A stretch of DNA of 64,000 bases, taken from IMG/VR virus record IMGVR_UViG_3300008262_003982. One strand, written 5' to 3'. Shown piece by piece: positions 1 to 64,000 of this stretch. The translations under genes were made by a program, and so were the position numbers. Each line of letters begins with the position of its first letter. Within the stretch, counting starts at the first letter, position 1. The DNA is from a virus. Taxonomy: Duplodnaviria; Heunggongvirae; Uroviricota; Caudoviricetes. The notes below the pieces were generated by a model. That model saw only the letters and a list, made by a program, of their open reading frames with translations, did not search any database and was not told where the DNA came from.

Positions 1-81
1 TGCTAACTTCATTGCTGAACGCATCGATGCTCATCAAAAGCATGGCTGGATGCTGAGAAGTTACCTGAAAGAAGAAAGAGC

Positions 82-807
82 ATGAGTTCGGACATTAGAT
101 CAATACTGGAACGCCTTGCGGCGGTAGAAGGTAAACTTACGCCAGTAGGCGTCAAGCATGGGCTTAACACACAACAAAAAGGTGTGCCACAGTTGCCTGC
201 GCTGTTCAAGCCTAAATCAGCCAGTCCTGCGTTGCGTGCCAAAAAAGATCCAGCACATCCAATGGATGGATACATGGTGGGTGATTCTGTAGAGCCCAGA
301 AAATCCGCACTAGAAGAAGCCATGCAAGAAGTTGAAGAAGATATGTTGAGCAAGGTCAAGAAGGACCTTACACAATATCTTGATCAGTTGGAACAAAAAG
401 TTCGAGTTGATCGTGAACTCAAAGACAAAGCAGTTGACGCTGTGGAAAAAGGTCAAGCCGAAGAAGAAATTGAAGAAGATGACTACGAGTTGACAGATCC
501 CAGCACAGTGCATGGCATCGAGGACAAAGTAGACACTCAGCTAGGCAACCCACAACAGCCTATCAATGACATGTCAGAAACATCATCTGCTCCGGTAAAA
601 AGTTACGCCATGGAATATGGTGTTACCTTTGAATGTTATGGCAACGAAAAGGATGGATTTGAACTGCGGCAAGGTAATAGATCCATGCCCAGCAAATTTA
701 AAAACCTAGACCATGCTGACATGGCAGTAAAGTTGTTTCAAAAACGCAGAGCAATGAAACAACAGGCTCAACAAACAAGCCAACAAGATTATTTGGATGA
801 ACGCTAA
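82..807 (+). CDS. hypothetical acidic protein (possible scaffold/assembly protein)
   Basis: 241 aa ORF, Glu/Asp/Lys-rich, coiled-coil-like composition. No catalytic motifs recognised. Confidence 0.45.
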   Translation: MSSDIRSILERLAAVEGKLTPVGVKHGLNTQQKGVPQLPALFKPKSASPALRAKKDPAHPMDGYMVGDSVEPRKSALEEAMQEVEEDMLSKVKKDLTQYLDQLEQKVRVDRELKDKAVDAVEKGQAEEEIEEDDYELTDPSTVHGIEDKVDTQLGNPQQPINDMSETSSAPVKSYAMEYGVTFECYGNEKDGFELRQGNRSMPSKFKNLDHADMAVKLFQKRRAMKQQAQQTSQQDYLDER

Positions 808-2341
808 AATGATATACACTGATCTAATCAAACCAACTACCACAATCAACGAGCAACAGCTTGACGAAATTAGCCTGGACCAGGTTGGTCGAGGCATTGG
901 CGGCCTTGTCGGCGGCATTGGTAAAACAGCAGGCGCTGTGGCAGGTATTCCGCAAGGCCTGGGTCGAGCAATTAAAAAAGGTTATCGTGGATCAGTAAAA
1001 GGCATTGGTGGCGAAGATGATGCTGGCAGCACAGTGCCCGGCGCAGCCTATGGTGACACATCTGGCGCCAAGGCCGGCGGTAAAGCAGAAATGCCAATTG
1101 GATCTAATACGATTAATCCTCGTACCGGCAAGCCCTATGTGCCTAGTGATTTTTCTGGGCCGTCAGGTGGTAGTGCAACAGCAACACCTGCACCTGCTGC
1201 TTCTGGCGGTGGCGGTGGCGCAGCAGCCACACGAGATGCTGACACAGTCAAAACAGAACTGCGCAATTTAGATGCAGCCTACAAAACAAGACGCAATGCG
1301 CTAAACAAAGAACTTGAAGCACTGTCATCAACACCTGCTGGTGATGCTGGCACAGAACCTACTGCAGAACCCGCAACCGGTGCATTGGGATCAGCAATTG
1401 CAGGAACCCCAACTGGTGGCAAGCCTGAAACAGTCAGCATTGGTGGACAAAAGATTTCTCCAAGCGATCCGTTGTATGCCAAAATTGCCGCATCACAAGT
1501 GATGCAAAACAAACCTCTAGTGCAATCCATTCAAGCTCTTGACGCCAAGCAGTTGGAAATAGTCAAACAGATATTGTCTAAAAAGGCCGCTGGTGCATTG
1601 GAAGAACGTTTGCCTCCTACAGTCGCACCTGTGGTACCAAACAAAAGCAGAATGAGCCAAGCATACGACATGGGCAAACAAGCTCTAAAAACCACAGGTT
1701 CAGCAATTGCTGCAACACCACGTGCGCTTTCAACTGCTGCTGGTGCCACAAGAGGTGCATTCACTGGAATGTCACAAGCATACGCTAAAGGCAAACAAGC
1801 TGGTACCAAGTATGTAGGGCAAGGCGAATTGAGCTGGGACGATATACAAGTTGAATTGGCCAATCTGTCAGTAGAAGATGCCAAAGCATTGTTGAGTTTT
1901 GTAAATCAACTGGGAGTCACAGCAGCAGAGCCTGCTCCAGCACCAGCGCCAGCACCAGGAGCGACAGCACATGAACCAAGTGATGTTCAAATAGCTAATT
2001 TAGTTAGAGATGTTCAGAAAGGACCTGATGAAGTATTATCCAGATTTGCCGCAAGAACAGATTTACATCCAAAAATGAAAGCAGTTCTTGATGCTGAGAT
2101 AGCAAAAAGAGCTAGTAGACCACCCGCACCTGCTCCAGCAGACGCCTCTGGCTCAGGAGCAGCCGGCAAGGTTCCTGGATACACAGGTCGCAAGGTCAAA
2201 CTGCCTACAAAGCAAACAAAAACTCTGCCCACAAAGACTAAAAAGAAAAAACTAAGAGAGAAGATTGTTGCAGAAACTTTGACTTGGAGCAAAAACTTTG
2301 ATCCAAGCCGCCACCTAATCAAACAAATCCGTCGTACATAA
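797..2341 (+). CDS. hypothetical Ala/Gly/Pro/Thr-rich protein (possible virion structural/internal protein)
   Basis: 514 aa ORF with low-complexity PAPAPAP and GGGG stretches and a basic C-terminus. Confidence 0.45.
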   Translation: MNAKMIYTDLIKPTTTINEQQLDEISLDQVGRGIGGLVGGIGKTAGAVAGIPQGLGRAIKKGYRGSVKGIGGEDDAGSTVPGAAYGDTSGAKAGGKAEMPIGSNTINPRTGKPYVPSDFSGPSGGSATATPAPAASGGGGGAAATRDADTVKTELRNLDAAYKTRRNALNKELEALSSTPAGDAGTEPTAEPATGALGSAIAGTPTGGKPETVSIGGQKISPSDPLYAKIAASQVMQNKPLVQSIQALDAKQLEIVKQILSKKAAGALEERLPPTVAPVVPNKSRMSQAYDMGKQALKTTGSAIAATPRALSTAAGATRGAFTGMSQAYAKGKQAGTKYVGQGELSWDDIQVELANLSVEDAKALLSFVNQLGVTAAEPAPAPAPAPGATAHEPSDVQIANLVRDVQKGPDEVLSRFAARTDLHPKMKAVLDAEIAKRASRPPAPAPADASGSGAAGKVPGYTGRKVKLPTKQTKTLPTKTKKKKLREKIVAETLTWSKNFDPSRHLIKQIRRT

Positions 2342-2473
2342 GAACTCTGGCCTTAGGACCGAGTGGGCGGCTTCTGCCCGGGTCATTGGATTCGCTACCC
2401 AATGATCCAAAACGAGCAACCATACATTGACTTTCTTTAAATAAATCTATATACTATTGTTTTAGGAGGCTCT

Positions 2474-2734
2474 ATGAGCGGCAAAACATTTAACGGCGAG
2501 CAAAAACTCAAACTCACTCAGATCATCAACGAAGGCATGCAAGTCATGCACGAAATTGAAACTCTCAACGGCGGACTTACTGACACCATCAAGGCTGTGG
2601 CTGAAGAACTGGAAATCAAGCCTGCTGTACTTAAAAAAGCAATCAAGCTGGCACACAAAGCTGAATTTGGCAAAGCCAAACAGGATCACGAAACCCTGGA
2701 AACTATTTTAGAAACAGTTGGTAAAACTCTTTGA
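2474..2734 (+). CDS. hypothetical small protein
   Basis: 86 aa ORF. SD-like AGGAGG sits 7 nt upstream of the ATG, and a TTGACT-N17-TATACT promoter sits at 2427..2455. Confidence 0.5.
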   Translation: MSGKTFNGEQKLKLTQIINEGMQVMHEIETLNGGLTDTIKAVAEELEIKPAVLKKAIKLAHKAEFGKAKQDHETLETILETVGKTL

Positions 2735-3795
2735 GCTATCAAGTTTTTCAACACTGGGATCCATTACAGGTATGCGTGGTCGGTATGACGTACCCGCCGG
2801 ATTATTACTATTGGATCCAAGATCGCAACACACGCCAACGTTTCCAAACGTTGGCAGAAGAAACTGAACAAGATTATCAAGCCCTTATTGCACTATTGCA
2901 AAGCCGGTTCGGAATCCGTGTGTTGCGGCCTCAACTGCCTGAGGATCTCAGTGCTTTGAAAATTCATGATCATTGGGTGCCACCGCCTGTAACTCCAAGA
3001 GATTATTTCATCATGATTCATGATGAACTGTGGGTTCCGCAACAGCCAAACAGCTCACATGCTCAAAGAGCATACGCCAATCAAACTGAACTGACTTGGA
3101 CAGAATTTCAACATAGAGATCTTGCACAACATCGTGCTAAATTGAGTTGTTATCAAAACGTCGTTGAGCATGTGTTGTCACAAGGCAACACAGTACGACA
3201 TACAGATCTTGATGTAGTGTCAGGATGCTTTGTGAGTCGCATTGGTCAAGACTTGTATTTTGCCACTCAAAGTTATGATGAAGATCAAACACAACTGTTG
3301 GCCAAAGTCAATCAACTGTTCCCGCGCACACGCAATCGCATTGTGAATGCTGGCGGTCACGGAGATGCTACCTATTGCCCAGTTACTCCTGGATTGATCA
3401 TTAGCCTACGAGATGTGCCAACTTACGCAGACACTTTTCCTGGATGGGAAGTGGTGTACTTGCCACCAAGTGATTATGCAGACACTGCGGAATTTCGAGC
3501 CAGCATGAAGCACAATCGAGGCCGCTGGAACATTCCGGGCTTTGAATCAGATCCTAATCTTGTACACATGGTTGAACATTACTTTGAGTCTTGGGTAGGC
3601 AATGCTAGTGAAACTGTGTTTGATGTCAACATACTTGTGATAGATCAAAAGAACATTGTGGTATCCAGCCACAATGATCAAGTTGAAAAAGCCTGTGCTA
3701 GACACGGTATTGAAGTTCATGTGTCGCCGTTTAGGCATCGTTATTTTTGGGACGCTGGTATACACTGTATCACAAACGACTTGAGTCGAGCATGA
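2731..3795 (+). CDS. hypothetical protein
   Basis: 354 aa ORF whose start overlaps the upstream stop (ATGA). Confidence 0.5.
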   Translation: MSYQVFQHWDPLQVCVVGMTYPPDYYYWIQDRNTRQRFQTLAEETEQDYQALIALLQSRFGIRVLRPQLPEDLSALKIHDHWVPPPVTPRDYFIMIHDELWVPQQPNSSHAQRAYANQTELTWTEFQHRDLAQHRAKLSCYQNVVEHVLSQGNTVRHTDLDVVSGCFVSRIGQDLYFATQSYDEDQTQLLAKVNQLFPRTRNRIVNAGGHGDATYCPVTPGLIISLRDVPTYADTFPGWEVVYLPPSDYADTAEFRASMKHNRGRWNIPGFESDPNLVHMVEHYFESWVGNASETVFDVNILVIDQKNIVVSSHNDQVEKACARHGIEVHVSPFRHRYFWDAGIHCITNDLSRA

Positions 3796-3891
3796 TAAGA
3801 TTTCCTGTCAACACACTGTCTAATATAAATATCTGCGAGTCGCTCTCGTTACGAGCATGAATCATGGCTTACCGGCCACAAACGGAGAACA

Positions 3892-6552
3892 ATGAGTTAT
3901 ATCGACGCACTTTTTGATCGTGAACACGATCGCATACATGTAGTAGAACGCCGCGATGGCGAACGAGTCTACAAGGAATATCCTGCCAACTACATTTTCT
4001 ATTATGACGATCCTAGAGGCAAGTTTCAAAGCATCTACGGCACACCTGTAAATAGATTCTCATCGCGCAACAACAAAGAATTTCGCAAGGAAGTTCGCAG
4101 CCAGTCGGGCAAGCAGTTGTATGAATCAGACATCAATCCTATCTTTAGATGTTTGGAAGAGAACTACAAAGACCAAGATGCTCCAGAACTGCACACAGCA
4201 TTTTTTGACATCGAAGTTGCGTTTGATGCAGAGCGTGGATTCTCGCCTGTGGCAGATCCCTTCAATCCTATCACTGCTATATCTGTATATTTAGATTGGC
4301 TGGATCAGATGATCACACTGGCGGTGCCGCCTAAACATCTAAGCTGGGATACTGCACAAGAGCTGGTGGCCGAGTTTGAAAATACCATCTTGTTTGAGCG
4401 TGAAGAAGACATGATCAAAATGTTCTTGGATGTGATTGAAGGTGCGGATGTACTTACAGGTTGGAACTCAGAAGGTTACGACATTCCTTACACAGTAAAT
4501 CGTACCACAAGAATACTCAGCAAGGATGACACACGACGCTTTTGTTTGTGGGGACAGTTTCCCAAGCAAAGAATGTTTGAACGCTTTGGCGCAGAGAATC
4601 AAACTTACGACTTAGTCGGTCGTGTGCATATGGACTACATGCAGTTGTATCGCAAGTACACATACGAGGAACGCCACTCATATAGTTTGGATGCTATCGG
4701 CGAGTACGAGCTGGGTGAACGCAAAACACAATTTGAAGGCACACTGGATCAGTTGTACAACCAGCACTTCAAAAAGTTTATTGAGTACAACCGCCAAGAC
4801 ACCATGATCATTGCCAAGTTAGACAAGAAATTGCGTTTCTTGGACCTAGCCAATGAACTGGCACACGCCAATACTGTGTTGCTACAAACCACAATGGGTG
4901 CTGTGGCAGTGACTGAACAGGCCATTATCAATGAAGCACACGAGCGTGGAATGGTTGTGCCCAATCGTAAGCAACGCCTTACAGATGATGACACCCAGGC
5001 CGCAGGTGCTTATGTGGCATATCCTAAAAAGGGCCTGCACATGTGGATTGGGTCAGTGGACATCAACAGTCTATATCCATCTGCAATTCGTGCCATGAAC
5101 ATGGGTCCAGAAACTGTGGTGGGCCAATTGCGGCAAACCATGACTGATCAGTTGATCAAATCCAACATGGCCAAGGGACAAAGTTTTGCGGCTGCATGGG
5201 AAGGCTTGTTTGCCAGTTTAGAGTATACTGCTGTGATGGAACAGCAACGTGGTACAGAAATTACCATTGACTGGGAAGGTGGCGAAGAGTCAGTACACTC
5301 TGCTATGGAAATCTGGCACATGATCTTTGACTCAAATCAACCTTGGATCCTTACTGCCAATGGTACCATTCTCACTTACGAGAAGAAAGGTATCATCCCT
5401 GGCCTGCTGGAACGCTGGTATCGTGAACGACAAGAACTGCAAGCCAAGAAGAAGCAGACCAAGGATCCCAAAGAGATTGCGTTCTGGGACAAACGTCAAT
5501 TGGTCAAGAAGATTAACTTGAATAGCTTGTATGGTGCTATTTTGAATCCAGGCTGTAGATTCTTTGACAAGCGTATTGGGCAGTCAACCACACTGGCAGG
5601 TCGAAGTATTGCCAAGCACATGGATGCTCACATCAATGAGTGCATCACAGGCGAATATGATCACACAGGCAAGGCCATCATCTATGGTGATACAGACTCA
5701 TGCTATTTTTCTGCGTGGCCCATACTGGAAAAAGAAGTTGCAGAAGGACGGATGGAATGGTCAAAAGAAATCTGCATCCAACTGTACGACTCAATTGCTG
5801 ATCAAGTGAATGAGAGCTTTCCAGCGTTTATGGAACAGGCGTTCCATTGTCCCCGAGACATGGGTGCGTTGATCAAAGCAGGTCGTGAACTGGTTGCTGA
5901 CCGCAGTTTGTTCATTACCAAGAAGCGTTATGCTGTGAACATCATTGACTTGGAAGGCAAGCGACTGGATGTAGACGGCAAGATTGGCAAGACCAAGGCC
6001 ATGGGCTTGGATCTCAAGCGTTCAGATACCCCCAAAGTAATTCAAGACTTCCTGTTAGAAATTCTAAATAAAGTACTGGCAGGTACACAACGAGATGAGA
6101 TCATTGAACGCATTAGAGAATTCAAGTATGAGTTTAAAGAGCGTCCAGGCTGGGAAAAAGGATCGCCTAAGCGTGTGAACAACTTGACCAAATATGCGGC
6201 AGAGGAAGCACGCCTGGGCAAAGCAAACATGCCAGGACACGTTCGTGCCGCAATGAATTGGAATCAAATGCGTAGAATGAATTCAGACAACTACTCAATG
6301 CAGGTTGTGGATGGTATGAAAACCATTGTGTGCAAACTCAAATCAAATGCACTTGGATGGACATCAATTGGCTATCCTACAGATGAGCAAAGATTGCCTG
6401 CATGGTTTACTGAACTGCCGTTTGACGATGGGCTAATGGAAGCAACTGTTGTGGATCAAAAGGTCGACAACTTGCTGGGTGTGTTGGAATGGGACCTTGC
6501 GTCTGCTACCAACACAGAAAATACTTTTACATCACTATTTTCATTCGAATGA
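3892..6552 (+). CDS. DNA polymerase, family B (with 3'-5' exonuclease domain)
   Basis: 886 aa. Exo I motif FFDIEV, polymerase motif A DINSLYPSAI and motif C YGDTDS. Confidence 0.9.
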   Translation: MSYIDALFDREHDRIHVVERRDGERVYKEYPANYIFYYDDPRGKFQSIYGTPVNRFSSRNNKEFRKEVRSQSGKQLYESDINPIFRCLEENYKDQDAPELHTAFFDIEVAFDAERGFSPVADPFNPITAISVYLDWLDQMITLAVPPKHLSWDTAQELVAEFENTILFEREEDMIKMFLDVIEGADVLTGWNSEGYDIPYTVNRTTRILSKDDTRRFCLWGQFPKQRMFERFGAENQTYDLVGRVHMDYMQLYRKYTYEERHSYSLDAIGEYELGERKTQFEGTLDQLYNQHFKKFIEYNRQDTMIIAKLDKKLRFLDLANELAHANTVLLQTTMGAVAVTEQAIINEAHERGMVVPNRKQRLTDDDTQAAGAYVAYPKKGLHMWIGSVDINSLYPSAIRAMNMGPETVVGQLRQTMTDQLIKSNMAKGQSFAAAWEGLFASLEYTAVMEQQRGTEITIDWEGGEESVHSAMEIWHMIFDSNQPWILTANGTILTYEKKGIIPGLLERWYRERQELQAKKKQTKDPKEIAFWDKRQLVKKINLNSLYGAILNPGCRFFDKRIGQSTTLAGRSIAKHMDAHINECITGEYDHTGKAIIYGDTDSCYFSAWPILEKEVAEGRMEWSKEICIQLYDSIADQVNESFPAFMEQAFHCPRDMGALIKAGRELVADRSLFITKKRYAVNIIDLEGKRLDVDGKIGKTKAMGLDLKRSDTPKVIQDFLLEILNKVLAGTQRDEIIERIREFKYEFKERPGWEKGSPKRVNNLTKYAAEEARLGKANMPGHVRAAMNWNQMRRMNSDNYSMQVVDGMKTIVCKLKSNALGWTSIGYPTDEQRLPAWFTELPFDDGLMEATVVDQKVDNLLGVLEWDLASATNTENTFTSLFSFE

Positions 6553-7493
6553 AACTGAGCGAACTTGTTGATTACTTGAACCACATTGATGAATTTGAGT
6601 TAGGTCAAATTCATCAAGAAGCCCGTCACAGACTTGATGCTGTGATACACAAAATTGCCAACCACAATGTGCAATTTAACAAATTTACACAAGGCATCAT
6701 TGCCAATGGTAACAAAATTAATGAAAGTTTCCAGCAATTCAATCATACCATTGACGCTATACGCAGTCACGTGATTGACGCTATGACTGCACAGCATCCA
6801 GAATACTTGCGTGAAAGTTTGAGATTGTTCCAGCATGAAATGTGTTATGACACTACCGAACACATTCTTAATCGTAGGCTACGTTGCGATCCCGAAAGTG
6901 CTGAACTACTACAAGGTAGAATTTTACGCTACACAGATTGGCGTGTGCCTGGATTGATTTTCAGACCAGCACTGGAACAACACGTGGAGCAATTGGTACC
7001 ATTGGACCCGTTGTACATGATTGACAACAATCTTGAATTGCTAGAACCTGCCTGTCAAGGATTTACTGAAGAATATCGACGTAGACTGAGATTATACACA
7101 GCTGAAGAGATTCTAGGCAAACCAATACTTGCACTGTTGCCAGATGCTCAGTTTGGATATTGCTTTGCTTACAATTACTTCAATTACAAACCATTGGAAT
7201 TGATATGTCAGTACTTGGATGAGCTGTGGAAAAAACTTCGGCCTGGCGGAGTGGTGTTTTTTACCTACAACGACTGTGATCGTGCTCACGGAGTTGCATT
7301 GGCCGAGCGCAGTTACATGTGCTACACTCCAGGATCGTTGATTCAAGAACATGCTGAAACATTGGGATTTGAGCTCATGCATCGTCACAATGGCCCTGCT
7401 GACGTTGCATGGTTTGAGTTCCAAAAACCTGGAGAAATAGATTCGCTTAGAGGCGGACAAACATTAGCCAGAATAGTTGCAAATTCTAAATAA
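6549..7493 (+). CDS. hypothetical protein
   Basis: ATG at 6549 overlaps the polymerase stop (ATGA). 314 aa. Confidence 0.5.
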   Translation: MKLSELVDYLNHIDEFELGQIHQEARHRLDAVIHKIANHNVQFNKFTQGIIANGNKINESFQQFNHTIDAIRSHVIDAMTAQHPEYLRESLRLFQHEMCYDTTEHILNRRLRCDPESAELLQGRILRYTDWRVPGLIFRPALEQHVEQLVPLDPLYMIDNNLELLEPACQGFTEEYRRRLRLYTAEEILGKPILALLPDAQFGYCFAYNYFNYKPLELICQYLDELWKKLRPGGVVFFTYNDCDRAHGVALAERSYMCYTPGSLIQEHAETLGFELMHRHNGPADVAWFEFQKPGEIDSLRGGQTLARIVANSK

Positions 7494-7526
7494 ACCTGTT
7501 AAACTTAAACATTAGGAGTATACAAA

Positions 7527-8249
7527 ATGAGAGATTATCTATTAGACTTAGTACAACACACACACGATCTTGGCTGCATTGATTTGATCAAGATTGTAGG
7601 CGATGACAAAGCCACACAAATTGTAGGCCTTGCTGAAGACATGAGCGTGGTTGTGGAAGGTGAATTCAAAAATCCACATCCAGACTTTGTGGGCACATTT
7701 GGCATGCCAAACTTGGCCAAGATCAAAATTCTGTTGAACTTGCAGGAGTACAAAGAAAACGCCAAACTCAGCTTGAGTCGCCGAGCAGGCGGCGAGCCAG
7801 ATGGCATCAAGTTTGAAAATGCCGCAGGCGATTTTCAAAACAACTATCGTTTCATGGCCGAAGCCATTGTGACTGAAAAACTCAAGACGCCCAAGTTCAA
7901 AGGTGTAAACTGGCACATTGAATTTGAACCCACTGTGGCTGCCATCCAACGCCTGCGTATGCAAGCACAGGCCAATGCTGAAGAACCACATTTCCAGGCC
8001 AAGACTGAAAACGGAGACTTGAAGTTTTTCTTTGGTGATCATAGCACACATGCTGGTAACTTTGTGTTCCACCCAGGTGTAAATGGTCAATTGAAACGTG
8101 CTTGGTCGTGGCCTGCTCAACAAGTCATGAGTATCCTGTCATTGACTGGGGACAAGACCGTTCGTATCAGTGATGATGGTGCTGCCAAGATCACGGTGGA
8201 TAGTGGCATTGCTGTTTACAATTATATCTTACCAGCACAAAGCAAGTGA
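7527..8249 (+). CDS. hypothetical protein (size and position compatible with a sliding clamp, unproven)
   Basis: 240 aa, AGGAG SD upstream, sits downstream of the polymerase. Only vague similarity to T4 gp45-type clamps. Confidence 0.4.
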   Translation: MRDYLLDLVQHTHDLGCIDLIKIVGDDKATQIVGLAEDMSVVVEGEFKNPHPDFVGTFGMPNLAKIKILLNLQEYKENAKLSLSRRAGGEPDGIKFENAAGDFQNNYRFMAEAIVTEKLKTPKFKGVNWHIEFEPTVAAIQRLRMQAQANAEEPHFQAKTENGDLKFFFGDHSTHAGNFVFHPGVNGQLKRAWSWPAQQVMSILSLTGDKTVRISDDGAAKITVDSGIAVYNYILPAQSK

Positions 8250-8250
8250 T

Positions 8251-9009
8251 ATGTTTAAAAAACCAACAGGACCTAAATTTGTTGATGATGGTGATCCGGC
8301 AGGACCTAACCAAGCTGGGAATGGACAAAGCTATTGCATTGTCAAAGATAATCCATCAAGATGTTTGATTTACGTTCACATTCCTAAAAATGCCAGCAGC
8401 TGGACCAAGCATCATACACCGGGATATTTGTTTAACTACCGTACACAAAAATTTTACGAAGATATTCCAACACAATACAATATCAACGTTTCAACATGGT
8501 CAGAACATTTACAGAATGCCCAGTATGCTGTGATACTTAGAGATCCTATCAATCGGTGGGTGACTGGACTAGCACAGTATCTGCAAGGATGGGATCCAGA
8601 ACATCCATTGCATATAAACAATGTTGATTGGGATATGATATTCGATACTGTAATGTTCGACAGTCACACTCAACCACAATGTGATTTTATTAAAGGTATC
8701 GATCATTCTAAGATCACTTGGTTACGGTGTGATGATGAGCTGGCCAAAAACTTTGGCAAGATGATGGAACAGTTTACTGGTACACCGTTTAATCTCACAA
8801 CAGAAGATCAAGATCCTACCAATGTGTTTAATATTACTAAAAAGATCAACCCCACAGTGACAGAATTGTTCACTACAGAGTTACAACAAAATATAGTAGA
8901 TCGTATCAATGAAAAACTTTCAAGCAATCCAGACTATCTAAATAGACTTCGCAGTTTCTATAAAGAGGACTGTGAACTATTTGAAACAGTAAACTTTTAC
9001 CAAGCATGA
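8251..9009 (+). CDS. sulfotransferase-like protein
   Basis: Internal ATG directly after the upstream stop. The HIPKNASSW segment resembles the 5'-PSB PAPS-binding loop of carbohydrate sulfotransferases. Confidence 0.35.
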   Translation: MFKKPTGPKFVDDGDPAGPNQAGNGQSYCIVKDNPSRCLIYVHIPKNASSWTKHHTPGYLFNYRTQKFYEDIPTQYNINVSTWSEHLQNAQYAVILRDPINRWVTGLAQYLQGWDPEHPLHINNVDWDMIFDTVMFDSHTQPQCDFIKGIDHSKITWLRCDDELAKNFGKMMEQFTGTPFNLTTEDQDPTNVFNITKKINPTVTELFTTELQQNIVDRINEKLSSNPDYLNRLRSFYKEDCELFETVNFYQA

Positions 9010-10544
9010 CCCAAGACGACTTAACTGCCAAGCAATCGGACTACGCTGTGTTCCTTCCGGCCATCAGCGGGTTCTATGCCACGTTCATAGGCAAGCAAAG
9101 GAATGAACCATATGTGGATCCGGCGAGATTGCCTCAGGGCCTTAGTGACATGGAGCAACTTAATTGGCTTAACTCTACCAAAGCACTTTTCCCTTACCGT
9201 TGGTCCCTATACTCTGGAGGGCATGCAAATCTCGATCTTGCTAAACAAGACTGGTCAGAAGACATGGTACGGAACAGAGAGCCTGGCACAATCATGCTGG
9301 GCGACTCTGGTGGTTTCCAGATTGCTAAAGGTGTGTGGGAAGGTGATTGGCGAGCCAACTCAGGTTGTGCCAAGGCTCAGGCCAAACGAGAACAAGCACT
9401 AGCCTGGTTAGATGGTATAGCAGACTATGCTATGACACTTGATATTCCAAGTTTTGTTATCAATGAAAAGAATGGATGGAAGTCTGGCATTAGCACTTTG
9501 GATGAGGCAGTCAAGGCAACACATTACAACAACGAATACTTCATGAAACATCGCAAGGGTGTGGCAAACGGTGGTACCAAGTTCTTGAATGTGTTGCAAG
9601 GTGGTAACCATACTCATGCAGAAGAATGGTATCAGATGATGAAGGATTATTGCGATCCACAAAAATATCCAGATACGCATTTCAATGGCTGGGCCATGGG
9701 CGGACAAAACATGTGTGATGTTCACTTGGTACTCAAACGTATTGTGGCATTGCGCTATGACAATTTACTTCAAGAAGGTGTCCATGATTGGATGCACTTC
9801 TTGGGAACCTCCAAACTGGAGTGGGCTGTTTTATTAACTGTAATCCAAAGGGCCGTGAGAAAATATGTCAATCCAAACTTCACAATCTCGTTTGACTGCG
9901 CCAGTCCGTTCCTTGCAACAGCAAACGGACAGGTCTACTTTGAAAATGTCTTTGAAAACAACTCAAAATGGTCGTATCGCATGGCTCCTACAGCCGACGA
10001 CAAAAAGTACGCCACTGACACACGTGCCTGGGGTACAAGTATAGTTGCCGATGGAGTAGTACCACGTTGGGAAGATAGCCCCATAAGCAAACTTCTCAAG
10101 ATGAAAGACATCTGTATCTACAAGCCAGGCGACCTAAATAAAAATGGTAAAGAAGGCAAGACATCGTGGGACAGTTTCTCATATGCTTTACTCATGGGCC
10201 ATAATGTCTGGATGCACTTGACCGCAGTACAAGAAGCCAATAGACGTTTTGATGCAGGAGAACATCCTGCCATGATGCGTCGTAGCACTGGTGACTATGC
10301 TTACTTTGAAGACATTGTGGAAGATATTTTCACTGCACCCACAAGAGAACAAGCCGAATCTATTGTTGAGAAATACAGTACATATTGGATGGAGATTGTG
10401 GGCACACGAGGCTTTAAGGGCAAGAAGACTGTGAATGCTACTACTCAATTCAATGCATTGTTTGAATATGAGGACAGTGAGTCGGAGCCCGACGAAGTAG
10501 ATTTGGACAGTGACAAATTGGACAACCTGAGCACAGAAATATAA
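9006..10544 (+). CDS. dpdA: tRNA-guanine transglycosylase-like protein (DpdA-like DNA 7-deazaguanine transglycosylase candidate)
   Basis: LGDSGGFQ (the TGT substrate-binding motif) and FDCASPF (catalytic Asp region, like TGT MFDCV). No CxCxxC zinc site, as in DpdA-type proteins. Confidence 0.6.
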   Translation: MTQDDLTAKQSDYAVFLPAISGFYATFIGKQRNEPYVDPARLPQGLSDMEQLNWLNSTKALFPYRWSLYSGGHANLDLAKQDWSEDMVRNREPGTIMLGDSGGFQIAKGVWEGDWRANSGCAKAQAKREQALAWLDGIADYAMTLDIPSFVINEKNGWKSGISTLDEAVKATHYNNEYFMKHRKGVANGGTKFLNVLQGGNHTHAEEWYQMMKDYCDPQKYPDTHFNGWAMGGQNMCDVHLVLKRIVALRYDNLLQEGVHDWMHFLGTSKLEWAVLLTVIQRAVRKYVNPNFTISFDCASPFLATANGQVYFENVFENNSKWSYRMAPTADDKKYATDTRAWGTSIVADGVVPRWEDSPISKLLKMKDICIYKPGDLNKNGKEGKTSWDSFSYALLMGHNVWMHLTAVQEANRRFDAGEHPAMMRRSTGDYAYFEDIVEDIFTAPTREQAESIVEKYSTYWMEIVGTRGFKGKKTVNATTQFNALFEYEDSESEPDEVDLDSDKLDNLSTEI

Positions 10545-10566
10545 TACTTTTATTTTAACAATTTGA

Positions 10567-10595
10567 TTGACTCAAAATTGTTCTTGTGTTATAGT
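10567..10595 (+). promoter_or_regulatory. sigma70-type promoter TTGACT-N17-TATAGT
   Basis: Read directly from the sequence, upstream of a TTG-start gene that has an AGGAG SD. Confidence 0.5.
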
Positions 10596-10619
10596 GTGTG
10601 CATTGTAACAACTTAGGAG

Positions 10620-11543
10620 TTGGTTTTGAATATTCAGAAACTACTTGCACAAGATCCCAACAAAGCCGTTCTAAAGGCTATAACGGCCGGTGTAAGATTA
10701 GCATTTATGGCCGGCGACTTGCGAAAATTTGCTAATCATGTTAAAGCCCGCACAATCGAAGAACTCAAAGAATATTGCTATTACAAAAGATTTTTCAATG
10801 GTGGTTTTGCCGCAGGACCTGAATATAACCAGGCGAGCATTTCTGGTGACACTGTGCATTGGAGTAATGGCGGTATCAGAAAATTTCATTCAGATGTTAT
10901 GGGATTACAACATGCTACCGGCAATAGCGGTACAGATCTAATCACTGGCAAGGCCATTGGAAGAATGCATGAGCTAGGGTTGGCCGGTTTATCAGGTGAT
11001 AACTTTGCCAATGAATGGCATTGCGAGCACACATATCCTATTAAACAAATTGAAAAAGATTTAATTCGAGAAGTGATCGAAAACAGCAGGAGAGTCAGCC
11101 CTAAAGACATGGCTAGATATGCAATGAATCATGCTTTAGCAACGACCGTTCATACGTCAGAAAGAACACACGGTGGTCCCACTACTAACGAAAATTTACG
11201 TCCGTTTGAAAAATATAACGACGGAGTGTTACAGTATGTTGACGGAAGATTCATTGACGTAACCAATGCAACAATACAAGAAGTAACCTATAATAGATGG
11301 AATCGTAATTCTTACTACAAGGAATTTATTTGCTTGTTTGAAGATCTTCCTGATTCAAATTTTGAAGATGTTAGGGAAGAAACAAAGCAGAGTCTCTACA
11401 ATATAACTCCTGGTTCGACAGAACGCAAGTTAATCGATTTGACTCCTGAAGCATTAGATGTATTGGCTCAAAATGATCCAATGGAAATTGCAACCAGATG
11501 GTGCCCTGATGCCTTCAAAGATCGTTGGAAAAAGAAGAAGTAA
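10620..11543 (+). CDS. hypothetical protein
   Basis: 307 aa, TTG start with AGGAG SD. Confidence 0.5.
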   Translation: MVLNIQKLLAQDPNKAVLKAITAGVRLAFMAGDLRKFANHVKARTIEELKEYCYYKRFFNGGFAAGPEYNQASISGDTVHWSNGGIRKFHSDVMGLQHATGNSGTDLITGKAIGRMHELGLAGLSGDNFANEWHCEHTYPIKQIEKDLIREVIENSRRVSPKDMARYAMNHALATTVHTSERTHGGPTTNENLRPFEKYNDGVLQYVDGRFIDVTNATIQEVTYNRWNRNSYYKEFICLFEDLPDSNFEDVREETKQSLYNITPGSTERKLIDLTPEALDVLAQNDPMEIATRWCPDAFKDRWKKKK

Positions 11544-11559
11544 CTCTTGCTTTCTCTCT

Positions 11560-11612
11560 CGTGATCCTGTATACTGTTAAATATGTATGCAGGATTTCTT
11601 TATAAGGCAACA
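11560..11612 (+). terminator. putative rho-independent terminator
   Basis: Inverted repeat TCCTGTATAC/GTATGCAGGA followed by a T-rich tract. Confidence 0.35.
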
Positions 11613-11614
11613 AC

Positions 11615-12592
11615 ATGGCACAACTATTTGATATCAACAACAAAAAACTAGTAACAAACCGCATAGGCAGGCAATATTGGATCTGGGACAATGACAAACT
11701 TTATGAACAGCGTATGGCAAGAGAAAACGGTCCATACCAGGCTCGCAATTTGGTAATGAATCGTCGCTTGCTACCTAATGCAAGAACTGTAATTGACATT
11801 GGTGGCAACATTGGCATGAACGCAATTGAATATGCCACCTGGTGCCAACATGTAAAAACCTTTGAGCCCATGCAGTCTAGCATGGAACTAATGAAACTCA
11901 ATGTAGACATTGCAAAAAATGCAAAACTTCAAGGTCGTTATTGGGATAGCAAACTGCAACAAGTAAGACATCAGCCGGATCGTCCAGATGGCTGGTTCAA
12001 GTTCCCCAATGGCACATTTGCCAGTCTTGACTTGATAGGAGAGATTGAGTTTTTTGAATATGCATTAGGTAAAGTCGCTGGAATTATTACCATGGAACAA
12101 AAAACCAACGAGTGCAGTCGCGGTGATGCTGTGTTACTTGATGGCAAAACTACCAACAATCCCACACAGACTGCAGAGCAACGCACACTTGACAGTTTTG
12201 GGTTTGAAAATGTTGATCTTATTAAGATTGATATTGAAGGTTCTGAACTGTTTGCATTAGAAGGTGCAACACAAACCATTGCTAAGTATCAACCCGTGGT
12301 TCAGGTCGAACTGCGAGATACACATTGTAAACGATTTGGGTACACTTGCAATGATATTATCAATCTTATGATGGGGTTAGGTGATTATGTGATGTGTGAT
12401 TTTAACGGCAATGACCTTGGTAAAAGTTATACCAAAGTATCTGGAGTTATGGATCGTTTCTTTGTGCCAAGATCAATTTTTGATGCTACTGAATTTAAAA
12501 ATAAAAAGGTACACCCTGGCATGAAAAAAACTAAGACAGACAAAAAAGCAAACAACAAACATTTATCTAACTTATTTGAGATTACATTATGA
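11615..12592 (+). CDS. FkbM-family SAM-dependent methyltransferase
   Basis: Motif I VIDIGGNIGMN and the FkbM-typical KIDIEGSE. Confidence 0.6.
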   Translation: MAQLFDINNKKLVTNRIGRQYWIWDNDKLYEQRMARENGPYQARNLVMNRRLLPNARTVIDIGGNIGMNAIEYATWCQHVKTFEPMQSSMELMKLNVDIAKNAKLQGRYWDSKLQQVRHQPDRPDGWFKFPNGTFASLDLIGEIEFFEYALGKVAGIITMEQKTNECSRGDAVLLDGKTTNNPTQTAEQRTLDSFGFENVDLIKIDIEGSELFALEGATQTIAKYQPVVQVELRDTHCKRFGYTCNDIINLMMGLGDYVMCDFNGNDLGKSYTKVSGVMDRFFVPRSIFDATEFKNKKVHPGMKKTKTDKKANNKHLSNLFEITL

Positions 12593-13122
12593 ATAGACCC
12601 GGACACGAAGATACCAATTTCTTTGTAGGTACAGAAGTTGAGGCCAGTCCTGTAGCCGGTCACCGTACATTGTTTGTGGTCGGACTGCAAGATGCAGATC
12701 AAATCATGTGGCAACTGGGTGAGTCAGACCACAAGAGTAAAAATCCAATCACACACATCTACTTTGGCGCCAATCAAAGTTTTCCAAACCCCACTATGAA
12801 CGATGCTGGAGTCTGGACTGCCTGGGAACAGATGATTCAACCGTGGCTGGATCGAGGATACTGGTGTACCTTGGATCTTGATTCAAGTGCTGTGGAAGGA
12901 TTGTGCGAAGGTAGCTTGTGCGAACAAGCACAATTTGTTCCTATGATTTCAGTGAAACTGCCTTATATTAAACTGCTAGGCTACAATGCCACTATCAAGC
13001 TAGACGACAAAGATTTCAAAGCAACCAACCCAGGAGTATGGTGTCACAGCCTGCATGACTTGCTGGATAGAAAAACATTTACCTCTTGGGACCAATACAC
13101 AAAGGATGAAGTAATCAAATGA
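12589..13122 (+). CDS. hypothetical protein
   Basis: 177 aa ORF with an ATGA overlap. Confidence 0.5.
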   Translation: MNRPGHEDTNFFVGTEVEASPVAGHRTLFVVGLQDADQIMWQLGESDHKSKNPITHIYFGANQSFPNPTMNDAGVWTAWEQMIQPWLDRGYWCTLDLDSSAVEGLCEGSLCEQAQFVPMISVKLPYIKLLGYNATIKLDDKDFKATNPGVWCHSLHDLLDRKTFTSWDQYTKDEVIK

Positions 13123-13562
13123 TACAAGATGAACGTGAACAAATTGAAAGAATCAAATATGCCGCACAAAGAAGAATCTGGGTTACCTTCCAAAAAGAAG
13201 GCATCCACTTCTACCCCGCAGCCGCAACAGATCCAGCCCTTAAGACGGGCGATGAGTATGATGTTAGTTTCCTTGGTACTCCTCACCGTCATATCTTCCA
13301 CTTCCGGGTGTGGATTGATGTTGTACACAATGATCGAGACATTGAATTCATCCAGTTCAAACGATGGCTACAAAAACTCTACGAGTCAGGAACCGTCCAA
13401 CTCGACTACAAGTCATGTGAAATGATGTCAGACGATTTGTATTTGCAAATTGCCGCACGGTATCCAGAACGCTCAGTCTGGATTGAGGTCTCCGAAGATG
13501 GTGAAAACGGAGCTCTTATTAAGTATGAAACTCACCGCCCTAGTATTAACATTGCTATCTAA
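13119..13562 (+). CDS. hypothetical protein
   Basis: 147 aa ORF with an ATGA overlap. Confidence 0.5.
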   Translation: MIQDEREQIERIKYAAQRRIWVTFQKEGIHFYPAAATDPALKTGDEYDVSFLGTPHRHIFHFRVWIDVVHNDRDIEFIQFKRWLQKLYESGTVQLDYKSCEMMSDDLYLQIAARYPERSVWIEVSEDGENGALIKYETHRPSINIAI

Positions 13563-13573
13563 TAGGAAACAAA

Positions 13574-13801
13574 ATGGCAAAAATCGCTATTAAATCTAAC
13601 CCACGTGTGGCCGAGCTCTTTGAGCATCTTGAGCACTTCCAGGAGTTCTGCCAAGACTACGGTTATCGTTACAACGAAGCCGATTTGTATAACTTTAAGA
13701 GTTATGCCTGGCAGCAGTTCAACAAGTTTTCACAAGGCAAGAATGCCAAGAACATGTGGGACGAAGACACTCGTCGCTTTGCCGGAGCATTTCGTAACTA
13801 A
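13574..13801 (+). CDS. hypothetical small protein
   Basis: 75 aa ORF with an SD-like GGAAACAAAATG. Confidence 0.45.
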   Translation: MAKIAIKSNPRVAELFEHLEHFQEFCQDYGYRYNEADLYNFKSYAWQQFNKFSQGKNAKNMWDEDTRRFAGAFRN

Positions 13802-13808
13802 GTGGCTG

Positions 13809-14516
13809 ATGAAAAAATTTACATACACTGGACCAAGTTGGGCGGCATCTAGTTGGCCGCTGGATGTACCAACAACTAATCTTGCCAAGGAATGGGGGTT
13901 TGAGTTCTATGACCATGCTCAATCTGGAACTAGTGTGTTGGGAAGTTATATTAGATTGGTACGATCGCCTAATGTACCTGTAATTTGGATCTATAATGAA
14001 CCTATTTTGTGTTTACAAGATGCAACTAAGTTAACTTTCAAAGAATTTATTCAGCGTTCAGACTGGAAAGATATTTGGGAAGAATGCAATCAATTTTGTC
14101 TGAACAAAATCAACAGTTTAAATAAACCTGTGTTGTTAATTGGAGCACACAGTGACATTGTTAATTGCAATTATCCAAACATTACTATAGGACATCTTTC
14201 CTGGCAAAAATTTCTAGCAGACAAAGCCGGAATGACTATTAATAATGGGTCGGTTTGTGTTATACTAAACGATGGCACAGAATTTGATATGCATCATTGT
14301 TGGGGTGCTGAAGTTATACACAGGTTCATGCACGAAACCCCTAACATCGATCCAGAACCAAGTTTGGTAGACAGTGTGTGGGACACATTCTTTTTTTGGA
14401 AACAACTTGAAACACAAGATTTGTTCAACAATGTTCATCCAAACTTCAAAGGCAATGTACTGTTTGCAGAACATTTAAAACCCACAGTGATAAAATTTTT
14501 ACAGGAACATCAATGA
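13809..14516 (+). CDS. hypothetical protein (possible SGNH-like hydrolase paralogue)
   Basis: Internal ATG at 13809 right after the upstream stop. 236 aa. Confidence 0.4.
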   Translation: MKKFTYTGPSWAASSWPLDVPTTNLAKEWGFEFYDHAQSGTSVLGSYIRLVRSPNVPVIWIYNEPILCLQDATKLTFKEFIQRSDWKDIWEECNQFCLNKINSLNKPVLLIGAHSDIVNCNYPNITIGHLSWQKFLADKAGMTINNGSVCVILNDGTEFDMHHCWGAEVIHRFMHETPNIDPEPSLVDSVWDTFFFWKQLETQDLFNNVHPNFKGNVLFAEHLKPTVIKFLQEHQ

Positions 14517-15727
14517 GAAAACTATTTTACATGGGCTTGGAAAGTTATGAAGCCCGCTACACACTACAACTCACAGAGTGGAATCGACGTGTGTTTGACC
14601 GCAGAGGTCTTGATGTTGTGTATGTGCCTGGCACTACAATTGACAACACACAAGCTATCTCAGTAGGTCAAGTGTTAGACGCACACGGACGCAGTTTCTT
14701 TGCCATGAGCCAAATGATGAACTTGGTTCAGCTCATGAAGAACGGCGATGTTACCGGTGACGATGTGATCTACTTTGAAGACATGTTCCAGCCGGGCTTT
14801 GAAAGCCTTGGTTACATCATGAATCAGATTCCACAAGAACAATGTCCAAAGATTTATGTTCGTTGTTTGGCACAGGCCATTGATCCTGATGACTTTGTGC
14901 ATGTGTGGGGTATGGCAAAGTGGATGAACTTGTATGAACAAATGGTCAATGAGATGGTGGCTTTCTCGGGGGGTGCAGTATTGGCTACCAATGAAGAAAT
15001 GGTCGCGCACATGCGCATCGCTGGATGGACTGCTCCAATCTACAACATTTCCGGTCTGGCATTTGGAAAATCAGAGGTTCTGGAAAGAATTGGCGGTACA
15101 GAGAATATCACGCCGTTTGCTGAAAGACCGAGACGAGTGGGTTTTGCAGCCCGTTTCGATCAGGAAAAACAACCTGGATTCTTCATGGACCTTATTGAGA
15201 TGTATGGTGAGCTTACCTCCGAACCGTGTGAGTTTGCAATATACAGTGGCGGACCTCTCCGATCCAACAATCCAGACTATATTGAACGTGCCCTCCGTAT
15301 GGAGGCAGAAGGCAAGCTCAAGATCTACGACAATATAAGCAAGAATGAATACTATAGTCATCTCAACAATACTCGTGTGTTGTTTAATTGTGCTTTACAA
15401 GATTGGGTTTCAAACACCGTATCAGAGGCCGATACTGTTGGATGCAATGTGCTATATCCAGCGTATCGCAGTTTTCCTGAAACCTTCGCGAACGATCCCA
15501 ATAGACTGTATATTCCCTGGAGCATAGATGATGCTTATCACAAAATGCAAAACCTACTTCGCGAGCCGCACCACAACATGGGACTTATTTCAGATTGGAA
15601 CAATGCCACTGTGGATCGCGTTATTGATATTATTAGTGGTAGCGGTGAGCAATGGAATAGAGCGGGCAACCGCTATCGTGACCACGCTTCTCACGAAAAA
15701 TATCAAGTTGTAAAGATTGAAAAATGA
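14513..15727 (+). CDS. hypothetical protein (possible glycosyltransferase)
   Basis: 404 aa ORF in the sugar-enzyme block. No firm motif. Confidence 0.4.
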   Translation: MRKLFYMGLESYEARYTLQLTEWNRRVFDRRGLDVVYVPGTTIDNTQAISVGQVLDAHGRSFFAMSQMMNLVQLMKNGDVTGDDVIYFEDMFQPGFESLGYIMNQIPQEQCPKIYVRCLAQAIDPDDFVHVWGMAKWMNLYEQMVNEMVAFSGGAVLATNEEMVAHMRIAGWTAPIYNISGLAFGKSEVLERIGGTENITPFAERPRRVGFAARFDQEKQPGFFMDLIEMYGELTSEPCEFAIYSGGPLRSNNPDYIERALRMEAEGKLKIYDNISKNEYYSHLNNTRVLFNCALQDWVSNTVSEADTVGCNVLYPAYRSFPETFANDPNRLYIPWSIDDAYHKMQNLLREPHHNMGLISDWNNATVDRVIDIISGSGEQWNRAGNRYRDHASHEKYQVVKIEK

Positions 15728-16686
15728 TTGTAATTGTAACTGGATCAGCCGGGTACATTGGTGGTCAGACCATGCTGGCATTGAAAGATGCCGGGCATGA
15801 AGTATACGGCATTGATCGCAGACAGCCTCCTGAACATCTTAGAGGTGTGCCCGATGGATTCTTGTATCAGGACTTTGCAAGTGATGTAGCACTGAGTTGG
15901 ATCATACAAAAGCAACCCAATGCTATCATTCATTGTGCTGGCACCAGCCTTGTGGGGCCTTCAGTACAGAACCCTTCAGAATACTACAACAACAATGTGG
16001 CCAAAACATTGAAGTTGTTGGATATTGTTAAACAAAGCATGCCTCGTTGTAGATTGGTGTTTTCAAGTTCAGCAGCCACATACGGTGAGCCCGTCATGAA
16101 TCCCATACATGAAGTGGATCCCAACGAACCTGTTAGTCCTTATGGCGAATCTAAACTGATGATTGACATGATGCTGGAAAGCTATCACCGGGCATACGGT
16201 CTTGACTATGTTAGTTTTCGCTATTTCAATGCATGTGGTGCAGACCCCAAAGGCAGGCATGGTCAAGAGCCTGGTGCCACACATATTATTGCTAGAGTGC
16301 TTGAAAGCATAAGGGATCAAAAAGATTTTGTGTTAAACGGAAACGATTTCCCCACTGAGGATGGTACATGTGTGCGTGATTACGTGCATGTGGATGATAT
16401 TGCCCGGGCCCACGTTCTGGCGTTATATCACAAAATCCCTGCGGGCGTTTACAATCTTGGCTCCAGCATGGGCACAAGCAATCACGGCATTATTGAAGCC
16501 GCACTTGATGAAACACAACAACCATTGAATGTTGTTGTTGGCAAGCGTAGAGCCGGTGACCCTCCTGTACTTACTGCCAGTTCAGAAAAGTTTAATTTGA
16601 TAGCAGGAGCATGGCGTCATTATGAGCTAGATGACATGATTCAACACGCATGGAACTGGTATGTTCGACAAGATAAAAAAGTTTGA
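15724..16686 (+). CDS. galE: NAD-dependent epimerase/dehydratase (UDP-glucose 4-epimerase-like)
   Basis: N-terminal Rossmann motif VTGSAGYIGG and the catalytic YGESK (YxxxK). Confidence 0.75.
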   Translation: MIVIVTGSAGYIGGQTMLALKDAGHEVYGIDRRQPPEHLRGVPDGFLYQDFASDVALSWIIQKQPNAIIHCAGTSLVGPSVQNPSEYYNNNVAKTLKLLDIVKQSMPRCRLVFSSSAATYGEPVMNPIHEVDPNEPVSPYGESKLMIDMMLESYHRAYGLDYVSFRYFNACGADPKGRHGQEPGATHIIARVLESIRDQKDFVLNGNDFPTEDGTCVRDYVHVDDIARAHVLALYHKIPAGVYNLGSSMGTSNHGIIEAALDETQQPLNVVVGKRRAGDPPVLTASSEKFNLIAGAWRHYELDDMIQHAWNWYVRQDKKV

Positions 16687-17257
16687 AGAAGAACTAGCAG
16701 AGTTCACAGGAGCACCGTATGCAATCATGACTGATTGCTGTACACATGCCATTGAACTTTGCTTGCGATATGATCGAGTACGAGCTTGTAAGTTTACACC
16801 TTACACTTATTTGAGCATTCCTATGACCATGCACAAGTTAGGCATTCACTATGTCTATCACGATATTGACTGGCAGCATTGGGAAGGCGAGTATGAATTC
16901 ACTTACACTAGAATTTGGGACTCAGCTCGCAGATTGGAACAGGATATGTATCGGCCAGGCACCATGCAGTGTTTGAGTTTTGGACATACAAAGCCATTGG
17001 CTATTGGGCATGGTGGTGCTATATTGTTGGATGATAAAAAAGCATATGAAACCATATTGCGCCAACGCTATGATGGCAGAGACTTGACTGTGGCACCTTG
17101 GCAGGACCAAAAGACATTTCATGTGGGCTATCACTACAAGCCCAGTATTGAAGATGCCATTCAAGGTGTGGCATTGCTACAAGGTGTCAAGGAACACAAT
17201 CCTAAACCTGTGTATGTGCCATATCCTGATCTAAGAAATATCAAGATTGTTGAATGA
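16661..17257 (+). CDS. DegT/DnrJ/EryC1-like N-terminal domain protein (truncated aminotransferase-like)
   Basis: FEEELAEFTGAPYAIMTDCCTHAIELCL resembles the N-terminal segment of DegT-family sugar aminotransferases. Only 198 aa. Confidence 0.3.
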   Translation: MFDKIKKFEEELAEFTGAPYAIMTDCCTHAIELCLRYDRVRACKFTPYTYLSIPMTMHKLGIHYVYHDIDWQHWEGEYEFTYTRIWDSARRLEQDMYRPGTMQCLSFGHTKPLAIGHGGAILLDDKKAYETILRQRYDGRDLTVAPWQDQKTFHVGYHYKPSIEDAIQGVALLQGVKEHNPKPVYVPYPDLRNIKIVE

Positions 17258-18255
17258 AGTGGTTTAGTTTTTCAAGACGCAATCTTGTGCATTATGGTGC
17301 ATTGCACATGGCACAATGGTATCTTGATAACCCTGGTCCTAGAGTAGAACAAGATTTAGCAACCAGCGGAATGTCACGAGCCGACTTGCACGGCAAAAAA
17401 CTCATAGTAGATTTTAGAGCCGAAGGCCAGTGTGACAAAGTGATCGGCAATCTAATTACGTATTTGCAAACACTACCAGTTGAAGATATCCTGGTGGTAT
17501 TCAACGCTGTGGTTGACGTTGATGGCCTTTCGTACAAAGCACTGTCGCAACCTACTTTTCTAACAAATTTTGCCGGTTGGTTTGATCGTCTTGATGCGTC
17601 TGGTGCCGCTACTGGCATTGACACAAAGTTTTTGTGTTTGATTCGTAGGCCCAGTATAAGTCGTGCTAGACTTGCTGCTGGGTTGACGGACATCTCTAGT
17701 GTCAGACTCAGCTTTGGTAGCATGGGTGCCAATAACATTACCAACGAATACCGAGAAATTATACCAAGAGAATTGCCGCTGTTGTTGGATGGGATTGTGG
17801 AACGATCAACTGGGCTAGAACATGACCAAACCAACAGCATGTTCAAAACCTGCATGTTCAATATTGTTGCAGAGTCTGGCAGTCAGTCTGATGTTGGCGT
17901 GTGGCGCAGTCATTTTATCAGTGAAAAAACATTCAAGGCATTTGGCTTGAGACAAATTCCAATTTGGTTTGCAGTTCCTGGTCTGGTTGCTGAAGTGCGT
18001 AAACTGGGGTTTGATGTGTTTGATGACATTGTCACACACAGTTATGACAACATCACAGATGAAGATCAGAGATTACATGCTGTGCTGAAAGAAATACACA
18101 GGCTAGATCAATTGACTGTGGGACAATGTTGTGAGTTAAAACAACAGTTGTCCACACGCATTGAAAACAACTATAATCTGTTGAGAGAATATGCACGAGA
18201 CGTAGATGCTTGGTACAGCCGCGTGGAAACAGAGTTTGATAAGAATGATTCATAG
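17254..18255 (+). CDS. hypothetical protein, member of a 3-gene paralogue family (C-terminal LGFDxFDDxVxHSYD motif)
   Basis: C-terminal similarity to 32939..33898(-) and 36086..37201(-). Confidence 0.5.
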   Translation: MKWFSFSRRNLVHYGALHMAQWYLDNPGPRVEQDLATSGMSRADLHGKKLIVDFRAEGQCDKVIGNLITYLQTLPVEDILVVFNAVVDVDGLSYKALSQPTFLTNFAGWFDRLDASGAATGIDTKFLCLIRRPSISRARLAAGLTDISSVRLSFGSMGANNITNEYREIIPRELPLLLDGIVERSTGLEHDQTNSMFKTCMFNIVAESGSQSDVGVWRSHFISEKTFKAFGLRQIPIWFAVPGLVAEVRKLGFDVFDDIVTHSYDNITDEDQRLHAVLKEIHRLDQLTVGQCCELKQQLSTRIENNYNLLREYARDVDAWYSRVETEFDKNDS

Positions 18256-18916
18256 ACTTGCTATTTTAGGAGACAGTTGGGCATATGGTGCAGAACTTGA
18301 GCCAGGCGAAAAATCATTTGGCCAGATCATTGGTGACCGTTTGAATGTGACCAGTGTGGATAATGTTGCAGTACCTGGATCCAGCATTCCTCACACAGTG
18401 TTGCAACTCAAAGGCTTTTTAGACAAGTACCGCACTGAAAGAGAAAATCCAGACAATAGGTACACTGTATTGGTGTTTTTGACTTCTCAACAACGTCACA
18501 TGACCTGGCATGATCGGCTGGTACATTTGCAACCCAACGGAGTGGCTGTGCCCAATGCCAATCCCACAGAACACAATCTAAACGAATTGTATTACAAGTA
18601 TTTTTCTAGCGATGCCGCACACGATTATGCTGTGAACACTGCTATCTTGACTGTGCAAGGAATTTGCAGAGAAGCCAGGGTAAATGCACTATTTGTTGCT
18701 GGCTGGCAAAAGATAAAATTTTGGTCTGAAGTAGACACTAGATACATGTATGAGAATGGCAAGGTAACTTGTGCTGACATACTGGGAGTGAAATTTACCA
18801 GTATGGAACGAGGACATGAATTGTTTAGCAGTAGTGGTGGCCATCCCAATCAACTGGGCCATCAAGTTATAGCAGATAGGTTAATTAGATGGGTCACAAA
18901 TCAATTAATCTATTGA
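18245..18916 (+). CDS. SGNH/GDSL-like hydrolase
   Basis: N-terminal LAILGDSWAYG (GDS block I). Confidence 0.45.
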   Translation: MIHRLAILGDSWAYGAELEPGEKSFGQIIGDRLNVTSVDNVAVPGSSIPHTVLQLKGFLDKYRTERENPDNRYTVLVFLTSQQRHMTWHDRLVHLQPNGVAVPNANPTEHNLNELYYKYFSSDAAHDYAVNTAILTVQGICREARVNALFVAGWQKIKFWSEVDTRYMYENGKVTCADILGVKFTSMERGHELFSSSGGHPNQLGHQVIADRLIRWVTNQLIY

Positions 18917-18983
18917 CAAGTCAATCTAAATAGTTTACAATTAACACATAGACATCCACGTCTTATAACTCGGAGAATAACAA

Positions 18984-19676
18984 TTGGAAAAAAATCTATC
19001 ACAAGTCCTTCGCGAACGCATGAAGGCAGACGGCAAGAGATTCTGGGCTGGTGACAACATCAGTGATTATGTTGCTGAGTCAGATCGTGAACATTTGATT
19101 ATGGAGGCCACTCAAGCATTTGAACAAGTTCTCGATACACTACTAATTGACAGGGAAAATGATCCTAACTCACAAGGCACGGCGCAACGCCTTGCAAAAA
19201 TGTACTTCAATGAAATTATGGCTGGTCGCTATGAGACGAGCCCTAATGCTACGGCTTTCCCAAACGATACGGACGGAGCATACGAAGGTATGCTTGTGGT
19301 GCGTTCAGAGCTTAAGAGCATGTGTTCGCATCATCACCAGCCTGTTACGGGTGTGGCTTATATTGGAATCATTGCTGGCCCCAAACTTATTGGTCTATCC
19401 AAGTATACCAGGATTGCGCAATGGTGTGCCCGTCGAGGCACTCTCCAAGAAGAGCTATGTATGGATATTGCTCGCGAAATTGAATTCGCGACCGGGTCCA
19501 AGGATGTTGCAGTTTATATACAAGCTACCCATGGTTGTTGTGAGAATCGCGGTATCATGGCTCACTCTAGTCTCACCCAAACAACAGTTTTACACGGTGC
19601 GTTTAAATCAGACCAAAGTGTAAAAAAAGAATTCTTTGACAACATCAAACTACAACAGGACTTTGCACCACGATGA
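18984..19676 (+). CDS. folE: GTP cyclohydrolase I
   Basis: CSHHHQP...VAYIG, GLSKYTRIAQW and HGCCENRGI match the FolE active-site blocks. Confidence 0.8.
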   Translation: MEKNLSQVLRERMKADGKRFWAGDNISDYVAESDREHLIMEATQAFEQVLDTLLIDRENDPNSQGTAQRLAKMYFNEIMAGRYETSPNATAFPNDTDGAYEGMLVVRSELKSMCSHHHQPVTGVAYIGIIAGPKLIGLSKYTRIAQWCARRGTLQEELCMDIAREIEFATGSKDVAVYIQATHGCCENRGIMAHSSLTQTTVLHGAFKSDQSVKKEFFDNIKLQQDFAPR

Positions 19677-20083
19677 TATTTTTTCATGCATTACGAGATG
19701 ATCTGATGGTTCAACAACAAATCTCTAACTCATGGGAACACATGGTTGGAGTGATCATGTTGAATCAAACAGGCCGCAAATCTGTAAAAACAACCTTGCC
19801 AGAATTTTTATACTGGTTCCCAACGCCGGAAGCATTGATCGCAGCCGATGAAGATTTTGTAAAAAGCATTATTGCACCATTAGGTATGGCTAATGTAAGA
19901 TACACCAGATTGAAAAAAATGAGTCAAGACTACATGACTTGGAATGGTGATGATGCTACCGATTTGTACGGCATTGGCAAATACGGCAGTGATAGTTATG
20001 AAATTTTTTTCAAGAAGAACTATACTGTAGAACCCAATGACAAAGAACTCAAACGATATCTCAAAGAGGAAGTTTGCGTATGA
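19673..20083 (+). CDS. hypothetical protein with weak HhH-GPD (DNA glycosylase-like) resemblance
   Basis: IMLNQT...LYGIGKYGSDSYEIF is reminiscent of the Nth-like helix-hairpin-helix. Confidence 0.3.
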   Translation: MIFFHALRDDLMVQQQISNSWEHMVGVIMLNQTGRKSVKTTLPEFLYWFPTPEALIAADEDFVKSIIAPLGMANVRYTRLKKMSQDYMTWNGDDATDLYGIGKYGSDSYEIFFKKNYTVEPNDKELKRYLKEEVCV

Positions 20084-20190
20084 TAATTATTACTAATTAT
20101 ACTGGCAACATTCAATTTCCAGTTGAAGAAGGATTGTTGGAATGGTTGCAAGCGAACTATCCCTACTCACAATACCATTTGGAGGAGATC
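20080..20190 (+). CDS. hypothetical small protein (36 aa)
   Basis: ATGA-coupled to the upstream gene. Ends just before the GGAGGAG SD of the next gene. Confidence 0.3.
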
Positions 20191-20193
20191 TAA

Positions 20194-20532
20194 ATGGCCG
20201 GACGAAAACCAATGGTGTCCAAAGCAGAACTATTAGCTCTTGAAGAGTTAAAACTGGAATTTGAAGCACTAACTACATTTACTACAGAGGAAAATCAAAT
20301 GGCAAAATCAAAAGCAAAAACAAAGACTGAAGGGTCTGTAAAAAAACTCAGCGACAAGCTGGTCAAAGTTAACGAAAACTTTAGCATCAACATGTATGAC
20401 AATGGCTACATGATTGAAGTAAGCGGTAGGGACGATGAAGACAACTGGAAAACTTCCAAGATCATCGTTGACACTGTAGACGAACTGTTGGTGTTGGTTC
20501 GTGAAGCAACTGAAATTGAAAGGGCAGAATAA
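20194..20532 (+). CDS. hypothetical protein
   Basis: 112 aa ORF with a strong GGAGGAG SD. Confidence 0.55.
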   Translation: MAGRKPMVSKAELLALEELKLEFEALTTFTTEENQMAKSKAKTKTEGSVKKLSDKLVKVNENFSINMYDNGYMIEVSGRDDEDNWKTSKIIVDTVDELLVLVREATEIERAE

Positions 20533-20705
20533 TGGCTAAGAAAATCACTCCTTATGAACAAGCGCCTTATCAACAAGGCTATGAGCAGGCCAAGGCCGGC
20601 GAAAAATGCCTCAACCCCTATTTGAAACTGGAAGATGCCGAAGCAGATGCTGACGACTTCCAACGTGGATATGACAATGCTATTGAGGCCTTGGATCAAG
20701 AGTGA
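20532..20705 (+). CDS. hypothetical small protein (57 aa)
   Basis: TAATG overlap with the upstream gene. Its stop overlaps the GTG start of the next gene. Confidence 0.4.
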   Translation: MAKKITPYEQAPYQQGYEQAKAGEKCLNPYLKLEDAEADADDFQRGYDNAIEALDQE

Positions 20706-21148
20706 TTAGATATCTGAATCTGCCTAAAATTCCAGTTGAGATTTTAGACAGCCTCAATTACAATTTTGATCAATACTCGTTTAAGGCCAACTATCTTAAC
20801 GGTGCTTACAAGTGGTCAGACGATTTTACCCAACAGATAGATACATGGTGCAAGCAAAATATTTGTGACACTATGCATTGGGGATTTCAGTTTATGAACA
20901 ACGATATCATTGCACACAAAGATGTTGGTACTGAAGTAAAATTAACGTATTTGATTGACGCTGGTGGAAGCAATGTTAGGACCAATTTTTTTGAAGATGA
21001 TAAAACTACCATAACACACAGTTTTGTTATTCCAACACATCAATGGCACATATTGCATGCCAGCAGATATCATAGTGTAGAAGGCATAGAATCTGGACAT
21101 ACTAGATTCAGCTTGACTGGAAGAGTTTTTCCGTTACCAATTGAATGA
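20702..21148 (+). CDS. hypothetical protein
   Basis: 148 aa ORF with a GTG start. Confidence 0.45.
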   Translation: MIRYLNLPKIPVEILDSLNYNFDQYSFKANYLNGAYKWSDDFTQQIDTWCKQNICDTMHWGFQFMNNDIIAHKDVGTEVKLTYLIDAGGSNVRTNFFEDDKTTITHSFVIPTHQWHILHASRYHSVEGIESGHTRFSLTGRVFPLPIE

Positions 21149-21549
21149 AAACTATTATGACTGATTTAGAAATTGCATATCAACAAGATATTGCACCCTG
21201 GGACGACCGTGTGACAGAACTGTCAGACTATCACGTGGCTGTGTTTCGTGATCGTTATCCTGTCACACCCGGTCATTTGTTGTTTGTGCCACAGTACAAT
21301 AACGATGCGGTAATCATGGACTGTTTTGAATCAGCCATGCTGCATGGTCGCAGAATGGTTGTCAATGGCGAATGTGATGCATTTAATATCGGCATCAACA
21401 TGGGTCGTGAAGCAGGTCAAACTGTGATGTATCCACATGTGCATTTGATTCCACGCCGAGCAGGTGACTGTGCTGACCCAGTGGGCGGAGTACGTGGGGT
21501 TATTATTGGACAAGCTAACTACAAAACAGGTAGTTACCAAAAACCATAA
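21145..21549 (+). CDS. HIT-like nucleotide hydrolase/transferase
   Basis: YPHVHLIPR is a degenerate histidine-triad motif. 134 aa. Confidence 0.35.
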   Translation: MKTIMTDLEIAYQQDIAPWDDRVTELSDYHVAVFRDRYPVTPGHLLFVPQYNNDAVIMDCFESAMLHGRRMVVNGECDAFNIGINMGREAGQTVMYPHVHLIPRRAGDCADPVGGVRGVIIGQANYKTGSYQKP

Positions 21550-21554
21550 TTAAC

Positions 21555-22211
21555 ATGCAAAAAAAAATTATATACAAAAAAAAGTATATTTCATTGAGCG
21601 TTGTCAATGATATAAAATCATACTATGAAAAAATAAATGATTCATTGTTAGACTCAGCTGGACCTTATCCTAATCCAAAATCTAAACTGGGATGGGCAAG
21701 TTGTTGGGATCGTCAGTTGCACTATGAACTGCCCCGAAGTCCTATTCATAAAATAGTCAACCAGTTAAAAACAGACTTTGGTGAGTTTATCATCCACGAT
21801 TCCAGTATCCGATATTTGTCAGCACCAATTTTGCCACATAGCGACATTAGAGGAGTCGATTGGCTCAAAGAAAATAAAAGCAAAGGTTTCAAAGAAGGTC
21901 TTACTTTTTTAATTCCTTTGTGGTGGAAAGACGGTCATACTCCTGGTACTGCATTTTATAGTTGTCCAGCCAATTTGAATGAACCATTATATACAGATAT
22001 GCCAAACATCTTGCCAGCGTATTCTGACCAATACACTGAAGAAGCAAGAAATTTCAGTGTAAGAAAAATCATAAAATGGGAGTCACCTGGTGATCTAATT
22101 GCGTTTGAAAGTTTCCAATGGCACGGATCGTGCCAATGGGGCGATGTCACATATGATCGAGAAACTTGGTCTAAAGAGTTTCTTTCAATAGAAACCTGGC
22201 GTGAACCTTAA
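21555..22211 (+). CDS. hypothetical protein
   Basis: 218 aa ORF. Confidence 0.45.
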   Translation: MQKKIIYKKKYISLSVVNDIKSYYEKINDSLLDSAGPYPNPKSKLGWASCWDRQLHYELPRSPIHKIVNQLKTDFGEFIIHDSSIRYLSAPILPHSDIRGVDWLKENKSKGFKEGLTFLIPLWWKDGHTPGTAFYSCPANLNEPLYTDMPNILPAYSDQYTEEARNFSVRKIIKWESPGDLIAFESFQWHGSCQWGDVTYDRETWSKEFLSIETWREP

Positions 22212-22267
22212 CCTCTGTTGATATTTAATATAAGTATTTCTCTAAGCGGCCTGTCCGGCATCATCCC

Positions 22268-22296
22268 GCTATACAAACTCTGCTGCCTATGCTATA
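22268..22296 (+). promoter_or_regulatory. promoter TATACA-N17-TATAAT upstream of queD
   Basis: Sequence motif, followed by an AGGAGG SD. Confidence 0.45.
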
Positions 22297-22313
22297 ATAC
22301 ATAGGAGGACAAT

Positions 22314-22781
22314 ATGGCAACAAATCAACCAGTACAATACAAGTACACCAGCACCAAAGAGTATCATGATGCTTTTCCCTGCGCATACCGTCAATGGCGT
22401 GCCGACAGCCACTGCAATCTAATTCACGGTTACTCATTCTCAATGAAGTTCTACTTTGGCACAGACAACCTGGATGTGCGTAACTGGGCCGCTGACTATG
22501 GCGGTCTCAAAGAACTTAAAAAGACATTAGAAGATCAATTTGATCATACCTTGCTGGTGTCTGCAGATGATCCAGAGCTGGCGACATACAAGCTCTTGCA
22601 AGAGAAAAAAATGGCCAAACTCACAATCCTGCCACGCTTAGGGTGTGAAGGCTTGGCAGACATGCTGTACAAGTATGTGAACGGTGTTTACATTCCGGAC
22701 CTGTGGGGACCGGGTGAAGCAGAGCGTCTCTGGTGCTATCGTGTGGAAGTGCGCGAAACACAGAGCGATCTATTCGTTTAA
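22314..22781 (+). CDS. queD: 6-carboxy-5,6,7,8-tetrahydropterin synthase (QueD/PTPS family)
   Basis: CNLIHGY in place of the usual CxxxHGH, and DYGGLKELKKTLEDQFDHTLL matching the PTPS block DFgdLk...lDHk.LN. Confidence 0.7.
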   Translation: MATNQPVQYKYTSTKEYHDAFPCAYRQWRADSHCNLIHGYSFSMKFYFGTDNLDVRNWAADYGGLKELKKTLEDQFDHTLLVSADDPELATYKLLQEKKMAKLTILPRLGCEGLADMLYKYVNGVYIPDLWGPGEAERLWCYRVEVRETQSDLFV

Positions 22782-22798
22782 TATAACAAGGAAAAATC

Positions 22799-23419
22799 AT
22801 GTTAGATCGAATCTTAAGTGGCGTTGACCGTGCATTGGCCTACAAGCTCATGCTGGCACATATCATTATCATTGCTATCAGCAACTACATTGTGCAATTC
22901 AAATTCTCAGTGTTTGGTGCACCATTGGCAGCAGCCGCATTCACATTCCCACTAGTGGTTGTGTTGACCGACTTGACTGTGCGAATGTTAGGCAAACAAA
23001 CTGGTCGTGCGGTGATTGCATTGGCATTCATCCCTGCTATCATTGTGTCAATGGCAGTGGTCAAACTGGGCGGTGCTCCTGACTCAGTTGCTTTCCGCAT
23101 TGGTCTTGGCTCGGGTGTTGCATACTTTGTGAGCAACTTGCTTGATGTGTACGTGTTCCAATACATTCGTGAAAAGTACGCCACTTGGTGGATTGCTCCT
23201 GCATTGAGTTCAATTGTGAGCACATTCTTTGATACCTATGTGTTCTTCTTTACTGCCTTTGCTGGTGGCGCAAATGAGTTCATGGCTGCTAACTGGCACA
23301 TTGTTGCAACCAACAATTCAATCAGTAAGATCATTGTGAGTCTGTTGGTTATTCTGCCTGCGTATGGTTTCTTGTTGAATCACTTGCAGAAAAAGCTGGC
23401 TGCAGACAATCAAGCATAA
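22799..23419 (+). CDS. yhhQ: queuosine precursor (preQ0/preQ1) transporter, YhhQ/DUF165 family
   Basis: Multi-TM protein with the SNYIVQ, TDLTVR and FMAANW blocks conserved in E. coli YhhQ. Confidence 0.8.
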   Translation: MLDRILSGVDRALAYKLMLAHIIIIAISNYIVQFKFSVFGAPLAAAAFTFPLVVVLTDLTVRMLGKQTGRAVIALAFIPAIIVSMAVVKLGGAPDSVAFRIGLGSGVAYFVSNLLDVYVFQYIREKYATWWIAPALSSIVSTFFDTYVFFFTAFAGGANEFMAANWHIVATNNSISKIIVSLLVILPAYGFLLNHLQKKLAADNQA

Positions 23420-23442
23420 TTACATCAAATTGGTAGGAATTT

Positions 23443-24312
23443 ATGGCACAAGAATTTGATATATCTTTACTGTTGGCCACTCGAGGTCGTACAGAAGCGT
23501 TGGGCAAAAGTGTTCGCAGTTTGTTTGAACTGGCTGACAATCCTCATCGTTTGCAAATCATGTTTGGATTTGACAAAGACGATGACAAAGGCAAAACGTA
23601 CTTCCAAACTGAATTGCAGCCTTGGTTAGACTCACACGGTTATCACTATACCGCCATGTTGTTTGACCCATTGGGATATATCAGATTGCATATCTACAAC
23701 AACAAGATGGCTGAGAAAGCCCTGGCTCCTTGGTTTGTTATTTGGAATGATGATGCCATCATGCAAACCCAGGGGTGGGACAGTGAGATTTTGAAATACA
23801 ATGGCAAGTTTAGATTGCTGGCATTCCATACTCACAACGACCACCCCTACTCAATTTTTCCAATAGTTCCACGCAAATGGTATGAACTGTTGGGATACAT
23901 CAGTCCCCATCCCACACAAGATGGGTGGTTGAGTCAACAGGCATACATGCTGGACATTTGGGAAAGAATTCCAGTATGGGTAGAACATGATCGCCACGAC
24001 TTGACTGGCAACAACGGCGATGAAACATTTAAAAATCGTGCCATGCTAGAAGGTCGCCCCGATGATCCGTTGGACTTTCACAGCGTTCAGCAAATGGACC
24101 TGCGACACCGAGACTGTGCAAAATTGGCCACATACATGCGCAGTGAATTAGGTATGGATCTTTCATTCTTTACCAACGTGTTCAACGGCAGTCAAGATCC
24201 CTGGGAAAAACTAGCACAGAATGATGTAAACAGTCAAATGGTTCAATTTGCCAACCCGCATACACATTTTGCAAAAAAAGATACTGATCAAAAACAAGTA
24301 AATAATGCATGA
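23443..24312 (+). CDS. hypothetical protein (possible GT-A-like glycosyltransferase; WNDDA motif)
   Basis: 289 aa ORF with a DxD-like motif. Weak. Confidence 0.35.
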   Translation: MAQEFDISLLLATRGRTEALGKSVRSLFELADNPHRLQIMFGFDKDDDKGKTYFQTELQPWLDSHGYHYTAMLFDPLGYIRLHIYNNKMAEKALAPWFVIWNDDAIMQTQGWDSEILKYNGKFRLLAFHTHNDHPYSIFPIVPRKWYELLGYISPHPTQDGWLSQQAYMLDIWERIPVWVEHDRHDLTGNNGDETFKNRAMLEGRPDDPLDFHSVQQMDLRHRDCAKLATYMRSELGMDLSFFTNVFNGSQDPWEKLAQNDVNSQMVQFANPHTHFAKKDTDQKQVNNA

Positions 24313-26291
24313 AAAGAAAAATTGCCTGGGTACAACCAAACTTCCAACAAGGTCCTAAAGAACTCAATGCCTACTACCTGCCATACTCAGCAGGTGTGAT
24401 TTGGAGTTATGCAGTTGCGGAACCCAGCATACGTGATGCATGGCAAGTGACTGAATGGGTGTGGCGCCGGGACAACATAGAGCCAATTGCACAACGACTG
24501 GCTGAAAATGATGTTGTGACTTTTAGCACTTATGTGTGGAATCACAATTTCAACTATGCATTGGCTCGCAGGCTCAAGGAGATCAATCCTGGCGTGTTGA
24601 CCATATTTGGCGGTCCCGAACCTGCAATCACAGACAAAGATCTGTTTCGCAAAGAACCATTCATGGACATTGTGATTTGCTACGAAGGTGAAATCACATT
24701 TAGAAATCTCATGCTGGCATATGACAGCAAAGACTGGGAGTCAATACCTGGCTTGCTGATCAATCGAGACGGCGAAGCTATAAGCACAGGTGATGCCAAG
24801 CGCATTGAAACTCTTGAAGATATTCCTAGCCCGTATCTGGCAGGTGTATTTGATGACCTAATGGCTGCAAATCCTGACATCATGTGGCAAGGCACACTAG
24901 AAACTTCTCGTGGTTGCCCATTTGCTTGTACGTTTTGTGACTGGGGTAGCTTGACATACAACAAGGTCAAGAAGTTTGGTTTAGAACGTGTGTACCATGA
25001 GTTGGAATGGATGGCTAAGCACAACTTTGATTTCATATCAATTACTGACGCTAACTTTGGCATGTTTGCCGAACGTGACAGTTTGATTGCAGACAAGATT
25101 ATTGAATGTCAAGAAAAGTATGGTTCTCCGAGAACTTTCTCTGTGGCCTGGGCCAAGAATCAAAAGAAAGAAGTTGTGGACATTGTTAAAAAATTGCTGG
25201 ATGCCCGAGGCTTCAATCAAGGTCTAACGCTGAGTGTGCAAAGTCTTGACTTGGATGTATTGGAAAACATTCGTCGCAAAAACATGGAAATGAACAAGCT
25301 CAACGAAGTATTTGAGCTGTGTGAGCAACGTAACATTCCAACCTACACTGAACTTATCTTGGGCCTACCTGGTGAAAGTCTTGAGTCTTGGAAGAAAAAC
25401 TTTTGGACTTTGTTTGAAATGGGCAATCATACTGGTCTCACGGTGTTCCAGGCTCAGTTGTTGGAAAATGCCGAAATGAACCTGTTGCAGAAGAAGTTGT
25501 TTAAGATTACCAATCAAAGTGTAACAGACTATTTTTCTGGATCATACTCCAACGAACACATTGAAGAAGCCATTGACATTATCACTGGCACCAAAGACAT
25601 GCCGTTTGATGTCATGATGGAAGCACATATTTTTTCATGGTTTATCAATACCTTCCACATCAATGGCATCAGCACACTGTTGAGTCGATTGGTGTTCAAG
25701 TATCAGGGTGTGCCCTACAGCGAGTTTTATGCAGACCTGTTTGAATACGTGCAAGGTCATGAATGGATCCACCGCGAACAAGAAGAAGTTCGCGAGTACT
25801 ATCGCAGTTGGATGACCAATGGCCGAATCAATCATCCCAAGATTGGCATTGAAATTCACGGATGGAACCTCATACACAGAACTGTGTTGAACATGCATGT
25901 GGAAAAACAAAATCACAATATCTTTGACATGTTAGAAAAGTTCATGAGTCGTTATGATTTACCGCCTGTGTTGTTGGAGAACATCATGCGATTCCAACGC
26001 AGATACCATGTGGCTTACGATGCTATGAACACTTATCCTGAGGTTTTAGAATTAGACTACAACATCTGGGAATATCTCAGCTTTGATCACAAACTTGTAC
26101 ATGCGCCAAGAGAATATCAACTGGAGTTTCCAGAAGATAAAACTATGAGCTTTCCACGTTTCTTAGAACTATTTTATTTTGCTAGACGTAGAAATTTTGG
26201 AAAAGCCACAGTTGAATGCTTGAACGCTGACACGCAGGTAGACGTTGCCAAACGCGGAGATGCTGGCGCCAGGGCAAAACTAGCAGCCTAA
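24309..26291 (+). CDS. B12-binding-domain radical SAM enzyme
   Basis: 660 aa. CPFACTFC (CxxxCxxC) lies after an N-terminal cobalamin-binding-like domain. Confidence 0.65.
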   Translation: MKRKIAWVQPNFQQGPKELNAYYLPYSAGVIWSYAVAEPSIRDAWQVTEWVWRRDNIEPIAQRLAENDVVTFSTYVWNHNFNYALARRLKEINPGVLTIFGGPEPAITDKDLFRKEPFMDIVICYEGEITFRNLMLAYDSKDWESIPGLLINRDGEAISTGDAKRIETLEDIPSPYLAGVFDDLMAANPDIMWQGTLETSRGCPFACTFCDWGSLTYNKVKKFGLERVYHELEWMAKHNFDFISITDANFGMFAERDSLIADKIIECQEKYGSPRTFSVAWAKNQKKEVVDIVKKLLDARGFNQGLTLSVQSLDLDVLENIRRKNMEMNKLNEVFELCEQRNIPTYTELILGLPGESLESWKKNFWTLFEMGNHTGLTVFQAQLLENAEMNLLQKKLFKITNQSVTDYFSGSYSNEHIEEAIDIITGTKDMPFDVMMEAHIFSWFINTFHINGISTLLSRLVFKYQGVPYSEFYADLFEYVQGHEWIHREQEEVREYYRSWMTNGRINHPKIGIEIHGWNLIHRTVLNMHVEKQNHNIFDMLEKFMSRYDLPPVLLENIMRFQRRYHVAYDAMNTYPEVLELDYNIWEYLSFDHKLVHAPREYQLEFPEDKTMSFPRFLELFYFARRRNFGKATVECLNADTQVDVAKRGDAGARAKLAA

Positions 26292-26293
26292 CA

Positions 26294-27004
26294 ATGCGCC
26301 GACTGTTTACGTTTGGTTGTAGTTTTACAAACTATCGCTGGAGCACCTGGGCAGATTGTCTTGCTCCAGAATTTGATCACTTTGAAAATTGGGGCCAGGC
26401 AGGAGGAGGAAATCAATATATTTTCAATTCAGTCATGGAGGCTGATCAAAGGCATTGTTTTGGTGACGGAGATACTGTTGTTGTATGCTGGACCAGTTTA
26501 GATCGAGAGGATCGATATGTTGACGGTCGATGGCACACACCCGGAAATGCACACTTCGCAACCAATGTGTTTAACAAAGAATACCTTAAAACACACATGG
26601 ATGAAAGAGGATTCCTAATTAGAGATCTGGCATGCATCAAAGCAGTTAAAACTCTACTGGAATCTCGACACAATCTAAAATGGGAATTTTTGAGTATGGT
26701 AGAATTAATGGCCATGCCATTTCCGTCCGACAATGTTAGCAAACACAGAGATGTCATGCGATTGTACGAAAATGTGGTTTTAAGTATCAAACCAGGGTAT
26801 GACAAAACTGTATTTAAAAACACTGGATATCCTAATAGAAACGGTGACCCACATCCCAGCCCCGAAGAACATTTGGCCTATTTAGATGCAGTATTACCGG
26901 GTTGGGTGACAAAACAATCTACTCGTGTTAAAATGCATGATGAAAGTATCAATCTAAATAAGAATCCCCGCAAGTCGGGAATGTCAAAGGTAACAAGGTT
27001 ATAA
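26294..27004 (+). CDS. hypothetical protein (GCSxT motif; paralogue of 28898..29626)
   Basis: FTFGCSFTNY compared with YVNGCSHTAA in the paralogue. Confidence 0.45.
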   Translation: MRRLFTFGCSFTNYRWSTWADCLAPEFDHFENWGQAGGGNQYIFNSVMEADQRHCFGDGDTVVVCWTSLDREDRYVDGRWHTPGNAHFATNVFNKEYLKTHMDERGFLIRDLACIKAVKTLLESRHNLKWEFLSMVELMAMPFPSDNVSKHRDVMRLYENVVLSIKPGYDKTVFKNTGYPNRNGDPHPSPEEHLAYLDAVLPGWVTKQSTRVKMHDESINLNKNPRKSGMSKVTRL

Positions 27005-27007
27005 ACA

Positions 27008-27853
27008 ATGAAATTAAAAGTAAGTGAACTATTTTATTCTGCTCAGGGCGAAGGACGCTATATTGGAGTTCCTTCTATCTTCTTACGAACCTTCGGTTGC
27101 AACTTTACGTGTTCGGGATTTGGATGCCAACCCGGTGATAAGAGCACTGAGGCAGATGACGTCGCAAAGAGCGTTCATCTCTACAAGACTTTTGAAGAGC
27201 TCCCGTTGGTTAATACAGGATGCGATTCGTATGCAAGTTGGCATCCTGACTTTAAACATCTAAGTCCCACATACACAGCACAAGAGTTAGTTGACAAAAT
27301 GGCTGCGCTGTTGCCCAATGGCCACTGGCAACAACCAAACGGCAATTCAGTGCATCTTGTGATCACAGGTGGCGAGCCATTGCTAGGTTGGCAACGTGCA
27401 TATCCTGAACTGTTGAATCTGTTGCACGAACGTGGACTGCGACACATTACATTTGAAACCAATGGTACTCAAGAACTCACAAGAGAATTCAAACAGTATC
27501 TGTCTGAATGGTTTGGCGAGATCACATTCTCAGTAAGTCCTAAACTTAGTGTCAGTGGTGAAAAGTATGAAGATGCTATCAAACCTGACATTATTTGGGA
27601 TTACGAAACTCACGGTGTTACCTATTTGAAGTTTGTTGTTGGTCACATTGATGATTTCAAAGAGCTTGATCTAGTAGTTGACGACTATCGAACCCGTGGA
27701 TTTAGCGGACCAGTTTTTGTGATGCCTGTTGGCGGTGTTGTGAGTGTGTATGATGGCAATAGAATTCACGTTGCCGACGAAGCACTCAAACGAGGTTATT
27801 GGTACAGCCCACGATTGCATGTGGACCTCTGGGGTAATGGATGGGGCAAATAA
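27008..27853 (+). CDS. queE: 7-carboxy-7-deazaguanine synthase (QueE-like radical SAM)
   Basis: N-terminal ELFYSAQGEG...FGCNFTCSGFGC matches the QueE hallmark SxQGEG plus a Cys cluster. Confidence 0.7.
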   Translation: MKLKVSELFYSAQGEGRYIGVPSIFLRTFGCNFTCSGFGCQPGDKSTEADDVAKSVHLYKTFEELPLVNTGCDSYASWHPDFKHLSPTYTAQELVDKMAALLPNGHWQQPNGNSVHLVITGGEPLLGWQRAYPELLNLLHERGLRHITFETNGTQELTREFKQYLSEWFGEITFSVSPKLSVSGEKYEDAIKPDIIWDYETHGVTYLKFVVGHIDDFKELDLVVDDYRTRGFSGPVFVMPVGGVVSVYDGNRIHVADEALKRGYWYSPRLHVDLWGNGWGK

Positions 27854-27854
27854 C

Positions 27855-28037
27855 ATGTCAGAAACTCATACAAGAACATGGATCCGAACTCTAACTTATC
27901 GAATTGCTGCATTGCTGATTACTGCATTGTGGACCGGACTGGGTGATGCAGTTGCAATCCATATTGTGTTAGCATTCTTGCAATACAGTATGGAACGTAT
28001 TTGGTTAAAAATTAAATGGGGTAGGATTGATGTTTGA
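27855..28037 (+). CDS. hypothetical small membrane protein (60 aa)
   Basis: ATG directly after the queE stop. One hydrophobic helix. Confidence 0.35.
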   Translation: MSETHTRTWIRTLTYRIAALLITALWTGLGDAVAIHIVLAFLQYSMERIWLKIKWGRIDV

Positions 28038-28428
28038 TTGGTTTAAAAAATCTCAAAAGAAACCACCACCTGTGGTAGAAAAAGTCACTAAGCCTAGAGT
28101 TGCCGAACCACCAGCTAAAACTGAAAAACAACTTGCTACTGAAAAGGGAGAACCTTACGTGGCTGTGCTCAGTATGGATGTGGATCCTGACAATCTGCAT
28201 CAAGGTGCATTTGAGTTGGATTGGAATGAAATCTTTGTGGCTCGACTGGTAAAGGCTGGCTATATGATGAAACCTACAGACACTGATGGGGACATTGTTG
28301 ACCGTTGGTTTCAAAATGTATGCCGCCATGTTGTGATGGAAACATGGGAACAAGAACAAGCCATCAAGAACTCCGGCATGTATGTTCAAAAGCGAGATCT
28401 TGGCGATGGCAGGAGCGAGGTATCATGA
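28027..28428 (+). CDS. hypothetical protein
   Basis: 133 aa ORF. Confidence 0.45.
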   Translation: MMFDWFKKSQKKPPPVVEKVTKPRVAEPPAKTEKQLATEKGEPYVAVLSMDVDPDNLHQGAFELDWNEIFVARLVKAGYMMKPTDTDGDIVDRWFQNVCRHVVMETWEQEQAIKNSGMYVQKRDLGDGRSEVS

Positions 28429-28901
28429 TATTCAATCACATCAAACAACTCAAAGCAGAAGGCAAAAAAATTGGCATCACTTTCTCAACCTTTGACATGC
28501 TCCACGCAGGCCACATTGCCATGCTTTCTGAAGCAAAAAATCACTGTGACTACCTCATCTGTGGGCTCCAAACGGACCCAACTATCGATAGGCCTGAGAC
28601 TAAGAATCGTCCGATACAAAGTATTGTGGAGAGACAGATACAGCTGGCTGCATGCCGTTACGTTGATGAAGTTGTTGTGTACCAAACCGAACAAGATCTA
28701 CGTGACCTTCTACTAATTCTGCCATTAGATGTTCGAGTACTGGGAGTAGAATACGAACACAAAGACTTTACCGGTCGCGACGAATGCTATGACCGCGGGA
28801 TTGAACTAGTATTCAACGGCCGAGATCACTCATTCTCATCCAGTAGCCTGCGCAAGCGTGTGGTTGCCGCAGAGACCGAAAAAGTACTGCTACAAAAATG
28901 A
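28425..28901 (+). CDS. cytidylyltransferase-like nucleotidyltransferase (TagD/RfaE domain II-like)
   Basis: FSTFDMLHAGH (HxGH motif). ATGA-coupled internal start. Confidence 0.65.
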   Translation: MIFNHIKQLKAEGKKIGITFSTFDMLHAGHIAMLSEAKNHCDYLICGLQTDPTIDRPETKNRPIQSIVERQIQLAACRYVDEVVVYQTEQDLRDLLLILPLDVRVLGVEYEHKDFTGRDECYDRGIELVFNGRDHSFSSSSLRKRVVAAETEKVLLQK

Positions 28902-29626
28902 TCTTGTATGTAAATGGATGCAGCCATACAGCGGCTGCCGAAGCAGTGGTGCCTGATTGCTTTGCTGTGGATGATGGTAGATATGGCATTGACCGTAGAC
29001 CTCATCCAATCAACTTGGAAGCCAGCTGGGGCAAGCAATTGAGCCGAATGCTCAACACTGAATTTTACTGTGATGCTGAGTCAGCAGCCAGCAATGACCG
29101 CATACTGCGTACCACTAACAAGTGGATTCATGAGAACTATAGCCGTTTGTATGACACTGTGATGGTAATCCAATGGACCACTTGGGAACGAGAAGAATGG
29201 GAGTATGAAGGCCGATGCTATCAAGTAAACGCCAGTGGTGTGGACATGGTACCACCAGAGCTTGAAGATAGGTATCGTCAGTACATTTTGGATGTCAACT
29301 GGACTCAAAAAACAGATGAATGGCATAACAAAATATGGCACCTGCATTGTCGGTTGAAAGATCTAAATGTACGACATTTATTCTACAGTGGCAACAGTAC
29401 ATTTAGTGATTTATTTAATCTAAGAGATTGGCAAGGGCATTACATTGAGCCATATTCAAGAGACCACAGTTGGAATGCCATACTAAAAAACAACGGATTT
29501 GAGCATGTGAATCCCAAAAGTTATCACTTTGGAGCCGATGGTCATAGATTTTGGTCGGAATATGTGTTACAATACTTGAAGGAACACAAACTTCTGGACC
29601 GCCCTAATGAAATATCTACTGATTGA
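28898..29626 (+). CDS. hypothetical protein (GCSHT motif paralogue)
   Basis: 242 aa ORF. Confidence 0.45.
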   Translation: MILYVNGCSHTAAAEAVVPDCFAVDDGRYGIDRRPHPINLEASWGKQLSRMLNTEFYCDAESAASNDRILRTTNKWIHENYSRLYDTVMVIQWTTWEREEWEYEGRCYQVNASGVDMVPPELEDRYRQYILDVNWTQKTDEWHNKIWHLHCRLKDLNVRHLFYSGNSTFSDLFNLRDWQGHYIEPYSRDHSWNAILKNNGFEHVNPKSYHFGADGHRFWSEYVLQYLKEHKLLDRPNEISTD

Positions 29627-30641
29627 TACTGCTAACATGTTTTTCCGTGCCCGCCATTCAGCACACAGGGCCAGCGACACATGGACTAAATTAGGCTTTG
29701 CACTGCACTTGACCATGATGAGTGCAAATAAAGTAGCTAGGCGTTTTGGTGTAGACCATGTGGTTTTTGCACTAGAAGGGCGTAGCTGGCGTAAAGATCA
29801 CTACAAGCCCTACAAAGCTAATCGTGCTGTGGCCCGTGGTGCCATGAGTGAAACTGAAGCAGAAGAGGACAAGTTGTTTTGGGAAACCTATGATGAGCTG
29901 ACTAAATACTTGTCTGAGAAAACAAATTGTAGCGTGATTCGTTGCGCAACAGCAGAAGCGGACGATATCATAGGCCGCTGGATTGCACTACACCCCCAAG
30001 ATGAACATATTATTGTCAGCAGTGATTCAGACTTCGTTCAGTTGGTTGCACCAAATGTGCAATTGTACAATGGCATAAACGACCACCTGTTCAGTATTGA
30101 TGGCGTAACTGATGCCAAAGGCAACAAATTGAGTTTCACAATCGAAAGCAATTCAAAGATCAAAGTAGGCAAAGCCGACCGGAGCTTTGTGGCCCCAACT
30201 GACTATCAGAAATGGGTGCTGTTCTTGAAATGTGTGCGCGGTGATCCCGGCGACAATGTGTTCTCAGCATACCCTGGTGCACCAGTAAAAGGCACAAAGA
30301 ATCGTGTAGGCATTACAGAAGCATTTGAAGATCGCAACAAAAAAGGCTACAATTGGAACAATCTCATGTTGCAACGTTGGACCGACCACGAAGAAAAAGA
30401 ACACAAGGTGCTCGAAGACTACGAACGCAATGTCACACTAATTGACCTTACTGCACAACCACAAGAAGTAAAAGATACTGTGGATGCTGTGATTGGTGAA
30501 CAAGTCAGTAACAAAGACATAGGGATGGTGGGCGCACACTTTCTCAAGTTCTGTGGCAAGTATGAGCTTACCAAGCTGAGTGACCAAGCCGAACCAATTG
30601 GTCGCTGGCTGAATCAAACATATCAAGGAGTGTTAAAATGA
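29607..30641 (+). CDS. 5'-3' exonuclease / flap endonuclease (RNase H-like)
   Basis: N-terminal LLIDTANMFFRARHSA resembles the Pol I 5'-exo/FEN block LLIDGnsLayRAf. Acidic clusters follow. Confidence 0.65.
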   Translation: MKYLLIDTANMFFRARHSAHRASDTWTKLGFALHLTMMSANKVARRFGVDHVVFALEGRSWRKDHYKPYKANRAVARGAMSETEAEEDKLFWETYDELTKYLSEKTNCSVIRCATAEADDIIGRWIALHPQDEHIIVSSDSDFVQLVAPNVQLYNGINDHLFSIDGVTDAKGNKLSFTIESNSKIKVGKADRSFVAPTDYQKWVLFLKCVRGDPGDNVFSAYPGAPVKGTKNRVGITEAFEDRNKKGYNWNNLMLQRWTDHEEKEHKVLEDYERNVTLIDLTAQPQEVKDTVDAVIGEQVSNKDIGMVGAHFLKFCGKYELTKLSDQAEPIGRWLNQTYQGVLK

Positions 30642-31081
30642 TAGTAGCAAAACCGGTAATTGACAATCAATACTGGATACTCAAACAAGACGATGAAAAA
30701 ATTGGCAACGTTCAAGCTGTAGATGGTGGGTTTGCTCTTACCATCCGCAACAAGGTTGCTAAATTTAAAACCATTCGAATGTTGCGCCGACAGGCCAACA
30801 TTGAATTTGCTGAACCAGAACATGTCACGCCTATTCCAAAAGATTGTGTGCATGGTTATCCTACAGGTTGCCGAACACACAATGGCATGTGGAATGTGCA
30901 GTTAAAATTGCCGTTGTTTACCAAAACAACCAAAAGCAAATCATGGTTTGCTGCCGGATGGTATTCGATCAAACAACATCGCAGTTGGAAAGTGCTACAG
31001 AATCCCAAACTAATTGTGCTAGAACGTTATACCTATCAAGGACCATTTTACACCGAGGAGCAAGCAAATGCATCCTTATGA
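30638..31081 (+). CDS. hypothetical protein
   Basis: 147 aa ORF. Confidence 0.45.
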   Translation: MIVAKPVIDNQYWILKQDDEKIGNVQAVDGGFALTIRNKVAKFKTIRMLRRQANIEFAEPEHVTPIPKDCVHGYPTGCRTHNGMWNVQLKLPLFTKTTKSKSWFAAGWYSIKQHRSWKVLQNPKLIVLERYTYQGPFYTEEQANASL

Positions 31082-31694
31082 CTTTAAAGAAGATGTAAAA
31101 ACTGTTACTGGTAATGAGACTGAATATTATAATTTTATAGATGAAAACTATTTGAAGGTATGTGCTAATGCTCGAGTACTTGAAGTAGGGCCGCATGTTG
31201 GAAAACACACTAAATTAATTGCAAAACATGCACCATGTTACTTAGAATGCATTGAAGGGAATATAGTTCACCAATCTACATTAGAAGATATTCCTGGAGT
31301 AGACAAAGTTGTGGTTGATGATGTTTGGCTTATGAGAGATGCTAAACCATTTGATGTTGTAATTTGTTTTGGTGTGTTGTATCATCATCATAGTTCATTG
31401 CATCTGTTGGAACTATTTGTAAATTATAATACACCAAAATACATAATGCTTGATTGTGTAACTGCCGAGCATCCGTTAGCTTATCTACCAGAAGATATTA
31501 ATATCAGCGGGTCGAGACAACTTCGAAAATCTTGGAAGCATTGTGGGGTCAATTTTAAAACTCCCTTCTTTATTATTAATCAATCACTGTCAAATATGGG
31601 ATATGATTTAAAAATATCACATAAATTACAAACCAGTTATTTTCCAAAATCTAATGGCTGGGTAGCACTTTGGGAACTTCGGGAGAACTTATGA
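31068..31694 (+). CDS. class I SAM-dependent methyltransferase
   Basis: Motif I VLEVGPHVG and motif II FDVVICFGVLYH. Confidence 0.55.
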   Translation: MHPYDFKEDVKTVTGNETEYYNFIDENYLKVCANARVLEVGPHVGKHTKLIAKHAPCYLECIEGNIVHQSTLEDIPGVDKVVVDDVWLMRDAKPFDVVICFGVLYHHHSSLHLLELFVNYNTPKYIMLDCVTAEHPLAYLPEDINISGSRQLRKSWKHCGVNFKTPFFIINQSLSNMGYDLKISHKLQTSYFPKSNGWVALWELRENL

Positions 31695-32059
31695 CCAATC
31701 CGTTTAGAGATCAAGAAAAATTTATGAAGGCTTGCGACCAAAGTGTCAACGAGTTTAACAAAGATCAATTTAACTTGTATGTTACATTGATTGAAGAAGA
31801 AGCCAACGAATTGGCTGATGCAATCACAGCACACGACCAAGTCGAAACTGTTGATGCACTTATTGACATTTTGGTTGTTACTATTGGTGCATTACACAGT
31901 ATGGGCGCAGATGCCGAAGGTGCTTGGAAAGAAGTCATGAAAACTAACTTTGCCAAGATTGATCGAGACACCGGCAAGGTTCGCAAGCGCGAAGATGGTA
32001 AGGTACTCAAACCTGTAGGCTGGACGCCACCTGATCTCAACCCATATCTTAAAAAATGA
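31691..32059 (+). CDS. mazG: MazG-like nucleoside triphosphate pyrophosphohydrolase
   Basis: EEEANELADAI...DALIDILVV is the MazG EExxE metal-binding helix pattern. Confidence 0.6.
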   Translation: MTNPFRDQEKFMKACDQSVNEFNKDQFNLYVTLIEEEANELADAITAHDQVETVDALIDILVVTIGALHSMGADAEGAWKEVMKTNFAKIDRDTGKVRKREDGKVLKPVGWTPPDLNPYLKK

Positions 32060-32271
32060 GTTTACACATACACCGATTTGTTGATTCTATCAAGGCGCAT
32101 GAGTCACGCAACCAACGTGATTTTATCATGACACTTCGTGACGCTAAGGATCTGCATGCAGACATTACCAAGCTATTGGTAACTTTGGAAGAACTACGGT
32201 CAAACACTGCTACAAATTCCAATGAAGTGATTACGGTAGAACTCGCAGGCGGAAGCTTCAAAAACACCTAG
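32056..32271 (+). CDS. hypothetical small protein
   Basis: 71 aa ORF. Confidence 0.4.
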   Translation: MSLHIHRFVDSIKAHESRNQRDFIMTLRDAKDLHADITKLLVTLEELRSNTATNSNEVITVELAGGSFKNT

Positions 32272-32289
32272 TTTATTAGATAAATAAAC

Positions 32290-32598
32290 TTGGGAGAAAA
32301 TATGAGTAGACCCAAACCGCTAGTTCTAATTGAGCACACTGAGAAACAAACCTATAAGACCGAACAAGTATTGGCCTCTGAAGGTGTGTGGGCGGTCTTT
32401 TACGATCAAAAGCCAATCAATCTCAAGACTGGTAACATGCTTACGCAATACCCCGGACCCAAGTACAAAAAAGTCAGTTTCTCAAATCCAGGGCATGCTA
32501 AAAATTTGGCAAAAAAATTAAATGCACAGTTCAAGACTGACAAATTCACAGTCATGCTGTTAACACAAGGGGAACAAGTGTACCCCAATGTTAACTAA
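32290..32598 (+). CDS. hypothetical protein
   Basis: 102 aa ORF with a GGGAG SD. Confidence 0.45.
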   Translation: MGENMSRPKPLVLIEHTEKQTYKTEQVLASEGVWAVFYDQKPINLKTGNMLTQYPGPKYKKVSFSNPGHAKNLAKKLNAQFKTDKFTVMLLTQGEQVYPNVN

Positions 32599-32953
32599 AC
32601 AACAGATTACCGAACGCATACTGACAGGTCTTCCGTCGGAAGACCAACTGACCTACGACGAAGCCTGCAAGTCATGGTGGATGAACTTTAGAGATGGCGG
32701 CGGATTCAGACTGACCAATGCTGGATATACAGCAATTGGTACTTGTGACTTAGAAACATACGCATTTGATGCTCCTTCTGACTTGGTTGCTAAACCCAAA
32801 CATTTACTGACCTTGGATAAAAAGTTAGATTGCCCTTACTACATTAAAATTGGCAAGCATCCGCAAATTGTTTTGTTTGGCAGTCAGCAGGCAGTGATGT
32901 TGGCCATGTACGGCGATCTAGAAAAGTGGTTGAAGTTTTTAAATCGCACTTAG
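32588..32953 (+). CDS. hypothetical protein
   Basis: 121 aa ORF. Confidence 0.45.
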   Translation: MLTKQQITERILTGLPSEDQLTYDEACKSWWMNFRDGGGFRLTNAGYTAIGTCDLETYAFDAPSDLVAKPKHLLTLDKKLDCPYYIKIGKHPQIVLFGSQQAVMLAMYGDLEKWLKFLNRT

Positions 32954-33898
32954 TTTTTTAGCCAACTGTTCAACGTCTTGAATGTACCGTTGTTGTGTGC
33001 CAGTTATAAATTCATCAAGCAAAAAACTTCTTTGTTTTTGCAGTCGCTCTTGGTATGGCGCAAGGTTAATTTTTCCCAGTATGAGATCTTGATTTTTCAT
33101 TATGGCTTGTTCGACTCGAACGTCATTGGACATGCTATCATAGCTGGTGTCCACCAGGTCGTCAAACATGTCAAACCCAAGCTCTCTACAGTCTTGCACA
33201 ATACCTTGGTGACCAATCACAATGGGTACCTGCTGTGCAATCATCGCCATCAATGTTTTTTCGCTCACAATGCCTGGCGGCTCATCATACTGTGTTTCAG
33301 TCACAATGTTCACTTGACATTTTGCATATACCGGCAACAGTCGCATGAAGTTATCTTCGTTTTCTGTGCCGCGATAGGTGTCATAAGCCCAAGCATCAAG
33401 TGGAATGTCGTTGCCGTAACTTAACACACCATTAGGCCAATGTTGCAAGATGTCCACAGCACGTCGACGATGCAAGCACATGCGACCATTGAGGCATTGC
33501 CATGCTGAAGTTTTTGCATTTATTGAATTGGTCCATTGTGACTCACGAGCTTGGATAGCAGTCACAGTGGCCATGTTGTGATTGCTGAATTCGATAAGGT
33601 TCACTGGTCCTTGATAGTATTTTTGTAAATTATGACTCCAATAAGTTACCAGCACACGATGTGCATTGGCGCCATAGTGGCGTTCTACTTGTTCCAGTTC
33701 AAGTATGCGACCCTGACATGGTGTTATGAAATCTTGAAAATGCAACAACAGCAGTGTGTTGTGTTTGAATTCAATGTTGGGCAACTTTAACGGCCAACCA
33801 GTTTCTGGACGATATGGCGGATCAAAGCAGTTGTAAACTGCATGCAGATCAAACCCCAAGCCAGAGAGTGTGTTGGCAAACAAAGATGTATAGTCCAT
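32939..33898 (-). CDS. hypothetical protein, paralogue family (LGFDMFDDLVDTSYD)
   Basis: 319 aa. C-terminal motif shared with 17254..18255 and 36086..37201. Confidence 0.5.
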   Translation of the reverse strand: MDYTSLFANTLSGLGFDLHAVYNCFDPPYRPETGWPLKLPNIEFKHNTLLLLHFQDFITPCQGRILELEQVERHYGANAHRVLVTYWSHNLQKYYQGPVNLIEFSNHNMATVTAIQARESQWTNSINAKTSAWQCLNGRMCLHRRRAVDILQHWPNGVLSYGNDIPLDAWAYDTYRGTENEDNFMRLLPVYAKCQVNIVTETQYDEPPGIVSEKTLMAMIAQQVPIVIGHQGIVQDCRELGFDMFDDLVDTSYDSMSNDVRVEQAIMKNQDLILGKINLAPYQERLQKQRSFLLDEFITGTQQRYIQDVEQLAKKLSAI

Positions 33899-34613
33899 GA
33901 CCTATTTACTAAGTAGATCTATGTATTGGAATAATCCTCTTGTGGAATTTCACTGGCCCAGCAAACAAGATCCCATTCAGATCAGTTCAAATCAAGGCAT
34001 GCATTGCTTGTTCTGGAATCCCAGTTGCGAATTTCGACACTTTTCAACCAACCAACGACTGAATGATCTTTGCGAATGGGCCAATCAGTGGCTAGATCAT
34101 GATGGGCCAGCAGGGTTTCTAGCTGAGCCGCGCAATCACTATGACATTGCCAATCTTGTCAAGCTCAACATGTGGATACGAGACATACGAGCACAGGGCA
34201 TTATAAAACCATTTTTGGTGTTAGATCAGGGTGATGGCACATATCTTGCTGGCAATGGAGATTCACGATTGCGATGTCTAGAACGATTGCCCGAAATACA
34301 AACTGTGCCAGGATTTATTACCACACATCACAGTCGAGCACACTTGTATTCAGACTTTGAACCAATCACAACTTTTGATAGATTTGCCAAACTGTGCGGA
34401 GCAGATCCCGGACAGTTGTTTACTTTTAGATTTACAGATTCTCAGGCACCATACGGGTTGTACTGGTATGAATTCAACAGTTCTCGCACTAGGTCAGTGA
34501 CTCCTAGCGAATCACAATGCTTGGATTGGGTTGAAAAATATTTCAAGCAACATCCGCATGTGCGGATAAGTCCTGAGTGGTTTGATCAAGATATTGATTG
34601 GCATAATATCTAA
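33897..34613 (+). CDS. ParB/Sulfiredoxin-like domain protein (DpdB-like candidate)
   Basis: DGTYLAGNGDSRLRCL resembles the ParB N-terminal GxxR box. Confidence 0.35.
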   Translation: MTYLLSRSMYWNNPLVEFHWPSKQDPIQISSNQGMHCLFWNPSCEFRHFSTNQRLNDLCEWANQWLDHDGPAGFLAEPRNHYDIANLVKLNMWIRDIRAQGIIKPFLVLDQGDGTYLAGNGDSRLRCLERLPEIQTVPGFITTHHSRAHLYSDFEPITTFDRFAKLCGADPGQLFTFRFTDSQAPYGLYWYEFNSSRTRSVTPSESQCLDWVEKYFKQHPHVRISPEWFDQDIDWHNI

Positions 34614-36084
34614 ATCCAGTTTTGACAATTTGCTTCCACTGTGGTGCCCGAGCCTGATCTGGCACAGTGAATTTCATCCAAGGCAATGAATCATTGCAAT
34701 GTCCAGTGAATCCTTTTTTGGGAAGTATCATTTCTTCAGGCCAGGAGGCCAAAAACTGTCGACGAATCAAAGGTTTGCCGCGCCTCAGGTGCATGGGAAG
34801 GCCAAGTGCAAACCGAATGATCTTAGGATGCACAAATGGCGAGCGTGGTTCAATGCCATGTGCCATGGTACAAACGTCAATGCCACGCATGTCTATTGCA
34901 CAAATTTGAGTGATATAATCCATCAACAGAGTGGCTGGCTCTGCTTGACCTTGATGTGCATGCAAACATTGTTGCCACAGTTGTTGAGCGTGAGTGTCAT
35001 TGCCAAATGAACTGTAAGGACTTGCACTTGTTTGTGTGGTGTATTCAAGCTGTGAGTAAACGCCATAGCCACCAAACAGTTCATCAGCGCCTACACCAGT
35101 AAACAACACACGTTCTTTGCAGTGTTGAGCAATTATCCACTGGCCAACAAAACTGTAGCTTTGAACTGGCATCAGTGTGCGACGACACACTTGCTCAAAT
35201 GCATCGGCCCATTGCTGTTCTGTAACACCAATGTTGATGATTTTGTCTCGTTGACTGCCTTCCAACATACGTTGAGATTGTTCACTCACTGGGTCTTTGC
35301 CCAGCATGTTGGTGGTATAATAGTGCTGACTTTGTGGAAGACTTTTTGCAACCACGCCAGAATCAAGCCCACCACTGAATGTGCAGGCATAAGATGTTTC
35401 TGGCCGCATGTCAGTGATTACCCGTTCCCACAAGGGTTGATATTCTTCCCAGGCCTGGTCCAATGTTTGAATACTACTGGGTTTGGCCCATGAAAAGATA
35501 CTGTCAATCACTGTGGTGTTGCCCGACTGATCATACATCACACCTGGCACACATCGTTCAATTCCTTGCCAAGGCGTGTTTTGCCAAATTGGATAGTGTT
35601 TGGTTGTGTAATCAATGTCTTGTAATTTTGGTCGGATGTATACCAAAATAGCTGCCACCTCAGAACTCACAATCAGTATGTTGTTGTCTTGATATCTGTA
35701 CAGGCATCTTTCGCCTTGTGGATCAGTGGCATATATCACTTGGTCGCCTTGAGCATACACCCACGCCCACGGTCCTTCAAAGTATTTGAGTTTTTTTACT
35801 GGTGCGTCTTTTACAGCACGATACATCAGCTCAGTGTCGTTGCTGTAGGAACCAAACCAGCGATAGTTGTAGATTTCGCCATTGAATGCAAAAAAATCAT
35901 CTGACTGTCGATTGTAAAATTGTGTGTTGCCAGTGATGTGCAGAACTGTTTGCGCACAGAACACACGACCATGATGTTGGTAACAGGTAAAATCTGGACC
36001 GCGATCTTTTAAAATTTCTAGAGCTTGGTTGTGCTTTTCTAGCGGTATATCAGTGGTGCTTTTTACGTATAGAACACCACACAT
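34543..36084 (-). CDS. asparagine synthetase B-like glutamine amidotransferase with PP-loop ATPase domain (Gat-QueC-like)
   Basis: N-terminal MCGV (Ntn class-II GATase Cys2) and FSGGLDSGVV (the SGGxDS PP-loop). 513 aa. Confidence 0.75.
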   Translation of the reverse strand: MCGVLYVKSTTDIPLEKHNQALEILKDRGPDFTCYQHHGRVFCAQTVLHITGNTQFYNRQSDDFFAFNGEIYNYRWFGSYSNDTELMYRAVKDAPVKKLKYFEGPWAWVYAQGDQVIYATDPQGERCLYRYQDNNILIVSSEVAAILVYIRPKLQDIDYTTKHYPIWQNTPWQGIERCVPGVMYDQSGNTTVIDSIFSWAKPSSIQTLDQAWEEYQPLWERVITDMRPETSYACTFSGGLDSGVVAKSLPQSQHYYTTNMLGKDPVSEQSQRMLEGSQRDKIINIGVTEQQWADAFEQVCRRTLMPVQSYSFVGQWIIAQHCKERVLFTGVGADELFGGYGVYSQLEYTTQTSASPYSSFGNDTHAQQLWQQCLHAHQGQAEPATLLMDYITQICAIDMRGIDVCTMAHGIEPRSPFVHPKIIRFALGLPMHLRRGKPLIRRQFLASWPEEMILPKKGFTGHCNDSLPWMKFTVPDQARAPQWKQIVKTGFRYYANQYLDQTTQDLSAHADVA

Positions 36085-36085
36085 G

Positions 36086-37201
36086 TTATTTGATATGGTC
36101 TATAACAGCCGGCAACCAAGCGGCAAACTCTGCAGGCCAACGAGCACTCATGTCTTTGAGCACCTTTTGATTTTGTCTGCTGGCAGTAAGGCAACGATGT
36201 CGCAGTTCTGTGCGATCCATAGCACTGAGTTTGGTAAATGTATCTGCGCCAGCAAAGATGTATTCAACCAGTTTGTCACCATAGGCAGCAGTTTTGTTTT
36301 CCATCATGACATCGTAACTGTGATTGACAATGTCTTTGAGTGTGTCAAATCCTAGACTTTCCAGATAGGCCACTGCATGGCGGCCAGCATACACTTGCCA
36401 GGGTGCCGGAGTGACCAATGCACGGAATATCTTCTCGCTGAGAGCAATTGAACTGTCACTGGAGTAGGTTTCAATTACCATGTTCACATAAGCACTGAGG
36501 TGTGCCTGCTCAACTGACATGTCATGATTTTTAAATGGCATGGTTTGAGCAATGCGTTCAAAAGTGTCACCATACACTGCTTTGTATTGTGGCTCTAGTT
36601 TTTCGTAGGCATCTCTGAAATTTTGATTGCATCCTTCAGCTGTGGAATTGTCACCTTCCCAACTCCAGCAGTTGAAATTGATAAAGTCCAACGTTTCAGC
36701 ATCTGGATACTTTTCACAACGCAACGCAATTTCCAGCATGGTCAACATGCGTTTGGAATCAATGCGATTGACTGAAAAATTAAATCTGCGTGTGGGATTG
36801 AAATTGGTCAGCTTGGGTTCATAATGATAGATGCCAAAGAAACTGGATGGCAGTTGAAACACCTTGTACAAGGTTGGACTGGTAACATAGTTGTCTGTGA
36901 TCACTGTGGTATTGCGATCAAATCGATATGCCACTGGTGTGTCATAGTCGTATGTGGTAGAGATGTAGTCGTCTACCAGACACAGCACCACAGTACGGTC
37001 TCCACGGCGCCATGTTTTGTGTCCATCTTGCACAGGCTCATATCCCAGTTTGATCAACAAACTGTGAAAGAAATTCATGGTATTATTTTCGTGCCATATG
37101 CATTGGCTGGTGTCAAAAATTTCGCTAGTGTAAATGTCGTGGTAAAGATCAGTGTCCATGCTGTTACTTATAGCCCACACTTTGGTTGACCAAATATTCA
37201 A
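36086..37201 (-). CDS. hypothetical protein, paralogue family (LGFDTLKDIVNHSYD)
   Basis: 371 aa. A TTG start at 37201 lies inside a promoter-like repeat. The alternative ATG at 37159 is more plausible. Confidence 0.45.
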   Translation of the reverse strand: MNIWSTKVWAISNSMDTDLYHDIYTSEIFDTSQCIWHENNTMNFFHSLLIKLGYEPVQDGHKTWRRGDRTVVLCLVDDYISTTYDYDTPVAYRFDRNTTVITDNYVTSPTLYKVFQLPSSFFGIYHYEPKLTNFNPTRRFNFSVNRIDSKRMLTMLEIALRCEKYPDAETLDFINFNCWSWEGDNSTAEGCNQNFRDAYEKLEPQYKAVYGDTFERIAQTMPFKNHDMSVEQAHLSAYVNMVIETYSSDSSIALSEKIFRALVTPAPWQVYAGRHAVAYLESLGFDTLKDIVNHSYDVMMENKTAAYGDKLVEYIFAGADTFTKLSAMDRTELRHRCLTASRQNQKVLKDMSARWPAEFAAWLPAVIDHIK

Positions 37202-37216
37202 TTTTTGCTGAAAAAA

Positions 37217-37258
37217 GTACTACTTTTAGGGCTAAAAAAAGTAGTACTTTTGTTGTAT
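37217..37258. terminator. bidirectional hairpin (16 bp stem AAAAAGTACTACTTTT / AAAAGTAGTACTTTTT)
   Basis: Perfect inverted repeat with A/T runs on both sides, sitting in a divergent intergenic region. Confidence 0.45.
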
Positions 37259-37278
37259 TTTTGCAACAGGCATTTCGG

Positions 37279-37313
37279 TTGACCAAAAATGCCCAAAATG
37301 CTATAATACACAC
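37279..37313 (+). promoter_or_regulatory. conserved early-type promoter GGTTGACCAAAAAT-N-GCTATAAT-ACACACAT (copy 1)
   Basis: TTGACC-N17-TATAAT. Near-identical copies at 37640, 37893 and 58619. Confidence 0.6.
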
Positions 37314-37643
37314 ATGATGAGAAAGAAACGTACTGATCGCAGCCACATAGTGTACATGATCCAAATTGGATTTGAGTACTACATTGGTATTACCGCAAAA
37401 ACCCAGCGCACAATCAACATGTCGCTCCGTAGCCGTGTGAACAAGCACATCTACCGTAGCCGCACAGAAGACAAAGGCTGGAACTTGTACGAAGCAATTC
37501 GCGCAAACGGTACTGAAGCAATGAACGTGGCTATCGTGGACATTGTGCGTGGCAAAGATGCCGCACATAAGTTGGAGCGCGAGTTAATACAAAAGTATGC
37601 ACCTGCGCTGAACACGGACGTTCGCGTGAAGCAAAACGGTTGA
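37314..37643 (+). CDS. GIY-YIG nuclease domain protein
   Basis: HIVYMIQ...YYIGIT...RVNKH fits the GIY-YIG core. 109 aa. Confidence 0.45.
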
Positions 37644-37676
37644 CACCAAATCACCGTTTTGCTATAATACACACAT
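37640..37676 (+). promoter_or_regulatory. conserved promoter copy 2 (TTGACA-N17-TATAAT-ACACACATAGACA)
   Basis: The stop codon TGA of the upstream gene lies inside the -35 box. Confidence 0.55.
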
Positions 37677-37695
37677 AGACAACAGAGGAGCCACC

Positions 37696-37896
37696 ATGCA
37701 CAAGATGATTCGCGGCAAATATGACTCGCTGTGGAAATGGAAGCTCAATCCGGTAGGATTAGCTCGCAAAACACATCGTCAGCGTGGCAAATTTGCCACA
37801 GCCATGCAGTATGCCTGCAGGGTTAAAGGTGGTGTTAAGGCAATACAATACATTCGCGATCAGCCCTGGGAAACCTGGACTGCTCTGCACGGTTGA
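37696..37896 (+). CDS. hypothetical small basic protein
   Basis: 66 aa ORF with a GAGGAG SD. Confidence 0.45.
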   Translation: MHKMIRGKYDSLWKWKLNPVGLARKTHRQRGKFATAMQYACRVKGGVKAIQYIRDQPWETWTALHG

Positions 37897-37930
37897 CCAA
37901 AAATTCCCAATTTGCTATAATACACACATA
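37893..37930 (+). promoter_or_regulatory. conserved promoter copy 3
   Basis: TTGACC-N17-TATAAT-ACACACATAGACA. The upstream stop lies inside the -35 box. Confidence 0.55.
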
Positions 37931-37948
37931 GACACTAAGGAGCTTGAG

Positions 37949-38149
37949 ATGACCACTATAACTGTAGCACAAATGATTGAGGCACTCCGTGCCCTGCCCG
38001 CTGATGCTCGCTTGGTAGTGACCGAGTCTGGTTATTACTCCTACGGTGAGTTTGCGGATATCATGTTGCCGGAAGTGTATACTCCGGAAAATGATTTGAC
38101 GCCAGGCGCACCCGTGTATCGTATCGGACATTCACATCAATCTTATTAA
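37949..38149 (+). CDS. hypothetical small protein
   Basis: ATG after an AAGGAG SD. 66 aa. Confidence 0.45.
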   Translation: MTTITVAQMIEALRALPADARLVVTESGYYSYGEFADIMLPEVYTPENDLTPGAPVYRIGHSHQSY

Positions 38150-38159
38150 GGAGCCCAAC

Positions 38160-38552
38160 ATGACCAACTGGACTGACCCTATCATACACTGGAATCAACT
38201 GCCCGGCACTGAAGTTCGCCGACTACTGGCCACATGGGGCATGGATGAAAAAGCCATTGCCAAGTATGATAAGAAACATGGCTTTGAGCATCGTCCGCTT
38301 GCAGTGCCTGCACCTGCAAAGGCAGTGACAGCAAAGCCTGTGGTGGCCGCAGTGCCTAAAGCACCTGCAAAAAAGGCAGTGCCTGCAAAGCCAGCGGCTC
38401 GTCAAAAGCATACTGGTGCTGACGGTGAAGTGAAGTTTGTGGAGCACCGCAGTCTGTATGTGGGCTTCTGGGGTGGCCGGGTGGTAGTGACCAAGCGCAC
38501 CGAGGCCGCATGTGTGGAGTTTTTGAAAGCCCTGCAGACACAAGGAGAGTAA
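38160..38552 (+). CDS. hypothetical protein with AKP-rich (histone H1-like) repeat segment
   Basis: VPAPAKAVTAKPVVAAVPKAPAKKAVPAKPAA. Confidence 0.45.
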   Translation: MTNWTDPIIHWNQLPGTEVRRLLATWGMDEKAIAKYDKKHGFEHRPLAVPAPAKAVTAKPVVAAVPKAPAKKAVPAKPAARQKHTGADGEVKFVEHRSLYVGFWGGRVVVTKRTEAACVEFLKALQTQGE

Positions 38553-38553
38553 C

Positions 38554-38967
38554 ATGCCCTGTAGAGATTATGCATCAGACAGTTATTCCAGCCCCACTGA
38601 CAGTTGGCAGTATCGCGATCTCAAAGACCGTGCTGACATGCTGGCTCGCATTGCCTGCAAGGCCATGACTGAACTGGAAAACAACAAGATTGAAGATCTG
38701 TTGTTGCTCCGTGATGACGAGGTGCGTGAATGGTGGGCTAAACACAAAGAAGCAGACCGCAAGGCCCGCGAAAAGGAAGAACGCAAACAAGAGCGTCTGC
38801 GCCTGCGGCGTGCGGCCCTGCGTAAACTCACAGCAGAAGAAAAGGTTGCACTAGGACTCAAAAAGAGCACTGACCCAGACACTGCGGAAGATGTCACGCA
38901 AGCCCTGTCGGCAGTGATTGACCCAACAACTTTCAAACGCAAAACAAAAAAGGAATGGCAAATATGA
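38554..38967 (+). CDS. hypothetical protein (Arg/Glu-rich coiled coil)
   Basis: 137 aa ORF. Confidence 0.45.
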   Translation: MPCRDYASDSYSSPTDSWQYRDLKDRADMLARIACKAMTELENNKIEDLLLLRDDEVREWWAKHKEADRKAREKEERKQERLRLRRAALRKLTAEEKVALGLKKSTDPDTAEDVTQALSAVIDPTTFKRKTKKEWQI

Positions 38968-39233
38968 GTAAAGAAATTGAACTGGTGCCTGGTGGTGGCC
39001 GTTACTACCGTGCCATGACATTTCATTGGGTGGTTGTGGCTGTGCTGATTGTGCCTGTGGCGGCAGCACTGATTGTGGCCATTGTGAATCCCTTGTGGTT
39101 CCGCAGTGCCATGTTTGACTGGGTCGAGCGTGGTGTGAACCGACTGAGCCAGTGGCGCAATTATCAAAAGTATCGCATCTACTTGGGCACCGATCCCAAA
39201 ATGTGGCACACCCTGCGTGGCGATTTGAAATGA
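38955..39233 (+). CDS. hypothetical membrane protein
   Basis: Contains a hydrophobic helix VVVAVLIVPVAAALIVAIV. Confidence 0.4.
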   Translation: MANMSKEIELVPGGGRYYRAMTFHWVVVAVLIVPVAAALIVAIVNPLWFRSAMFDWVERGVNRLSQWRNYQKYRIYLGTDPKMWHTLRGDLK

Positions 39234-39340
39234 AGAAATACCCATCATACTGTTGCCAAAATTGCGGTGAACTGATTGGATGGCTTGGTCGTATTATGCC
39301 ATTTCACAAATGTAAAAAACATTTTGGAGTTAAAGAATGA
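39152..39340 (+). CDS. hypothetical small protein ending KKHFGVKE
   Basis: C-terminal motif shared with 39441..39734 and 40101..40328. Uncertain ORF. Confidence 0.25.
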   Translation: MAQLSKVSHLLGHRSQNVAHPAWRFEMKKYPSYCCQNCGELIGWLGRIMPFHKCKKHFGVKE

Positions 39341-39440
39341 TTGAAATTGTTATTGTTATTGCAGTCGTTGTTATTATTGGCATAAATGTGCTAACAACAG
39401 TATCAACAAGATTCCGCCGATGGTTATATAAGGATGTAAA

Positions 39441-39734
39441 ATGAACGAACAAATTAAACTACTTGCGGTTGAGGCTGGCGCAGTATACAGCAATGACCAT
39501 GCTGTTTCATTGTTAGATGACGAAATTGAAAAGTTCGCCGAGTTGATTGTGCGGGAATGTTGCATAGCATTGAATCCCATGTTGCGTGACATGATCAGTC
39601 GCGGTCAGGGAGTAGATTTGATTAAATTGCATTTTGGAATGAATCCCAAAGAAATCACAACTGCTATGCTTGACGCCTCCATTGCTCAATGCGAACAAGA
39701 ATTAGCGAAAAAGAAATTTGGAGTTGAAGAATGA
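39441..39734 (+). CDS. hypothetical protein, paralogue A (FAELIVREC...HFGVEE)
   Basis: Shares the N-terminal MNEqIkxLA, the central KFAELIVREC and the C-terminal HFG(M/V) with 40101..40328. Confidence 0.5.
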   Translation: MNEQIKLLAVEAGAVYSNDHAVSLLDDEIEKFAELIVRECCIALNPMLRDMISRGQGVDLIKLHFGMNPKEITTAMLDASIAQCEQELAKKKFGVEE

Positions 39735-40100
39735 AAGTCTACGGCTATGCTGTTCAAACATTTGACAAAGACAGTGAAGTGCCCGATGTGAGTGTCCGTG
39801 TGTTTGCATCCAGGAACAATTTAGAATACGCACTAGAAAGTCTGGATCTGACAGAAGATCAAGAAATTTCTACTTTTGAAACAGAGGTTGAAGAATGAAC
39901 AAGCGTAAAATCACTACACGGGTTATCTTTGATGGTGCTGTGGATAAAACCTATACACAGATGCGACAAGTGTATACTGATGACAAGGGTGAGTATGTAA
40001 ATTGCAACCGCAATCGGTATCACATTGAGAATGATAGTTTTGATATTGTTTATACTACAGGTCAGGCGATATCGGTTAAAAAATTGTTTGAGGGTATGAT

Positions 40101-40328
40101 ATGAACGAACGAATTCGACAACTTGCTGAACAGGCTGGCTACGAAAAAGATATGTTTGGCATTGGACACTGGGATATGCCAGAGTGTAAAAAATTCGCCG
40201 AGTTGATTGTGAGAGAATGTATTGAACAAGCAAGCATTGGTAACGGGCACGGTAATAATCAATGGGATAGAGCGTTGACCTTTTCTGCAAAGAATATCAA
40301 AGAACATTTTGGAGTTGAAAGTGCCTAA
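40101..40328 (+). CDS. hypothetical protein, paralogue B
   Basis: See 39441..39734. Confidence 0.5.
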   Translation: MNERIRQLAEQAGYEKDMFGIGHWDMPECKKFAELIVRECIEQASIGNGHGNNQWDRALTFSAKNIKEHFGVESA

Positions 40329-40782
40329 ATTGTACATGTTGGTAGGAGTGCCAGGATCAGGCAAAAGCACCTGGATCAAAGACCAGGTCTGGGCCTTGGG
40401 CTTGAGTGTGGTCAGCACAGACCCCTGGGTGGAAGATTATGCCCGGAGCCAAGGCAAGACCTATTCAGAAGTGTTTGAAGAATACATGCCTATTGCTGTT
40501 CGCCTGATGACCAACCATGCGTTGACTGCACAGGCTAACAACAACGACATCATCTGGGATCAGACCAGCACCACACGGGCAAGCCGGGCCAAAAAGTTTC
40601 GCATGTTGCCGGAATACTCGGCCATTGCTGTGGTATTTCGAACGCCCGAGCCTGAAGAATTGGCTAGACGATTGGCCGGCCGTCCGGGCAAAACAATCCC
40701 ATCTGAGGTGATTGCTCGCATGATTCGGGACTGGGAAGAGCCAGACTTGTCGGAAGGTTTTGAAGAAATTTGGAGAGTGTGA
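40309..40782 (+). CDS. P-loop NTPase / nucleotide kinase-like (AAA_33/zeta-toxin-like fold)
   Basis: Walker A GVPGSGKST. 157 aa. Confidence 0.55.
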   Translation: MELKVPKLYMLVGVPGSGKSTWIKDQVWALGLSVVSTDPWVEDYARSQGKTYSEVFEEYMPIAVRLMTNHALTAQANNNDIIWDQTSTTRASRAKKFRMLPEYSAIAVVFRTPEPEELARRLAGRPGKTIPSEVIARMIRDWEEPDLSEGFEEIWRV

Positions 40783-40958
40783 TGATTAGAATCCTATTGG
40801 CTTTTGTTGTTGTGTTTGGCATGTTCTTTTTCGGCATTCAGTACCTACGGAACATGTCCGGAAAAGAATCGTGGAGTTTGGTAAAACTCTTGACTTACAG
40901 TGCATTTTGTGCTATACTTACTTTTGGTAGTCTACTTGCCCTTGTGGTACTTTTTTAA
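40770..40958 (+). CDS. small membrane protein (2 TM)
   Basis: 62 aa with two hydrophobic helices. Confidence 0.4.
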   Translation: MESVMIRILLAFVVVFGMFFFGIQYLRNMSGKESWSLVKLLTYSAFCAILTFGSLLALVVLF

Positions 40959-40967
40959 GGAAATAAA

Positions 40968-41762
40968 ATGAAACGTATTTTGACTCTCTCCGTTCTTGCC
41001 GCGGCTGTGCTGGCAACAGGTTGTACTCGTATCGAAACAGGTGAAGTTGGTGTACGTGTTGGCTTTGATAAACAAGTCCAGCAAGGTGAATTAATGCCTG
41101 GCTCGTTTAATCAAACCTTTTGGGGTGATGTTCTTACATTCCCAATCAAGGACGTTAATGTCAAACTGGAGGACATGACACCTGTTGCTAAAGATAACTC
41201 AACAATGAAAGACTTTGATGCAGTGGTTATCTATAACATCAATCAAGCACAGGTAGCCGAGTTGTATAGCCAAAAGAGTCAAGCATTCCATGCTCGGCAC
41301 AACGGCGACATCTACTTGATGTACAACTATATGGTTCAAACCACTCGTAATGCCATCTACAAAGAAGCCCGAAAGTACGAGGCACTAGACATGGCTGATA
41401 ATCGCCAAGTGATGGAACAAGCAATTAAAGAACAAATTCAAAAGAGTTTGGCTGATGAAAAACTTGATGGTAGTTTGGTTGTTGGTCAAGTGTTGATTCG
41501 GAATATTGTACCTGCAGATTCTGTGGTTGCGAGTGCAAATGAGTTGGTTCGTGCCAAGAATGAATTGAAACAAAAAGAAGTTGAAGTTAAGACTGCTAAG
41601 ATGGAAGCAGAACGTATGCAAGCATTGAGTAATCAAGGTGCTCAGTCAATTGCTTACATGCAAGCGCAGGCTATGATGAATATCTCAGAAGGTATCAAGA
41701 ACGGTCGTGTGCAAACAATTGTTGTTCCTGCAAACTTCAATGCGCTGATGATGCAAAAATGA
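40968..41762 (+). CDS. lipoprotein with SPFH/band-7 (prohibitin/stomatin-like) domain
   Basis: Signal peptide plus lipobox LATGC. VGQVLIRNIVPADSVVASANELVRAKNELKQ resembles the HflK/C-stomatin core. Confidence 0.5.
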   Translation: MKRILTLSVLAAAVLATGCTRIETGEVGVRVGFDKQVQQGELMPGSFNQTFWGDVLTFPIKDVNVKLEDMTPVAKDNSTMKDFDAVVIYNINQAQVAELYSQKSQAFHARHNGDIYLMYNYMVQTTRNAIYKEARKYEALDMADNRQVMEQAIKEQIQKSLADEKLDGSLVVGQVLIRNIVPADSVVASANELVRAKNELKQKEVEVKTAKMEAERMQALSNQGAQSIAYMQAQAMMNISEGIKNGRVQTIVVPANFNALMMQK

Positions 41763-42055
41763 ACCGATTTAGACCACAAGATATATCTAAAAAGTATATC
41801 ATGCAAGAACGCCGAATGGGTGTCTGGGTAAACTACAATTGGCAAACTCGCGACAAATGGTATCCTGCAGGCTGGAAGCCCAATCACATCAGCATTGGGC
41901 GCAGATTTGGCCACTTGCATTATCTTGCTTGCCATGCGCCAGCACCTGTCCAAAAGCGTTGGCGTGCGGCATACCAACGGTTCTGTAATCAGCACATTCC
42001 CAGCCGTGCCAGCATGCGATATCTTGCTGCCTTCACTTATGATTCCAGGCTATGA
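41759..42055 (+). CDS. hypothetical protein
   Basis: 98 aa ORF. Confidence 0.4.
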   Translation: MNRFRPQDISKKYIMQERRMGVWVNYNWQTRDKWYPAGWKPNHISIGRRFGHLHYLACHAPAPVQKRWRAAYQRFCNQHIPSRASMRYLAAFTYDSRL

Positions 42056-42209
42056 ATACTGAACTTGAACGCCTGGTGCGGGCCGCTGGCGCACCCGAAG
42101 AAGCGATGGACCAACTTTGGTTTGCTATCTTCTGTCAGCAATTTGCTGACCTGCTGATTACCGAAATGGAAATGGATCAAGAGGCTGACCTACTGCAAGT
42201 AGATGCATA
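42054..42209 (+). CDS. hypothetical small acidic protein (51 aa)
   Basis: ATGA-coupled ORF MNTELERLVRAAGAPEEAMDQLW... Confidence 0.3.
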
Positions 42210-42218
42210 AGTATCTGC

Positions 42219-42983
42219 ATGAAAAAGAAAAACTGGTTTGTGCCTTCGCACAACGAAATGATTGCATACAGTGCCTGTCTACATGTGATCCTGGTCTACT
42301 TTATCTTCAACAGTGAAGCATGGCAGTGGGCAATATGTCTGTTGGTCTACTATATCAAGATGGTAGTCGGAACTGTAACAGTTCATCGGCTGATCACCCA
42401 TCGTTCTTTTCAAGCACCAAAATGGTTTGAATATCTAGGAACATTGATTGCTATTCCTGGCACAACTTTACCAATGTTGTATTGGGTAGCAATACATCGA
42501 GCGCATCATAGACACTCTGACACAAAAGATGATCCGCACTCACCTGCGGTATACGGTTATCTAGCCGTGCAATTTAGACTCACACCTGCTACTCCAAAAT
42601 TAAGTTATGCTCCAGAGATTGTGAAATCCAAATTTCACATGCACATGTACTACAATCATTGGTTGTACACTATCTTGGTCGGGGTGGCAGTTTACATGAT
42701 AGATCCTTATGCAGTAGTGTATGCTTATTTGGTTCCGTCACTATTGTTGCAACATGCCAGTTCACTGACCAACTCTCTCACTCACAGTCCATCAGGATAT
42801 AGAAATTTTGACACACGTGATCAAAGTTCAAATAACCTGCTGGTAGGATATTTGACTGGTGGAGAGGGCTGGCACAACAATCATCACGCCGCTGCCGCAG
42901 ATCCACAGTTTGGCAAAAAATGGTGGGAATTTGATCCTGGATACCGCTTAATTCAATTGGTAAGAACTGACAAAGACCGTTGA
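42219..42983 (+). CDS. membrane fatty-acid (acyl-lipid/acyl-CoA delta-9-type) desaturase, paralogue 1
   Basis: Three His boxes: HRLITHRSF, HRAHHRHSD and GEGWHNNHHA. Multiple TM helices. Confidence 0.8.
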   Translation: MKKKNWFVPSHNEMIAYSACLHVILVYFIFNSEAWQWAICLLVYYIKMVVGTVTVHRLITHRSFQAPKWFEYLGTLIAIPGTTLPMLYWVAIHRAHHRHSDTKDDPHSPAVYGYLAVQFRLTPATPKLSYAPEIVKSKFHMHMYYNHWLYTILVGVAVYMIDPYAVVYAYLVPSLLLQHASSLTNSLTHSPSGYRNFDTRDQSSNNLLVGYLTGGEGWHNNHHAAAADPQFGKKWWEFDPGYRLIQLVRTDKDR

Positions 42984-43008
42984 CAAACACTTAGCATTTT
43001 TGTATAAT
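42980..43008 (+). promoter_or_regulatory. promoter TTGACA-N17-TATAAT
   Basis: Sequence motif upstream of 43038. Confidence 0.5.
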
Positions 43009-43037
43009 AATTCTATACAAAATAGAAAGGGTATGCT

Positions 43038-43418
43038 ATGGAATTTCTTCCAGTATTAGAACTAATTGATCGACTCTGCATTGCCAGAGTAAAACATGCA
43101 CGAACCAAAGGCGCCAACCAAGTTGAACTTGATTGGTACGAGGACAAGTTTCGACAACTACCACAAAGCGCAGAACTAGATGAGGACATTCAAGCAATGA
43201 CCGACATCCATCATGCTATCTGGGATCTAGAATGGCAGCTCAAATCAGGCGTGGAGCAAATGTTGAGCCTTCAGGAGATTGGTCGCCGAGCCATTGCCAT
43301 TAGAGATCATAACAACAAACGTATTGCTTACAAAAATTCTGTTGCCAGCATTTTAGGGCATCCTGTAAAAGAAATCAAACATGACCACCTGGCCGACGGA
43401 ACAGTTGACACTAAATAG
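43038..43418 (+). CDS. hypothetical protein
   Basis: 126 aa ORF with an AAAGGG SD. Confidence 0.45.
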   Translation: MEFLPVLELIDRLCIARVKHARTKGANQVELDWYEDKFRQLPQSAELDEDIQAMTDIHHAIWDLEWQLKSGVEQMLSLQEIGRRAIAIRDHNNKRIAYKNSVASILGHPVKEIKHDHLADGTVDTK

Positions 43419-43441
43419 TTTTCCTGCTACAATGTAGCACA

Positions 43442-43513
43442 GGGCCAATAGCTTAATGGTAAAGCAACCGACTCATAATCGGTCGAGTCTTGGTTCAATT
43501 CCAAGTTGGCCCA
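43442..43513 (+). tRNA. tRNA-Met (anticodon CAT)
   Basis: Acceptor GGGCCAA/TTGGCCC, anticodon loop cuCAUaa, T-loop TTCAATT, CCA encoded. Confidence 0.8.
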
Positions 43514-43521
43514 CCAAACAT

Positions 43522-43593
43522 CTGGCGTTCGTTCAACGGATAGGACATGATTCTTCTAAAGTCATTATAGAGGTTCGATTCCTCTACGCCGGA
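43522..43593 (+). tRNA. tRNA-Arg (TCT)
   Basis: Acceptor CTGGCGT/ACGCCGG, anticodon loop cuUCUaa, T-arm AGAGGTTCGATTCCTCT. Confidence 0.75.
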
Positions 43594-43614
43594 CCATGTA
43601 TTAAATAACGCAAA

Positions 43615-43697
43615 GCCAGAGTGGTGGAATGGTATACACAGCAGACTTAAAATCTGCCGCTTGCAAGGGCATACGGGTTCGAGTCCCGTCTCTGGTA
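43615..43697 (+). tRNA. tRNA-Leu (TAA), type II
   Basis: Acceptor GCCAGAG/CTCTGGT, anticodon loop cuUAAaa, long variable arm, T-arm ACGGGTTCGAGTCCCGT. Confidence 0.8.
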
Positions 43698-43706
43698 CCA
43701 AACATT

Positions 43707-44240
43707 ATGAACAAAAGTCCTACTCGCGGAACCTTTCACAGTCAATGCAGAATTGAAGATGTCATTGCGGAAGGAGGAGATCCTGCCACTGACGAAGATG
43801 TTCAACGAGCTTTAGATCTTGAACGCATGATCAACGAACATCAGGCTCAACGCGAAGCCGACGAACGGTGGCGAGAAAACAATCTTGAATATGATTTGCG
43901 TAGCACCAAGTGGGTTTGCGACAAAGCCAAGGCCAGCGATACCTACGCTCAAAACATCTACGCAGCCTTGTGCAATCAAGACTGGCAACGCAACGAAGTA
44001 TGGCCTTTGCTAAAGGGAGAGACCTACAGTTGTTCGTGGCGCTATGCCGGGGGTATTGTTGCCGACATGCGTGAACAAGGTGACTATATTGATTGGTACT
44101 GTTCGGGCATAGGCGATGGACTGGGCAATGGTGATGCTGACGGTGTTAAAAGATATGTACCCGAAGGACATGTCACAGAAGAAATCCAGGAAGACTTTTT
44201 TAAGTTGGGCTGGATCCCAGTAGATAGCGGGGATGAATAA
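43707..44240 (+). CDS. hypothetical protein
   Basis: The listed ORF starts inside tRNA-Leu. The first ATG after the tRNA is at 43707. 177 aa. Confidence 0.45.
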   Translation: MNKSPTRGTFHSQCRIEDVIAEGGDPATDEDVQRALDLERMINEHQAQREADERWRENNLEYDLRSTKWVCDKAKASDTYAQNIYAALCNQDWQRNEVWPLLKGETYSCSWRYAGGIVADMREQGDYIDWYCSGIGDGLGNGDADGVKRYVPEGHVTEEIQEDFFKLGWIPVDSGDE

Positions 44241-44390
44241 ATAGGTATGTGCTCAATCCCATAAAAAAACTACAAGAAAATCTAGCCCGAGACTTGGTCA
44301 GTCTGGAGGACACAGACTTGGTGTCGGAACAACAACTAGACAAAATTACTGATGCATACGCACAAGTGTATGACATCATCTCCAAAGCAG

Positions 44391-44419
44391 TTGACAAGCC
44401 CAAAGAATAAATATATACT
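44391..44419 (+). promoter_or_regulatory. promoter TTGACA-N17-TATACT driving tmRNA precursor
   Basis: Sequence motif immediately upstream of the acceptor piece. Confidence 0.5.
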
Positions 44420-44455
44420 GCGAGTTATTGCTGTATGAAGCCGAGAGAAAAGTGT

Positions 44456-44490
44456 TCTGGACGGGGGTGCGAATCCCCCCAGGTCCACCA
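44456..44490 (+). ncRNA. ssrA: tmRNA acceptor piece 3' end (T-arm plus 3' acceptor strand plus CCA)
   Basis: T-stem GGGGG/CCCCC with loop TGCGAAT. CAGGTCC pairs with GGGCCTG at 44706, with one G·U. Discriminator A and an encoded CCA. Confidence 0.7.
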
Positions 44491-44705
44491 TAAGGAAGTT
44501 TAATGATAGGTTATGTTTTATTTTTGTTATTTTGGTTAGTGTTTGGTGTATTTTATTTTACACGTGATACCACATTGGACGAAGAGAAAATAAAAAACTG
44601 TGAGTTATGGTAATATGGAAAATTTAGCAAAATTTTTATTAATTGTTTTTCCAATATTATGCTTGTTGTTAACAACATTAAGCGTAGATTAAGTTTCTTT
44701 ATGAT

Positions 44706-44866
44706 GGGCCTGACCTAGATTCGACAGGGCAAAGAGTAACAGAGTGGACAGCACGGTAGGCGATGACCGTAAATCAAGCAAAACTTTTATCTGCAAATGA
44801 TGAAAAATTCTTGATGGCCGCTTAAGGTCGTCTAGGGTAGGAAATACCTCGTAACAGAAACCACCA
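44706..44866 (+). ncRNA. ssrA: tmRNA coding piece (5' acceptor strand, D-like GAUUCGAC, tag ORF)
   Basis: GGGCCUGACCUAGAUUCGACAGGG matches the tmRNA 5' consensus GGGGCUGAUUCUGGAUUCGACGGG. Tag frame GCA AAT GAT GAA AAA TTC TTG ATG GCC GCT TAA gives ANDEKFLMAA. Confidence 0.7.
44793..44825 (+). other. tmRNA tag-peptide reading frame (A)NDEKFLMAA-stop
   Basis: Resume codon GCA. The ...AA-stop ending is typical of SsrA degradation tags. Confidence 0.65.
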
Positions 44867-44894
44867 AAATGGCTGCGAAAGTAGCCATTTTCTT
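44867..44894 (+). terminator. rho-independent terminator
   Basis: AAAATGGCT-GCGAAAGT-AGCCATTTT hairpin followed by TTTCTTT. Confidence 0.6.
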
Positions 44895-44921
44895 TGACAT
44901 TCTCAGTGTTTGTGCTATATA
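44893..44921 (+). promoter_or_regulatory. promoter TTGACA-N17-(T)ATATAAT for porin gene
   Basis: Sequence motif. Confidence 0.5.
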
Positions 44922-44971
44922 ATACTCTATGATCGACATTTGATCATTTCATTAACAAGGAAAAATTACTT

Positions 44972-45862
44972 ATGAAGAAAGTTCTAATTGCGTTGACCCT
45001 GGCAGTTGCTGGTGTTGCAAGCGCACAAGTTGGTATCTATGGTCGTGTTGGCACTTACCTTGACAACACCAAAACTGGTGCTTCCACCGTGCAAGGCATG
45101 GCCAATGACTTGAGTCACTTTGGCATTCGTGCTACTGAAAACTTAGGTGGCGGATTAACAGCTCGTGCCACATACGAGACCGGCATCCAAGCCAACAGCC
45201 CAGACACTGGTACTGACACTAGACTTGGCGATCGCCAAAGCACCGTGGGTATTGCTCACAAAATGGGTAGCGTTGATCTTGGTCGCAATGTTCACACTCA
45301 CTTCTTGGCCATCAGCGACAATGATCCATTTGGCACATTGATTGGTAGCTCAGCTGCCGACGTGCATAACCTGCGTGGTTTGCGTTTGAGCAATGCCGCT
45401 TTCACTTCTGTGAACTTTGGCAATGTCTCTGCTAACTTTGATCGTAGCACTGGTGCTGTTGGCACTGCCGCTGATCCTTATGCCGCATCCGTGATTGCCG
45501 CAGTTGGACCTGCTGTGTTGACTTATGCTCGTTACGAAGCTGGCGCAGAAACCAGTGACGTGTTGGCTGCTCGTGCTAAATTTGGTGCAACCACTGTGTT
45601 TGCCAGCGCAAGCGACAACAAAGGCGTTGCTGCCAACACCAACCGTGCTCAGTTGGTCGGCGTGGCACACAAACTTGGTGGACCAGTCACAGTGAAGGCC
45701 AGCTATGGTCGCATTGAAAATGGCATCAAGAGTTACAACGTAGGTGCTGAGTATGCTTTCAGCAAAAAGACCTATGCACAAGTTTTGTATCGTACAGTTG
45801 AGGGAACCTCAGCAGCCACTGATGTCAAACAAGTAGCAGGCGGGTTGGTCGTACAGTTCTAA
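44972..45862 (+). CDS. outer-membrane general porin (Gram-negative Porin_4-like beta-barrel)
   Basis: Signal peptide MKKVLIALTLAVAGVASA. AQVGIYGRVGTYLDN...ATENLGGGL matches the N-terminal strands of Neisseria/Burkholderia-type porins. C-terminal ...VVQF (terminal Phe). Confidence 0.7.
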   Translation: MKKVLIALTLAVAGVASAQVGIYGRVGTYLDNTKTGASTVQGMANDLSHFGIRATENLGGGLTARATYETGIQANSPDTGTDTRLGDRQSTVGIAHKMGSVDLGRNVHTHFLAISDNDPFGTLIGSSAADVHNLRGLRLSNAAFTSVNFGNVSANFDRSTGAVGTAADPYAASVIAAVGPAVLTYARYEAGAETSDVLAARAKFGATTVFASASDNKGVAANTNRAQLVGVAHKLGGPVTVKASYGRIENGIKSYNVGAEYAFSKKTYAQVLYRTVEGTSAATDVKQVAGGLVVQF

Positions 45863-45884
45863 AACAGAAGTAGTACAAACCAAA

Positions 45885-45913
45885 AAACCCGCCAAGTAGG
45901 CGGGTTTTTTTAT
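45885..45913 (+). terminator. rho-independent terminator
   Basis: AAACCCGCC-AAGTA-GGCGGGTTTTTTT. Confidence 0.8.
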
Positions 45914-45928
45914 GGCAGTAGACCAATA

Positions 45929-46070
45929 ATTGGATTGGTGCTATACTAGACACAAGTTAGAAAAACAGCGAAGTTTGTAAAGACCCTGCAACAAGGCGGG
46001 GCATTTACAAAACAAGTTGACCAGTAAAGCAGGAGATGCTATACTAGAGACTAGTTAGAAAACAAAGGCA
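45929..46070 (+). promoter_or_regulatory. tandem repeated promoter-like elements (...GGTGCTATACTAGACACAAGTTAGAAAAACA / TTGACC-N17-GATGCTATACTAGAGACTAGTTAGAAAACA)
   Basis: Two copies of about 30 nt starting GCTATACTAGA. Each is followed by a strong hairpin (46001..46038 and 46106..46140). Confidence 0.4.
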
Positions 46071-46380
46071 GTTGATCGAAACTACTTTGAAGTTCGTTAA
46101 AAATTTAATTTTGTATAGTGCCCCAGATTAAGTTCTGGGCACTATATGTAAACACATTAGGGTTACCTAGTCCGTTAGGGGTGAACAAAGGCTGATTCGA
46201 GCCGGATACCCATGAAGCAGGAGGGCCTAAGAGTAGCGCGAGACACCATCGAGCGTGAGGGATAAGGCTACACCAAACTCCAGGAAGGCGGCGGAACTAC
46301 TGGGCCTGTAATGAGGTCTTGATGCAAGTTGGTGATGCGTGTCAAGAACTTCCCTAATGTGTTTTCATATAGTGAACTAT

Positions 46381-46452
46381 GGAGCGTTCGTCTATCGGTT
46401 AGGACACAAGCCTTTCACGCCTGTAAGAGGGGTTCGATTCCCCTACGCTCTA
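46381..46452 (+). tRNA. tRNA-Glu (TTC)
   Basis: Acceptor GGAGCGT/ACGCTCT, anticodon loop cuUUCac (one mismatch in the anticodon stem), T-arm AGGGGTTCGATTCCCCT, CCA encoded. Confidence 0.6.
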
Positions 46453-46658
46453 CCAAATCCCGTTACTACTTTCGTTAAAGTAGCGTTTGATTAGCGATAG
46501 AGATCCGGTGGCAGAAGACCGTAAGCGTAAGGATGGAGACTACCCTTACAGACTCTGATAGGCAGAATCTCACTGCACACAGACTTTGAATAAATGAGAT
46601 GGACAGAGTAACTGCTCAATTAAGGGCTGGCGTGGAACCCAGTAGCTTATCCTAATTT

Positions 46659-46730
46659 GGTCTCAAGGTGTTCATGGACGCACACAGCACTGTCACTGCT
46701 GAGGAGGGGGATCGTTACCCCCTGGGACCG
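46659..46730 (+). tRNA. tRNA-Asp (GTC)
   Basis: Acceptor GGTCTCA/TGGGACC, anticodon stem CAGCA/TGCTG with loop cuGUCac. T-loop is the unusual ATCGTTA. CCA encoded. Confidence 0.6.
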
Positions 46731-46740
46731 CCAAGTTTAT

Positions 46741-46828
46741 GGACATGATGTGTCAATTACCTGAGGCTGGTATGAAACTTCGTAATAGCATACGAGGAAG
46801 AAGTGGGTTAGATTCCCATTGTTGTCCA
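46741..46828 (+). ncRNA. tRNA-like element (T-arm plus 3' acceptor plus CCA recognisable; non-canonical body)
   Basis: 3' end GTGGGTTAGATTCCCATTGTTGTCCACCA followed by the same AAGTTTATGG tail as tRNA-Asp. The 5' strand GGACATG pairs only 5 of 7. Confidence 0.3.
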
Positions 46829-46839
46829 CCAAGTTTATG

Positions 46840-46928
46840 GCGTCATAGGATGTAACGGAGTGTGGTTTGCTTCAACCTTGAATGATCATCAAGGTTTTCT
46901 TGCGTGGGTTCGAATCCCACATGATGCC
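46840..46928 (+). ncRNA. tRNA-like element (89 nt; acceptor GCGTCAT/ATGATGC and T-arm GTGGGTTCGAATCCCAC present; body contains 23-nt perfect palindrome)
   Basis: AACCTTGAATGATCATCAAGGTT palindrome at 46866..46888 where the anticodon arm should be. No clean D-arm. Confidence 0.3.
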
Positions 46929-47532
46929 TCAAGTTTGAAGCCACATCGCCTGGACACTTCCTCGCAAGAGCACTAGGTCCTGCAACCGTGGCTTCTCCCC
47001 GACGTTCCGCTTGGTTAGCGGATACTGTGACCCGCAGGATAAGAAGTGAGGTGACTCTCAAGGGTGGTAGTCTTCTTACCGAAAGGCCGTTAGCAACACG
47101 ATAGCGGTCCCTGTCGGGAAGCGGGTGGAAGGTGTGTGAGAATTGCGGGGCAACCCAAGAGATGATGCACTACAATTACCGCCGGGGGATGCAGAGCAAC
47201 TAATTTTCCTGATGCTGGGCAGGACAAGGCCCAGCAGTCCTATCCCAAGGATCACCTGAGCCAGAACTCAGGGCCGATGAGCATCGCAAGCCCTACCACG
47301 GGTGCCGATGGACGATAAATTGGGAAGCAGTAGTTAGCAGTGGGAGGATTTGATTTTCAAATCCGAACTTTTAGTTTTTATAGTCAAGCACCGATAAAGG
47401 TATCGTGTAAGGACGCTTACGCTATTCGGGTCCAACCGGCCGGGAACGGATCCTAATATAACTGCTATCGGCTATTGCACTCTTAGCGGAGGACGCATAA
47501 ATTGAGCATCTCTCGGTGCTTGACTATAGAAT

Positions 47533-48504
47533 CTATTCAATGTCAATTTGGCAAAAACTGTTTTTGCCGCCAAATCCAAAATTGGCCTTGAGTATGCGTT
47601 TGCCCGGAAACGGCACAGCATCTACGATGATCCTTGAATCTTTGACTATGAGATCACCAGCTAACACATTGGGTCTTAGGGTTTTTGCACGGTAATCGTC
47701 AAAACTCATGCACATTTCAATGGCGCCGCTGGCTGAGATACAGTGCCCTATGCGGCTTTTGTAGCTGACAATAGGTATGTCTTTGTGAACTAAAGAATTA
47801 AAAACATTGTACTCAAATTGATCTCCCACTGGAGTGCCTGTTGCATGTGCATTCCAAAAATCAATGGTGTCAAAATTGATGCCAGAAATATCTCTGGCCA
47901 ATTGGTGCGCATCACCTGGATTGGCTATGAGTGTGGGGTTGGTACGAAAGATATAATTGCTGATTGTGGCAAATGCACTCATGTTGAATTTTACACTTGG
48001 ATGTTTTATCAACATTGCAGCCATGCCTCTACCCATTCGAAATCCAGTACTGGTTGAGTCAAATGCTCTTCCTGAGGATTGATCCAATGCACCCATACTG
48101 GCAAATCGCCACATGTGAAGTTCGTCATCAACTAAATTATCAGCACAAAAAACAATCACTGGTAATTGGTGTTGCAAGCTCACCATGGATGCAGTGTACA
48201 AGGCATGCATGCTTCCACTGCATTCTGCTACCACATTCGTAACAAATCCGTTGAGATGCAATTTTGTTGCCACAAGACTGACCAAGGCGTCAATGGTACT
48301 GTTCCTAAGTTCAGTAGGACGTCCTCGTTTTTTATTGAGCTCAAAAAAGTCTCGGCTGGGTTTATTTGTTGGTATCAATCCTCCTTTGGAAGAAGTTACC
48401 ATTGGCCAGTGTGGCTGAACAATGTTTGCTAGACATGTGCTATCAACGAATTGTTCAATGTTCCAGTCGAGACTGTGGTGATAGGTTAAGATTTCAGTGA
48501 TCAT
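47533..48504 (-). CDS. beta-ketoacyl-(ACP) synthase-like condensing enzyme (KAS; thiolase fold)
   Basis: FWNAHATGTPVGD (the HGTGT-type His motif), C-terminal NFGFGGKNS (the GFGG motif), and a candidate active-site Cys in AECSGS. 323 aa, shorter than FabF. Confidence 0.65.
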   Translation of the reverse strand: MITEILTYHHSLDWNIEQFVDSTCLANIVQPHWPMVTSSKGGLIPTNKPSRDFFELNKKRGRPTELRNSTIDALVSLVATKLHLNGFVTNVVAECSGSMHALYTASMVSLQHQLPVIVFCADNLVDDELHMWRFASMGALDQSSGRAFDSTSTGFRMGRGMAAMLIKHPSVKFNMSAFATISNYIFRTNPTLIANPGDAHQLARDISGINFDTIDFWNAHATGTPVGDQFEYNVFNSLVHKDIPIVSYKSRIGHCISASGAIEMCMSFDDYRAKTLRPNVLAGDLIVKDSRIIVDAVPFPGKRILKANFGFGGKNSFCQIDIE

Positions 48505-48595
48505 GTGGGGTACTTATTTGCCCACTGTAACACGACTGCAGAAAACTGTTACAGACTATTTTGGATAGATAAACAACAAATTTATCCAAAACTGT

Positions 48596-48624
48596 TTGAC
48601 AACAAAAGACGTTTGTCTTACAAT
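48596..48624 (+). promoter_or_regulatory. promoter TTGACA-N17-TACAAT
   Basis: Sequence motif. Transcribes into the ORF-poor GC-rich region. Confidence 0.5.
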
Positions 48625-48625
48625 A

Positions 48626-49620
48626 GATACATAGGGCAGTTTATTGTCCTGTGCAGTATGGTTCGCCCAGCTGTACGAAGAATAACTGGGGTGACCCAGC
48701 CAAAGGATGTATGCCTACATAAGTCCGCCAGCAATGGTTCATGTAAACAAGCCTGCTCAGGTCCGTGAGGATCCGATCACTGATAAGACCGGTGGTTGTA
48801 ACAATGACGCTGGGAGTATAGGAAAGAGCTGTAACTTACCGGCCCGCAAGGGTAACCGGAGTTGCAGAAAAGTAACAGGTGGTGCTGACTTCTATACAAA
48901 ACCAGCCCAGTTAATTGGTATGAGAAAGGGTAGCGTATCGGTCCGAGGGGTTGCACCCAAGGGCTCGTATGCAGTTTGAGTGGTTGGTGGAGGTACGCGA
49001 AAGCCGAGACCCGACACTGATCGCAAAAGACGTCTGAGTAGTTCGCAAGACAAAAGGAACGTGGTGTGTTGTATTTTGTATTCCAAAAGAGTATGAAGCA
49101 ACTGAGTCAGCACATCGCAGTAGGTTGATATAGCTCATCGTAGAGCAATTCCCTGTTAAGGAATAGGCTGTGGCTTCAAAACCACTATCTAACATAAAAG
49201 CAAAGACTGACTCGGTCATGTGTGAAAAGTATCTAATGCTGTAGCCGCAAGGCAATACAGTCAGACGTAACTCGCAAGGTGAAATCTGTTTATACTGGAA
49301 GTTTCGTAACTGTTTAGCGACAGTGAATGGCTCTAAAGGTCAACGGGATAGATGGTGTAGAGTAGCATGTGATGACAAGACTACTGCCTGTCTTTAAAAA
49401 CGGCGATACTGGTAACAGACTGTGATACATAGCAATATGGTTGCAGTGGAAATCGGAAGAAAGCAGACTCGCAAGGTTTGTAATAATGTCCGAGGTGTTA
49501 CTGGGTTAGGATGTATTCTCAGTCCGCCACTTTATATACAAACGCACTCCGTACCCGTTGGTGGTTGCTCAATTCAATGAATTGTTCCCCAAGCATAGAG
49601 TGTGTTTCTATATAAATAAT
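48626..49620 (+). ncRNA. candidate large structured ncRNA (about 1 kb, GNRA tetraloop-rich)
   Basis: Sits downstream of the promoter at 48596. No credible ORF. Repeated cGCAAg/cGAAAg hairpins: CCCGCAAGGG, GCGAAAGC, GCCGCAAGGC and CTCGCAAGG, the last occurring twice. Confidence 0.4.
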
Positions 49621-49624
49621 TCAA

Positions 49625-49696
49625 TCGCGGGGTACGTCAGCGGTAGACCACCAGGCTCATAACCTGGGAGACGGAGGTTCGATTCCTTCCCCCGCA
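49625..49696 (+). tRNA. tRNA-fMet (initiator-like, CAT)
   Basis: C1·A72 mismatch (CGCGGGG/CCCCGCA), which is typical of bacterial initiators. Anticodon arm CCAGG-cuCAUaa-CCTGG. CCA encoded. Confidence 0.7.
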
Positions 49697-49735
49697 ACCA
49701 ATTCAGCCGAAAGGCTAAATAACTTTAACACAGTG

Positions 49736-49764
49736 GTTGACCTCAAAAGGTAAATACTGTACAA
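49736..49764 (+). promoter_or_regulatory. promoter TTGACC-N17-TACAAT
   Basis: Sequence motif. Confidence 0.5.
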
Positions 49765-49765
49765 T

Positions 49766-49946
49766 AGGACTTATGATGAAAACACAATATTGTTCACTGC
49801 TACCCAAGTTTGCCCAGACACCAGTTTGGTCACACGCCTATGGTCGCATGAATAGCATTCCAGGAGGCAGAGGGTCCTAAGTAGTATACAACCGTATCTT
49901 ACCCAAGGACCCAGGCGTAAAAACCCTGGGTTTTTTCATTTAGTGC
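49766..49946 (+). ncRNA. candidate small RNA (promoter-to-terminator unit, about 180 nt)
   Basis: Bounded by the promoter at 49736 and the terminator hairpin CCCAGG-CGTAAAAA-CCCTGGGTTTTTT at 49918..49946. Could alternatively encode a 35-aa peptide starting MMKTQYCS... Confidence 0.4.
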
Positions 49947-50118
49947 AACGGCAACGCGAGCCTGTATCACTCTAAACTACAAATGGGCGGCCTCGGGGAT
50001 GGCTTATGTTCTTGTACATAAAAAAATCCGAGCGTATTAAAACATTCTTTACAAACAGGCAGCCTAAGTAGTTTAGAATGTTTTAATACACACATTCGCA
50101 AGAGTGTGTTAAAATTAT

Positions 50119-50189
50119 GTCTCGGTGGTGTAATGGCAGCATGACGGTCTCCAAAACCGTTCGTGGGGGTTCGAGTCCCTCCCGGGATG
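50119..50189 (+). tRNA. tRNA-Trp (CCA)
   Basis: Anticodon arm ACGGT-cuCCAaa-ACCGT, T-arm GGGGGTTCGAGTCCCTC, acceptor GTCTCGG/CCGGGAT. Confidence 0.75.
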
Positions 50190-50198
50190 CCAAAATTT

Positions 50199-50270
50199 GG
50201 GCTGGTAGTGATAATGGGAGCACAGGGGCTTTGCAAGCCTTTAGTCGGGGTTCGATCCCCCGCCGGTCCA
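50199..50270 (+). tRNA. tRNA-Ala (TGC)
   Basis: Acceptor GGGCTGG/CCGGTCC, anticodon loop uuUGCaa, T-arm CGGGGTTCGATCCCCG. Confidence 0.75.
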
Positions 50271-50278
50271 CCAAATAT

Positions 50279-50368
50279 GGAGCAATTGATGCTATGGCGT
50301 GTGCATCGGCGGACTGTAAATCCGTCCCCTCGTGGTAAACATTCTTGGTTCGACTCCAAGTTGCTCCA
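50279..50368 (+). tRNA. tRNA-Tyr (GTA), type II
   Basis: Acceptor GGAGCAA/TTGCTCC, anticodon loop cuGUAaa, long variable arm, T-arm CTTGGTTCGACTCCAAG. Confidence 0.8.
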
Positions 50369-50411
50369 CCATATTTTTGTAGTAGGCTCGAGTGCCTACT
50401 AAGTAGATTAT

Positions 50412-50484
50412 TCCCTAGTAGCACAGCGGTAGTTGCACTTGACTGTTAATCAAGGTGTCCGTGGTTCGATCCCACGCTGGGGAG
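50412..50484 (+). tRNA. tRNA-Asn (GTT)
   Basis: Anticodon arm CTTGA-cuGUUaa-TCAAG, T-arm CGTGGTTCGATCCCACG. Confidence 0.8.
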
Positions 50485-50492
50485 CCAAGTCA

Positions 50493-50579
50493 GGAAGACG
50501 GGCAGGACGGTAATGCAGCAGATTGCTAATCTGTAGATTCTAGTAATAGGGTCATAGGGTTCGACTCCCTAGTCTTCCA
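50493..50579 (+). tRNA. tRNA-Ser (GCT), type II
   Basis: Acceptor GGAAGAC/GTCTTCC, anticodon loop uuGCUaa, long variable arm. Confidence 0.75.
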
Positions 50580-50588
50580 CCACAATTC

Positions 50589-50659
50589 GCCCTACTAGTA
50601 CAATGGTAGTACACTGGTTTTGTAATCCTGTGATGGCAGTTCGATTCTGTCGTGGGGCA
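50589..50659 (+). tRNA. tRNA-Thr (TGT) (anticodon stem with two mismatches)
   Basis: Acceptor GCCCTAC/GTGGGGC, D-arm GTAC/GTAC, loop uuUGUaa, T-arm GGCAGTTCGATTCTGTC. Confidence 0.55.
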
Positions 50660-50873
50660 CCAAGTTTTGAGAGTGTCAGCAAGAGAAAGACACGCTAGGA
50701 AGATTCTTCGAAGGTCAACCTAGTGTAAAGCACGGGCGGCGTGATTCCGTACACAACTAAGTAATCAATCTGTGTGTTAAGTATTCCAAGTGACGTATCA
50801 CCCTCCCGGCCGGCTTTATTACACGGGTCAATGGTAGCAATAACAGTGATGCTACTACTCTCAAATTCAATAC

Positions 50874-50948
50874 ACCACCTTAGCTCATTTGGATTAGAGC
50901 ACTGTGCTACGAACGCAGGGGCGGGGAGTTCGAATCTCTCAGGTGGTA
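50874..50948 (+). tRNA. tRNA-Arg (ACG)
   Basis: Acceptor ACCACCT/AGGTGGT, anticodon loop cuACGaa, T-arm GGGAGTTCGAATCTCTC. Confidence 0.75.
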
Positions 50949-50991
50949 CCAACACATAGCCATACTCTCCCTTGACGAGTTAGGTCCCTGG

Positions 50992-52116
50992 CTATTGTAT
51001 AACTTCTTGCGCTAAATTTTCTAGCACACCAAACACTGAGTTGATTGTGTGTTGTGTGATGTTGCGCAGTCGAATCAGCTGGCTTGTTCGAGACACAAAC
51101 TGTTCTCGTTGAGCAGGTGAGTGCTGTATTGTTTCTAGCATACTACATGTATCAGTCATTAACTGTTTTTGTGTTTTGGTAAGTTTTGCAACTGTTAGTT
51201 GTTTTTGTATAACTGCAATCAACTGCTGACGTTCGAGAGTGGTAAGCACTTCTGACTGTAGCCAAACAGGATAAGATAAAGGGATCACATTAAATGGCAG
51301 TCGACGGACATTGGCGTATTCAAACAGTTCAATGATATTTTGCAAATTTAAAAATTGCAACACTGCCGACAAATGTATCTTTGCTCCGGGCAATGCCTGT
51401 TGTAGTGCAACAATGTTTGATTGCACAACTGACCATTGTGCCGGATAGCGTAAAAATTCAAATGTTGGCCCAGTACCGTCTACACTAACCATCACATCAA
51501 GGTCAGATATTTTTTGTAACCGCTCAAGATGTTTTTTGGTTAGTTGAGTGGCATTGGTAATAATTCGTGTTTTAAGATTTTTTTCAATAACCGCATCGAG
51601 CAATTCAATATTGTGTTTGGTTACAAAAAATTCGCCGCCAATAAAACCTATTGATTTAAGGTCTGGCAACTGTTTAATAACTTCAAGTGCATGATCTTCG
51701 TGATTGATCACTATTGATTGTTTAATCCATCCAAGTTTGGCATATTCCTGACCTGATTTGGTACTATGAGAAGGATTGCACGACAAGCAACTGAGATTAC
51801 ATGCGTTGCCAGGGAAAATTTCCAAGTCAACAATTTTAGTTTTGGTTTCATGCTCAAACACTTTAATATACTTGTTTCGGATACTAGGCAAGTTATTATC
51901 TTCGTCTACTTTGCATGCCTTGCATCCATCTGGCAATGATTCTTTTGTAAGCAAATGTTGCTGAAGAGACGCTAGTTCAGATGATTGCAAATAATCATTA
52001 ATCGTTGCGTACTGCTTGATAGGTTTGTAATTGCAACAAGGCCTAACAGTTGGATTGAGATCTTTATCAGTATACATATGAATACTAACAAATGGTTTTG
52101 GACAATATTTGTTCAT
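50992..52116 (-). CDS. radical SAM protein (additional N-terminal Cys cluster; function unknown)
   Basis: CNLSCLSC (CxxxCxxC) plus an N-terminal CPKPF...RPCC. 374 aa. Confidence 0.6.
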   Translation of the reverse strand: MNKYCPKPFVSIHMYTDKDLNPTVRPCCNYKPIKQYATINDYLQSSELASLQQHLLTKESLPDGCKACKVDEDNNLPSIRNKYIKVFEHETKTKIVDLEIFPGNACNLSCLSCNPSHSTKSGQEYAKLGWIKQSIVINHEDHALEVIKQLPDLKSIGFIGGEFFVTKHNIELLDAVIEKNLKTRIITNATQLTKKHLERLQKISDLDVMVSVDGTGPTFEFLRYPAQWSVVQSNIVALQQALPGAKIHLSAVLQFLNLQNIIELFEYANVRRLPFNVIPLSYPVWLQSEVLTTLERQQLIAVIQKQLTVAKLTKTQKQLMTDTCSMLETIQHSPAQREQFVSRTSQLIRLRNITQHTINSVFGVLENLAQEVIQ

Positions 52117-52177
52117 TCAAATACTTATTTTAAAAAGGAGAGTCTGTCATGAATAGTGACAAGAGTGACAAGATACC

Positions 52178-52249
52178 GGGGGTGTGGTGAAACGGTATCA
52201 CAGCAGACTTTTAATCTGCCAATTTCGGGTTCGAATCCCGGCGCCCCTA
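52178..52249 (+). tRNA. tRNA-Lys (TTT)
   Basis: Anticodon arm GCAGA-cuUUUaa-TCTGC, T-arm TCGGGTTCGAATCCCGG. Confidence 0.8.
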
Positions 52250-52340
52250 CCATATAAAAACACATTCAACTAATGACACGGGTGGTAGCCGTGTATCTTA
52301 GTGGGCTAACGAACTACTACGCCTGAGTGTGTTCCTATAT

Positions 52341-52412
52341 GGTGACGTTAGTTTAGTGGCAAAACCGCGGGTTGTGATTCCGCTGTCATGAGTTCGATTC
52401 TCATACGACACC
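52341..52412 (+). tRNA. tRNA-His (GTG) with encoded G-1
   Basis: The extra 5' G pairs with discriminator C. Anticodon arm GCGGG-uuGUGau-TCCGC. D-stem GTTT/AAAC. Confidence 0.75.
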
Positions 52413-52420
52413 CCAGACAT

Positions 52421-52509
52421 GCCCCTATAGTTTAATGGTAAAACGGCGGATTTATATCCCGTAAGCAACAGATAATTGGTTCATCTGGGTTCGACTCCCG
52501 GTGGGGGTA
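52421..52509 (+). tRNA. type-II tRNA, anticodon uncertain (possibly TAT)
   Basis: Acceptor GCCCCTA/TGGGGGT and T-arm CTGGGTTCGACTCCCGG are good. The anticodon arm is irregular. Confidence 0.4.
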
Positions 52510-52517
52510 CCAAACAT

Positions 52518-52589
52518 GGATGTATAGCATAATGGTAGTGCGCCTCCTTCATACGGAGTCAAGTGGTAGTTCGACTCTACTTACATCCA
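52518..52589 (+). tRNA. tRNA with CAT anticodon (elongator Met or Ile2/lysidine type)
   Basis: Acceptor GGATGTA/TACATCC, loop uuCAUac, T-arm GGTAGTTCGACTCTACT. Confidence 0.7.
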
Positions 52590-52604
52590 CCAAATAGTTT
52601 TTGT

Positions 52605-52675
52605 TCGGGTATAGTGTAATGGTAACACTACAGACTTTGACTCTGTCATTCTAGGTTCGAGCCCTAGTACCCGTG
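52605..52675 (+). tRNA. tRNA-Gln (TTG)
   Basis: Anticodon arm ACAGA-cuUUGac-TCTGT, D-stem GTGT/ACAC, T-arm CTAGGTTCGAGCCCTAG. U1·U72 mismatch. Confidence 0.7.
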
Positions 52676-52685
52676 CCAAGTTTTT

Positions 52686-52752
52686 GCCGTGTAGCTCAGA
52701 GGAAGAGCAATCGCTTGATAAGCGATAGGTCGACATTTCGAAACAAGCGGCT
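52686..52752 (+). tRNA. tRNA-Ile (GAT)-like with aberrant T-arm (possible pseudogene)
   Basis: Acceptor 5' strand, D-arm GCTC/GAGC and anticodon arm ATCGC-uuGAUaa-GCGAT are canonical. No pairable T-stem. Confidence 0.35.
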
Positions 52753-52794
52753 GTATTCTTAGCTGGTAGTATTTTGACAGCAATAGGATTTGTA

Positions 52795-52950
52795 GTGATT
52801 GTGGCGGCGGCTGTTGCTGTCAACAACATCATAAGTCGTTACTGGAAGCCTGTAAAAATTTTCACAGCAGACAGTTGGAATCTGGGCCACGGCACAAGAT
52901 TTGCTGAACCCCATGAACTTGACAAAAGTCAAGAACCCAAAGTAAAATAA
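52795..52950 (+). CDS. possible small hydrophobic peptide (about 52 aa, GTG start)
   Basis: An AGGA SD lies 6 nt upstream of the GTG. Hydrophobic N-terminal segment VIVAAAVAVNNII. Lies between tRNAs. Confidence 0.2.
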   Translation: MIVAAAVAVNNIISRYWKPVKIFTADSWNLGHGTRFAEPHELDKSQEPKVK

Positions 52951-52956
52951 AATACA

Positions 52957-53030
52957 CGGAGTATAGCACAGCCTGGTAGTGCGCCTGGTTTGGGACCAGG
53001 AGGTCCGAGGTTCGAACCCTCGTACTCCGA
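52957..53030 (+). tRNA. tRNA-Pro (TGG)
   Basis: Acceptor CGGAGTA/TACTCCG, anticodon arm CCTGG-uuUGGga-CCAGG. Confidence 0.8.
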
Positions 53031-53039
53031 CCAATAGAT

Positions 53040-53112
53040 GTAGGTGTGTGCCGAATGGCTAGGCGCCGGATTGCAAATCCGTATAATGCAGGTTCGAGTC
53101 CTGTCACCTACT
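53040..53112 (+). tRNA. tRNA-Cys (GCA)
   Basis: Acceptor GTAGGTG/CACCTAC, loop uuGCAaa. Confidence 0.7.
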
Positions 53113-53309
53113 CCAAGTTTAGAAAAGATGTGTGAAAAACTCATTGACTATGGGCCCAACTGCTAGGGACCTTAACGTTATCCAGGTGCCGCTGGGATTA
53201 AGTTCCAGACTGCTAGTCACAGTCGAACCATGTGCCAGGAAGGATGTGAGCTACCCGAAAGGATGTTCAGTACCTTTAAACGCAAAGCAGTATCTTTTTT
53301 AATTTTTTA

Positions 53310-53397
53310 GGAAGTGTGGCAGAGTTGGTTGATTGCAGCAGTCTTGAAAACTGCCGGCTCCGAAAGGGGTCCGTGAGTTCGAATCTCACCACTTCCA
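53310..53397 (+). tRNA. tRNA-Ser (TGA), type II
   Basis: Acceptor GGAAGTG/CACTTCC, anticodon arm GCAGT-cuUGAaa-ACTGC, long variable arm. Confidence 0.8.
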
Positions 53398-53405
53398 CCA
53401 TATAC

Positions 53406-53477
53406 GGGTGATTAGCTCAGCGGTAGAGTCGCTGCCTTACACGCAGTTTGTCGGGAGTTCGATCCTCTCATCACCCA
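53406..53477 (+). tRNA. tRNA-Val (TAC)
   Basis: Acceptor GGGTGAT/ATCACCC, loop cuUACac. Confidence 0.7.
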
Positions 53478-53485
53478 CCATTCAT

Positions 53486-53558
<73 letters not shown>

Positions 53559-53562
53559 CCAG

Positions 53563-53766
53563 TTAGATTTTAGGTGTAAGATGTTTGATGCGTTGATTCA
53601 CCACATGCTCGACTGAATTGTCGTTGTAGGCCATAGCAGCCAGCAAGCCTGTTAGATATCCGCGCTCGTAGGCCAACTGTTGTTGTTTGGTCACAAACGT
53701 TTTGCCCAATGTTTCCATTGCAAGCAAACGCTCTATTTTTTTGATGGAGTCTTGTTTGGTTTGCAT
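53563..53766 (-). CDS. hypothetical small protein (67 aa)
   Basis: Minus-strand ATG at 53766. The longer listed ORF runs across a tRNA. Confidence 0.3.
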   Translation of the reverse strand: MQTKQDSIKKIERLLAMETLGKTFVTKQQQLAYERGYLTGLLAAMAYNDNSVEHVVNQRIKHLTPKI

Positions 53767-53777
53767 GATGTATTTAA

Positions 53778-53851
53778 GCCCCGGTGACGGAATTGGTATA
53801 CGTGTTGGTCTTAGAAGCCAAATTTTAGGAGTTCGAGTCTCCTCTGGGGCA
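53778..53851 (+). tRNA. tRNA with Leu anticodon TAG but short (type-I) variable loop
   Basis: 74 nt. Acceptor GCCCCGG/CTGGGGC, anticodon arm TTGGT-cuUAGaa-GCCAA, discriminator A. Paralogue of the tRNA at 55057. Confidence 0.6.
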
Positions 53852-53892
53852 CCAAATTTAATGTAGCTTGCACAGACTTTTAAATACACTGT

Positions 53893-54666
53893 ATGGCTAC
53901 AATTACTCAAATAGAACAGTACTGGGATCAACAACCTTGTAATATAAAGCATGGGTTGGCACCAGAAGGCACAGAAGAATTTTGGAACAACATCAATCGT
54001 CGTAGATGGTTTGTTGGGCCGCATTTGTGGCAGTTGGCCGACTTTGAAAACTGCAAGGGACGGCGGGTGCTAGAACTAGGATGCGGCATTGGATCTGATG
54101 CTGAACAATTTGTACGGCATGGTGCTGAATACGTTGGGATTGATCTTAGCAGTCGTAGCATAGAACTTTGTGAGCAGAGATTTACTGTTATGGGATTAGA
54201 TGCTGAATTCTATCACATGGACGCAGGCGACAGTCAGCGTGTTGCAGGGCTAGGACAATTTGATATGGTGTATGCTTGTGGTGTATTGCATCACTATCCC
54301 AATGTAGAACAAGTGGTCAGCAATGCTTACGCAAGTCTAGCATCTGATGGGGAGTTTCGTTTCCTAGTGTATGCTCGCAACAGTTGGAAATGGGCAATGA
54401 TTCAGTCTGGGCTGGACCAGTTTGAAGCGCAAGACAACTGCCCATATGCCAGAGTTTACAGTCAAGGAGAAATACAAAAACTGCTGGACGTACACTTTGA
54501 TATCAAAAGCATCAAGCAAGATTACTGTTTTATGTACAATGTAGAGCAGTACAAACAAGGAAATTATGTGTTGGAACCATGGTTTGCTGCCATGAGCGAT
54601 GCACAACGCCAGGCTGTCAATCAACAGCTAGGTTGGCATTTAAGCGTGATTGCCGCAAAGCAATAA
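53893..54666 (+). CDS. class I SAM-dependent methyltransferase
   Basis: Motif I VLELGCGIGSD. 257 aa. Confidence 0.6.
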   Translation: MATITQIEQYWDQQPCNIKHGLAPEGTEEFWNNINRRRWFVGPHLWQLADFENCKGRRVLELGCGIGSDAEQFVRHGAEYVGIDLSSRSIELCEQRFTVMGLDAEFYHMDAGDSQRVAGLGQFDMVYACGVLHHYPNVEQVVSNAYASLASDGEFRFLVYARNSWKWAMIQSGLDQFEAQDNCPYARVYSQGEIQKLLDVHFDIKSIKQDYCFMYNVEQYKQGNYVLEPWFAAMSDAQRQAVNQQLGWHLSVIAAKQ

Positions 54667-54685
54667 ATACAAAAAGGAGATTATT

Positions 54686-54985
54686 ATGGCTATAGTTGCT
54701 AAAACTGTGTTGGTGTATGCGTCTGTAGAAGATCGAGAAACAGCAAGAACTATTATCCCTTGGAGTAATTATTTACAAATTGTTGGAGACGGTGGGCATG
54801 ATGACTTTACTGTGGTTGGTACCGCAGGTCTCGACCCGTCAGAACTAGGTCCCACCCATTTAACTGTAACTCGAAAATGGGAAAACAAAAAAAATGCAGA
54901 AGACTTTGTTGAATGGATGACTGCACAACTTTCAACTTTTAGTGTTGTTCCTGTGTCATTTACTGTAGAAGATTATACAGAATAA
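54686..54985 (+). CDS. hypothetical protein
   Basis: ATG after an AAGGAG SD. 99 aa. Confidence 0.45.
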   Translation: MAIVAKTVLVYASVEDRETARTIIPWSNYLQIVGDGGHDDFTVVGTAGLDPSELGPTHLTVTRKWENKKNAEDFVEWMTAQLSTFSVVPVSFTVEDYTE

Positions 54986-55016
54986 CGCATGATCAGATTG
55001 TCTGACACAAGTTATA

Positions 55017-55050
55017 AAAACAGTAGGCCAGTCCTACTGTTTTTTTTTTT
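55017..55050 (+). terminator. rho-independent terminator
   Basis: ACAGTAGG-CCAGT-CCTACTGT followed by eleven T residues. Confidence 0.75.
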
Positions 55051-55056
55051 GCAAAT

Positions 55057-55130
55057 GCCCCGGTGACGGAACTGGAATACGTGTCTCTCTCAAAAGGAGA
55101 ATTCTGAGGGTTCGAATCCCTCCTGGGGTA
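55057..55130 (+). tRNA. tRNA with Leu anticodon CAA, type-I body (paralogue of 53778)
   Basis: The first 27 nt are almost identical to 53778. Anticodon arm TCTCT-cuCAAaa-GGAGA, discriminator A. Confidence 0.6.
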
Positions 55131-55156
55131 CCACTATCAATAAATATTTTTGAAAG

Positions 55157-55633
55157 TTGAAAATGAAAAAGCTCGATATAGCATCAGTAGCAGAATTTAT
55201 CCAGAAACAAACGCCCGAAACTCGCATCTACCTTGGCTGCGACTCTGAACGAATCAAAATTGACGGTACCTGGTATGCCGACTATGTGTTGGCCATTGTG
55301 GTACACATCAACGGCAACAACGGCTGCAAACTGTTTGGCGAAGTTCAACGCGAGCGTGTGTGGGACGTGAAACCAGGCAAACCTGCCATGCGTTTGATGA
55401 CCGAAGTGTACAAGGTTTCAGAACTGTATTTGAAACTGGCTGACGTACTAGAAGGCCGTCAAGTTGAAGTTCACTTGGACATCAACCCAGACGAACAATA
55501 CGGTTCAAGTTGTGTGATCTCGCAAGCTGTGGGCTACATCAAAGGAACATGCAATGTGATTCCGTTTGTGAAGCCAGAAGCATTTGCAGCATCATACGCG
55601 GCAGATAGATTTAAGAGTTTACGAGCTGCCTAA
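55157..55633 (+). CDS. hypothetical protein
   Basis: 158 aa ORF. Confidence 0.45.
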   Translation: MKMKKLDIASVAEFIQKQTPETRIYLGCDSERIKIDGTWYADYVLAIVVHINGNNGCKLFGEVQRERVWDVKPGKPAMRLMTEVYKVSELYLKLADVLEGRQVEVHLDINPDEQYGSSCVISQAVGYIKGTCNVIPFVKPEAFAASYAADRFKSLRAA

Positions 55634-55646
55634 TAAGTAACGGAAT

Positions 55647-55717
55647 GCAGGATTAGTTTAGGGGTAAAATAGAACCTTGCCAAGGTCCAGTCACCAGTTC
55701 GATTCTGGTATCCTGCT
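55647..55717 (+). tRNA. tRNA-Gly (GCC)
   Basis: Acceptor GCAGGAT/ATCCTGC, loop uuGCCaa, T-arm ACCAGTTCGATTCTGGT. Confidence 0.65.
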
Positions 55718-55724
55718 CCACTTA

Positions 55725-55795
55725 GCTCTCATAGTATAAAGGCATTACACTACATTGGTAATGTAGAAACACTGGATCGTTACCAGTTGGGAGCA
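55725..55795 (+). tRNA. tRNA-Thr (GGT)
   Basis: Anticodon arm CTACA-uuGGUaa-TGTAG. T-loop is the unusual ATCGTTA. Confidence 0.65.
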
Positions 55796-55803
55796 CCAAT
55801 TCT

Positions 55804-55875
55804 CGGCCCTTGGTGAAATGGATATCATGCTTGTCTTCGAAACAAGCGGTGGGAGTTCGATCCTCTCAGGGCCGG
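55804..55875 (+). tRNA. tRNA-Arg (TCG)
   Basis: Acceptor CGGCCCT/AGGGCCG, anticodon arm CTTGT-cuUCGaa-ACAAG. Confidence 0.75.
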
Positions 55876-55924
55876 CCAATAAAAAACCTCAAACTCCGTC
55901 ATAGAAAAATACAATAGCAAAATG

Positions 55925-55955
55925 CCTTGACTTAGGTATGTTCTATACTATATAC
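55925..55955 (+). promoter_or_regulatory. promoter TTGACT-N16/18-TATATA/TATACT
   Basis: Sequence motif upstream of the rubrerythrin gene, followed by an AGGAGG SD. Confidence 0.45.
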
Positions 55956-55980
55956 TAGTGATGTCACTATAGGAGGAAAC

Positions 55981-56418
55981 ATGACACAATCTGTAAAAGG
56001 TACCCGTACCGAAGAAAACTTGAAGGCGGCATTTGCCGGAGAATCGCAAGCCAATCGTCGATACTTGTATTTCGCAAACATGGCCGACGTAGCAGGCGAC
56101 AATGACGTTGCTGCCTTGTTCCGTTCAACTGCCGAAGGCGAAACTGGACATGCACACGGTCATATGGAATACTTGATCGAAGGTGGTGCTGGAGATCCCG
56201 CCACTGGCATGAGTGCCAAATCTGTTGAGCAGGCTCTGGAAAGTGCTATTCATGGCGAAACACATGAATACACTGACATGTATCCTGGCATGGCCAAAAC
56301 TGCCAGAGACGAAGGCTTAGACGAGATTGCTGACTGGTTTGAAACACTGGCCAAAGCCGAACGCTCACATGCCAATCGTTTCACCAAAGCCCTGGCTGCT
56401 CACAAAGAAGCACAATAA
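55981..56418 (+). CDS. rubrerythrin ferritin-like di-iron domain protein
   Basis: N-terminal [23 protein letters not shown] is the rubrerythrin signature. ExxH pairs are present ([13 protein letters not shown]). Confidence 0.7.
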
Positions 56419-56428
56419 GGAGACGGAA

Positions 56429-56557
56429 ATGGAATACGTATGCACTGTATGTGGCCATGTCCACAATGAAGAGACAGATGGTAAATTTGACGATTTGCCA
56501 AAATACTATAACTGTCCAGAGTGTGGTTGCGGTAAGGAAGAATTCCAGGCAATGTAA
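56429..56557 (+). CDS. rubredoxin-like zinc/iron-ribbon protein (42 aa)
   Basis: CTVCGH...NCPECGC gives two CxxC pairs. AGGAG SD. Corresponds to the C-terminal domain of fused rubrerythrins. Confidence 0.55.
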   Translation: MEYVCTVCGHVHNEETDGKFDDLPKYYNCPECGCGKEEFQAM

Positions 56558-56558
56558 C

Positions 56559-56590
56559 TTGACAACAATGTAGAACTGTGTTATACTGGT
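56559..56590 (+). promoter_or_regulatory. promoter TTGACA-N17-TATACT overlapped by an 11 bp perfect inverted repeat (candidate operator)
   Basis: ACAATGTAGAAC-N12-GTTCTACATTG spans the -35 to -10 region. Confidence 0.45.
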
Positions 56591-56596
56591 TCTACA

Positions 56597-56785
56597 TTGT
56601 TAAATAGTTATATGAACGATCCAAAATCTTCCAAACTCACTGACGCTGTGCGAGAGGCTCTTGCCAAAAAGCATGAGGCTGCTCGACCCACAGTAAAAAC
56701 CAAAACTACCAAGACCAAACAAAACTACGGCGCACCAATGATCAAAGGAGCACCTGTTAGAAAAGCCAGCGGAAGAGGTGGCTGA
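56597..56785 (+). CDS. hypothetical small basic protein
   Basis: 62 aa, Lys/Thr-rich. Confidence 0.4.
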   Translation: MLNSYMNDPKSSKLTDAVREALAKKHEAARPTVKTKTTKTKQNYGAPMIKGAPVRKASGRGG

Positions 56786-57090
56786 TGGCTAACGACTTTG
56801 CTAAATTCAAAAACTCAGCTCGCCGTCATAAAACAGATGTTGCAATTGCTAGACAAGTCAAAATTGCCAAAAGTCATAGCACCTACAACTTACGAAGCAT
56901 TAGGCAAACACATCGCCTGGCCAAACATCATGCCATGGACTGCGGCAATCCTGCATGTTACTTGTGTGGCAATCCACGTAAGACACATAAAGACAAACTT
57001 ACAGCCCAAGAGAAAAAACTATTTCAAGATTTAGATTCCCTCAACCACCATCACTCAAACGGAAACAACAATGAAAATTATTCACAGTAA
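56785..57090 (+). CDS. hypothetical protein with Cys4 zinc-ribbon (CGNPACYLCGNP)
   Basis: 101 aa ORF. Confidence 0.4.
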   Translation: MANDFAKFKNSARRHKTDVAIARQVKIAKSHSTYNLRSIRQTHRLAKHHAMDCGNPACYLCGNPRKTHKDKLTAQEKKLFQDLDSLNHHHSNGNNNENYSQ

Positions 57091-57340
57091 CGACAGAACA
57101 GCCGGGTTGACCAGCGAAGCCGCAGTAGCCGCAATTGGCAATCGCTATGACTTGGTGCTAGTGGCTTCTCGACGATTGCGCGAACTCAATCGCGGCGACA
57201 TGCGAAAAGTTGCAAGTAAAAACAGCAACTCAGTGGCAGTACTTGAAGAAATTGAACAAGGCAAAATCACAAGAGACTATCTCTATCGCGAACAAGATTT
57301 AGAACCCCGACGTAGACGTAGAACCAATGGATCTATCTAA
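57071..57340 (+). CDS. rpoZ: DNA-directed RNA polymerase omega subunit (RpoZ) homologue
   Basis: AVAAIGNRYDLVLVASRRLRELN...VAVLEEIEQGKI aligns with E. coli RpoZ [22 protein letters not shown]...VIALREIEEGLI. Confidence 0.7.
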   Translation: MKIIHSNDRTAGLTSEAAVAAIGNRYDLVLVASRRLRELNRGDMRKVASKNSNSVAVLEEIEQGKITRDYLYREQDLEPRRRRRTNGSI

Positions 57341-57752
57341 AGAAGACGGAGATAGAAGAAACAGTCTGCCTTACCCAATGGAGTTGGGCAGTCCTGCGTT
57401 TGCCCCTGTTCCTGTTGAACGAGAAAAAGATGTCATACTCAATGTAGGGCGAATGCATGCTCAACAAGAATATGACAGGATCATGCAACAAGTTGAAGTG
57501 TTAAAACAACAGGCCGACGCACTTCAACAACGCCTGCATGTTAGTGAGATCATGCACGGCGTCAAGTACGGCTTACAACCTCGACATGGTAAAACTTACT
57601 ATGTGTATTTTAACTCAATAAAAAACGAGCATTGGTTGAGTATGAATCATCCGCATCACTGGTGCGCTGGCCCTGGAGAACAGCACACCTACGTGATGGC
57701 AGTTAAAATGCTCGGCGACTCGACCTGGCAAGAAGTGCAATTAGACACATGA
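57327..57752 (+). CDS. hypothetical protein
   Basis: 141 aa ORF. Confidence 0.4.
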   Translation: MDLSKEDGDRRNSLPYPMELGSPAFAPVPVEREKDVILNVGRMHAQQEYDRIMQQVEVLKQQADALQQRLHVSEIMHGVKYGLQPRHGKTYYVYFNSIKNEHWLSMNHPHHWCAGPGEQHTYVMAVKMLGDSTWQEVQLDT

Positions 57753-58618
57753 AAATACAACTACACGAAAATGGTTGGACTTCAATCATTACTGATATTG
57801 ATTTACGTTCTGCTTCACAGCAAGAGATGAATACCATTGCTTGGCTTGCTGCCAAAGACACCGTGGTTGTGATACGCGATCAACACCTTTTGCCCGGAGA
57901 CGAAGTTGACATCTGTGAAAAAATTGGTGCATGTGAGCAAGTGGCGCCGGCTAATACGCCAACACCGGGCACAAAATTAGTACAAGGCGGGCGTGGTAAA
58001 ATTGTCAGAGTAGGTGGCGGTGGTCACCATCATGGACAACCAGGTGTGTTTGAACATGTGAGTGATCTAGATTGGCACTGCAATAGAACCGGTAGTGAAG
58101 ACCGAGATCCGTTGATTTGGTTGTATTCAGTAAAAGATTCTGTTGGCAGCCGAACCAGTTGGATCAACAACATTTTGAGTTATCAAGATCTTGACCAAGA
58201 ACTCAAAGAACAAATCAAAGATTTAAAACTGGTCATGGGGTTTGATGCTAGGGTGATCTCTGAAGACACTTACACAATCACCAGTCGAGATTCAAATGCC
58301 ATCAACCACAATTGGTATCCAAGTTTGTTACACACCAACCAGGCTGGTGTCACAGGCATGTTTTTTTCGTTTTTACAAATTCATCAGATACTGGGTTTTG
58401 ACAAAGACAAAAGCGATGCCCTAATTCAAAAATTACGACAACATGTGGAGCAAGAAAAATACACATATCACCACGATTGGCAAGACGGTGACATTGTGTT
58501 AAGTGAACAATGGTTAAGTATTCACAAAAGATGGCGCTGTGAAAACATTCAGAATCGAGTGGTGCATCGCATTGCTCTTAACTTTGATCACTGCAACATT
58601 TCTAATACTTTAGTGTGA
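57749..58618 (+). CDS. TauD/TfdA-family Fe(II)/2-oxoglutarate dioxygenase-like, paralogue 1
   Basis: DWHCNRTG compares with TauD WHTD. The C-terminal HHDWQDGDIVLSEQWLSIHKR compares with TauD RxxWxxGDlvxWDNRxxxHRA. Confidence 0.5.
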   Translation: MKIQLHENGWTSIITDIDLRSASQQEMNTIAWLAAKDTVVVIRDQHLLPGDEVDICEKIGACEQVAPANTPTPGTKLVQGGRGKIVRVGGGGHHHGQPGVFEHVSDLDWHCNRTGSEDRDPLIWLYSVKDSVGSRTSWINNILSYQDLDQELKEQIKDLKLVMGFDARVISEDTYTITSRDSNAINHNWYPSLLHTNQAGVTGMFFSFLQIHQILGFDKDKSDALIQKLRQHVEQEKYTYHHDWQDGDIVLSEQWLSIHKRWRCENIQNRVVHRIALNFDHCNISNTLV

Positions 58619-58650
58619 TTGACCAAAAATTCCTGATCTGCTATAATTAC
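58619..58650 (+). promoter_or_regulatory. conserved promoter copy 4 (TTGACC-N17-TATAAT)
   Basis: The upstream stop TGA lies inside the -35 box, as in the copies near 37.3–37.9 kb. Confidence 0.55.
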
Positions 58651-58673
58651 ACATTAACAGAAAGGAGTGCAAA

Positions 58674-58907
58674 ATGAGAATTGAAACTGTAAACGGTCGC
58701 AACCTTGTTTGTGGCCACTTCTTCCCGGCCGACGAGCTTGCAAGCGGTCAACGCTGGGCACCTGCCGACGGCAGTAACCGCGAAGTCAAAATTGTCACAG
58801 TAGACGGTGACTGGATTGAATACGAATGGCAAGACAATGGTGAGAGAAAAACTCATCAAAAATTAGCATTTGCATTTCAGTGCCGTTATTGTAAAGTAGT
58901 AGAATAA
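58674..58907 (+). CDS. hypothetical small protein
   Basis: 77 aa ORF with a GGAG SD. Confidence 0.45.
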   Translation: MRIETVNGRNLVCGHFFPADELASGQRWAPADGSNREVKIVTVDGDWIEYEWQDNGERKTHQKLAFAFQCRYCKVVE

Positions 58908-58918
58908 AAAGGAGGCAC

Positions 58919-59539
58919 ATGATGCCAGCAACATTTTTGGTAAGCGACACGCATTTTGGTCATGTTGGCGTGTGCAAGTTTACACACCCAGATGATGACA
59001 CTGTGAAATTGCGTCCGTGGGATGATCCTGCAGAGATGGATGAGGAAATGATCCGCCGTTGGAACGACCGTGTTCGTCCATCAGACAAGGTCTACCATTT
59101 GGGTGACGTGGTTATTAACCGCAAGGCATTGCCTACGTTACATCGCTTGAACGGCGACAAGGTATTGATCCGCGGCAACCATGATATCTTCCGTGATGAT
59201 GAGTACCGCAGGTACTTTCGTGAATTGCGAGCATATCATGTGTTGAACGGAATGATCTTGAGTCACATTCCTGTGCATGAATCTAGCTTGGGTCGCTTTG
59301 GTGTAAACATCCACGGACACTTGCACGCCACTCGAGTTAAGAAAGCTCGTGGTGTTGATGCCCGTACAGGAGAGATCTTGTATGGCACAGAACTGGATGT
59401 GCGGTATCATTGCGTATGTGTGGAGCAGACTGATTTTGCGCCTATCTTGTTGGAAGATGTGTACAAACGCATTGAAGCAGAAGGTGGACGGATTGGCTTG
59501 CAAAACGGCAATTTCAAAACTGAGCATCATGTAGATTAA
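58919..59539 (+). CDS. calcineurin-like metallophosphoesterase (Ser/Thr phosphatase-like)
   Basis: Motifs DTHFGH, HLGDVV and RGNHD. Confidence 0.7.
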   Translation: MMPATFLVSDTHFGHVGVCKFTHPDDDTVKLRPWDDPAEMDEEMIRRWNDRVRPSDKVYHLGDVVINRKALPTLHRLNGDKVLIRGNHDIFRDDEYRRYFRELRAYHVLNGMILSHIPVHESSLGRFGVNIHGHLHATRVKKARGVDARTGEILYGTELDVRYHCVCVEQTDFAPILLEDVYKRIEAEGGRIGLQNGNFKTEHHVD

Positions 59540-59658
59540 AGGCGGCTTTCTGCCTAGCCCTCTGCTTGTGAAAGTATGGTGAAGTGATAGGGTACAGATC
59601 AGAACGGCTGACACCATAGTTCAGCACCGGAGTCGTAACCGGTAATTTTATTACAATT

Positions 59659-60570
59659 ATGAAATTAACTTTAGATCCAAACGGCTGGGTAGTGCATGTA
59701 GATCAACTAAACGTGCTAGATGTAAACAGCACCGAACGCGATCAATTAAGAACGCTACCTTATACCAACTTGCTGGTTGTAATCCATAACACGCAACCGT
59801 TAACCATTGATCAATATCATCAATTTACTTCTGGTGTGTTTGATGATCTCAATAACGATCTTCCAGCCAAAGAAAAAATATTTGTCGAACAAACCAACAA
59901 AGAAATTATCAGAGTCACTGGTAAGAAAGATGTCCACGGTGAAATCACTGGATTATTTGGCATGCCAGATGATTTGCCTTGGCACTGCAACGAACCAGGA
60001 AGAACTGCCGCAGAACGTCCCGATGCTTTGTGTTTGTACGGGGTAGAACATACTGAAGGCAGCATCACAGGATTTACCAACAGCATACAAGCATTAAACG
60101 ATCTTAGGCAAGCAACCGATACACCAGTTGGACTATTAAGAAGTCTGGATCAGCTCATGTGTTATTACAATTACTCAGGCAGTACAGATAACGGGCCTAT
60201 GGCTGCAGACGTTAACTATCAAGGCAGAACAGGATTTAACAAATTTGTTACTCAAAACAAATCAGGGGCCACGGGCATCCATTGGTCACCCATGCAAAAT
60301 CCAATATTCTATATTGGCAAAACACCAGTTCCAAACGCTGGACAACAAGCATGGTTCAGTTATCTGTACAAATTTCTAACTCAGCCCAAGTACCAGTACG
60401 CTCATCATTGGCAAGACTATGAAATAATTATCAATTGCCAGTGGTTGAGCATGCATGCTCGTCCTGCATTTGAAAATATTGAAAACCGTCTGTTGTGGAG
60501 AGCCATGGGCTATGTTAGCCCATTTGATGGGTCAGCGATTGATACTGGCCAGCTTGAATTGCGCCAGTAG
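59659..60570 (+). CDS. TauD/TfdA-family dioxygenase-like, paralogue 2
   Basis: Paralogue of 57749..58618: PWHCNEPG and the C-terminal YAHHWQDYEIIINCQWLSMHAR. Confidence 0.5.
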   Translation: MKLTLDPNGWVVHVDQLNVLDVNSTERDQLRTLPYTNLLVVIHNTQPLTIDQYHQFTSGVFDDLNNDLPAKEKIFVEQTNKEIIRVTGKKDVHGEITGLFGMPDDLPWHCNEPGRTAAERPDALCLYGVEHTEGSITGFTNSIQALNDLRQATDTPVGLLRSLDQLMCYYNYSGSTDNGPMAADVNYQGRTGFNKFVTQNKSGATGIHWSPMQNPIFYIGKTPVPNAGQQAWFSYLYKFLTQPKYQYAHHWQDYEIIINCQWLSMHARPAFENIENRLLWRAMGYVSPFDGSAIDTGQLELRQ

Positions 60571-61314
60571 TTCAATTATTCTGGCAGGTGGGTCAATTTC
60601 ATACCAGCGTTGACTGAATCTATAGTTGGCTGCATTTTGATGATGGTTCTTGTGCCAAGCTTCGCCATTGTTGATGTTTAATAACACCATCAGCACACTG
60701 TTACTGCTGGTGTCATCATTGTGTATAGGTAGCAAGAACCAAGGTGTGCGATGACACAATGAATTGATTGTGTGAAGTTTGAACACTGTGAGTCCAATTA
60801 CTGCTATCCATAATCCTACCAGGGCAGGATCAATTGCAAATAACAATGCAAACCAAACTATGTTGAGGGCCCAGTACCAATGATAAAACCAAAGATGGCG
60901 AGAATCTCTACCAAGGTCCACAATGTATTTGGTTTTGACTTGATTGAAATAGCTCAAAAATTGAATAGCCCACCGACTCTTATGATATGGAGAATGTGGA
61001 TCACGGTCAGTGTCACAATGTGCATGATGTTCGCGATGAATTCCCACCCATCCAATGCTGTTGCCTACTAGGCACAAGGTAAATACAACAAGTCCATACA
61101 AATCAACTACTGAACTAGGTTTCCAGGCGCGATGACACCAGGCGCGATGCGCAAACATAGTGATGTGAATTCCCATAAACCAACTGGTCAATAGCACAAC
61201 AAAAAATGTAGTCCATGACCAGTTTATTGTCAACCAGATCACTGTCCAAATTGGAAATAACATGCCAACGGAACTGAGTGCCACTGGGTCGATCAAGGAG
61301 CGAGAGATTTTCAT
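60532..61314 (-). CDS. membrane fatty-acid desaturase, paralogue 2
   Basis: His boxes HRAWCHRAW, HREHHAHCDTDRDPHSP and EAWHKNHHQ. Confidence 0.75.
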   Translation of the reverse strand: MKISRSLIDPVALSSVGMLFPIWTVIWLTINWSWTTFFVVLLTSWFMGIHITMFAHRAWCHRAWKPSSVVDLYGLVVFTLCLVGNSIGWVGIHREHHAHCDTDRDPHSPYHKSRWAIQFLSYFNQVKTKYIVDLGRDSRHLWFYHWYWALNIVWFALLFAIDPALVGLWIAVIGLTVFKLHTINSLCHRTPWFLLPIHNDDTSSNSVLMVLLNINNGEAWHKNHHQNAANYRFSQRWYEIDPPARIIELLAQFKLASINR

Positions 61315-61355
61315 ATGAAATATTTATTTGCTCGCACACTAACTTAAATAATCGC

Positions 61356-62057
61356 ATGCACAAACCAATTGTTTTTTTAGGCACCAGTACAAACTTAGAA
61401 ATTTTTATAAGAGTGTGTACTCTTCGTAACATACCCGTTGCAGGTATTGTTGACAGTGATTATTACAGGAACACTGATACTAAAAATGGATTGCCTGTGA
61501 TTGGAAGCGAAGACTCGTTTGATTTTGAGGCTGCTCGAGACCAGTATGATTTTTTTGTTGGAATGTCTTGGTCAAGTCTTGATCTAAGATCGAAATCCAA
61601 AAGACTTGCGTATATTGATCTGATTGATCAACATAAACTCAACTGTGCAACGCTGATACATCCAGCCAGTGAGGTGTATGACGAAGCAGAAATTGGCCCA
61701 GGGTGCTATATTGGATTCAACGCCGGAGTAGCACATTATACAAAGATTGGTGCTCACAGCCGAATACATAATTCTACTACTGTTGCGCATCATACCACTA
61801 TTGGAAAAAATTGCATCCTACATGAATTTGTAAAAATTTGTAGTAGAGTAACATTAGGTGACAATGTGTTAATTCACCCTGACACTGCAATTGTAGGGTA
61901 CGGCAAATTTAACAATGAGCGCGGACCAAATATTGGTAGTAATGCTGAACTACATCCTCGAATCACTGTTACTAGAGATGTAGAACCGGGAGAGATTGTT
62001 TCTTTGGCTGGTGGCAACAACACTAGAAGAATCTATGGCGAGGTAGTAAGATCATGA
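61356..62057 (+). CDS. NeuD/PglD-family hexapeptide-repeat sugar O-/N-acetyltransferase
   Basis: The N-terminal Rossmann-like IVFLGTSTN...GIVDSD followed by left-handed beta-helix repeats, for example IGKNCILHEFVKICSRVTLGDNVLI. Confidence 0.6.
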   Translation: MHKPIVFLGTSTNLEIFIRVCTLRNIPVAGIVDSDYYRNTDTKNGLPVIGSEDSFDFEAARDQYDFFVGMSWSSLDLRSKSKRLAYIDLIDQHKLNCATLIHPASEVYDEAEIGPGCYIGFNAGVAHYTKIGAHSRIHNSTTVAHHTTIGKNCILHEFVKICSRVTLGDNVLIHPDTAIVGYGKFNNERGPNIGSNAELHPRITVTRDVEPGEIVSLAGGNNTRRIYGEVVRS

Positions 62058-62785
62058 AACGCATAAACTGGTTGTTTGTTTTTCAAACCATGTGCATAGC
62101 TGCCTTGGTGTGCCTAATGGTGAATGGTGAATGGTGGCAATGGGCCGTAGCGTTTGGCGTATACGTTGTAACTGGCAGTATTGGTGCCAGTGCAACTTTT
62201 CACAGACTATTGAGTCATAGAAGTTATAAAGCACCTGCTTGGTGGGAATACCTTGGCACCATAATTGGCACTCTCGGTGGAGTGGGCTCTAGTATTGCTT
62301 GGGTTGCCATACATCGTGAACATCATAAATTTGTGGATACCGAACGCGATCCCCACAGTCCCTTGCACAAAGGATTCTTCCGTGTGCAATTTTTAATCAT
62401 GTTCAATCAGCCCAGTCTTAGAATGGTTACTGATCTCATGCGCAGTAGATTTCATGCATTCATGCACAATTACTATTGGGCCATACACGGTGCGTATGCT
62501 GTGATACTGTATGCTATAGATCCAATGGCTGTGGTCTATGCTCACTTGGTGCCTGCTTTGTTTTTATTCCATGCAGGCGGTTTGATCAACAACATTGGTC
62601 ACACCATAGGCTGGCAAGATTATCCTGGCAAAGATACCAGTGTTAACAATCCTATTTTAGGTGTACTTGTGTGGGGCGAAGGATGGCACAACAATCATCA
62701 TGCCAATCCCAGTGACTGGCGCTTTGGACTAAAGTGGTGGCAAATTGATGTTGCTGGATATTTAATTAGACTGGTCAAACAATGA
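62054..62785 (+). CDS. membrane fatty-acid desaturase, paralogue 3
   Basis: His boxes HRLLSHRSY, HREHHKFVDTERDPHSP and GEGWHNNHHANP. Confidence 0.8.
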   Translation: MKRINWLFVFQTMCIAALVCLMVNGEWWQWAVAFGVYVVTGSIGASATFHRLLSHRSYKAPAWWEYLGTIIGTLGGVGSSIAWVAIHREHHKFVDTERDPHSPLHKGFFRVQFLIMFNQPSLRMVTDLMRSRFHAFMHNYYWAIHGAYAVILYAIDPMAVVYAHLVPALFLFHAGGLINNIGHTIGWQDYPGKDTSVNNPILGVLVWGEGWHNNHHANPSDWRFGLKWWQIDVAGYLIRLVKQ

Positions 62786-63513
62786 AAACACGAAAACAAC
62801 TTCCAGCGTTTGGCTATCTGAACAATTTTCACATAGACACACCACAATTGATCAAACACTTGAAAGACAACAGTCTCCTAGACTGGGATCACTATGTTGA
62901 TGTCAAGGCCAGTACTGATGGTGCATTCACTCCATTCATCAAAGCCAACCAATGGACCTTGGATAATTTGTTTAAAGAAGCAGATGCACCCAGTTTGGAA
63001 AGTGAAAAATTTAGACAGATACAACTTACTGAGTTTGACAAAACAAAAAGCCGTGGGCCTGTGGAAGTTAAAGCCACAACCATGATAGAACGAGTCAAGC
63101 GTCAGGATCCCAATGATCCTCGGTATGTGCCCGAAGCTGACGATCTCAACTACGGAGTACGCACCAACATGGTGACTGGTGAGATTGAACGGATTTTTGA
63201 CATGTTTACCAGTCGAATTACTAGAGCAAGACTGGCATACCTAGGAGCAGGTCACGAAATCAAACCGCACTTTGATTATGACCCCAGTTATGTCACAAGG
63301 TTTCACATTCCTGTGCTGACTCACCCTGACGTCAGTATGTTTATGCTAACCAAACAAGGCATACAAGAACAGCACCTACCAGCAGACGGTCGTGTTTATT
63401 TTTTCAACGCAGGTCTAAAGCACTGGGTAAAAAATAACAGCCCACATCCAAGACTGCACTTTATCATTGATGTGCATGGGCAAAGCGAGCTGGAGCATTT
63501 GATCCCAATGTAA
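62782..63513 (+). CDS. cupin-type 2OG-Fe(II) oxygenase-like (aspartyl/asparaginyl beta-hydroxylase-like) protein
   Basis: HEIKPHFDYD...RFHIPV...GLKHWVKN fits a loose HxD...H pattern. Weak. Confidence 0.3.
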   Translation: MKTRKQLPAFGYLNNFHIDTPQLIKHLKDNSLLDWDHYVDVKASTDGAFTPFIKANQWTLDNLFKEADAPSLESEKFRQIQLTEFDKTKSRGPVEVKATTMIERVKRQDPNDPRYVPEADDLNYGVRTNMVTGEIERIFDMFTSRITRARLAYLGAGHEIKPHFDYDPSYVTRFHIPVLTHPDVSMFMLTKQGIQEQHLPADGRVYFFNAGLKHWVKNNSPHPRLHFIIDVHGQSELEHLIPM

Positions 63514-63558
63514 TACTAGAGTACTACATTTCAAAAGGTAATACTCAAGTGTTACAAT

Positions 63559-63590
63559 AGCCCTACAACATGTAGGGCTTTTTTTTTGGT
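63559..63590 (+). terminator. rho-independent terminator
   Basis: AGCCCTACA-ACATG-TAGGGCT followed by nine T residues. Confidence 0.75.
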
Positions 63591-63619
63591 TTGACCAATA
63601 AATCCCTATCTGCTACAAT
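63591..63619 (+). promoter_or_regulatory. promoter TTGACC-N17-TACAAT
   Basis: Sequence motif, then an AAGGAG SD before 63650. Confidence 0.5.
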
Positions 63620-63649
63620 AGTGGCATACAAAGCAAAAAGGAGCCTGGA

Positions 63650-63913
63650 ATGAAGCAACTAAATGAAAGTCAAAAACGCGATATCCACATGTATGGCATG
63701 ACCGAAGCAGAATTGCGCGAAGAAGTTGAGCAAGACCTGATCTATCGTTATTCTAGTCCTGCTACGTTGGTAGCCAGTTTGATGAGTGATGCCCAGGAAA
63801 TGATCGACTCGGAATATGGTAAGGTTAACGCCAAGCGTGCCGACTATGCTCGTCAATTTTTGAACCGCGCCAAGTGGGTTTTGTTTGAATATTGCATGAA
63901 GGAGACTGCATAA
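63650..63913 (+). CDS. hypothetical protein
   Basis: 87 aa ORF. Confidence 0.5.
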   Translation: MKQLNESQKRDIHMYGMTEAELREEVEQDLIYRYSSPATLVASLMSDAQEMIDSEYGKVNAKRADYARQFLNRAKWVLFEYCMKETA

Positions 63914-64000
63914 TGAGTAATTTTTCTGAACTAAGAGATTTCTACGTGGAGCTGGTCACACAGACGCATTTTTACGATCCTTACACTCGCCTTGTCAAGG

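Follow-up and report, generated by a model that had tools for sequence, protein, structure and literature searches.

A full-length GOLLD RNA with a divergent 5' domain and a tRNA-like linker in the tRNA island of a jumbo phage

In this work we analysed a 64,000-nucleotide stretch of Caudoviricetes DNA (IMG/VR record IMGVR_UViG_3300008262_003982, hereafter the window), in which a gene-free stretch of about 900 nt within the tRNA island of a jumbo phage raises the question of what it encodes. The initial annotation read positions 48596-49620 as a promoter-driven, ORF-poor and GNRA-rich region that could give a large structured RNA or represent a degenerate intron. We found that the region is a full-length copy of GOLLD RNA (Rfam RF02032), an already described class of giant phage non-coding RNA whose copies assemble by themselves into hollow cages. 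The conjecture of a large structured RNA with its own promoter was thus right, as shown by the GOLLD match and by covarying helices over the whole length; the finding is real, it is largely explained, and nothing in it is categorically new. The locus as a whole is best described, with a probability of about 0.93, as a GOLLD RNA with its own promoter, two domains, a tRNA-like linker and an NCCA end, which by homology would assemble into a cage. GOLLDs are among the largest and least understood non-coding RNAs of bacteria and phages; expression rising in phage lytic growth is a feature of the class. The cage structure was first solved in 2025 (Kretsch et al. 2025, PMC12286853), and the literature describes GOLLD in phage tRNA islands, with a variable 5' domain and with tRNAs in J13/15 (PMC12286853; PMC12990946). 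The elements of the locus are the following.

48596..48624, + strand: sigma-70-type promoter (-35 TTGACA 48596-48601, 17-nt spacer, -10 TACAAT 48619-48624)
48633..48676, + strand: 5' leader of two hairpins (GGGCAG..UGUCCU and a UUCG-capped one), -18.3 kcal/mol, z = -3.3
48655..49060, + strand: GOLLD 5' domain of the window type ('W' subtype), 17 helices and 103 pairs, with a large multi-branch domain at 48751-48931
48876..48887, + strand: invariant hairpin CAG-GUGGUG-CUG, counterpart of the env-38 bridge B5 loop
48897..48904, + strand: invariant CAAAACCA, left without a partner in the consensus structure; its ACCA may contact the GUGGUG loop of an adjacent chain
49061..49529, + strand: GOLLD 3' domain, P14-P27 in the literature numbering (RF02032 match 49061-49525), with the tail TCCGCCA at 49523-49529
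49103..49111, + strand: bulge UGAGUCAGC in the 3' strand of P14, pairing with 49205-49214 and closing the linker, which makes a pseudoknot with the outer stem of P14
49121..49196, + strand: linker J13/15 with a tRNA-like element (49124-49194), 50.6 bits with Rfam tRNA
49196..49214, + strand: post-linker strand AAAAGCAAAGACUGACUCG; bridge B7 has GC 49200-49201 as its J13/15 side, and 49205-49214 forms the 3' strand of the pseudoknot helix
49271..49279, + strand: L20 hairpin with CGCAA pentaloop, whose GC 49274-49275 is complementary to GC 49200-49201
49309-49324, + strand: L21a hairpin, loop UAGC with GC 49317-49318, symmetric kissing loop
49328-49342, + strand: L21b hairpin, loop CUAAA with UA 49334-49335, symmetric kissing loop
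49532..49615, + strand: conserved long hairpin, 17-bp stem with variable interior, -27.3 kcal/mol, z = -5.0, none of 200 shuffles as stable
49626..49700, + strand: tRNA-Met (CAT), initiator-like, CCA encoded, 55.1 bits

The 3' half of the region matches RF02032 at 49061-49525 with 204.1 bits, the gathering score being 150 (E = 8e-57; 8.1e-57 before rounding), untruncated and over positions 1-416 of the 416 of the model. The 5' half, approximately 48655-49060, lies outside the Rfam model; as this model describes the 3' half only, the first 400 nt of loci like this one will go on surfacing in annotation as unexplained 'ORF-poor structured' regions. GOLLD profiles run across the whole window matched exclusively within 48679-49524. 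A blastn comparison of the region with 50,697 deposited phage genomes gave a single weak match, over the P14/linker part, in DSS3_MAL1, a known GOLLD carrier, and megablast with 25 kb of the window gave no match. Neither direct pairwise alignment nor blastn brought out a significant local match (best E = 0.13) between the region and env-38, the marine metagenome GOLLD solved by cryo-EM as a 14-mer nanocage (PDB 9MEE; PMC12286853). Because GOLLD is conserved in structure and not in sequence, profiles and covariation were used instead of pairwise alignment; the published GOLLD alignment comprises the 3' domain alone and is not usable for classification of 5' domains.

In the 3' domain, 99.5% of the cells of the 126 pairs are paired, as compared with 35-40% when the partners are slid, and 46 pairs show compensatory change (2-9 when slid; none of 500 shuffles reached these values). 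The 5' domain behaves in the same way: 99.4% of cells are paired versus 35-43% with slid partners, 53 of the 103 pairs are compensatory versus 2-11, and again no shuffle out of 500 attained the observed values. An iterated profile of the 3' domain reached env-38 at E = 5e-56, so that the two 3' domains are homologous. In all window-type loci the 5' domain, P14, the linker and the rest of the 3' domain are contiguous and keep the same order and distances. The element also travels as a unit, since 13-15 loci match it while about none match its flanks, the surroundings being unrelated.

The proposed promoter, TTGACA-N17-TACAAT at 48596, was borne out, with 11 of 12 consensus matches and a position conserved in relatives. 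Promoter-like sites as such are not enriched over the region (29 versus 23.8 +/- 4.6 expected). In 20 of 64 unique window-type loci, TTGACN-N16-18-TANNNT precedes the same internal hairpin by 252-329 nt (by 278 nt in the window), and among these 20 the spacers have diverged while the hexamers, the spacing and the distance were kept; the remaining window-type loci have a tRNA directly upstream. Transcription would start near 48631. The 5' leader is common to only part of the relatives (L029, L001, L106 and L030), and reading of the alignment reveals a compensatory change in its hairpin, GGGCA/TGTCC versus GGGTG/CATCC in L030. The initial annotation saw no credible ORF in the region, and the longest stop-free stretch, of 142 aa, indeed does not go beyond what dinucleotide shuffles give (mean 96.5, maximum 198). 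All five GNRA/CGCAA hairpins quoted earlier are found where they were placed, CCCGCAAGGG at 48843, GCGAAAGC at 48997, GCCGCAAGGC at 49244 and CTCGCAAGG at both 49271 and 49468. The enrichment in GNRA-capped hairpins of at least 3 bp is moderate but real (7 versus 2.45 +/- 1.5 in 1000 shuffles, 9 of which reached 7). The two CTCGCAAGG sites are conserved CGCAA pentaloops of the GOLLD consensus and not GNRA tetraloops.

Of the first 118 GOLLD loci, 18 have kept the 5' domain of the window type, and no fewer than 80 viral contigs, many of which measure 140-425 kb, carry its signature. Iterated nhmmer searches starting from the window 5' domain never reached that of env-38; sorted by profile, 18 loci are of the window type and 72 of the env-38 type, with zero overlap, and the consensus helix layouts of both types differ outside one sub-domain. 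The GUGGUG hairpin has the same local topology in both types and lies within a 16-nt identity, TAACAGGTGGTGCTGA (48873-48888), with env-38-type loci (none of 200 shuffles reached 15). In env-38, G340, G341 and U342 of this loop form the inter-subunit bridge B5 with A369, C371 and A372 of UACCAG (PDB 9MEE; PMC12286853), and in the window RNA the ACCA of CAAAACCA would play this part towards the GUGGUG loop of an adjacent chain. Because the profiles fail to join the 5' types, equivalence of the cap architecture with P1-P13 of env-38 is putative and draws on one shared hairpin, the partner motif and the local topology. The window-type subtype is widespread, and from the solved cap it keeps only the GUGGUG/ACCA contact motifs. 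A long-range pairing proposed by RNAalifold between the 5' end and the 3' domain (columns 105-107 with 858-860) was without compensatory change and was rejected.

The sequence motifs of bridges B5-B9 of PDB 9MEE are all present in the window, including the L14 adenosines A49086/A49087, which makes it compatible at the sequence level with the solved contacts. Most of these motifs are invariant within the subfamily, and for this reason covariation leaves them compatible with the contacts and not proven. The env-38 copy used for mapping lacked 18 bases; after recalibration of the numbering 59 of 61 contact residues fit, and single residues may be off by one. For B7, GC faces GC in 22 of 22 scorable window-type sequences, whereas in env-38 UC faces GA, which is a compensatory difference. 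The L21a and L21b hairpins (49309..49342) would be the kissing loops of bridges B8 and B9. In the structure paper the B9 kissing contact was untestable, the loop being invariant in its alignment (PMC12286853). In our set the L21b dinucleotide is GC in 28 cases, UA in 15 and AA in one, while GA and UC never occur (about 10 and 9.5 expected under independence); such a GC/UA pattern gives comparative support for the symmetric B9 contact. The pseudoknot between the P14 bulge and the post-linker strand has 9 pairs and is 100% paired, with U-A exchanged for A-U in 7 of the 14 sequences, and env-38 has the complementary segments TGATAGAC and GTCTATCA in the same places.

The tRNA-like element at 49124-49194, overlooked in the initial annotation, occupies the linker J13/15. 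Its anticodon loop CUGUUAA is of the Asn type, its D-loop ATCGTA is devoid of GG and its T-loop has 8 nt; although its Rfam tRNA score is 50.6 bits versus 29 and its minimum-energy fold is a cloverleaf, it was not called by ARAGORN. All 33 unique window-type linkers are 87-96 nt long, and ARAGORN finds a tRNA in 25 of them (17 Asn-GTT, 5 Lys-TTT, 2 Ile and 1 odd). In the clade of the window (with L030, L121 and L160) the T-stem is maintained through compensatory change. Since the copy in the linker departs from the canonical form and the window encodes a normal tRNA-Asn (GTT) elsewhere, at 50412-50487, the insert is probably a structural or cargo element and not a decoding tRNA. The T-loop (49177-49184) also reads CAAAACCA; the notion that it is a deliberate copy was abandoned, as the closest relatives differ at this place (CAAAATCA in L121, CAAACCCA in L160).

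At its 3' end the RNA stops earlier than proposed. It had been taken to run to 49620, just before the tRNA, while the conserved RNA ends at 49529 (..TCCGCCA) and 49532-49615 forms a separate conserved hairpin. Among 82 unique tails 24 have the NCCA end, every one of them of the window type, and the env-38 type ends with GTTTT. The 84-nt tail hairpin is 98.1% paired (25-56% when slid), with compensatory change in 5 pairs, and may serve in processing or termination; a search for a terminator-like site within 49532-49615 found none. Processing of the 3' end through release of the tRNA, as considered in the initial annotation, is plausible only in part: with the encoded NCCA end at 49529 and this hairpin in between, an RNase P cut at tRNA-Met would not make the GOLLD 3' end alone. 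A sigma-70 promoter for tRNA-Met inside the hairpin was considered and dropped, as we read no acceptable -35 element in the sequence. With its linker always being a tRNA or a tRNA mimic and with its NCCA end, the window-type subtype ties the cage more closely to tRNA biology.

The likeness to env-38 comprises a P14 hairpin whose loop is CAAAAG, the pseudoknot of P14 bulge and post-linker strand, the motifs in the loops of L20-J13/15 and of L21a/L21b, the GUGGUG hairpin with its ACCA partner in the 5' domain, the size of about 830-900 nt and the adjoining tRNA-Met. Apart from the shared hairpin and partner, the 5' domains are unalignable. The RNAs differ further in the linker, which is a 42-nt disordered loop in env-38 and a 76-nt tRNA-like element in the window, in the 3' end (a U-tract in the env-38 type, NCCA followed by the long conserved hairpin in the window), in B7 (GC/GC in the window, GA/UC in env-38) and in L21b (UA and GC, respectively). 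The GOLLD of Streptococcus agalactiae has 700 nt and forms a 12-mer (PDB 9L0R), its 3' domain alone a 10-mer (9LMF) (PMC12990946). It shares the two-domain layout with the window copy and comes, unlike it, from a Gram-positive chromosome or prophage; P9, P11a-c and P21b are missing from it, while the window has the L21a and L21b hairpins like env-38. Changes of its 5' domain alter the oligomer number with the 3' ring being kept (PMC12990946), and owing to this precedent the divergent 5' domain of the window may be read as a variant cap. Known GOLLDs are 10-, 12- and 14-mers.

For Mycolicibacterium/Mycobacterium GOLLD a tRNA-Phe embedded in J13/15 has been described (Morgado et al. 2020, as cited in PMC12990946). 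As far as that citation goes, it and the window share a tRNA in the same 3'-domain linker and an element located within a tRNA array; the window insert is Asn-type and non-canonical instead of tRNA-Phe, its subfamily switching between Asn, Lys and Ile, and its carrier is a jumbo phage with a Gram-negative host instead of an actinobacterial tRNA array. ROOL (RF03087), which forms a 6- to 8-mer nanocage, is likewise a large ornate phage RNA near tRNA islands, with an RNA-only cage and a disordered internal linker (PMC12286853), and is unrelated to the window GOLLD in sequence and fold. Its covariance model gave no match at E <= 1 in 42000-57000 nor at E <= 10 in 46040-47560.

By homology with the env-38 14-mer and the Streptococcus agalactiae 12-mer, copies of the window RNA would self-assemble, free of protein, into a closed dihedral nanocage. 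In such a cage L14 A-minor contacts, L20-J13/15 kissing and the symmetric kissing loops L21a and L21b would join the 3' domains into a ring, the 5' domains would make up the caps, in part through the GUGGUG-loop/ACCA contact, and the linker, tRNA-like element included, would project into the cavity. GOLLD most likely has a function in the phage lytic cycle that is linked to tRNA or translation, and the cage would store, display or release the linker tRNA. We also put forward, tentatively and with the odds against it, that the window type is a distinct architectural subclass defined by an alternative cap, a constitutive tRNA cargo that changes between Asn, Lys and Ile from phage to phage and has decayed to a mimic in this one, a tRNA-like NCCA minihelix and a processing hairpin. 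If this held, the enzymes of tRNA processing (RNase P, RNase Z, 3' exonucleases and the CCA-adding enzyme) would build and mature the cage and perhaps open it, and the subfamily would offer an experimental handle on GOLLD function, be it tRNA storage, protection or delivery.

Of the rival explanations the one to be taken most seriously is that the locus is a chimera, in which a genuine GOLLD 3' domain is joined to an unrelated structured 5' RNA, maybe with another quaternary form or function. The nhmmer profiles of the two 5' types that never meet (18 versus 72 loci), the helix layouts unlike each other outside one sub-domain, the NCCA end in place of the U-tract and the constant tRNA-sized linker would all fit such an origin. 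The profile failure weighs little here, because even in the 3' domain a sequence-only profile needed four iterations to reach env-38. Moreover, both types have the most conserved hairpin, with its 16-nt identity, in the same local setting together with the ACCA motif, their 5' domains are equal in size (~400 nt) and in place directly 5' of P14, and GOLLD 5' domains have already been called variable (PMC12990946). We regard a chimera as possible and rather improbable, roughly one chance in four. Far less probable is a row of adjacent independent small RNAs (leader, tRNA, sRNAs) in place of one long RNA. Excision of the linker tRNA or tRNA-like gene by RNase P and RNase Z would split the transcript, and the neighbouring sister region is a mosaic of modules, which speaks for it; it is opposed by the unvarying arrangement of the parts throughout the window-type loci, by the single promoter and by the solved GOLLDs being single chains (PMC12286853; PMC12990946). 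A covarying helix bridges both sides of the linker, so that the halves could stay together even after excision of the tRNA.

The remaining two readings are very improbable. The degenerate intron suggested by the initial annotation, taken as a group I or II intron or as some other self-splicing element, would agree with a large GNRA-rich region without an ORF beside tRNA genes, which are occasional intron sites. No Rfam intron family, group I and II included, was matched at E <= 1 within 42000-57000, while GOLLD scored 8e-57 in the same region; the unit has its own promoter, is found between unrelated flanks in different phages, interrupts no gene and encodes no intron protein. The same applies to a frameshifted or unrecognised protein-coding gene, for which ORFs of 87-114 aa overlapping the region could be cited. 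Pfam gives no match for any of the three ORFs (114, 90 and 87 aa) that the region contains, the longest open stretch does not exceed shuffle expectation, relatives show double substitutions that preserve base pairs and indels that are not multiples of three, and the 3' half fits an RNA covariance model. One GOLLD RNA, with a 5' domain of its own type, accounts for the locus best.

As to the genomic setting, the window encodes 29 tRNAs and a tmRNA, and the relatives likewise lie in tRNA arrays. The tRNA-Met, which by reading of the sequence has a C1 x A72 mismatch, is the downstream neighbour also in L085, L029, L001, L106, L028 and L064. The DNA polymerase of the window is 47-51% identical to those of jumbo phages of 470-490 kb, and a porin gene is present; the carrier is a jumbo phage that infects a Gram-negative bacterium. 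A host scan of the genome collection returned one MAG contig only. Kinship of the region with 46456-47530, suggested earlier and checked by alignment, was refuted (best blastn E = 0.13, and no GOLLD profile match there); this sister region is a mosaic of separate modules.

The element within 48596-49620 is a full-length GOLLD RNA, a class already known. In an Rfam scan of 42000-57000, the family RF02032 gave a complete match at 49061-49525 (+), covering model positions 1-416 of 416 with a score of 204.1 bits (gathering score 150; E = 8.1e-57); the same scan returned no match to intron families, ROOL or other large RNA families. Because RF02032 represents the 3' domain only, the 5' 430 nt of the region are without an Rfam match. 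GOLLD RNAs are longer than 800 nt and are encoded close to tRNA islands of phages and prophages. Their 3' region (P14-P27) is universally conserved, their 5' region (P1-P13) varies, and the linker, J13/15, sometimes carries a tRNA; they assemble without protein into homo-oligomeric nanocages with the linker facing the cavity, made of 14 copies in the case of the marine-metagenome RNA env-38 (PDB 9MEE) and of 12 in that of S. agalactiae (PMC12286853; PMC12990946). The divergent 5' domain, tRNA-like insert and tRNA-island position seen here are kinds of variation already described for GOLLD. Subtype spread, the tRNA-type linker and NCCA end, and the L21b pattern are modest additions rather than discoveries.

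The initial annotation had described a promoter-driven region without a credible ORF and rich in GNRA hairpins, and sequence inspection bears this out. The promoter TTGACA-N17-TACAAT is present at 48596-48624 (11/12 consensus positions), and all five quoted hairpin motifs were located, at 48843, 48997, 49244, 49271 and 49468. GNRA richness amounts to a moderate enrichment, with seven capped hairpins of at least 3 bp versus 2.45 +/- 1.5 expected (seven or more in 9/1000 shuffles). Stop-free stretches on the two strands reach 142 aa at most, a length that dinucleotide shuffles also give (mean 96.5, maximum 198), and none of the three ORFs within 48596-49620 has a Pfam match. Of the readings offered then, a large structured RNA was the correct one, given the Rfam match and the compensatory changes described below. 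A degenerate intron is ruled out, as the Rfam scan matched no intron model, the element has a promoter of its own and the flanks are unrelated; a protein-coding gene is excluded by the substitution pattern, indels, absent Pfam matches and the RNA model. The element was also rightly placed between a KAS-like gene and a tRNA-Met, in the following surroundings:

44377-44893, + strand: two-piece (circularly permuted) tmRNA (Rfam tmRNA_permuted 115 bits, beta_tmRNA 111.5 bits)
44972-45862, + strand: Gram-negative porin (Porin_4, E = 3e-25)
47533-48504, - strand: beta-ketoacyl synthase of 323 aa, apparently truncated, as each of the two KAS domains is matched only in part
49626-49700: tRNA-Met (CAT) with a C1 x A72 mismatch, read from the sequence
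50992-52116, - strand: radical-SAM protein

The C1 x A72 mismatch is typical of initiator tRNAs. Altogether the window carries 29 tRNA genes and the tmRNA, whose gene is preceded by TTGACA-17-TATACT at 44391, encodes the tag peptide ANDEKFLMAA and contains an AT-rich insertion of ~190 nt. The porin, beta-ketoacyl synthase and radical-SAM genes are host-like and interspersed in the phage tRNA island. The DNA polymerase is 47-51% identical to the enzymes of Sinorhizobium phage Phosso and Agrobacterium phage Atu_ph07 (470-490 kb); no near-identical deposited phage was found with 25 kb of the window searched.

A GOLLD signature from the 3' terminus, common to the window and env-38, was scanned against the viral contigs and matched at least 118 loci. 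Among the matches listed, 14 loci align to the window with 77-87% identity from ~48700 to 49546, hence the 5' half is included in the conserved element. In alignment A1 (15 sequences) the conserved block extends from ~48655 to 49529, and the flanks are unrelated, as the element is matched by 13-15 loci and its surroundings by about none. RNAalifold predicted 249 pairs, 103 of them with compensatory double changes. In the 5' half (17 helices, 103 pairs) 99.4% of cells are paired versus 35-43% with partners slid, and 53 pairs show compensatory change versus 2-11 slid, values reached in 0/500 shuffles; for the 126 pairs of the 3' half the figures are 99.5% paired and 46 compensatory versus 2-9 slid. 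Since both halves covary, ~48655-49529 is one conserved, structured, non-coding unit. Several adjacent small RNAs in place of one long RNA are unlikely, as order and spacing are fixed and a helix bridges the linker. In this pseudoknot a bulge in the P14 3' strand (49103-49111) pairs with the post-linker strand 49205-49214; all nine pairs are kept, and half of the sequences show A-U where the others have U-A. At the corresponding sites env-38 carries TGATAGAC and GTCTATCA, which are likewise complementary. The linker is closed by this helix, which would keep its two sides joined even if the insert were cut out.

The linker insert itself gave a 50.6-bit tRNA match at 49124-49194 in the Rfam scan, within the model's variable linker, and no ARAGORN call. 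ARAGORN recognized a linker tRNA in nine of the first relatives (six Asn-GTT, three Lys-TTT). A scan with the 5'-domain signature reached at least 80 viral contigs, many of 140-425 kb; among the matches listed, all 33 unique linkers are 87-96 nt long and 25 are called as tRNA (17 Asn-GTT, 5 Lys-TTT, 2 Ile and 1 odd). A tRNA-sized insert is therefore a constant component of the subfamily, its identity being exchangeable. The window belongs to a small clade with the loci L030, L121 and L160, in which the insert is not called. Its D-loop, ATCGTA, has no GG and its T-loop has eight bases; it is still predicted to fold as a cloverleaf, with the T-stem kept by compensatory change (GTGG/CCAC vs GTGA/TCAC). 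A normal tRNA-Asn (GTT) is encoded elsewhere in the window, at 50412-50487. In the window the insert probably mimics a tRNA instead of serving in decoding.

For comparison of the 5' domains we used 815/833 nt of env-38, taken from the supplement of Kretsch et al. Among the matches listed, an iterated nhmmer profile of the 3' domain converged on 103/119 sequences, including env-38 at E = 5e-56, the window 5'-domain profile halted at 18 sequences without reaching env-38, and the env-38 5'-domain profile gathered 72 loci, none of window type. As the 5' profiles never meet, the window 5' domain is, by sequence comparison, a distinct subtype. Another 14 loci (L004, L006, L018, L036, L046, L062, L068, L069, L081, L082, L088, L104, L108 and L109), with the 3'-terminal signature at 97-nt spacing, escaped both 5'-domain profiles as well as the iterated profile of the 3' domain, and may be a more divergent GOLLD group or chance matches.

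The two types are nevertheless not wholly unrelated. The hairpin CAG-GUGGUG-CUG is common to the window-type consensus structure and the env-38-type one (119 pairs, of which 84 show compensatory change). It is the most conserved block in each, and in both it lies inside a three-tier stem, where a long variable hairpin directly precedes it. The window and env-38-type loci are identical over as many as 16 bases, TAACAGGTGGTGCTGA (48873-48888); in 200 shuffles 15 bases were reached in none and 14 in two. In bridge B5 of the env-38 cage, G340, G341 and U342 of one chain pair with A372, C371 and A369 of the next (PMC12286853). After recalibration of the numbering on the contact table (59/61 residues fit, offset +4 over residues 203-415), these correspond to positions 3-5 of the GUGGUG loop and the ACCA of a UACCAG loop. 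In the window type CAAAACCA (48897-48904), ten bases 3' of the GUGGUG hairpin, is invariant and unpaired. Both partners being invariant and thus unable to covary, we infer, rather than observe, that the B5 cap contact is retained. A single rival carries real weight, namely that the GOLLD 3' domain has been joined to an unrelated structured 5' module in place of a diverged cap; with the profiles that never meet on one side and the shared hairpin on the other, we regard it as rather improbable, and the GOLLD class assignment is unaffected by it.

The window-type 5' signature has one match in 185,579 species-representative genomes, a 26-kb contig of an 'uncultured Nitrospiraceae' MAG (L119; CAMTVO010000041.1, 7950-7982), probably a phage contig binned into the MAG. 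Given this single match, the subtype is essentially restricted to uncultured large phages. Two of the more distant window-type loci, L002 and L111, lie in tRNA arrays with an ARAGORN tRNA-Pyl (CTA) of amber-suppressor type (at 1760-1828 and 2089-2160, respectively), which may indicate stop-codon reassignment in those phages.

In case of the 3' domain, env-38 was mapped onto the window via the family profile and set against the cryo-EM contact table, which would place the inter-subunit bridges as follows:

A49086 and A49087: B6, L14 adenosines in the invariant CCAAAAG, A-minor donors
49200-49201 facing 49274-49275: B7, GC facing GC
49317-49318: B8, GC of the L21a loop
49334-49335: B9, dinucleotide of the L21b loop, UA in the window

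In env-38, B7 pairs G546-A547 of J13/15 with U617-C618 of L20 (PMC12286853); GA/UC there versus GC/GC in the window is a compensatory difference, and GC/GC is kept in 22/22 scorable window-type sequences. The L21b dinucleotide was too conserved for a covariation test in the alignment of Kretsch et al. (PMC12286853). Counted per sequence, 28 of 44 unique window-type sequences have GC there, 15 have UA and 1 has AA, with GA and UC never seen versus about 10 and 9.5 expected under independence. Both GC and UA are self-complementary, as a symmetric chain-chain loop-loop contact would require.

The promoter is placed alike in 20/64 unique window-type loci (TTGACN-N16-18-TANNNT, with diverged spacers); from there to the downstream GUGGUG hairpin the distance is 252-329 nt, and 278 nt in the window. 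The remaining loci have a tRNA immediately upstream, so that GOLLD is there probably made within a tRNA polycistron. At the other end, NCCA directly follows the last GOLLD hairpin (TCCGCCA, 49523-49529); this tail occurs in 24/82 unique tails and is specific to the window type, whereas env-38-type RNAs have GTTTT. The phage's tRNA genes also encode CCA, as read from the sequence, which together with the NCCA tail suggests that the GOLLD 3' end would be trimmed like that of a tRNA. Beyond it lies a long hairpin (49532-49615; -27.3 kcal/mol, z = -5.0), the 17-bp stem of which is conserved (98.1% paired versus 25-56% slid, compensatory change in five pairs) and the interior variable. It is a candidate processing site or terminator; no terminator-like site was detected at 49532-49615, and the locus L025 has a tRNA-Gly in its place. 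After tRNA-Met there is a short promoter-to-terminator unit, 49737-49940 (+), with TTGACC-17-TACAAT at 49737-49765 and, read from the sequence at ~49907-49935, the hairpin CCCAGG-CGTAAAAA-CCTGGG followed by TTTTTT. It is a possible small RNA, because the sole overlapping ORF has 47 aa and a TTG start.

The other ~1-kb ORF-poor region, 46456-47530, had been suggested as a possible relative of the element, but alignment found the two unrelated, and it has no Rfam match even at E <= 10. It comprises modules that recur, separately conserved, in other GOLLD-bearing tRNA islands; as they are conserved in different relatives, the region is a mosaic and not one 1-kb RNA. These modules and their neighbours are:

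46141-46370, + strand: non-coding module, conserved in locus L170 (87%)
46449-46656, + strand: non-coding module, conserved in L158 (82%)
46741-46832 and 46840-46933, + strand: two tRNA-like units of ~92 nt each, with T-arm-like GGTT(A/C)GA(T/A)TCCC and CCA or TCA ends
47001-47211, + strand: structured RNA module of ~210 nt, no Rfam family, 72-83% identity to relatives
47358-47531, + strand: non-coding module, conserved in L150 (88%)

The three non-coding modules gave no Rfam match at E <= 10, and a long inverted repeat, TATAGTCAAGCACCG ... CGGTGCTTGACTATAG, flanks the last one. The module 47001-47211, a candidate new RNA motif judging from its alignment, also occurs in at least 12 further phage tRNA islands that carry a GOLLD RNA. 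RNAalifold gave 46 pairs, 98.5% paired versus 36-52% slid, with compensatory change in 18 versus 0-7 slid; long invariant blocks (GGGTGGTAGTCTT; GTCGGGAAGCGGGTGGA; TAATTACCGCCGGGGGATGCAGAGCA) are accompanied by a variable insertion at a hairpin tip. Neither tRNA-like unit is called by ARAGORN, and the second reaches only 20 bits with the Rfam tRNA model and is 94% conserved in L161, L131 and L123. Both are preceded by the spacer AAGTTTATGG, which also precedes tRNA-Asp. The two may represent unusual tRNAs with a long arm, or else tRNA mimics.

Follow-up and report, generated by a model that had tools for sequence, protein, structure and literature searches.

The locus examined here raises the question of whether a gene for the omega subunit of RNA polymerase (RNAP) that lies in a phage genome is a genuine member of the bacterial RpoZ family and, if it is, what a phage-encoded omega would do to the polymerase of its host. 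Phages are known to reprogram host RNAP by means of sigma factors, anti-sigma factors, ADP-ribosylation, and small inhibitors, and omega is the least understood of the RNAP subunits, its clearest regulatory role being ppGpp site 1 in Proteobacteria. We found no description of a phage that supplies its own version of an RNAP core subunit. The gene lies in a window of 64,000 nucleotides, by which we mean the whole stretch of DNA that was analyzed, taken from the IMG/VR virus record IMGVR_UViG_3300008262_003982. The original prediction, made from the letters of this window, had proposed an RpoZ homologue in a phage that could be built into host RNAP and bias it towards the phage's own promoters. 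The best explanation that we can offer overall, and the one towards which we lean with modest confidence, is that the gene is a captured and maintained omega whose product would replace the host omega and would probably be blind to ppGpp at site 1.

Identity of the gene and of the genome that carries it

The omega-like gene occupies positions 57071-57340 on the plus strand, runs from an ATG to a stop codon, and encodes a protein of 89 amino acids (MKIIHSNDRTAGLTSEAAVAAIGNRYDLVLVASRRLRELNRGDMRKVASKNSNSVAVLEEIEQGKITRDYLYREQDLEPRRRRRTNGSI) that contains both of the segments quoted in the original prediction, IGNRYDLVLVASRRLRELN and VLEEIEQGKI. In public metagenomes, independent gene callers give the identical 89-aa gene with an identical Pfam match. 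The protein comprises an N-terminal extension (residues 1-10), a glycine (G12) at the position of E. coli Arg3, a helical core (residues 15-72), and a basic tail, PRRRR (residues 79-83). Its match to the Pfam profile PF01192 RNA_pol_Rpb6 scored 41.4 bits against a gathering cut-off of 26 bits (E = 1.4e-10) and covered profile positions 5-52 of 53, and its match to the NCBIfam profile TIGR00690 rpoZ scored 34.4 bits against a cut-off of 23.6; the score for the narrower equivalog NF001579 (22.7) was below the cut-off of 58. When all PDB chains were searched with phmmer, the window omega matched omega subunits only, down to E ~0.1, the best matches being the omegas of V. cholerae (9gdo_E, 4.3e-10) and E. 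coli (4e-8), with residues 12-79 aligned.

An AlphaFold2 model, for which 55 family sequences served as the alignment input, had a mean pLDDT of 79 (87-92 for residues 21-70) and predicted helices at residues 15-22, 25-41, 53-62, and 68-72. Foldseek comparison of the model with the PDB placed RNAP omega chains at all of ranks 1-36, and the best E. coli and V. cholerae omega matches superposed with an rmsd of 1.5-1.9 Å over ~62 residues at 44-46% identity, with target-normalised TM values of 0.65-0.78 that refer to a predicted structure and not a solved one. As modeled, the phage omega has the bacterial omega fold, i.e., the short helical bundle seen on beta'. Fifteen columns are invariant in the phage family, and 11 of these 15 are identical in E. 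coli omega, among them GNR, the RRxR helix, and EIExG. The corresponding window residues, G23 N24 R25, R34 R35 x R37, and E60 I61 E62 x G64, are (nearly) invariant across the 55 family members and identical in E. coli, and their columns correspond to the AAKRAR and ALEEI motifs that have been described for omega (PMC7700224).

By every sequence and fold criterion applied, the window omega belongs to the RpoZ/Rpb6 family, with a likeness far above chance, and the ORF is almost certainly a real, functional omega homologue in a phage. The homology to RpoZ that the original prediction had claimed is borne out by PF01192, TIGR00690, the omega-only PDB matches, and the superposition of the model, and the alignment to the RpoZ core that it had called convincing spans nearly the full Pfam profile, not one generic helix. 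It had suggested an HMM search as a check, in which the RNA_pol_Rpb6 and rpoZ profiles both matched above their curated cut-offs; because of the profile, PDB, and model matches, the two outcomes that it had named as counting against it, namely no profile match or a likeness confined to a generic helix, are excluded.

The placement of the gene in a phage, also part of the original prediction, was confirmed by a T4-type family B DNA polymerase (PHROG 262, 645 bits), an array of 28 tRNA genes that lies together with a permuted tmRNA at 43.4-55.9 kb, a GOLLD RNA, and the relatives of the window in IMG/VR. The window further encodes a phage exonuclease, a phage-type QueE, methyltransferases, and numerous auxiliary metabolic genes. 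Among cultured phages, the closest polymerases are those of the jumbo phages Sinorhizobium phage Phosso (469 kb, 51% aa identity) and Agrobacterium phage Atu_ph07 (490 kb, 47%), followed by Vibrio and Rak2-like phages, and a megablast search of the 10-kb neighbourhood against GenBank phages returned one tRNA match only. The neighbours of the window omega are a rubrerythrin, a rubredoxin, two small ORFs without assigned function, a DUF2452 gene, a TauD gene, and a metallophosphatase gene; nothing around it resembles gmk-rpoZ-spoT, the chromosomal context of rpoZ in E. coli and relatives. The window is a fragment of a T4-like jumbo phage, not of a bacterium. T4-like phages, including the jumbo phages nearest by DNA polymerase, rely on host RNAP for transcription, and a scan of ~50 ORFs of the window and of the ~10-kb flanks of related loci revealed no viral beta or beta' genes. 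The omega region is rich in host-like metabolic genes. Clues to the identity of the host disagree, in that the tmRNA is of the alpha type, the omega is of the gamma type, and one MAG bin is assigned to Bacteroidota.

The phage omega family and its operon

A search of 5.8 billion proteins returned at least 206 omega clusters (E <= 1e-3), the best 120 of which comprise proteins of 82-102 aa that are 59-100% identical over the aligned part and are all metagenomic, some of them encoded on contigs 100-361 kb long. A scan of IMG/VR recovered at least 437 viral contigs with omega relatives, up to 343 kb in length, and the exact window omega protein is indexed in 191 blocks of a public assembly collection. 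Gene order at the omega loci is conserved and consists of an RNaseH-like gene, a redox/metabolic set that varies in content (rubrerythrin/rubredoxin, or AhpC/CMD), a small ORF, an ORF of ~100 aa, omega, often a DUF2452 gene, and a metallophosphatase gene, with a MoxR-like AAA protein and a DUF2201/VWA protein encoded further downstream. No cultured phage with a family gene was found by tblastn among the 50,697 GenBank phage records of INPHARED, and a search of PHROGs with omega returned no family; the omega family is thus absent from that phage library. Omega matches in GenBank records labelled as phages were rejected as mislabelled bacterial or contaminated records with an enterobacterial or Acinetobacter rpoZ, and included the 240-kb contigs of 'Acinetobacter phage MD-2021a', Salmonella WGS contigs, Campylobacter phage A11a/A18a, and 1.6-kb 'phage' fragments with an E. 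coli-like rpoZ.

Among 185,579 species-representative genomes, the single close match (55%) fell on a 183-kb contig (L090) in a Haliscomenobacter MAG that also has the phage RNaseH-like and rubrerythrin genes; since it shares these phage genes of the clade, L090 is a phage contig and not part of Haliscomenobacter. Another related contig is binned in GCA_005786765.1. The genuine cellular omegas recovered were 32-43% identical, and all of the taxonomically labelled ones were gammaproteobacterial (Kangiellaceae, Profftia, Competibacteraceae), with the reservation that the scan of species representatives used narrow peptide patterns that recovered 10 loci, so that cellular omegas are poorly sampled.

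The viral omegas had a median dN/dS of ~0.25 in codon-aligned pairwise Nei-Gojobori comparisons of 61 distinct viral sequences, a rough value because dS is near saturation. Judged by these codon comparisons, a family that has diverged to ~50% identity is under purifying selection. In a neighbour-joining tree built from 86 alignment columns, without support values and with narrow sampling of cellular sequences, the viral omegas formed one clade within the gammaproteobacterial omegas, beside the E. coli/Profftia pair. The simplest reading is that a gammaproteobacterium-type rpoZ was captured once and then passed on vertically for a long time; an ancestor of an uncultured T4-like jumbo-phage clade would have acquired the gene, and the clade would have kept it. 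The window omega is no isolated oddity: its relatives make up a phage-only gene family that is widespread and under selection, shows a specific change of structure where ppGpp would bind, and has a coupled partner.

Within the window, omega is embedded in an operon of five abutting or overlapping genes (56612-58618) that encode, in order, a small ORF, a partner protein that we call up101, omega, the DUF2452 protein, and TauD. The small ORF (56612-56785, plus strand) is 57 aa long from its ATG, or 62 aa from an upstream TTG at 56597; it was called as a 57-aa gene by public pipelines (L101, 2542-2715), recurs in some of the related loci with 42-69% identity, and had no Pfam match. The up101 gene (56785-57090, plus strand, 101 aa) encodes a Cys/His-knuckle protein and ends 20 nt inside the omega gene, to which it is translationally coupled. 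On the other side of omega, the start of the DUF2452 gene (57327-57752, plus strand, 141 aa; PF10504, 36.4 bits) overlaps the omega stop by 14 nt, and a DUF2452 gene is found downstream of omega in part of the family. A TauD/TfdA-family dioxygenase (57749-58618, plus strand, 289 aa) is the last gene of the overlapping string, and the next promoter-like site, a consensus match, lies at 58619-58647.

Upstream of the operon lies a sigma70-type promoter-like site (56559-56587, plus strand) with the arrangement TTGACA-17-TATACT, a TG extended -10, and 11 of 12 consensus matches. Sites with at least 10 of 12 matches, often 12 of 12 with the TG, are present upstream of up101 in 44 of the 49 related loci that have enough upstream sequence, where they are situated 2-43 nt from up101 or, where the small ORF intervenes, ~180-200 nt from it; the chance expectation, taken from the window's own density of such sites, is ~0.17 sites per 450 nt. 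The conservation of this site argues that the unmodified host sigma70 holoenzyme would transcribe the operon, plausibly early in infection, in which case omega would most likely be expressed by host RNAP from a near-consensus promoter and would be made together with the translationally coupled knuckle protein. For the further suggestion of the original prediction, that the phage omega biases RNAP towards the phage's sigma70-type promoters, we found no direct support.

The two termini and ppGpp site 1

In Proteobacteria, the MAR motif predicts the binding of ppGpp by RNAP at site 1 (PMC6912228), where the phosphates of ppGpp are coordinated jointly by omega residues 2-5 and by R417 and K615 of beta' (PMC7676912). 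All eight of the cellular omegas that we recovered start with MAR or MAN (MAN in the endosymbiont Profftia), directly before the conserved core. In an ungapped alignment with the window omega, E. coli A2-R3 falls opposite A11-G12, with 9 extra residues before them. Of 171 distinct viral omegas, 168 have Gly at the position equivalent to Arg3, two have Arg, and one has Gln, with 4-18 additional residues (median 7) in front of it. The sequence of the extension is not random: in 124 of 165 sequences the [A/L]-G directly follows a Thr, and in 153 of 165 a D/E occurs among the five preceding residues. The invariant Gly is encoded by all four GGN codons (29/11/9/5), and the Thr by ACT, ACA, and ACC in about equal measure. 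The extension is translated, since synonymous codons vary while the Gly and Thr stay conserved. A downstream start at Leu13 (TTG), which would remove the extension, was considered and rejected, as just 4 of 54 relatives have a TTG at this position and the codons before it vary synonymously while the amino acids stay conserved.

Three distinct viral omegas (L069, L085, L090), which are found near the base of the viral clade, still start with MA(R/Q)IT. MAR itself is kept in a few phage copies (L085, L090), and these are likewise maintained; their persistence indicates that the loss of MAR is not obligatory. Measured by its N-terminal sequence, the window omega lacks the MAR that marks a proteobacterial omega as competent for ppGpp site 1 and would be classed as not competent. 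A Gly in place of Arg3 and an N-terminus buried under an extension are what one would design to disable the omega half-site, and this is how we are inclined to interpret them.

The C-terminus has changed as well. A PRR[RKQ] tail is present in 141 of the 171 distinct viral omegas, with a median net charge of +3; the phage tail is short and basic, whereas that of E. coli omega is long, acidic, and disordered, with a net charge of -2 in the compared stretch. Both ends of the protein have been rebuilt: where cellular omega has the MAR, the phage omega has a longer N-terminus in which Gly stands at the Arg3 position and a (D/E)-x-T motif is semi-conserved, and PRRR has taken the place of the acidic tail. 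We consider as new the loss of MAR with an extension and a Gly, the basic PRRR tail, and the coupling to a knuckle protein behind a sigma70-type promoter. The original prediction was silent on the features that tell most, namely the MAR loss, the change to a basic tail, the partner gene coupled to omega, and how large the family is.

What the phage omega may do

Given that the core with which cellular omega clamps beta' is conserved, the phage omega most likely occupies the host omega site, either in newly assembled RNAP or in RNAP free of omega. We consider binding to host beta' at this site likely, and incorporation into host RNAP plausible. It counts against the replacement model that omega may be exchanged slowly once RNAP has been assembled. 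RNAP carrying the phage omega would be expected to stop responding to ppGpp via site 1, a blindness that would shield phage transcription from the stringent response of the host, and the new termini may also give phage factors, for example the co-expressed up101, a surface on which to dock. Phages counteract the stringent response by other means, with a benefit shown for T7 (PMC13483052).

In E. coli, the loss of site 1 alone leads to modest phenotypes only, and deletion of omega residues 2-5 did not abolish the binding of ppGpp by RNAP but weakened it ~2-fold in one assay (PMC7676912); from the modest phenotypes and the residual binding, it follows that the selective value of a site-1-blind omega is not obvious. 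That the phage omega was selected for abolishing or altering ppGpp site 1 is a tentative proposal, which we regard as rather less likely than not; the host RNAP may not have a site 1. More tentative yet is the most elaborate form of the replacement model, in which a jumbo-phage clade would swap a host core subunit for an omega that deletes its half of site 1, possibly plugging the pocket with the acidic (D/E)-x-T, and would, with the co-translated knuckle protein, obtain a stringent-insensitive, phage-dedicated RNAP.

Comparison with known systems helps to locate the phage omega. With gammaproteobacterial RpoZ (E. coli, V. cholerae; 6pss_K, 9gdo_E) it shares the same Pfam and TIGRFAM assignments, the four-helix arrangement, and the GNR(F/Y), RRxR, and EIExG motifs, and it differs in its phage operon, its extension with Gly for Arg3, its basic tail, and its coupled knuckle protein. 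Virus-encoded members of the Rpb6/omega superfamily are also present in the NCLDV (the RPB6/RpoK of Marseillevirus, Tupanvirus, and others), but those proteins serve the virus's own multisubunit RNAP, and no viral beta or beta' was seen in the window and flanks; structural matches to them are weak, with Foldseek E > 1 for the NCLDV proteins vs 1e-3 for E. coli omega, which places the phage omega model with the bacterial omega type and not the RPB6 type. As a small phage protein proposed to alter host RNAP, it resembles T4 AsiA, gp33, RpbA, and Alt/Mod, Xp10 P7, and P23-45 gp39 (PMC3950348, PMC6624301). Unlike these modifiers, which have no homology to RNAP subunits, it is a core-subunit homologue and would take the place of a host subunit instead of being added to the enzyme. 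Two omega-like proteins of 'uncultured Caudovirales phage' in BFVD (UniProt A0A6J5T227 and A0A6J7WH19), auto-named 'DNA-directed RNA polymerase', have the same fold at 30-38% identity, but are shorter (72-73 aa) and known as database labels only.

We found no description of a phage-encoded omega in a targeted search of the openly accessible full-text literature, and no mention of one in jumbo-phage reviews and comparative analyses, a huge-phage survey, or a paper on a new aquatic jumbo-phage lineage. With no cultured phage in INPHARED carrying the gene and no paper found, the statement in the original prediction that such a gene is rarely reported stands. The family represents a natural experiment, comprising hundreds of diverged omegas in which the beta'-binding core has been kept, the MAR is consistently gone, and the tail has changed. 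If the phage omega does bind host RNAP, the family would offer a direct handle on the in vivo role of site 1 and of the omega termini, would exemplify a new phage escape from starvation-linked restriction, and would provide a ready-made tool in the form of an omega variant orthogonal in its ppGpp response. If the subunit-replacement reading is true, this would be the first phage takeover of RNAP by core-subunit substitution and a new anti-stringent-response strategy.

The alternative that survives best, although we regard it as unlikely, is that omega seated on beta' is a docking platform whose extension and basic tail recruit a phage factor, with up101 as the prime candidate, so that RNAP is redirected to phage promoters and ppGpp blindness is a side effect. 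The up101 gene lies directly upstream of omega with a stop/start overlap in 51 of the 58 distinct extension-type loci (the overlap elsewhere is typically 4 or 8 nt) and in none of the three distinct MAR-type loci, an association (Fisher p = 0.003) that ignores phylogenetic non-independence. An invariant segment, HHAMDCGNPxCxLCGNPRK (H-x3-C-x4-C-x2-C), followed by T-x-QEKRLFQ, characterizes the up101 protein, and its dN/dS of ~0.18 indicates that it is even more conserved than omega. It had no Pfam match, and a sequence/profile search of the PDB was also empty; its AlphaFold model (pLDDT 52) was unusable and was left out of the fold search. A precedent for docking is provided by GafA of the Rhodobacter gene transfer agent RcGTA, a phage-derived element that binds omega directly and controls transcription through it (PMC9638019), which is analogous to the possible interplay of up101 and omega; GafA, however, uses the host omega, whereas the phage element brings its own. 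Set against docking are the extension-type omega loci that have no up101 (L059, L060, L067, L070) or show an insertion or deletion (L040, L042), and the far larger size of the up101 family (2680 clusters vs 206 for omega). A remote yet convincing homologue with the same knuckle is moreover encoded by phiKZ-like Pseudomonas jumbo phages (pPa_SNUABM_DT01 PA10_00231, hhalign probability 97.4%), where no omega gene is adjacent to it, such that up101 needs no phage omega. The idea of up101 as an obligate omega-specific factor is weakened by this homologue and by the omega loci without up101; the two genes are linked in the clade, yet each is found without the other, and they are thus not mutually obligatory.

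Less probable than docking is that the phage supplies an ordinary omega that keeps beta' folded and RNAP assembled during host shut-off, with no change in regulation. Plain supply of this kind would agree with the conserved beta'-binding core, with the well-established action of omega as a latch in the folding of beta' (PMC7700224), and with the MAR-retaining copies L085 and L090, which look like unmodified omega. The rebuilt termini are nevertheless near-invariant over 171 sequences, which argues for a changed function and not mere retention, and the dispensability of omega in E. coli, where GroEL substitutes for it (PMC7700224), seems to leave plain supply with a weak selective reason.

We consider it very improbable that the phage omega acts as a poison subunit, binding core more tightly than host omega, damping initiation at host promoters, and thereby aiding shut-off. 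Dominant-lethal, more structured mutants of E. coli omega, most of them altered in the C-terminal CR3, do show tighter binding to alpha2-beta-beta' and interfere with initiation (PMC7700224). At the CR3 region the phage omegas share a conserved segment of their own, (T/G)R(D/E)YL(Y/F)K, which is predicted to be helical, but a residue-by-residue correspondence with the known lethal substitutions was not found. A general poison would, moreover, harm the phage itself, as T4-like phages need host RNAP and no phage RNAP genes were seen in the window or the related flanks.

The reading that the gene has no phage function, being either the rpoZ of a bacterial contig or a recently acquired passenger without a role, could appeal to the binning of related contigs in the 'Haliscomenobacter' MAG and GCA_005786765.1 and to the host-like metabolic genes around omega, but it is contradicted, and its probability is negligible, given the T4-type DNA polymerase, phage exonuclease, QueE-like genes, 28 tRNAs, and GOLLD RNA of the window, the lack of gmk/spoT neighbours, the hundreds of IMG/VR contigs that share the gene and its synteny, the same phage genes on the MAG contig L090, the mere 32-43% identity of the cellular omegas, and the purifying selection across a family diverged to ~50%. 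Many family members are auto-named 'DNA-directed RNA polymerase subunit omega' by JGI; for annotation, this means that such genes are now labelled as ordinary omegas and that the contigs bearing them are sometimes binned into bacterial MAGs.

Gene content around the phage omega and its partner

The partner, a Cys/His-knuckle protein of about 100 aa encoded directly upstream of omega, shares the knuckle K(H/R)HA-x-x-CG-x2-C-x-LC-x-NPR with an 84-aa hypothetical protein of the phiKZ-like Pseudomonas phage pPa_SNUABM_DT01 (L100, 210340-210594; hhalign 97.4%), which is also present in about 29 other phiKZ-like Pseudomonas phages. Together, the partner and the 84-aa proteins make up a family of small, uncharacterised proteins found across unrelated jumbo phages. 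Among relatives of the window phage, the partner gene is truncated ahead of its Cys knuckle in L042 and L066, and NUMOD3-type homing-endonuclease-like ORFs have been inserted near omega in L040 (5' of omega, - strand), where the ORF stands in the place expected for the partner gene, and in L104/L105 (5332-6015).

Unremodelled omegas of 66-75 aa that retain the N-terminal MAR motif were found in the more distant phages L085/L087/L089 and L069, whose IMG/VR contigs measure 47-111 kb, and the partner is absent alongside them. The omega of L085 is preceded by a homologue of the window ORF at 43629-44240 (46% identity) and by two fatty-acid-desaturase paralogues.

Directly 5' of the omega operon in the window lie a rubrerythrin gene (55981-56418, +) and a gene for a 42-aa rubredoxin-like protein with a CxxC...CxxC pattern (56429-56557, +), the pair being preceded by its own sigma70-like promoter, a sequence match at 55927-55956. 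Because other members of the omega family carry AhpC/CMD/ArsC/TerC genes in place of this pair, the slot is a variable oxidative-stress cassette.

Database records of phage contigs and rpoZ

Two contigs of this omega-carrying phage clade have been binned in bacterial MAGs: the 183-kb L090 (NZ_JBBAKG010000001.1), in a 'Haliscomenobacter sp.' MAG, and L006 (GCA_005786765.1 SYDF01000031.1). This binning represents either mis-binning or a hint of the host, and it deserves flagging to genome databases. The tblastn search of INPHARED with omega also returned bacterial-type rpoZ in CAKLQH020000003.1 and CAKLQF020000004.1 ('Acinetobacter phage MD-2021a'), and an identical 41.3% match in MG065691.1 and MG065686.1 (Campylobacter phages A11a and A18a), OR845831.1, OR851528.1, AFYI01000003.1, and AGRM01000003.1. 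All eight records carry a bacterial-type rpoZ; they look like bacterial contigs or contamination and were rejected as evidence for phage omegas.

Structural RNAs and sigma70-type promoters

Upstream of the cassette, an array of 28 tRNA genes covering 20 amino-acid specificities extends over 43442-55878, all on the + strand, with ORFs scattered among them; two of these ORFs are a radical SAM gene (50992-52116, -) and a tRNA-methyltransferase-like gene (53893-54666). Within the array is a GOLLD RNA (49061-49525, +; Rfam RF02032, 204 bits vs a gathering score of 150), the match to which spans the full length of the model and embeds a tRNA-like match at 49124-49194. A phage-encoded permuted (two-piece) tmRNA lies at 44387-44916 (+; RF04321, 115 bits; alpha_tmRNA RF01849, 57 bits), for which ARAGORN predicted the tag peptide ANDEKFLMAA. 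As hints of the host, this alpha-type tmRNA and the gamma-type omega are at odds.

Near-consensus sigma70-type promoter-like sites are enriched on the coding (+) strand: across the whole window, 24 sites scored at least 10/12 vs 10.6 ± 3.9 in shuffles, and the - strand held 13. Three sites were perfect at 12/12 (37640, 42980, and 44894).

Metabolic and putative modification genes

GTP cyclohydrolase I (18984-19676), a Vut_1/YhhQ-type transporter (22799-23419), and a QueE-like radical SAM enzyme (27008-27853) together suggest a 7-deazaguanine (queuosine/archaeosine-type) pathway, which may serve to modify DNA or tRNA. Two TauD/TfdA-family dioxygenase paralogues (57749-58618 and 59659-60570, both +) flank a metallophosphatase (58919-59539) and are followed, at 61-63.5 kb, by fatty-acid desaturase, Asp/Asn hydroxylase-like, and hexapeptide transferase genes.
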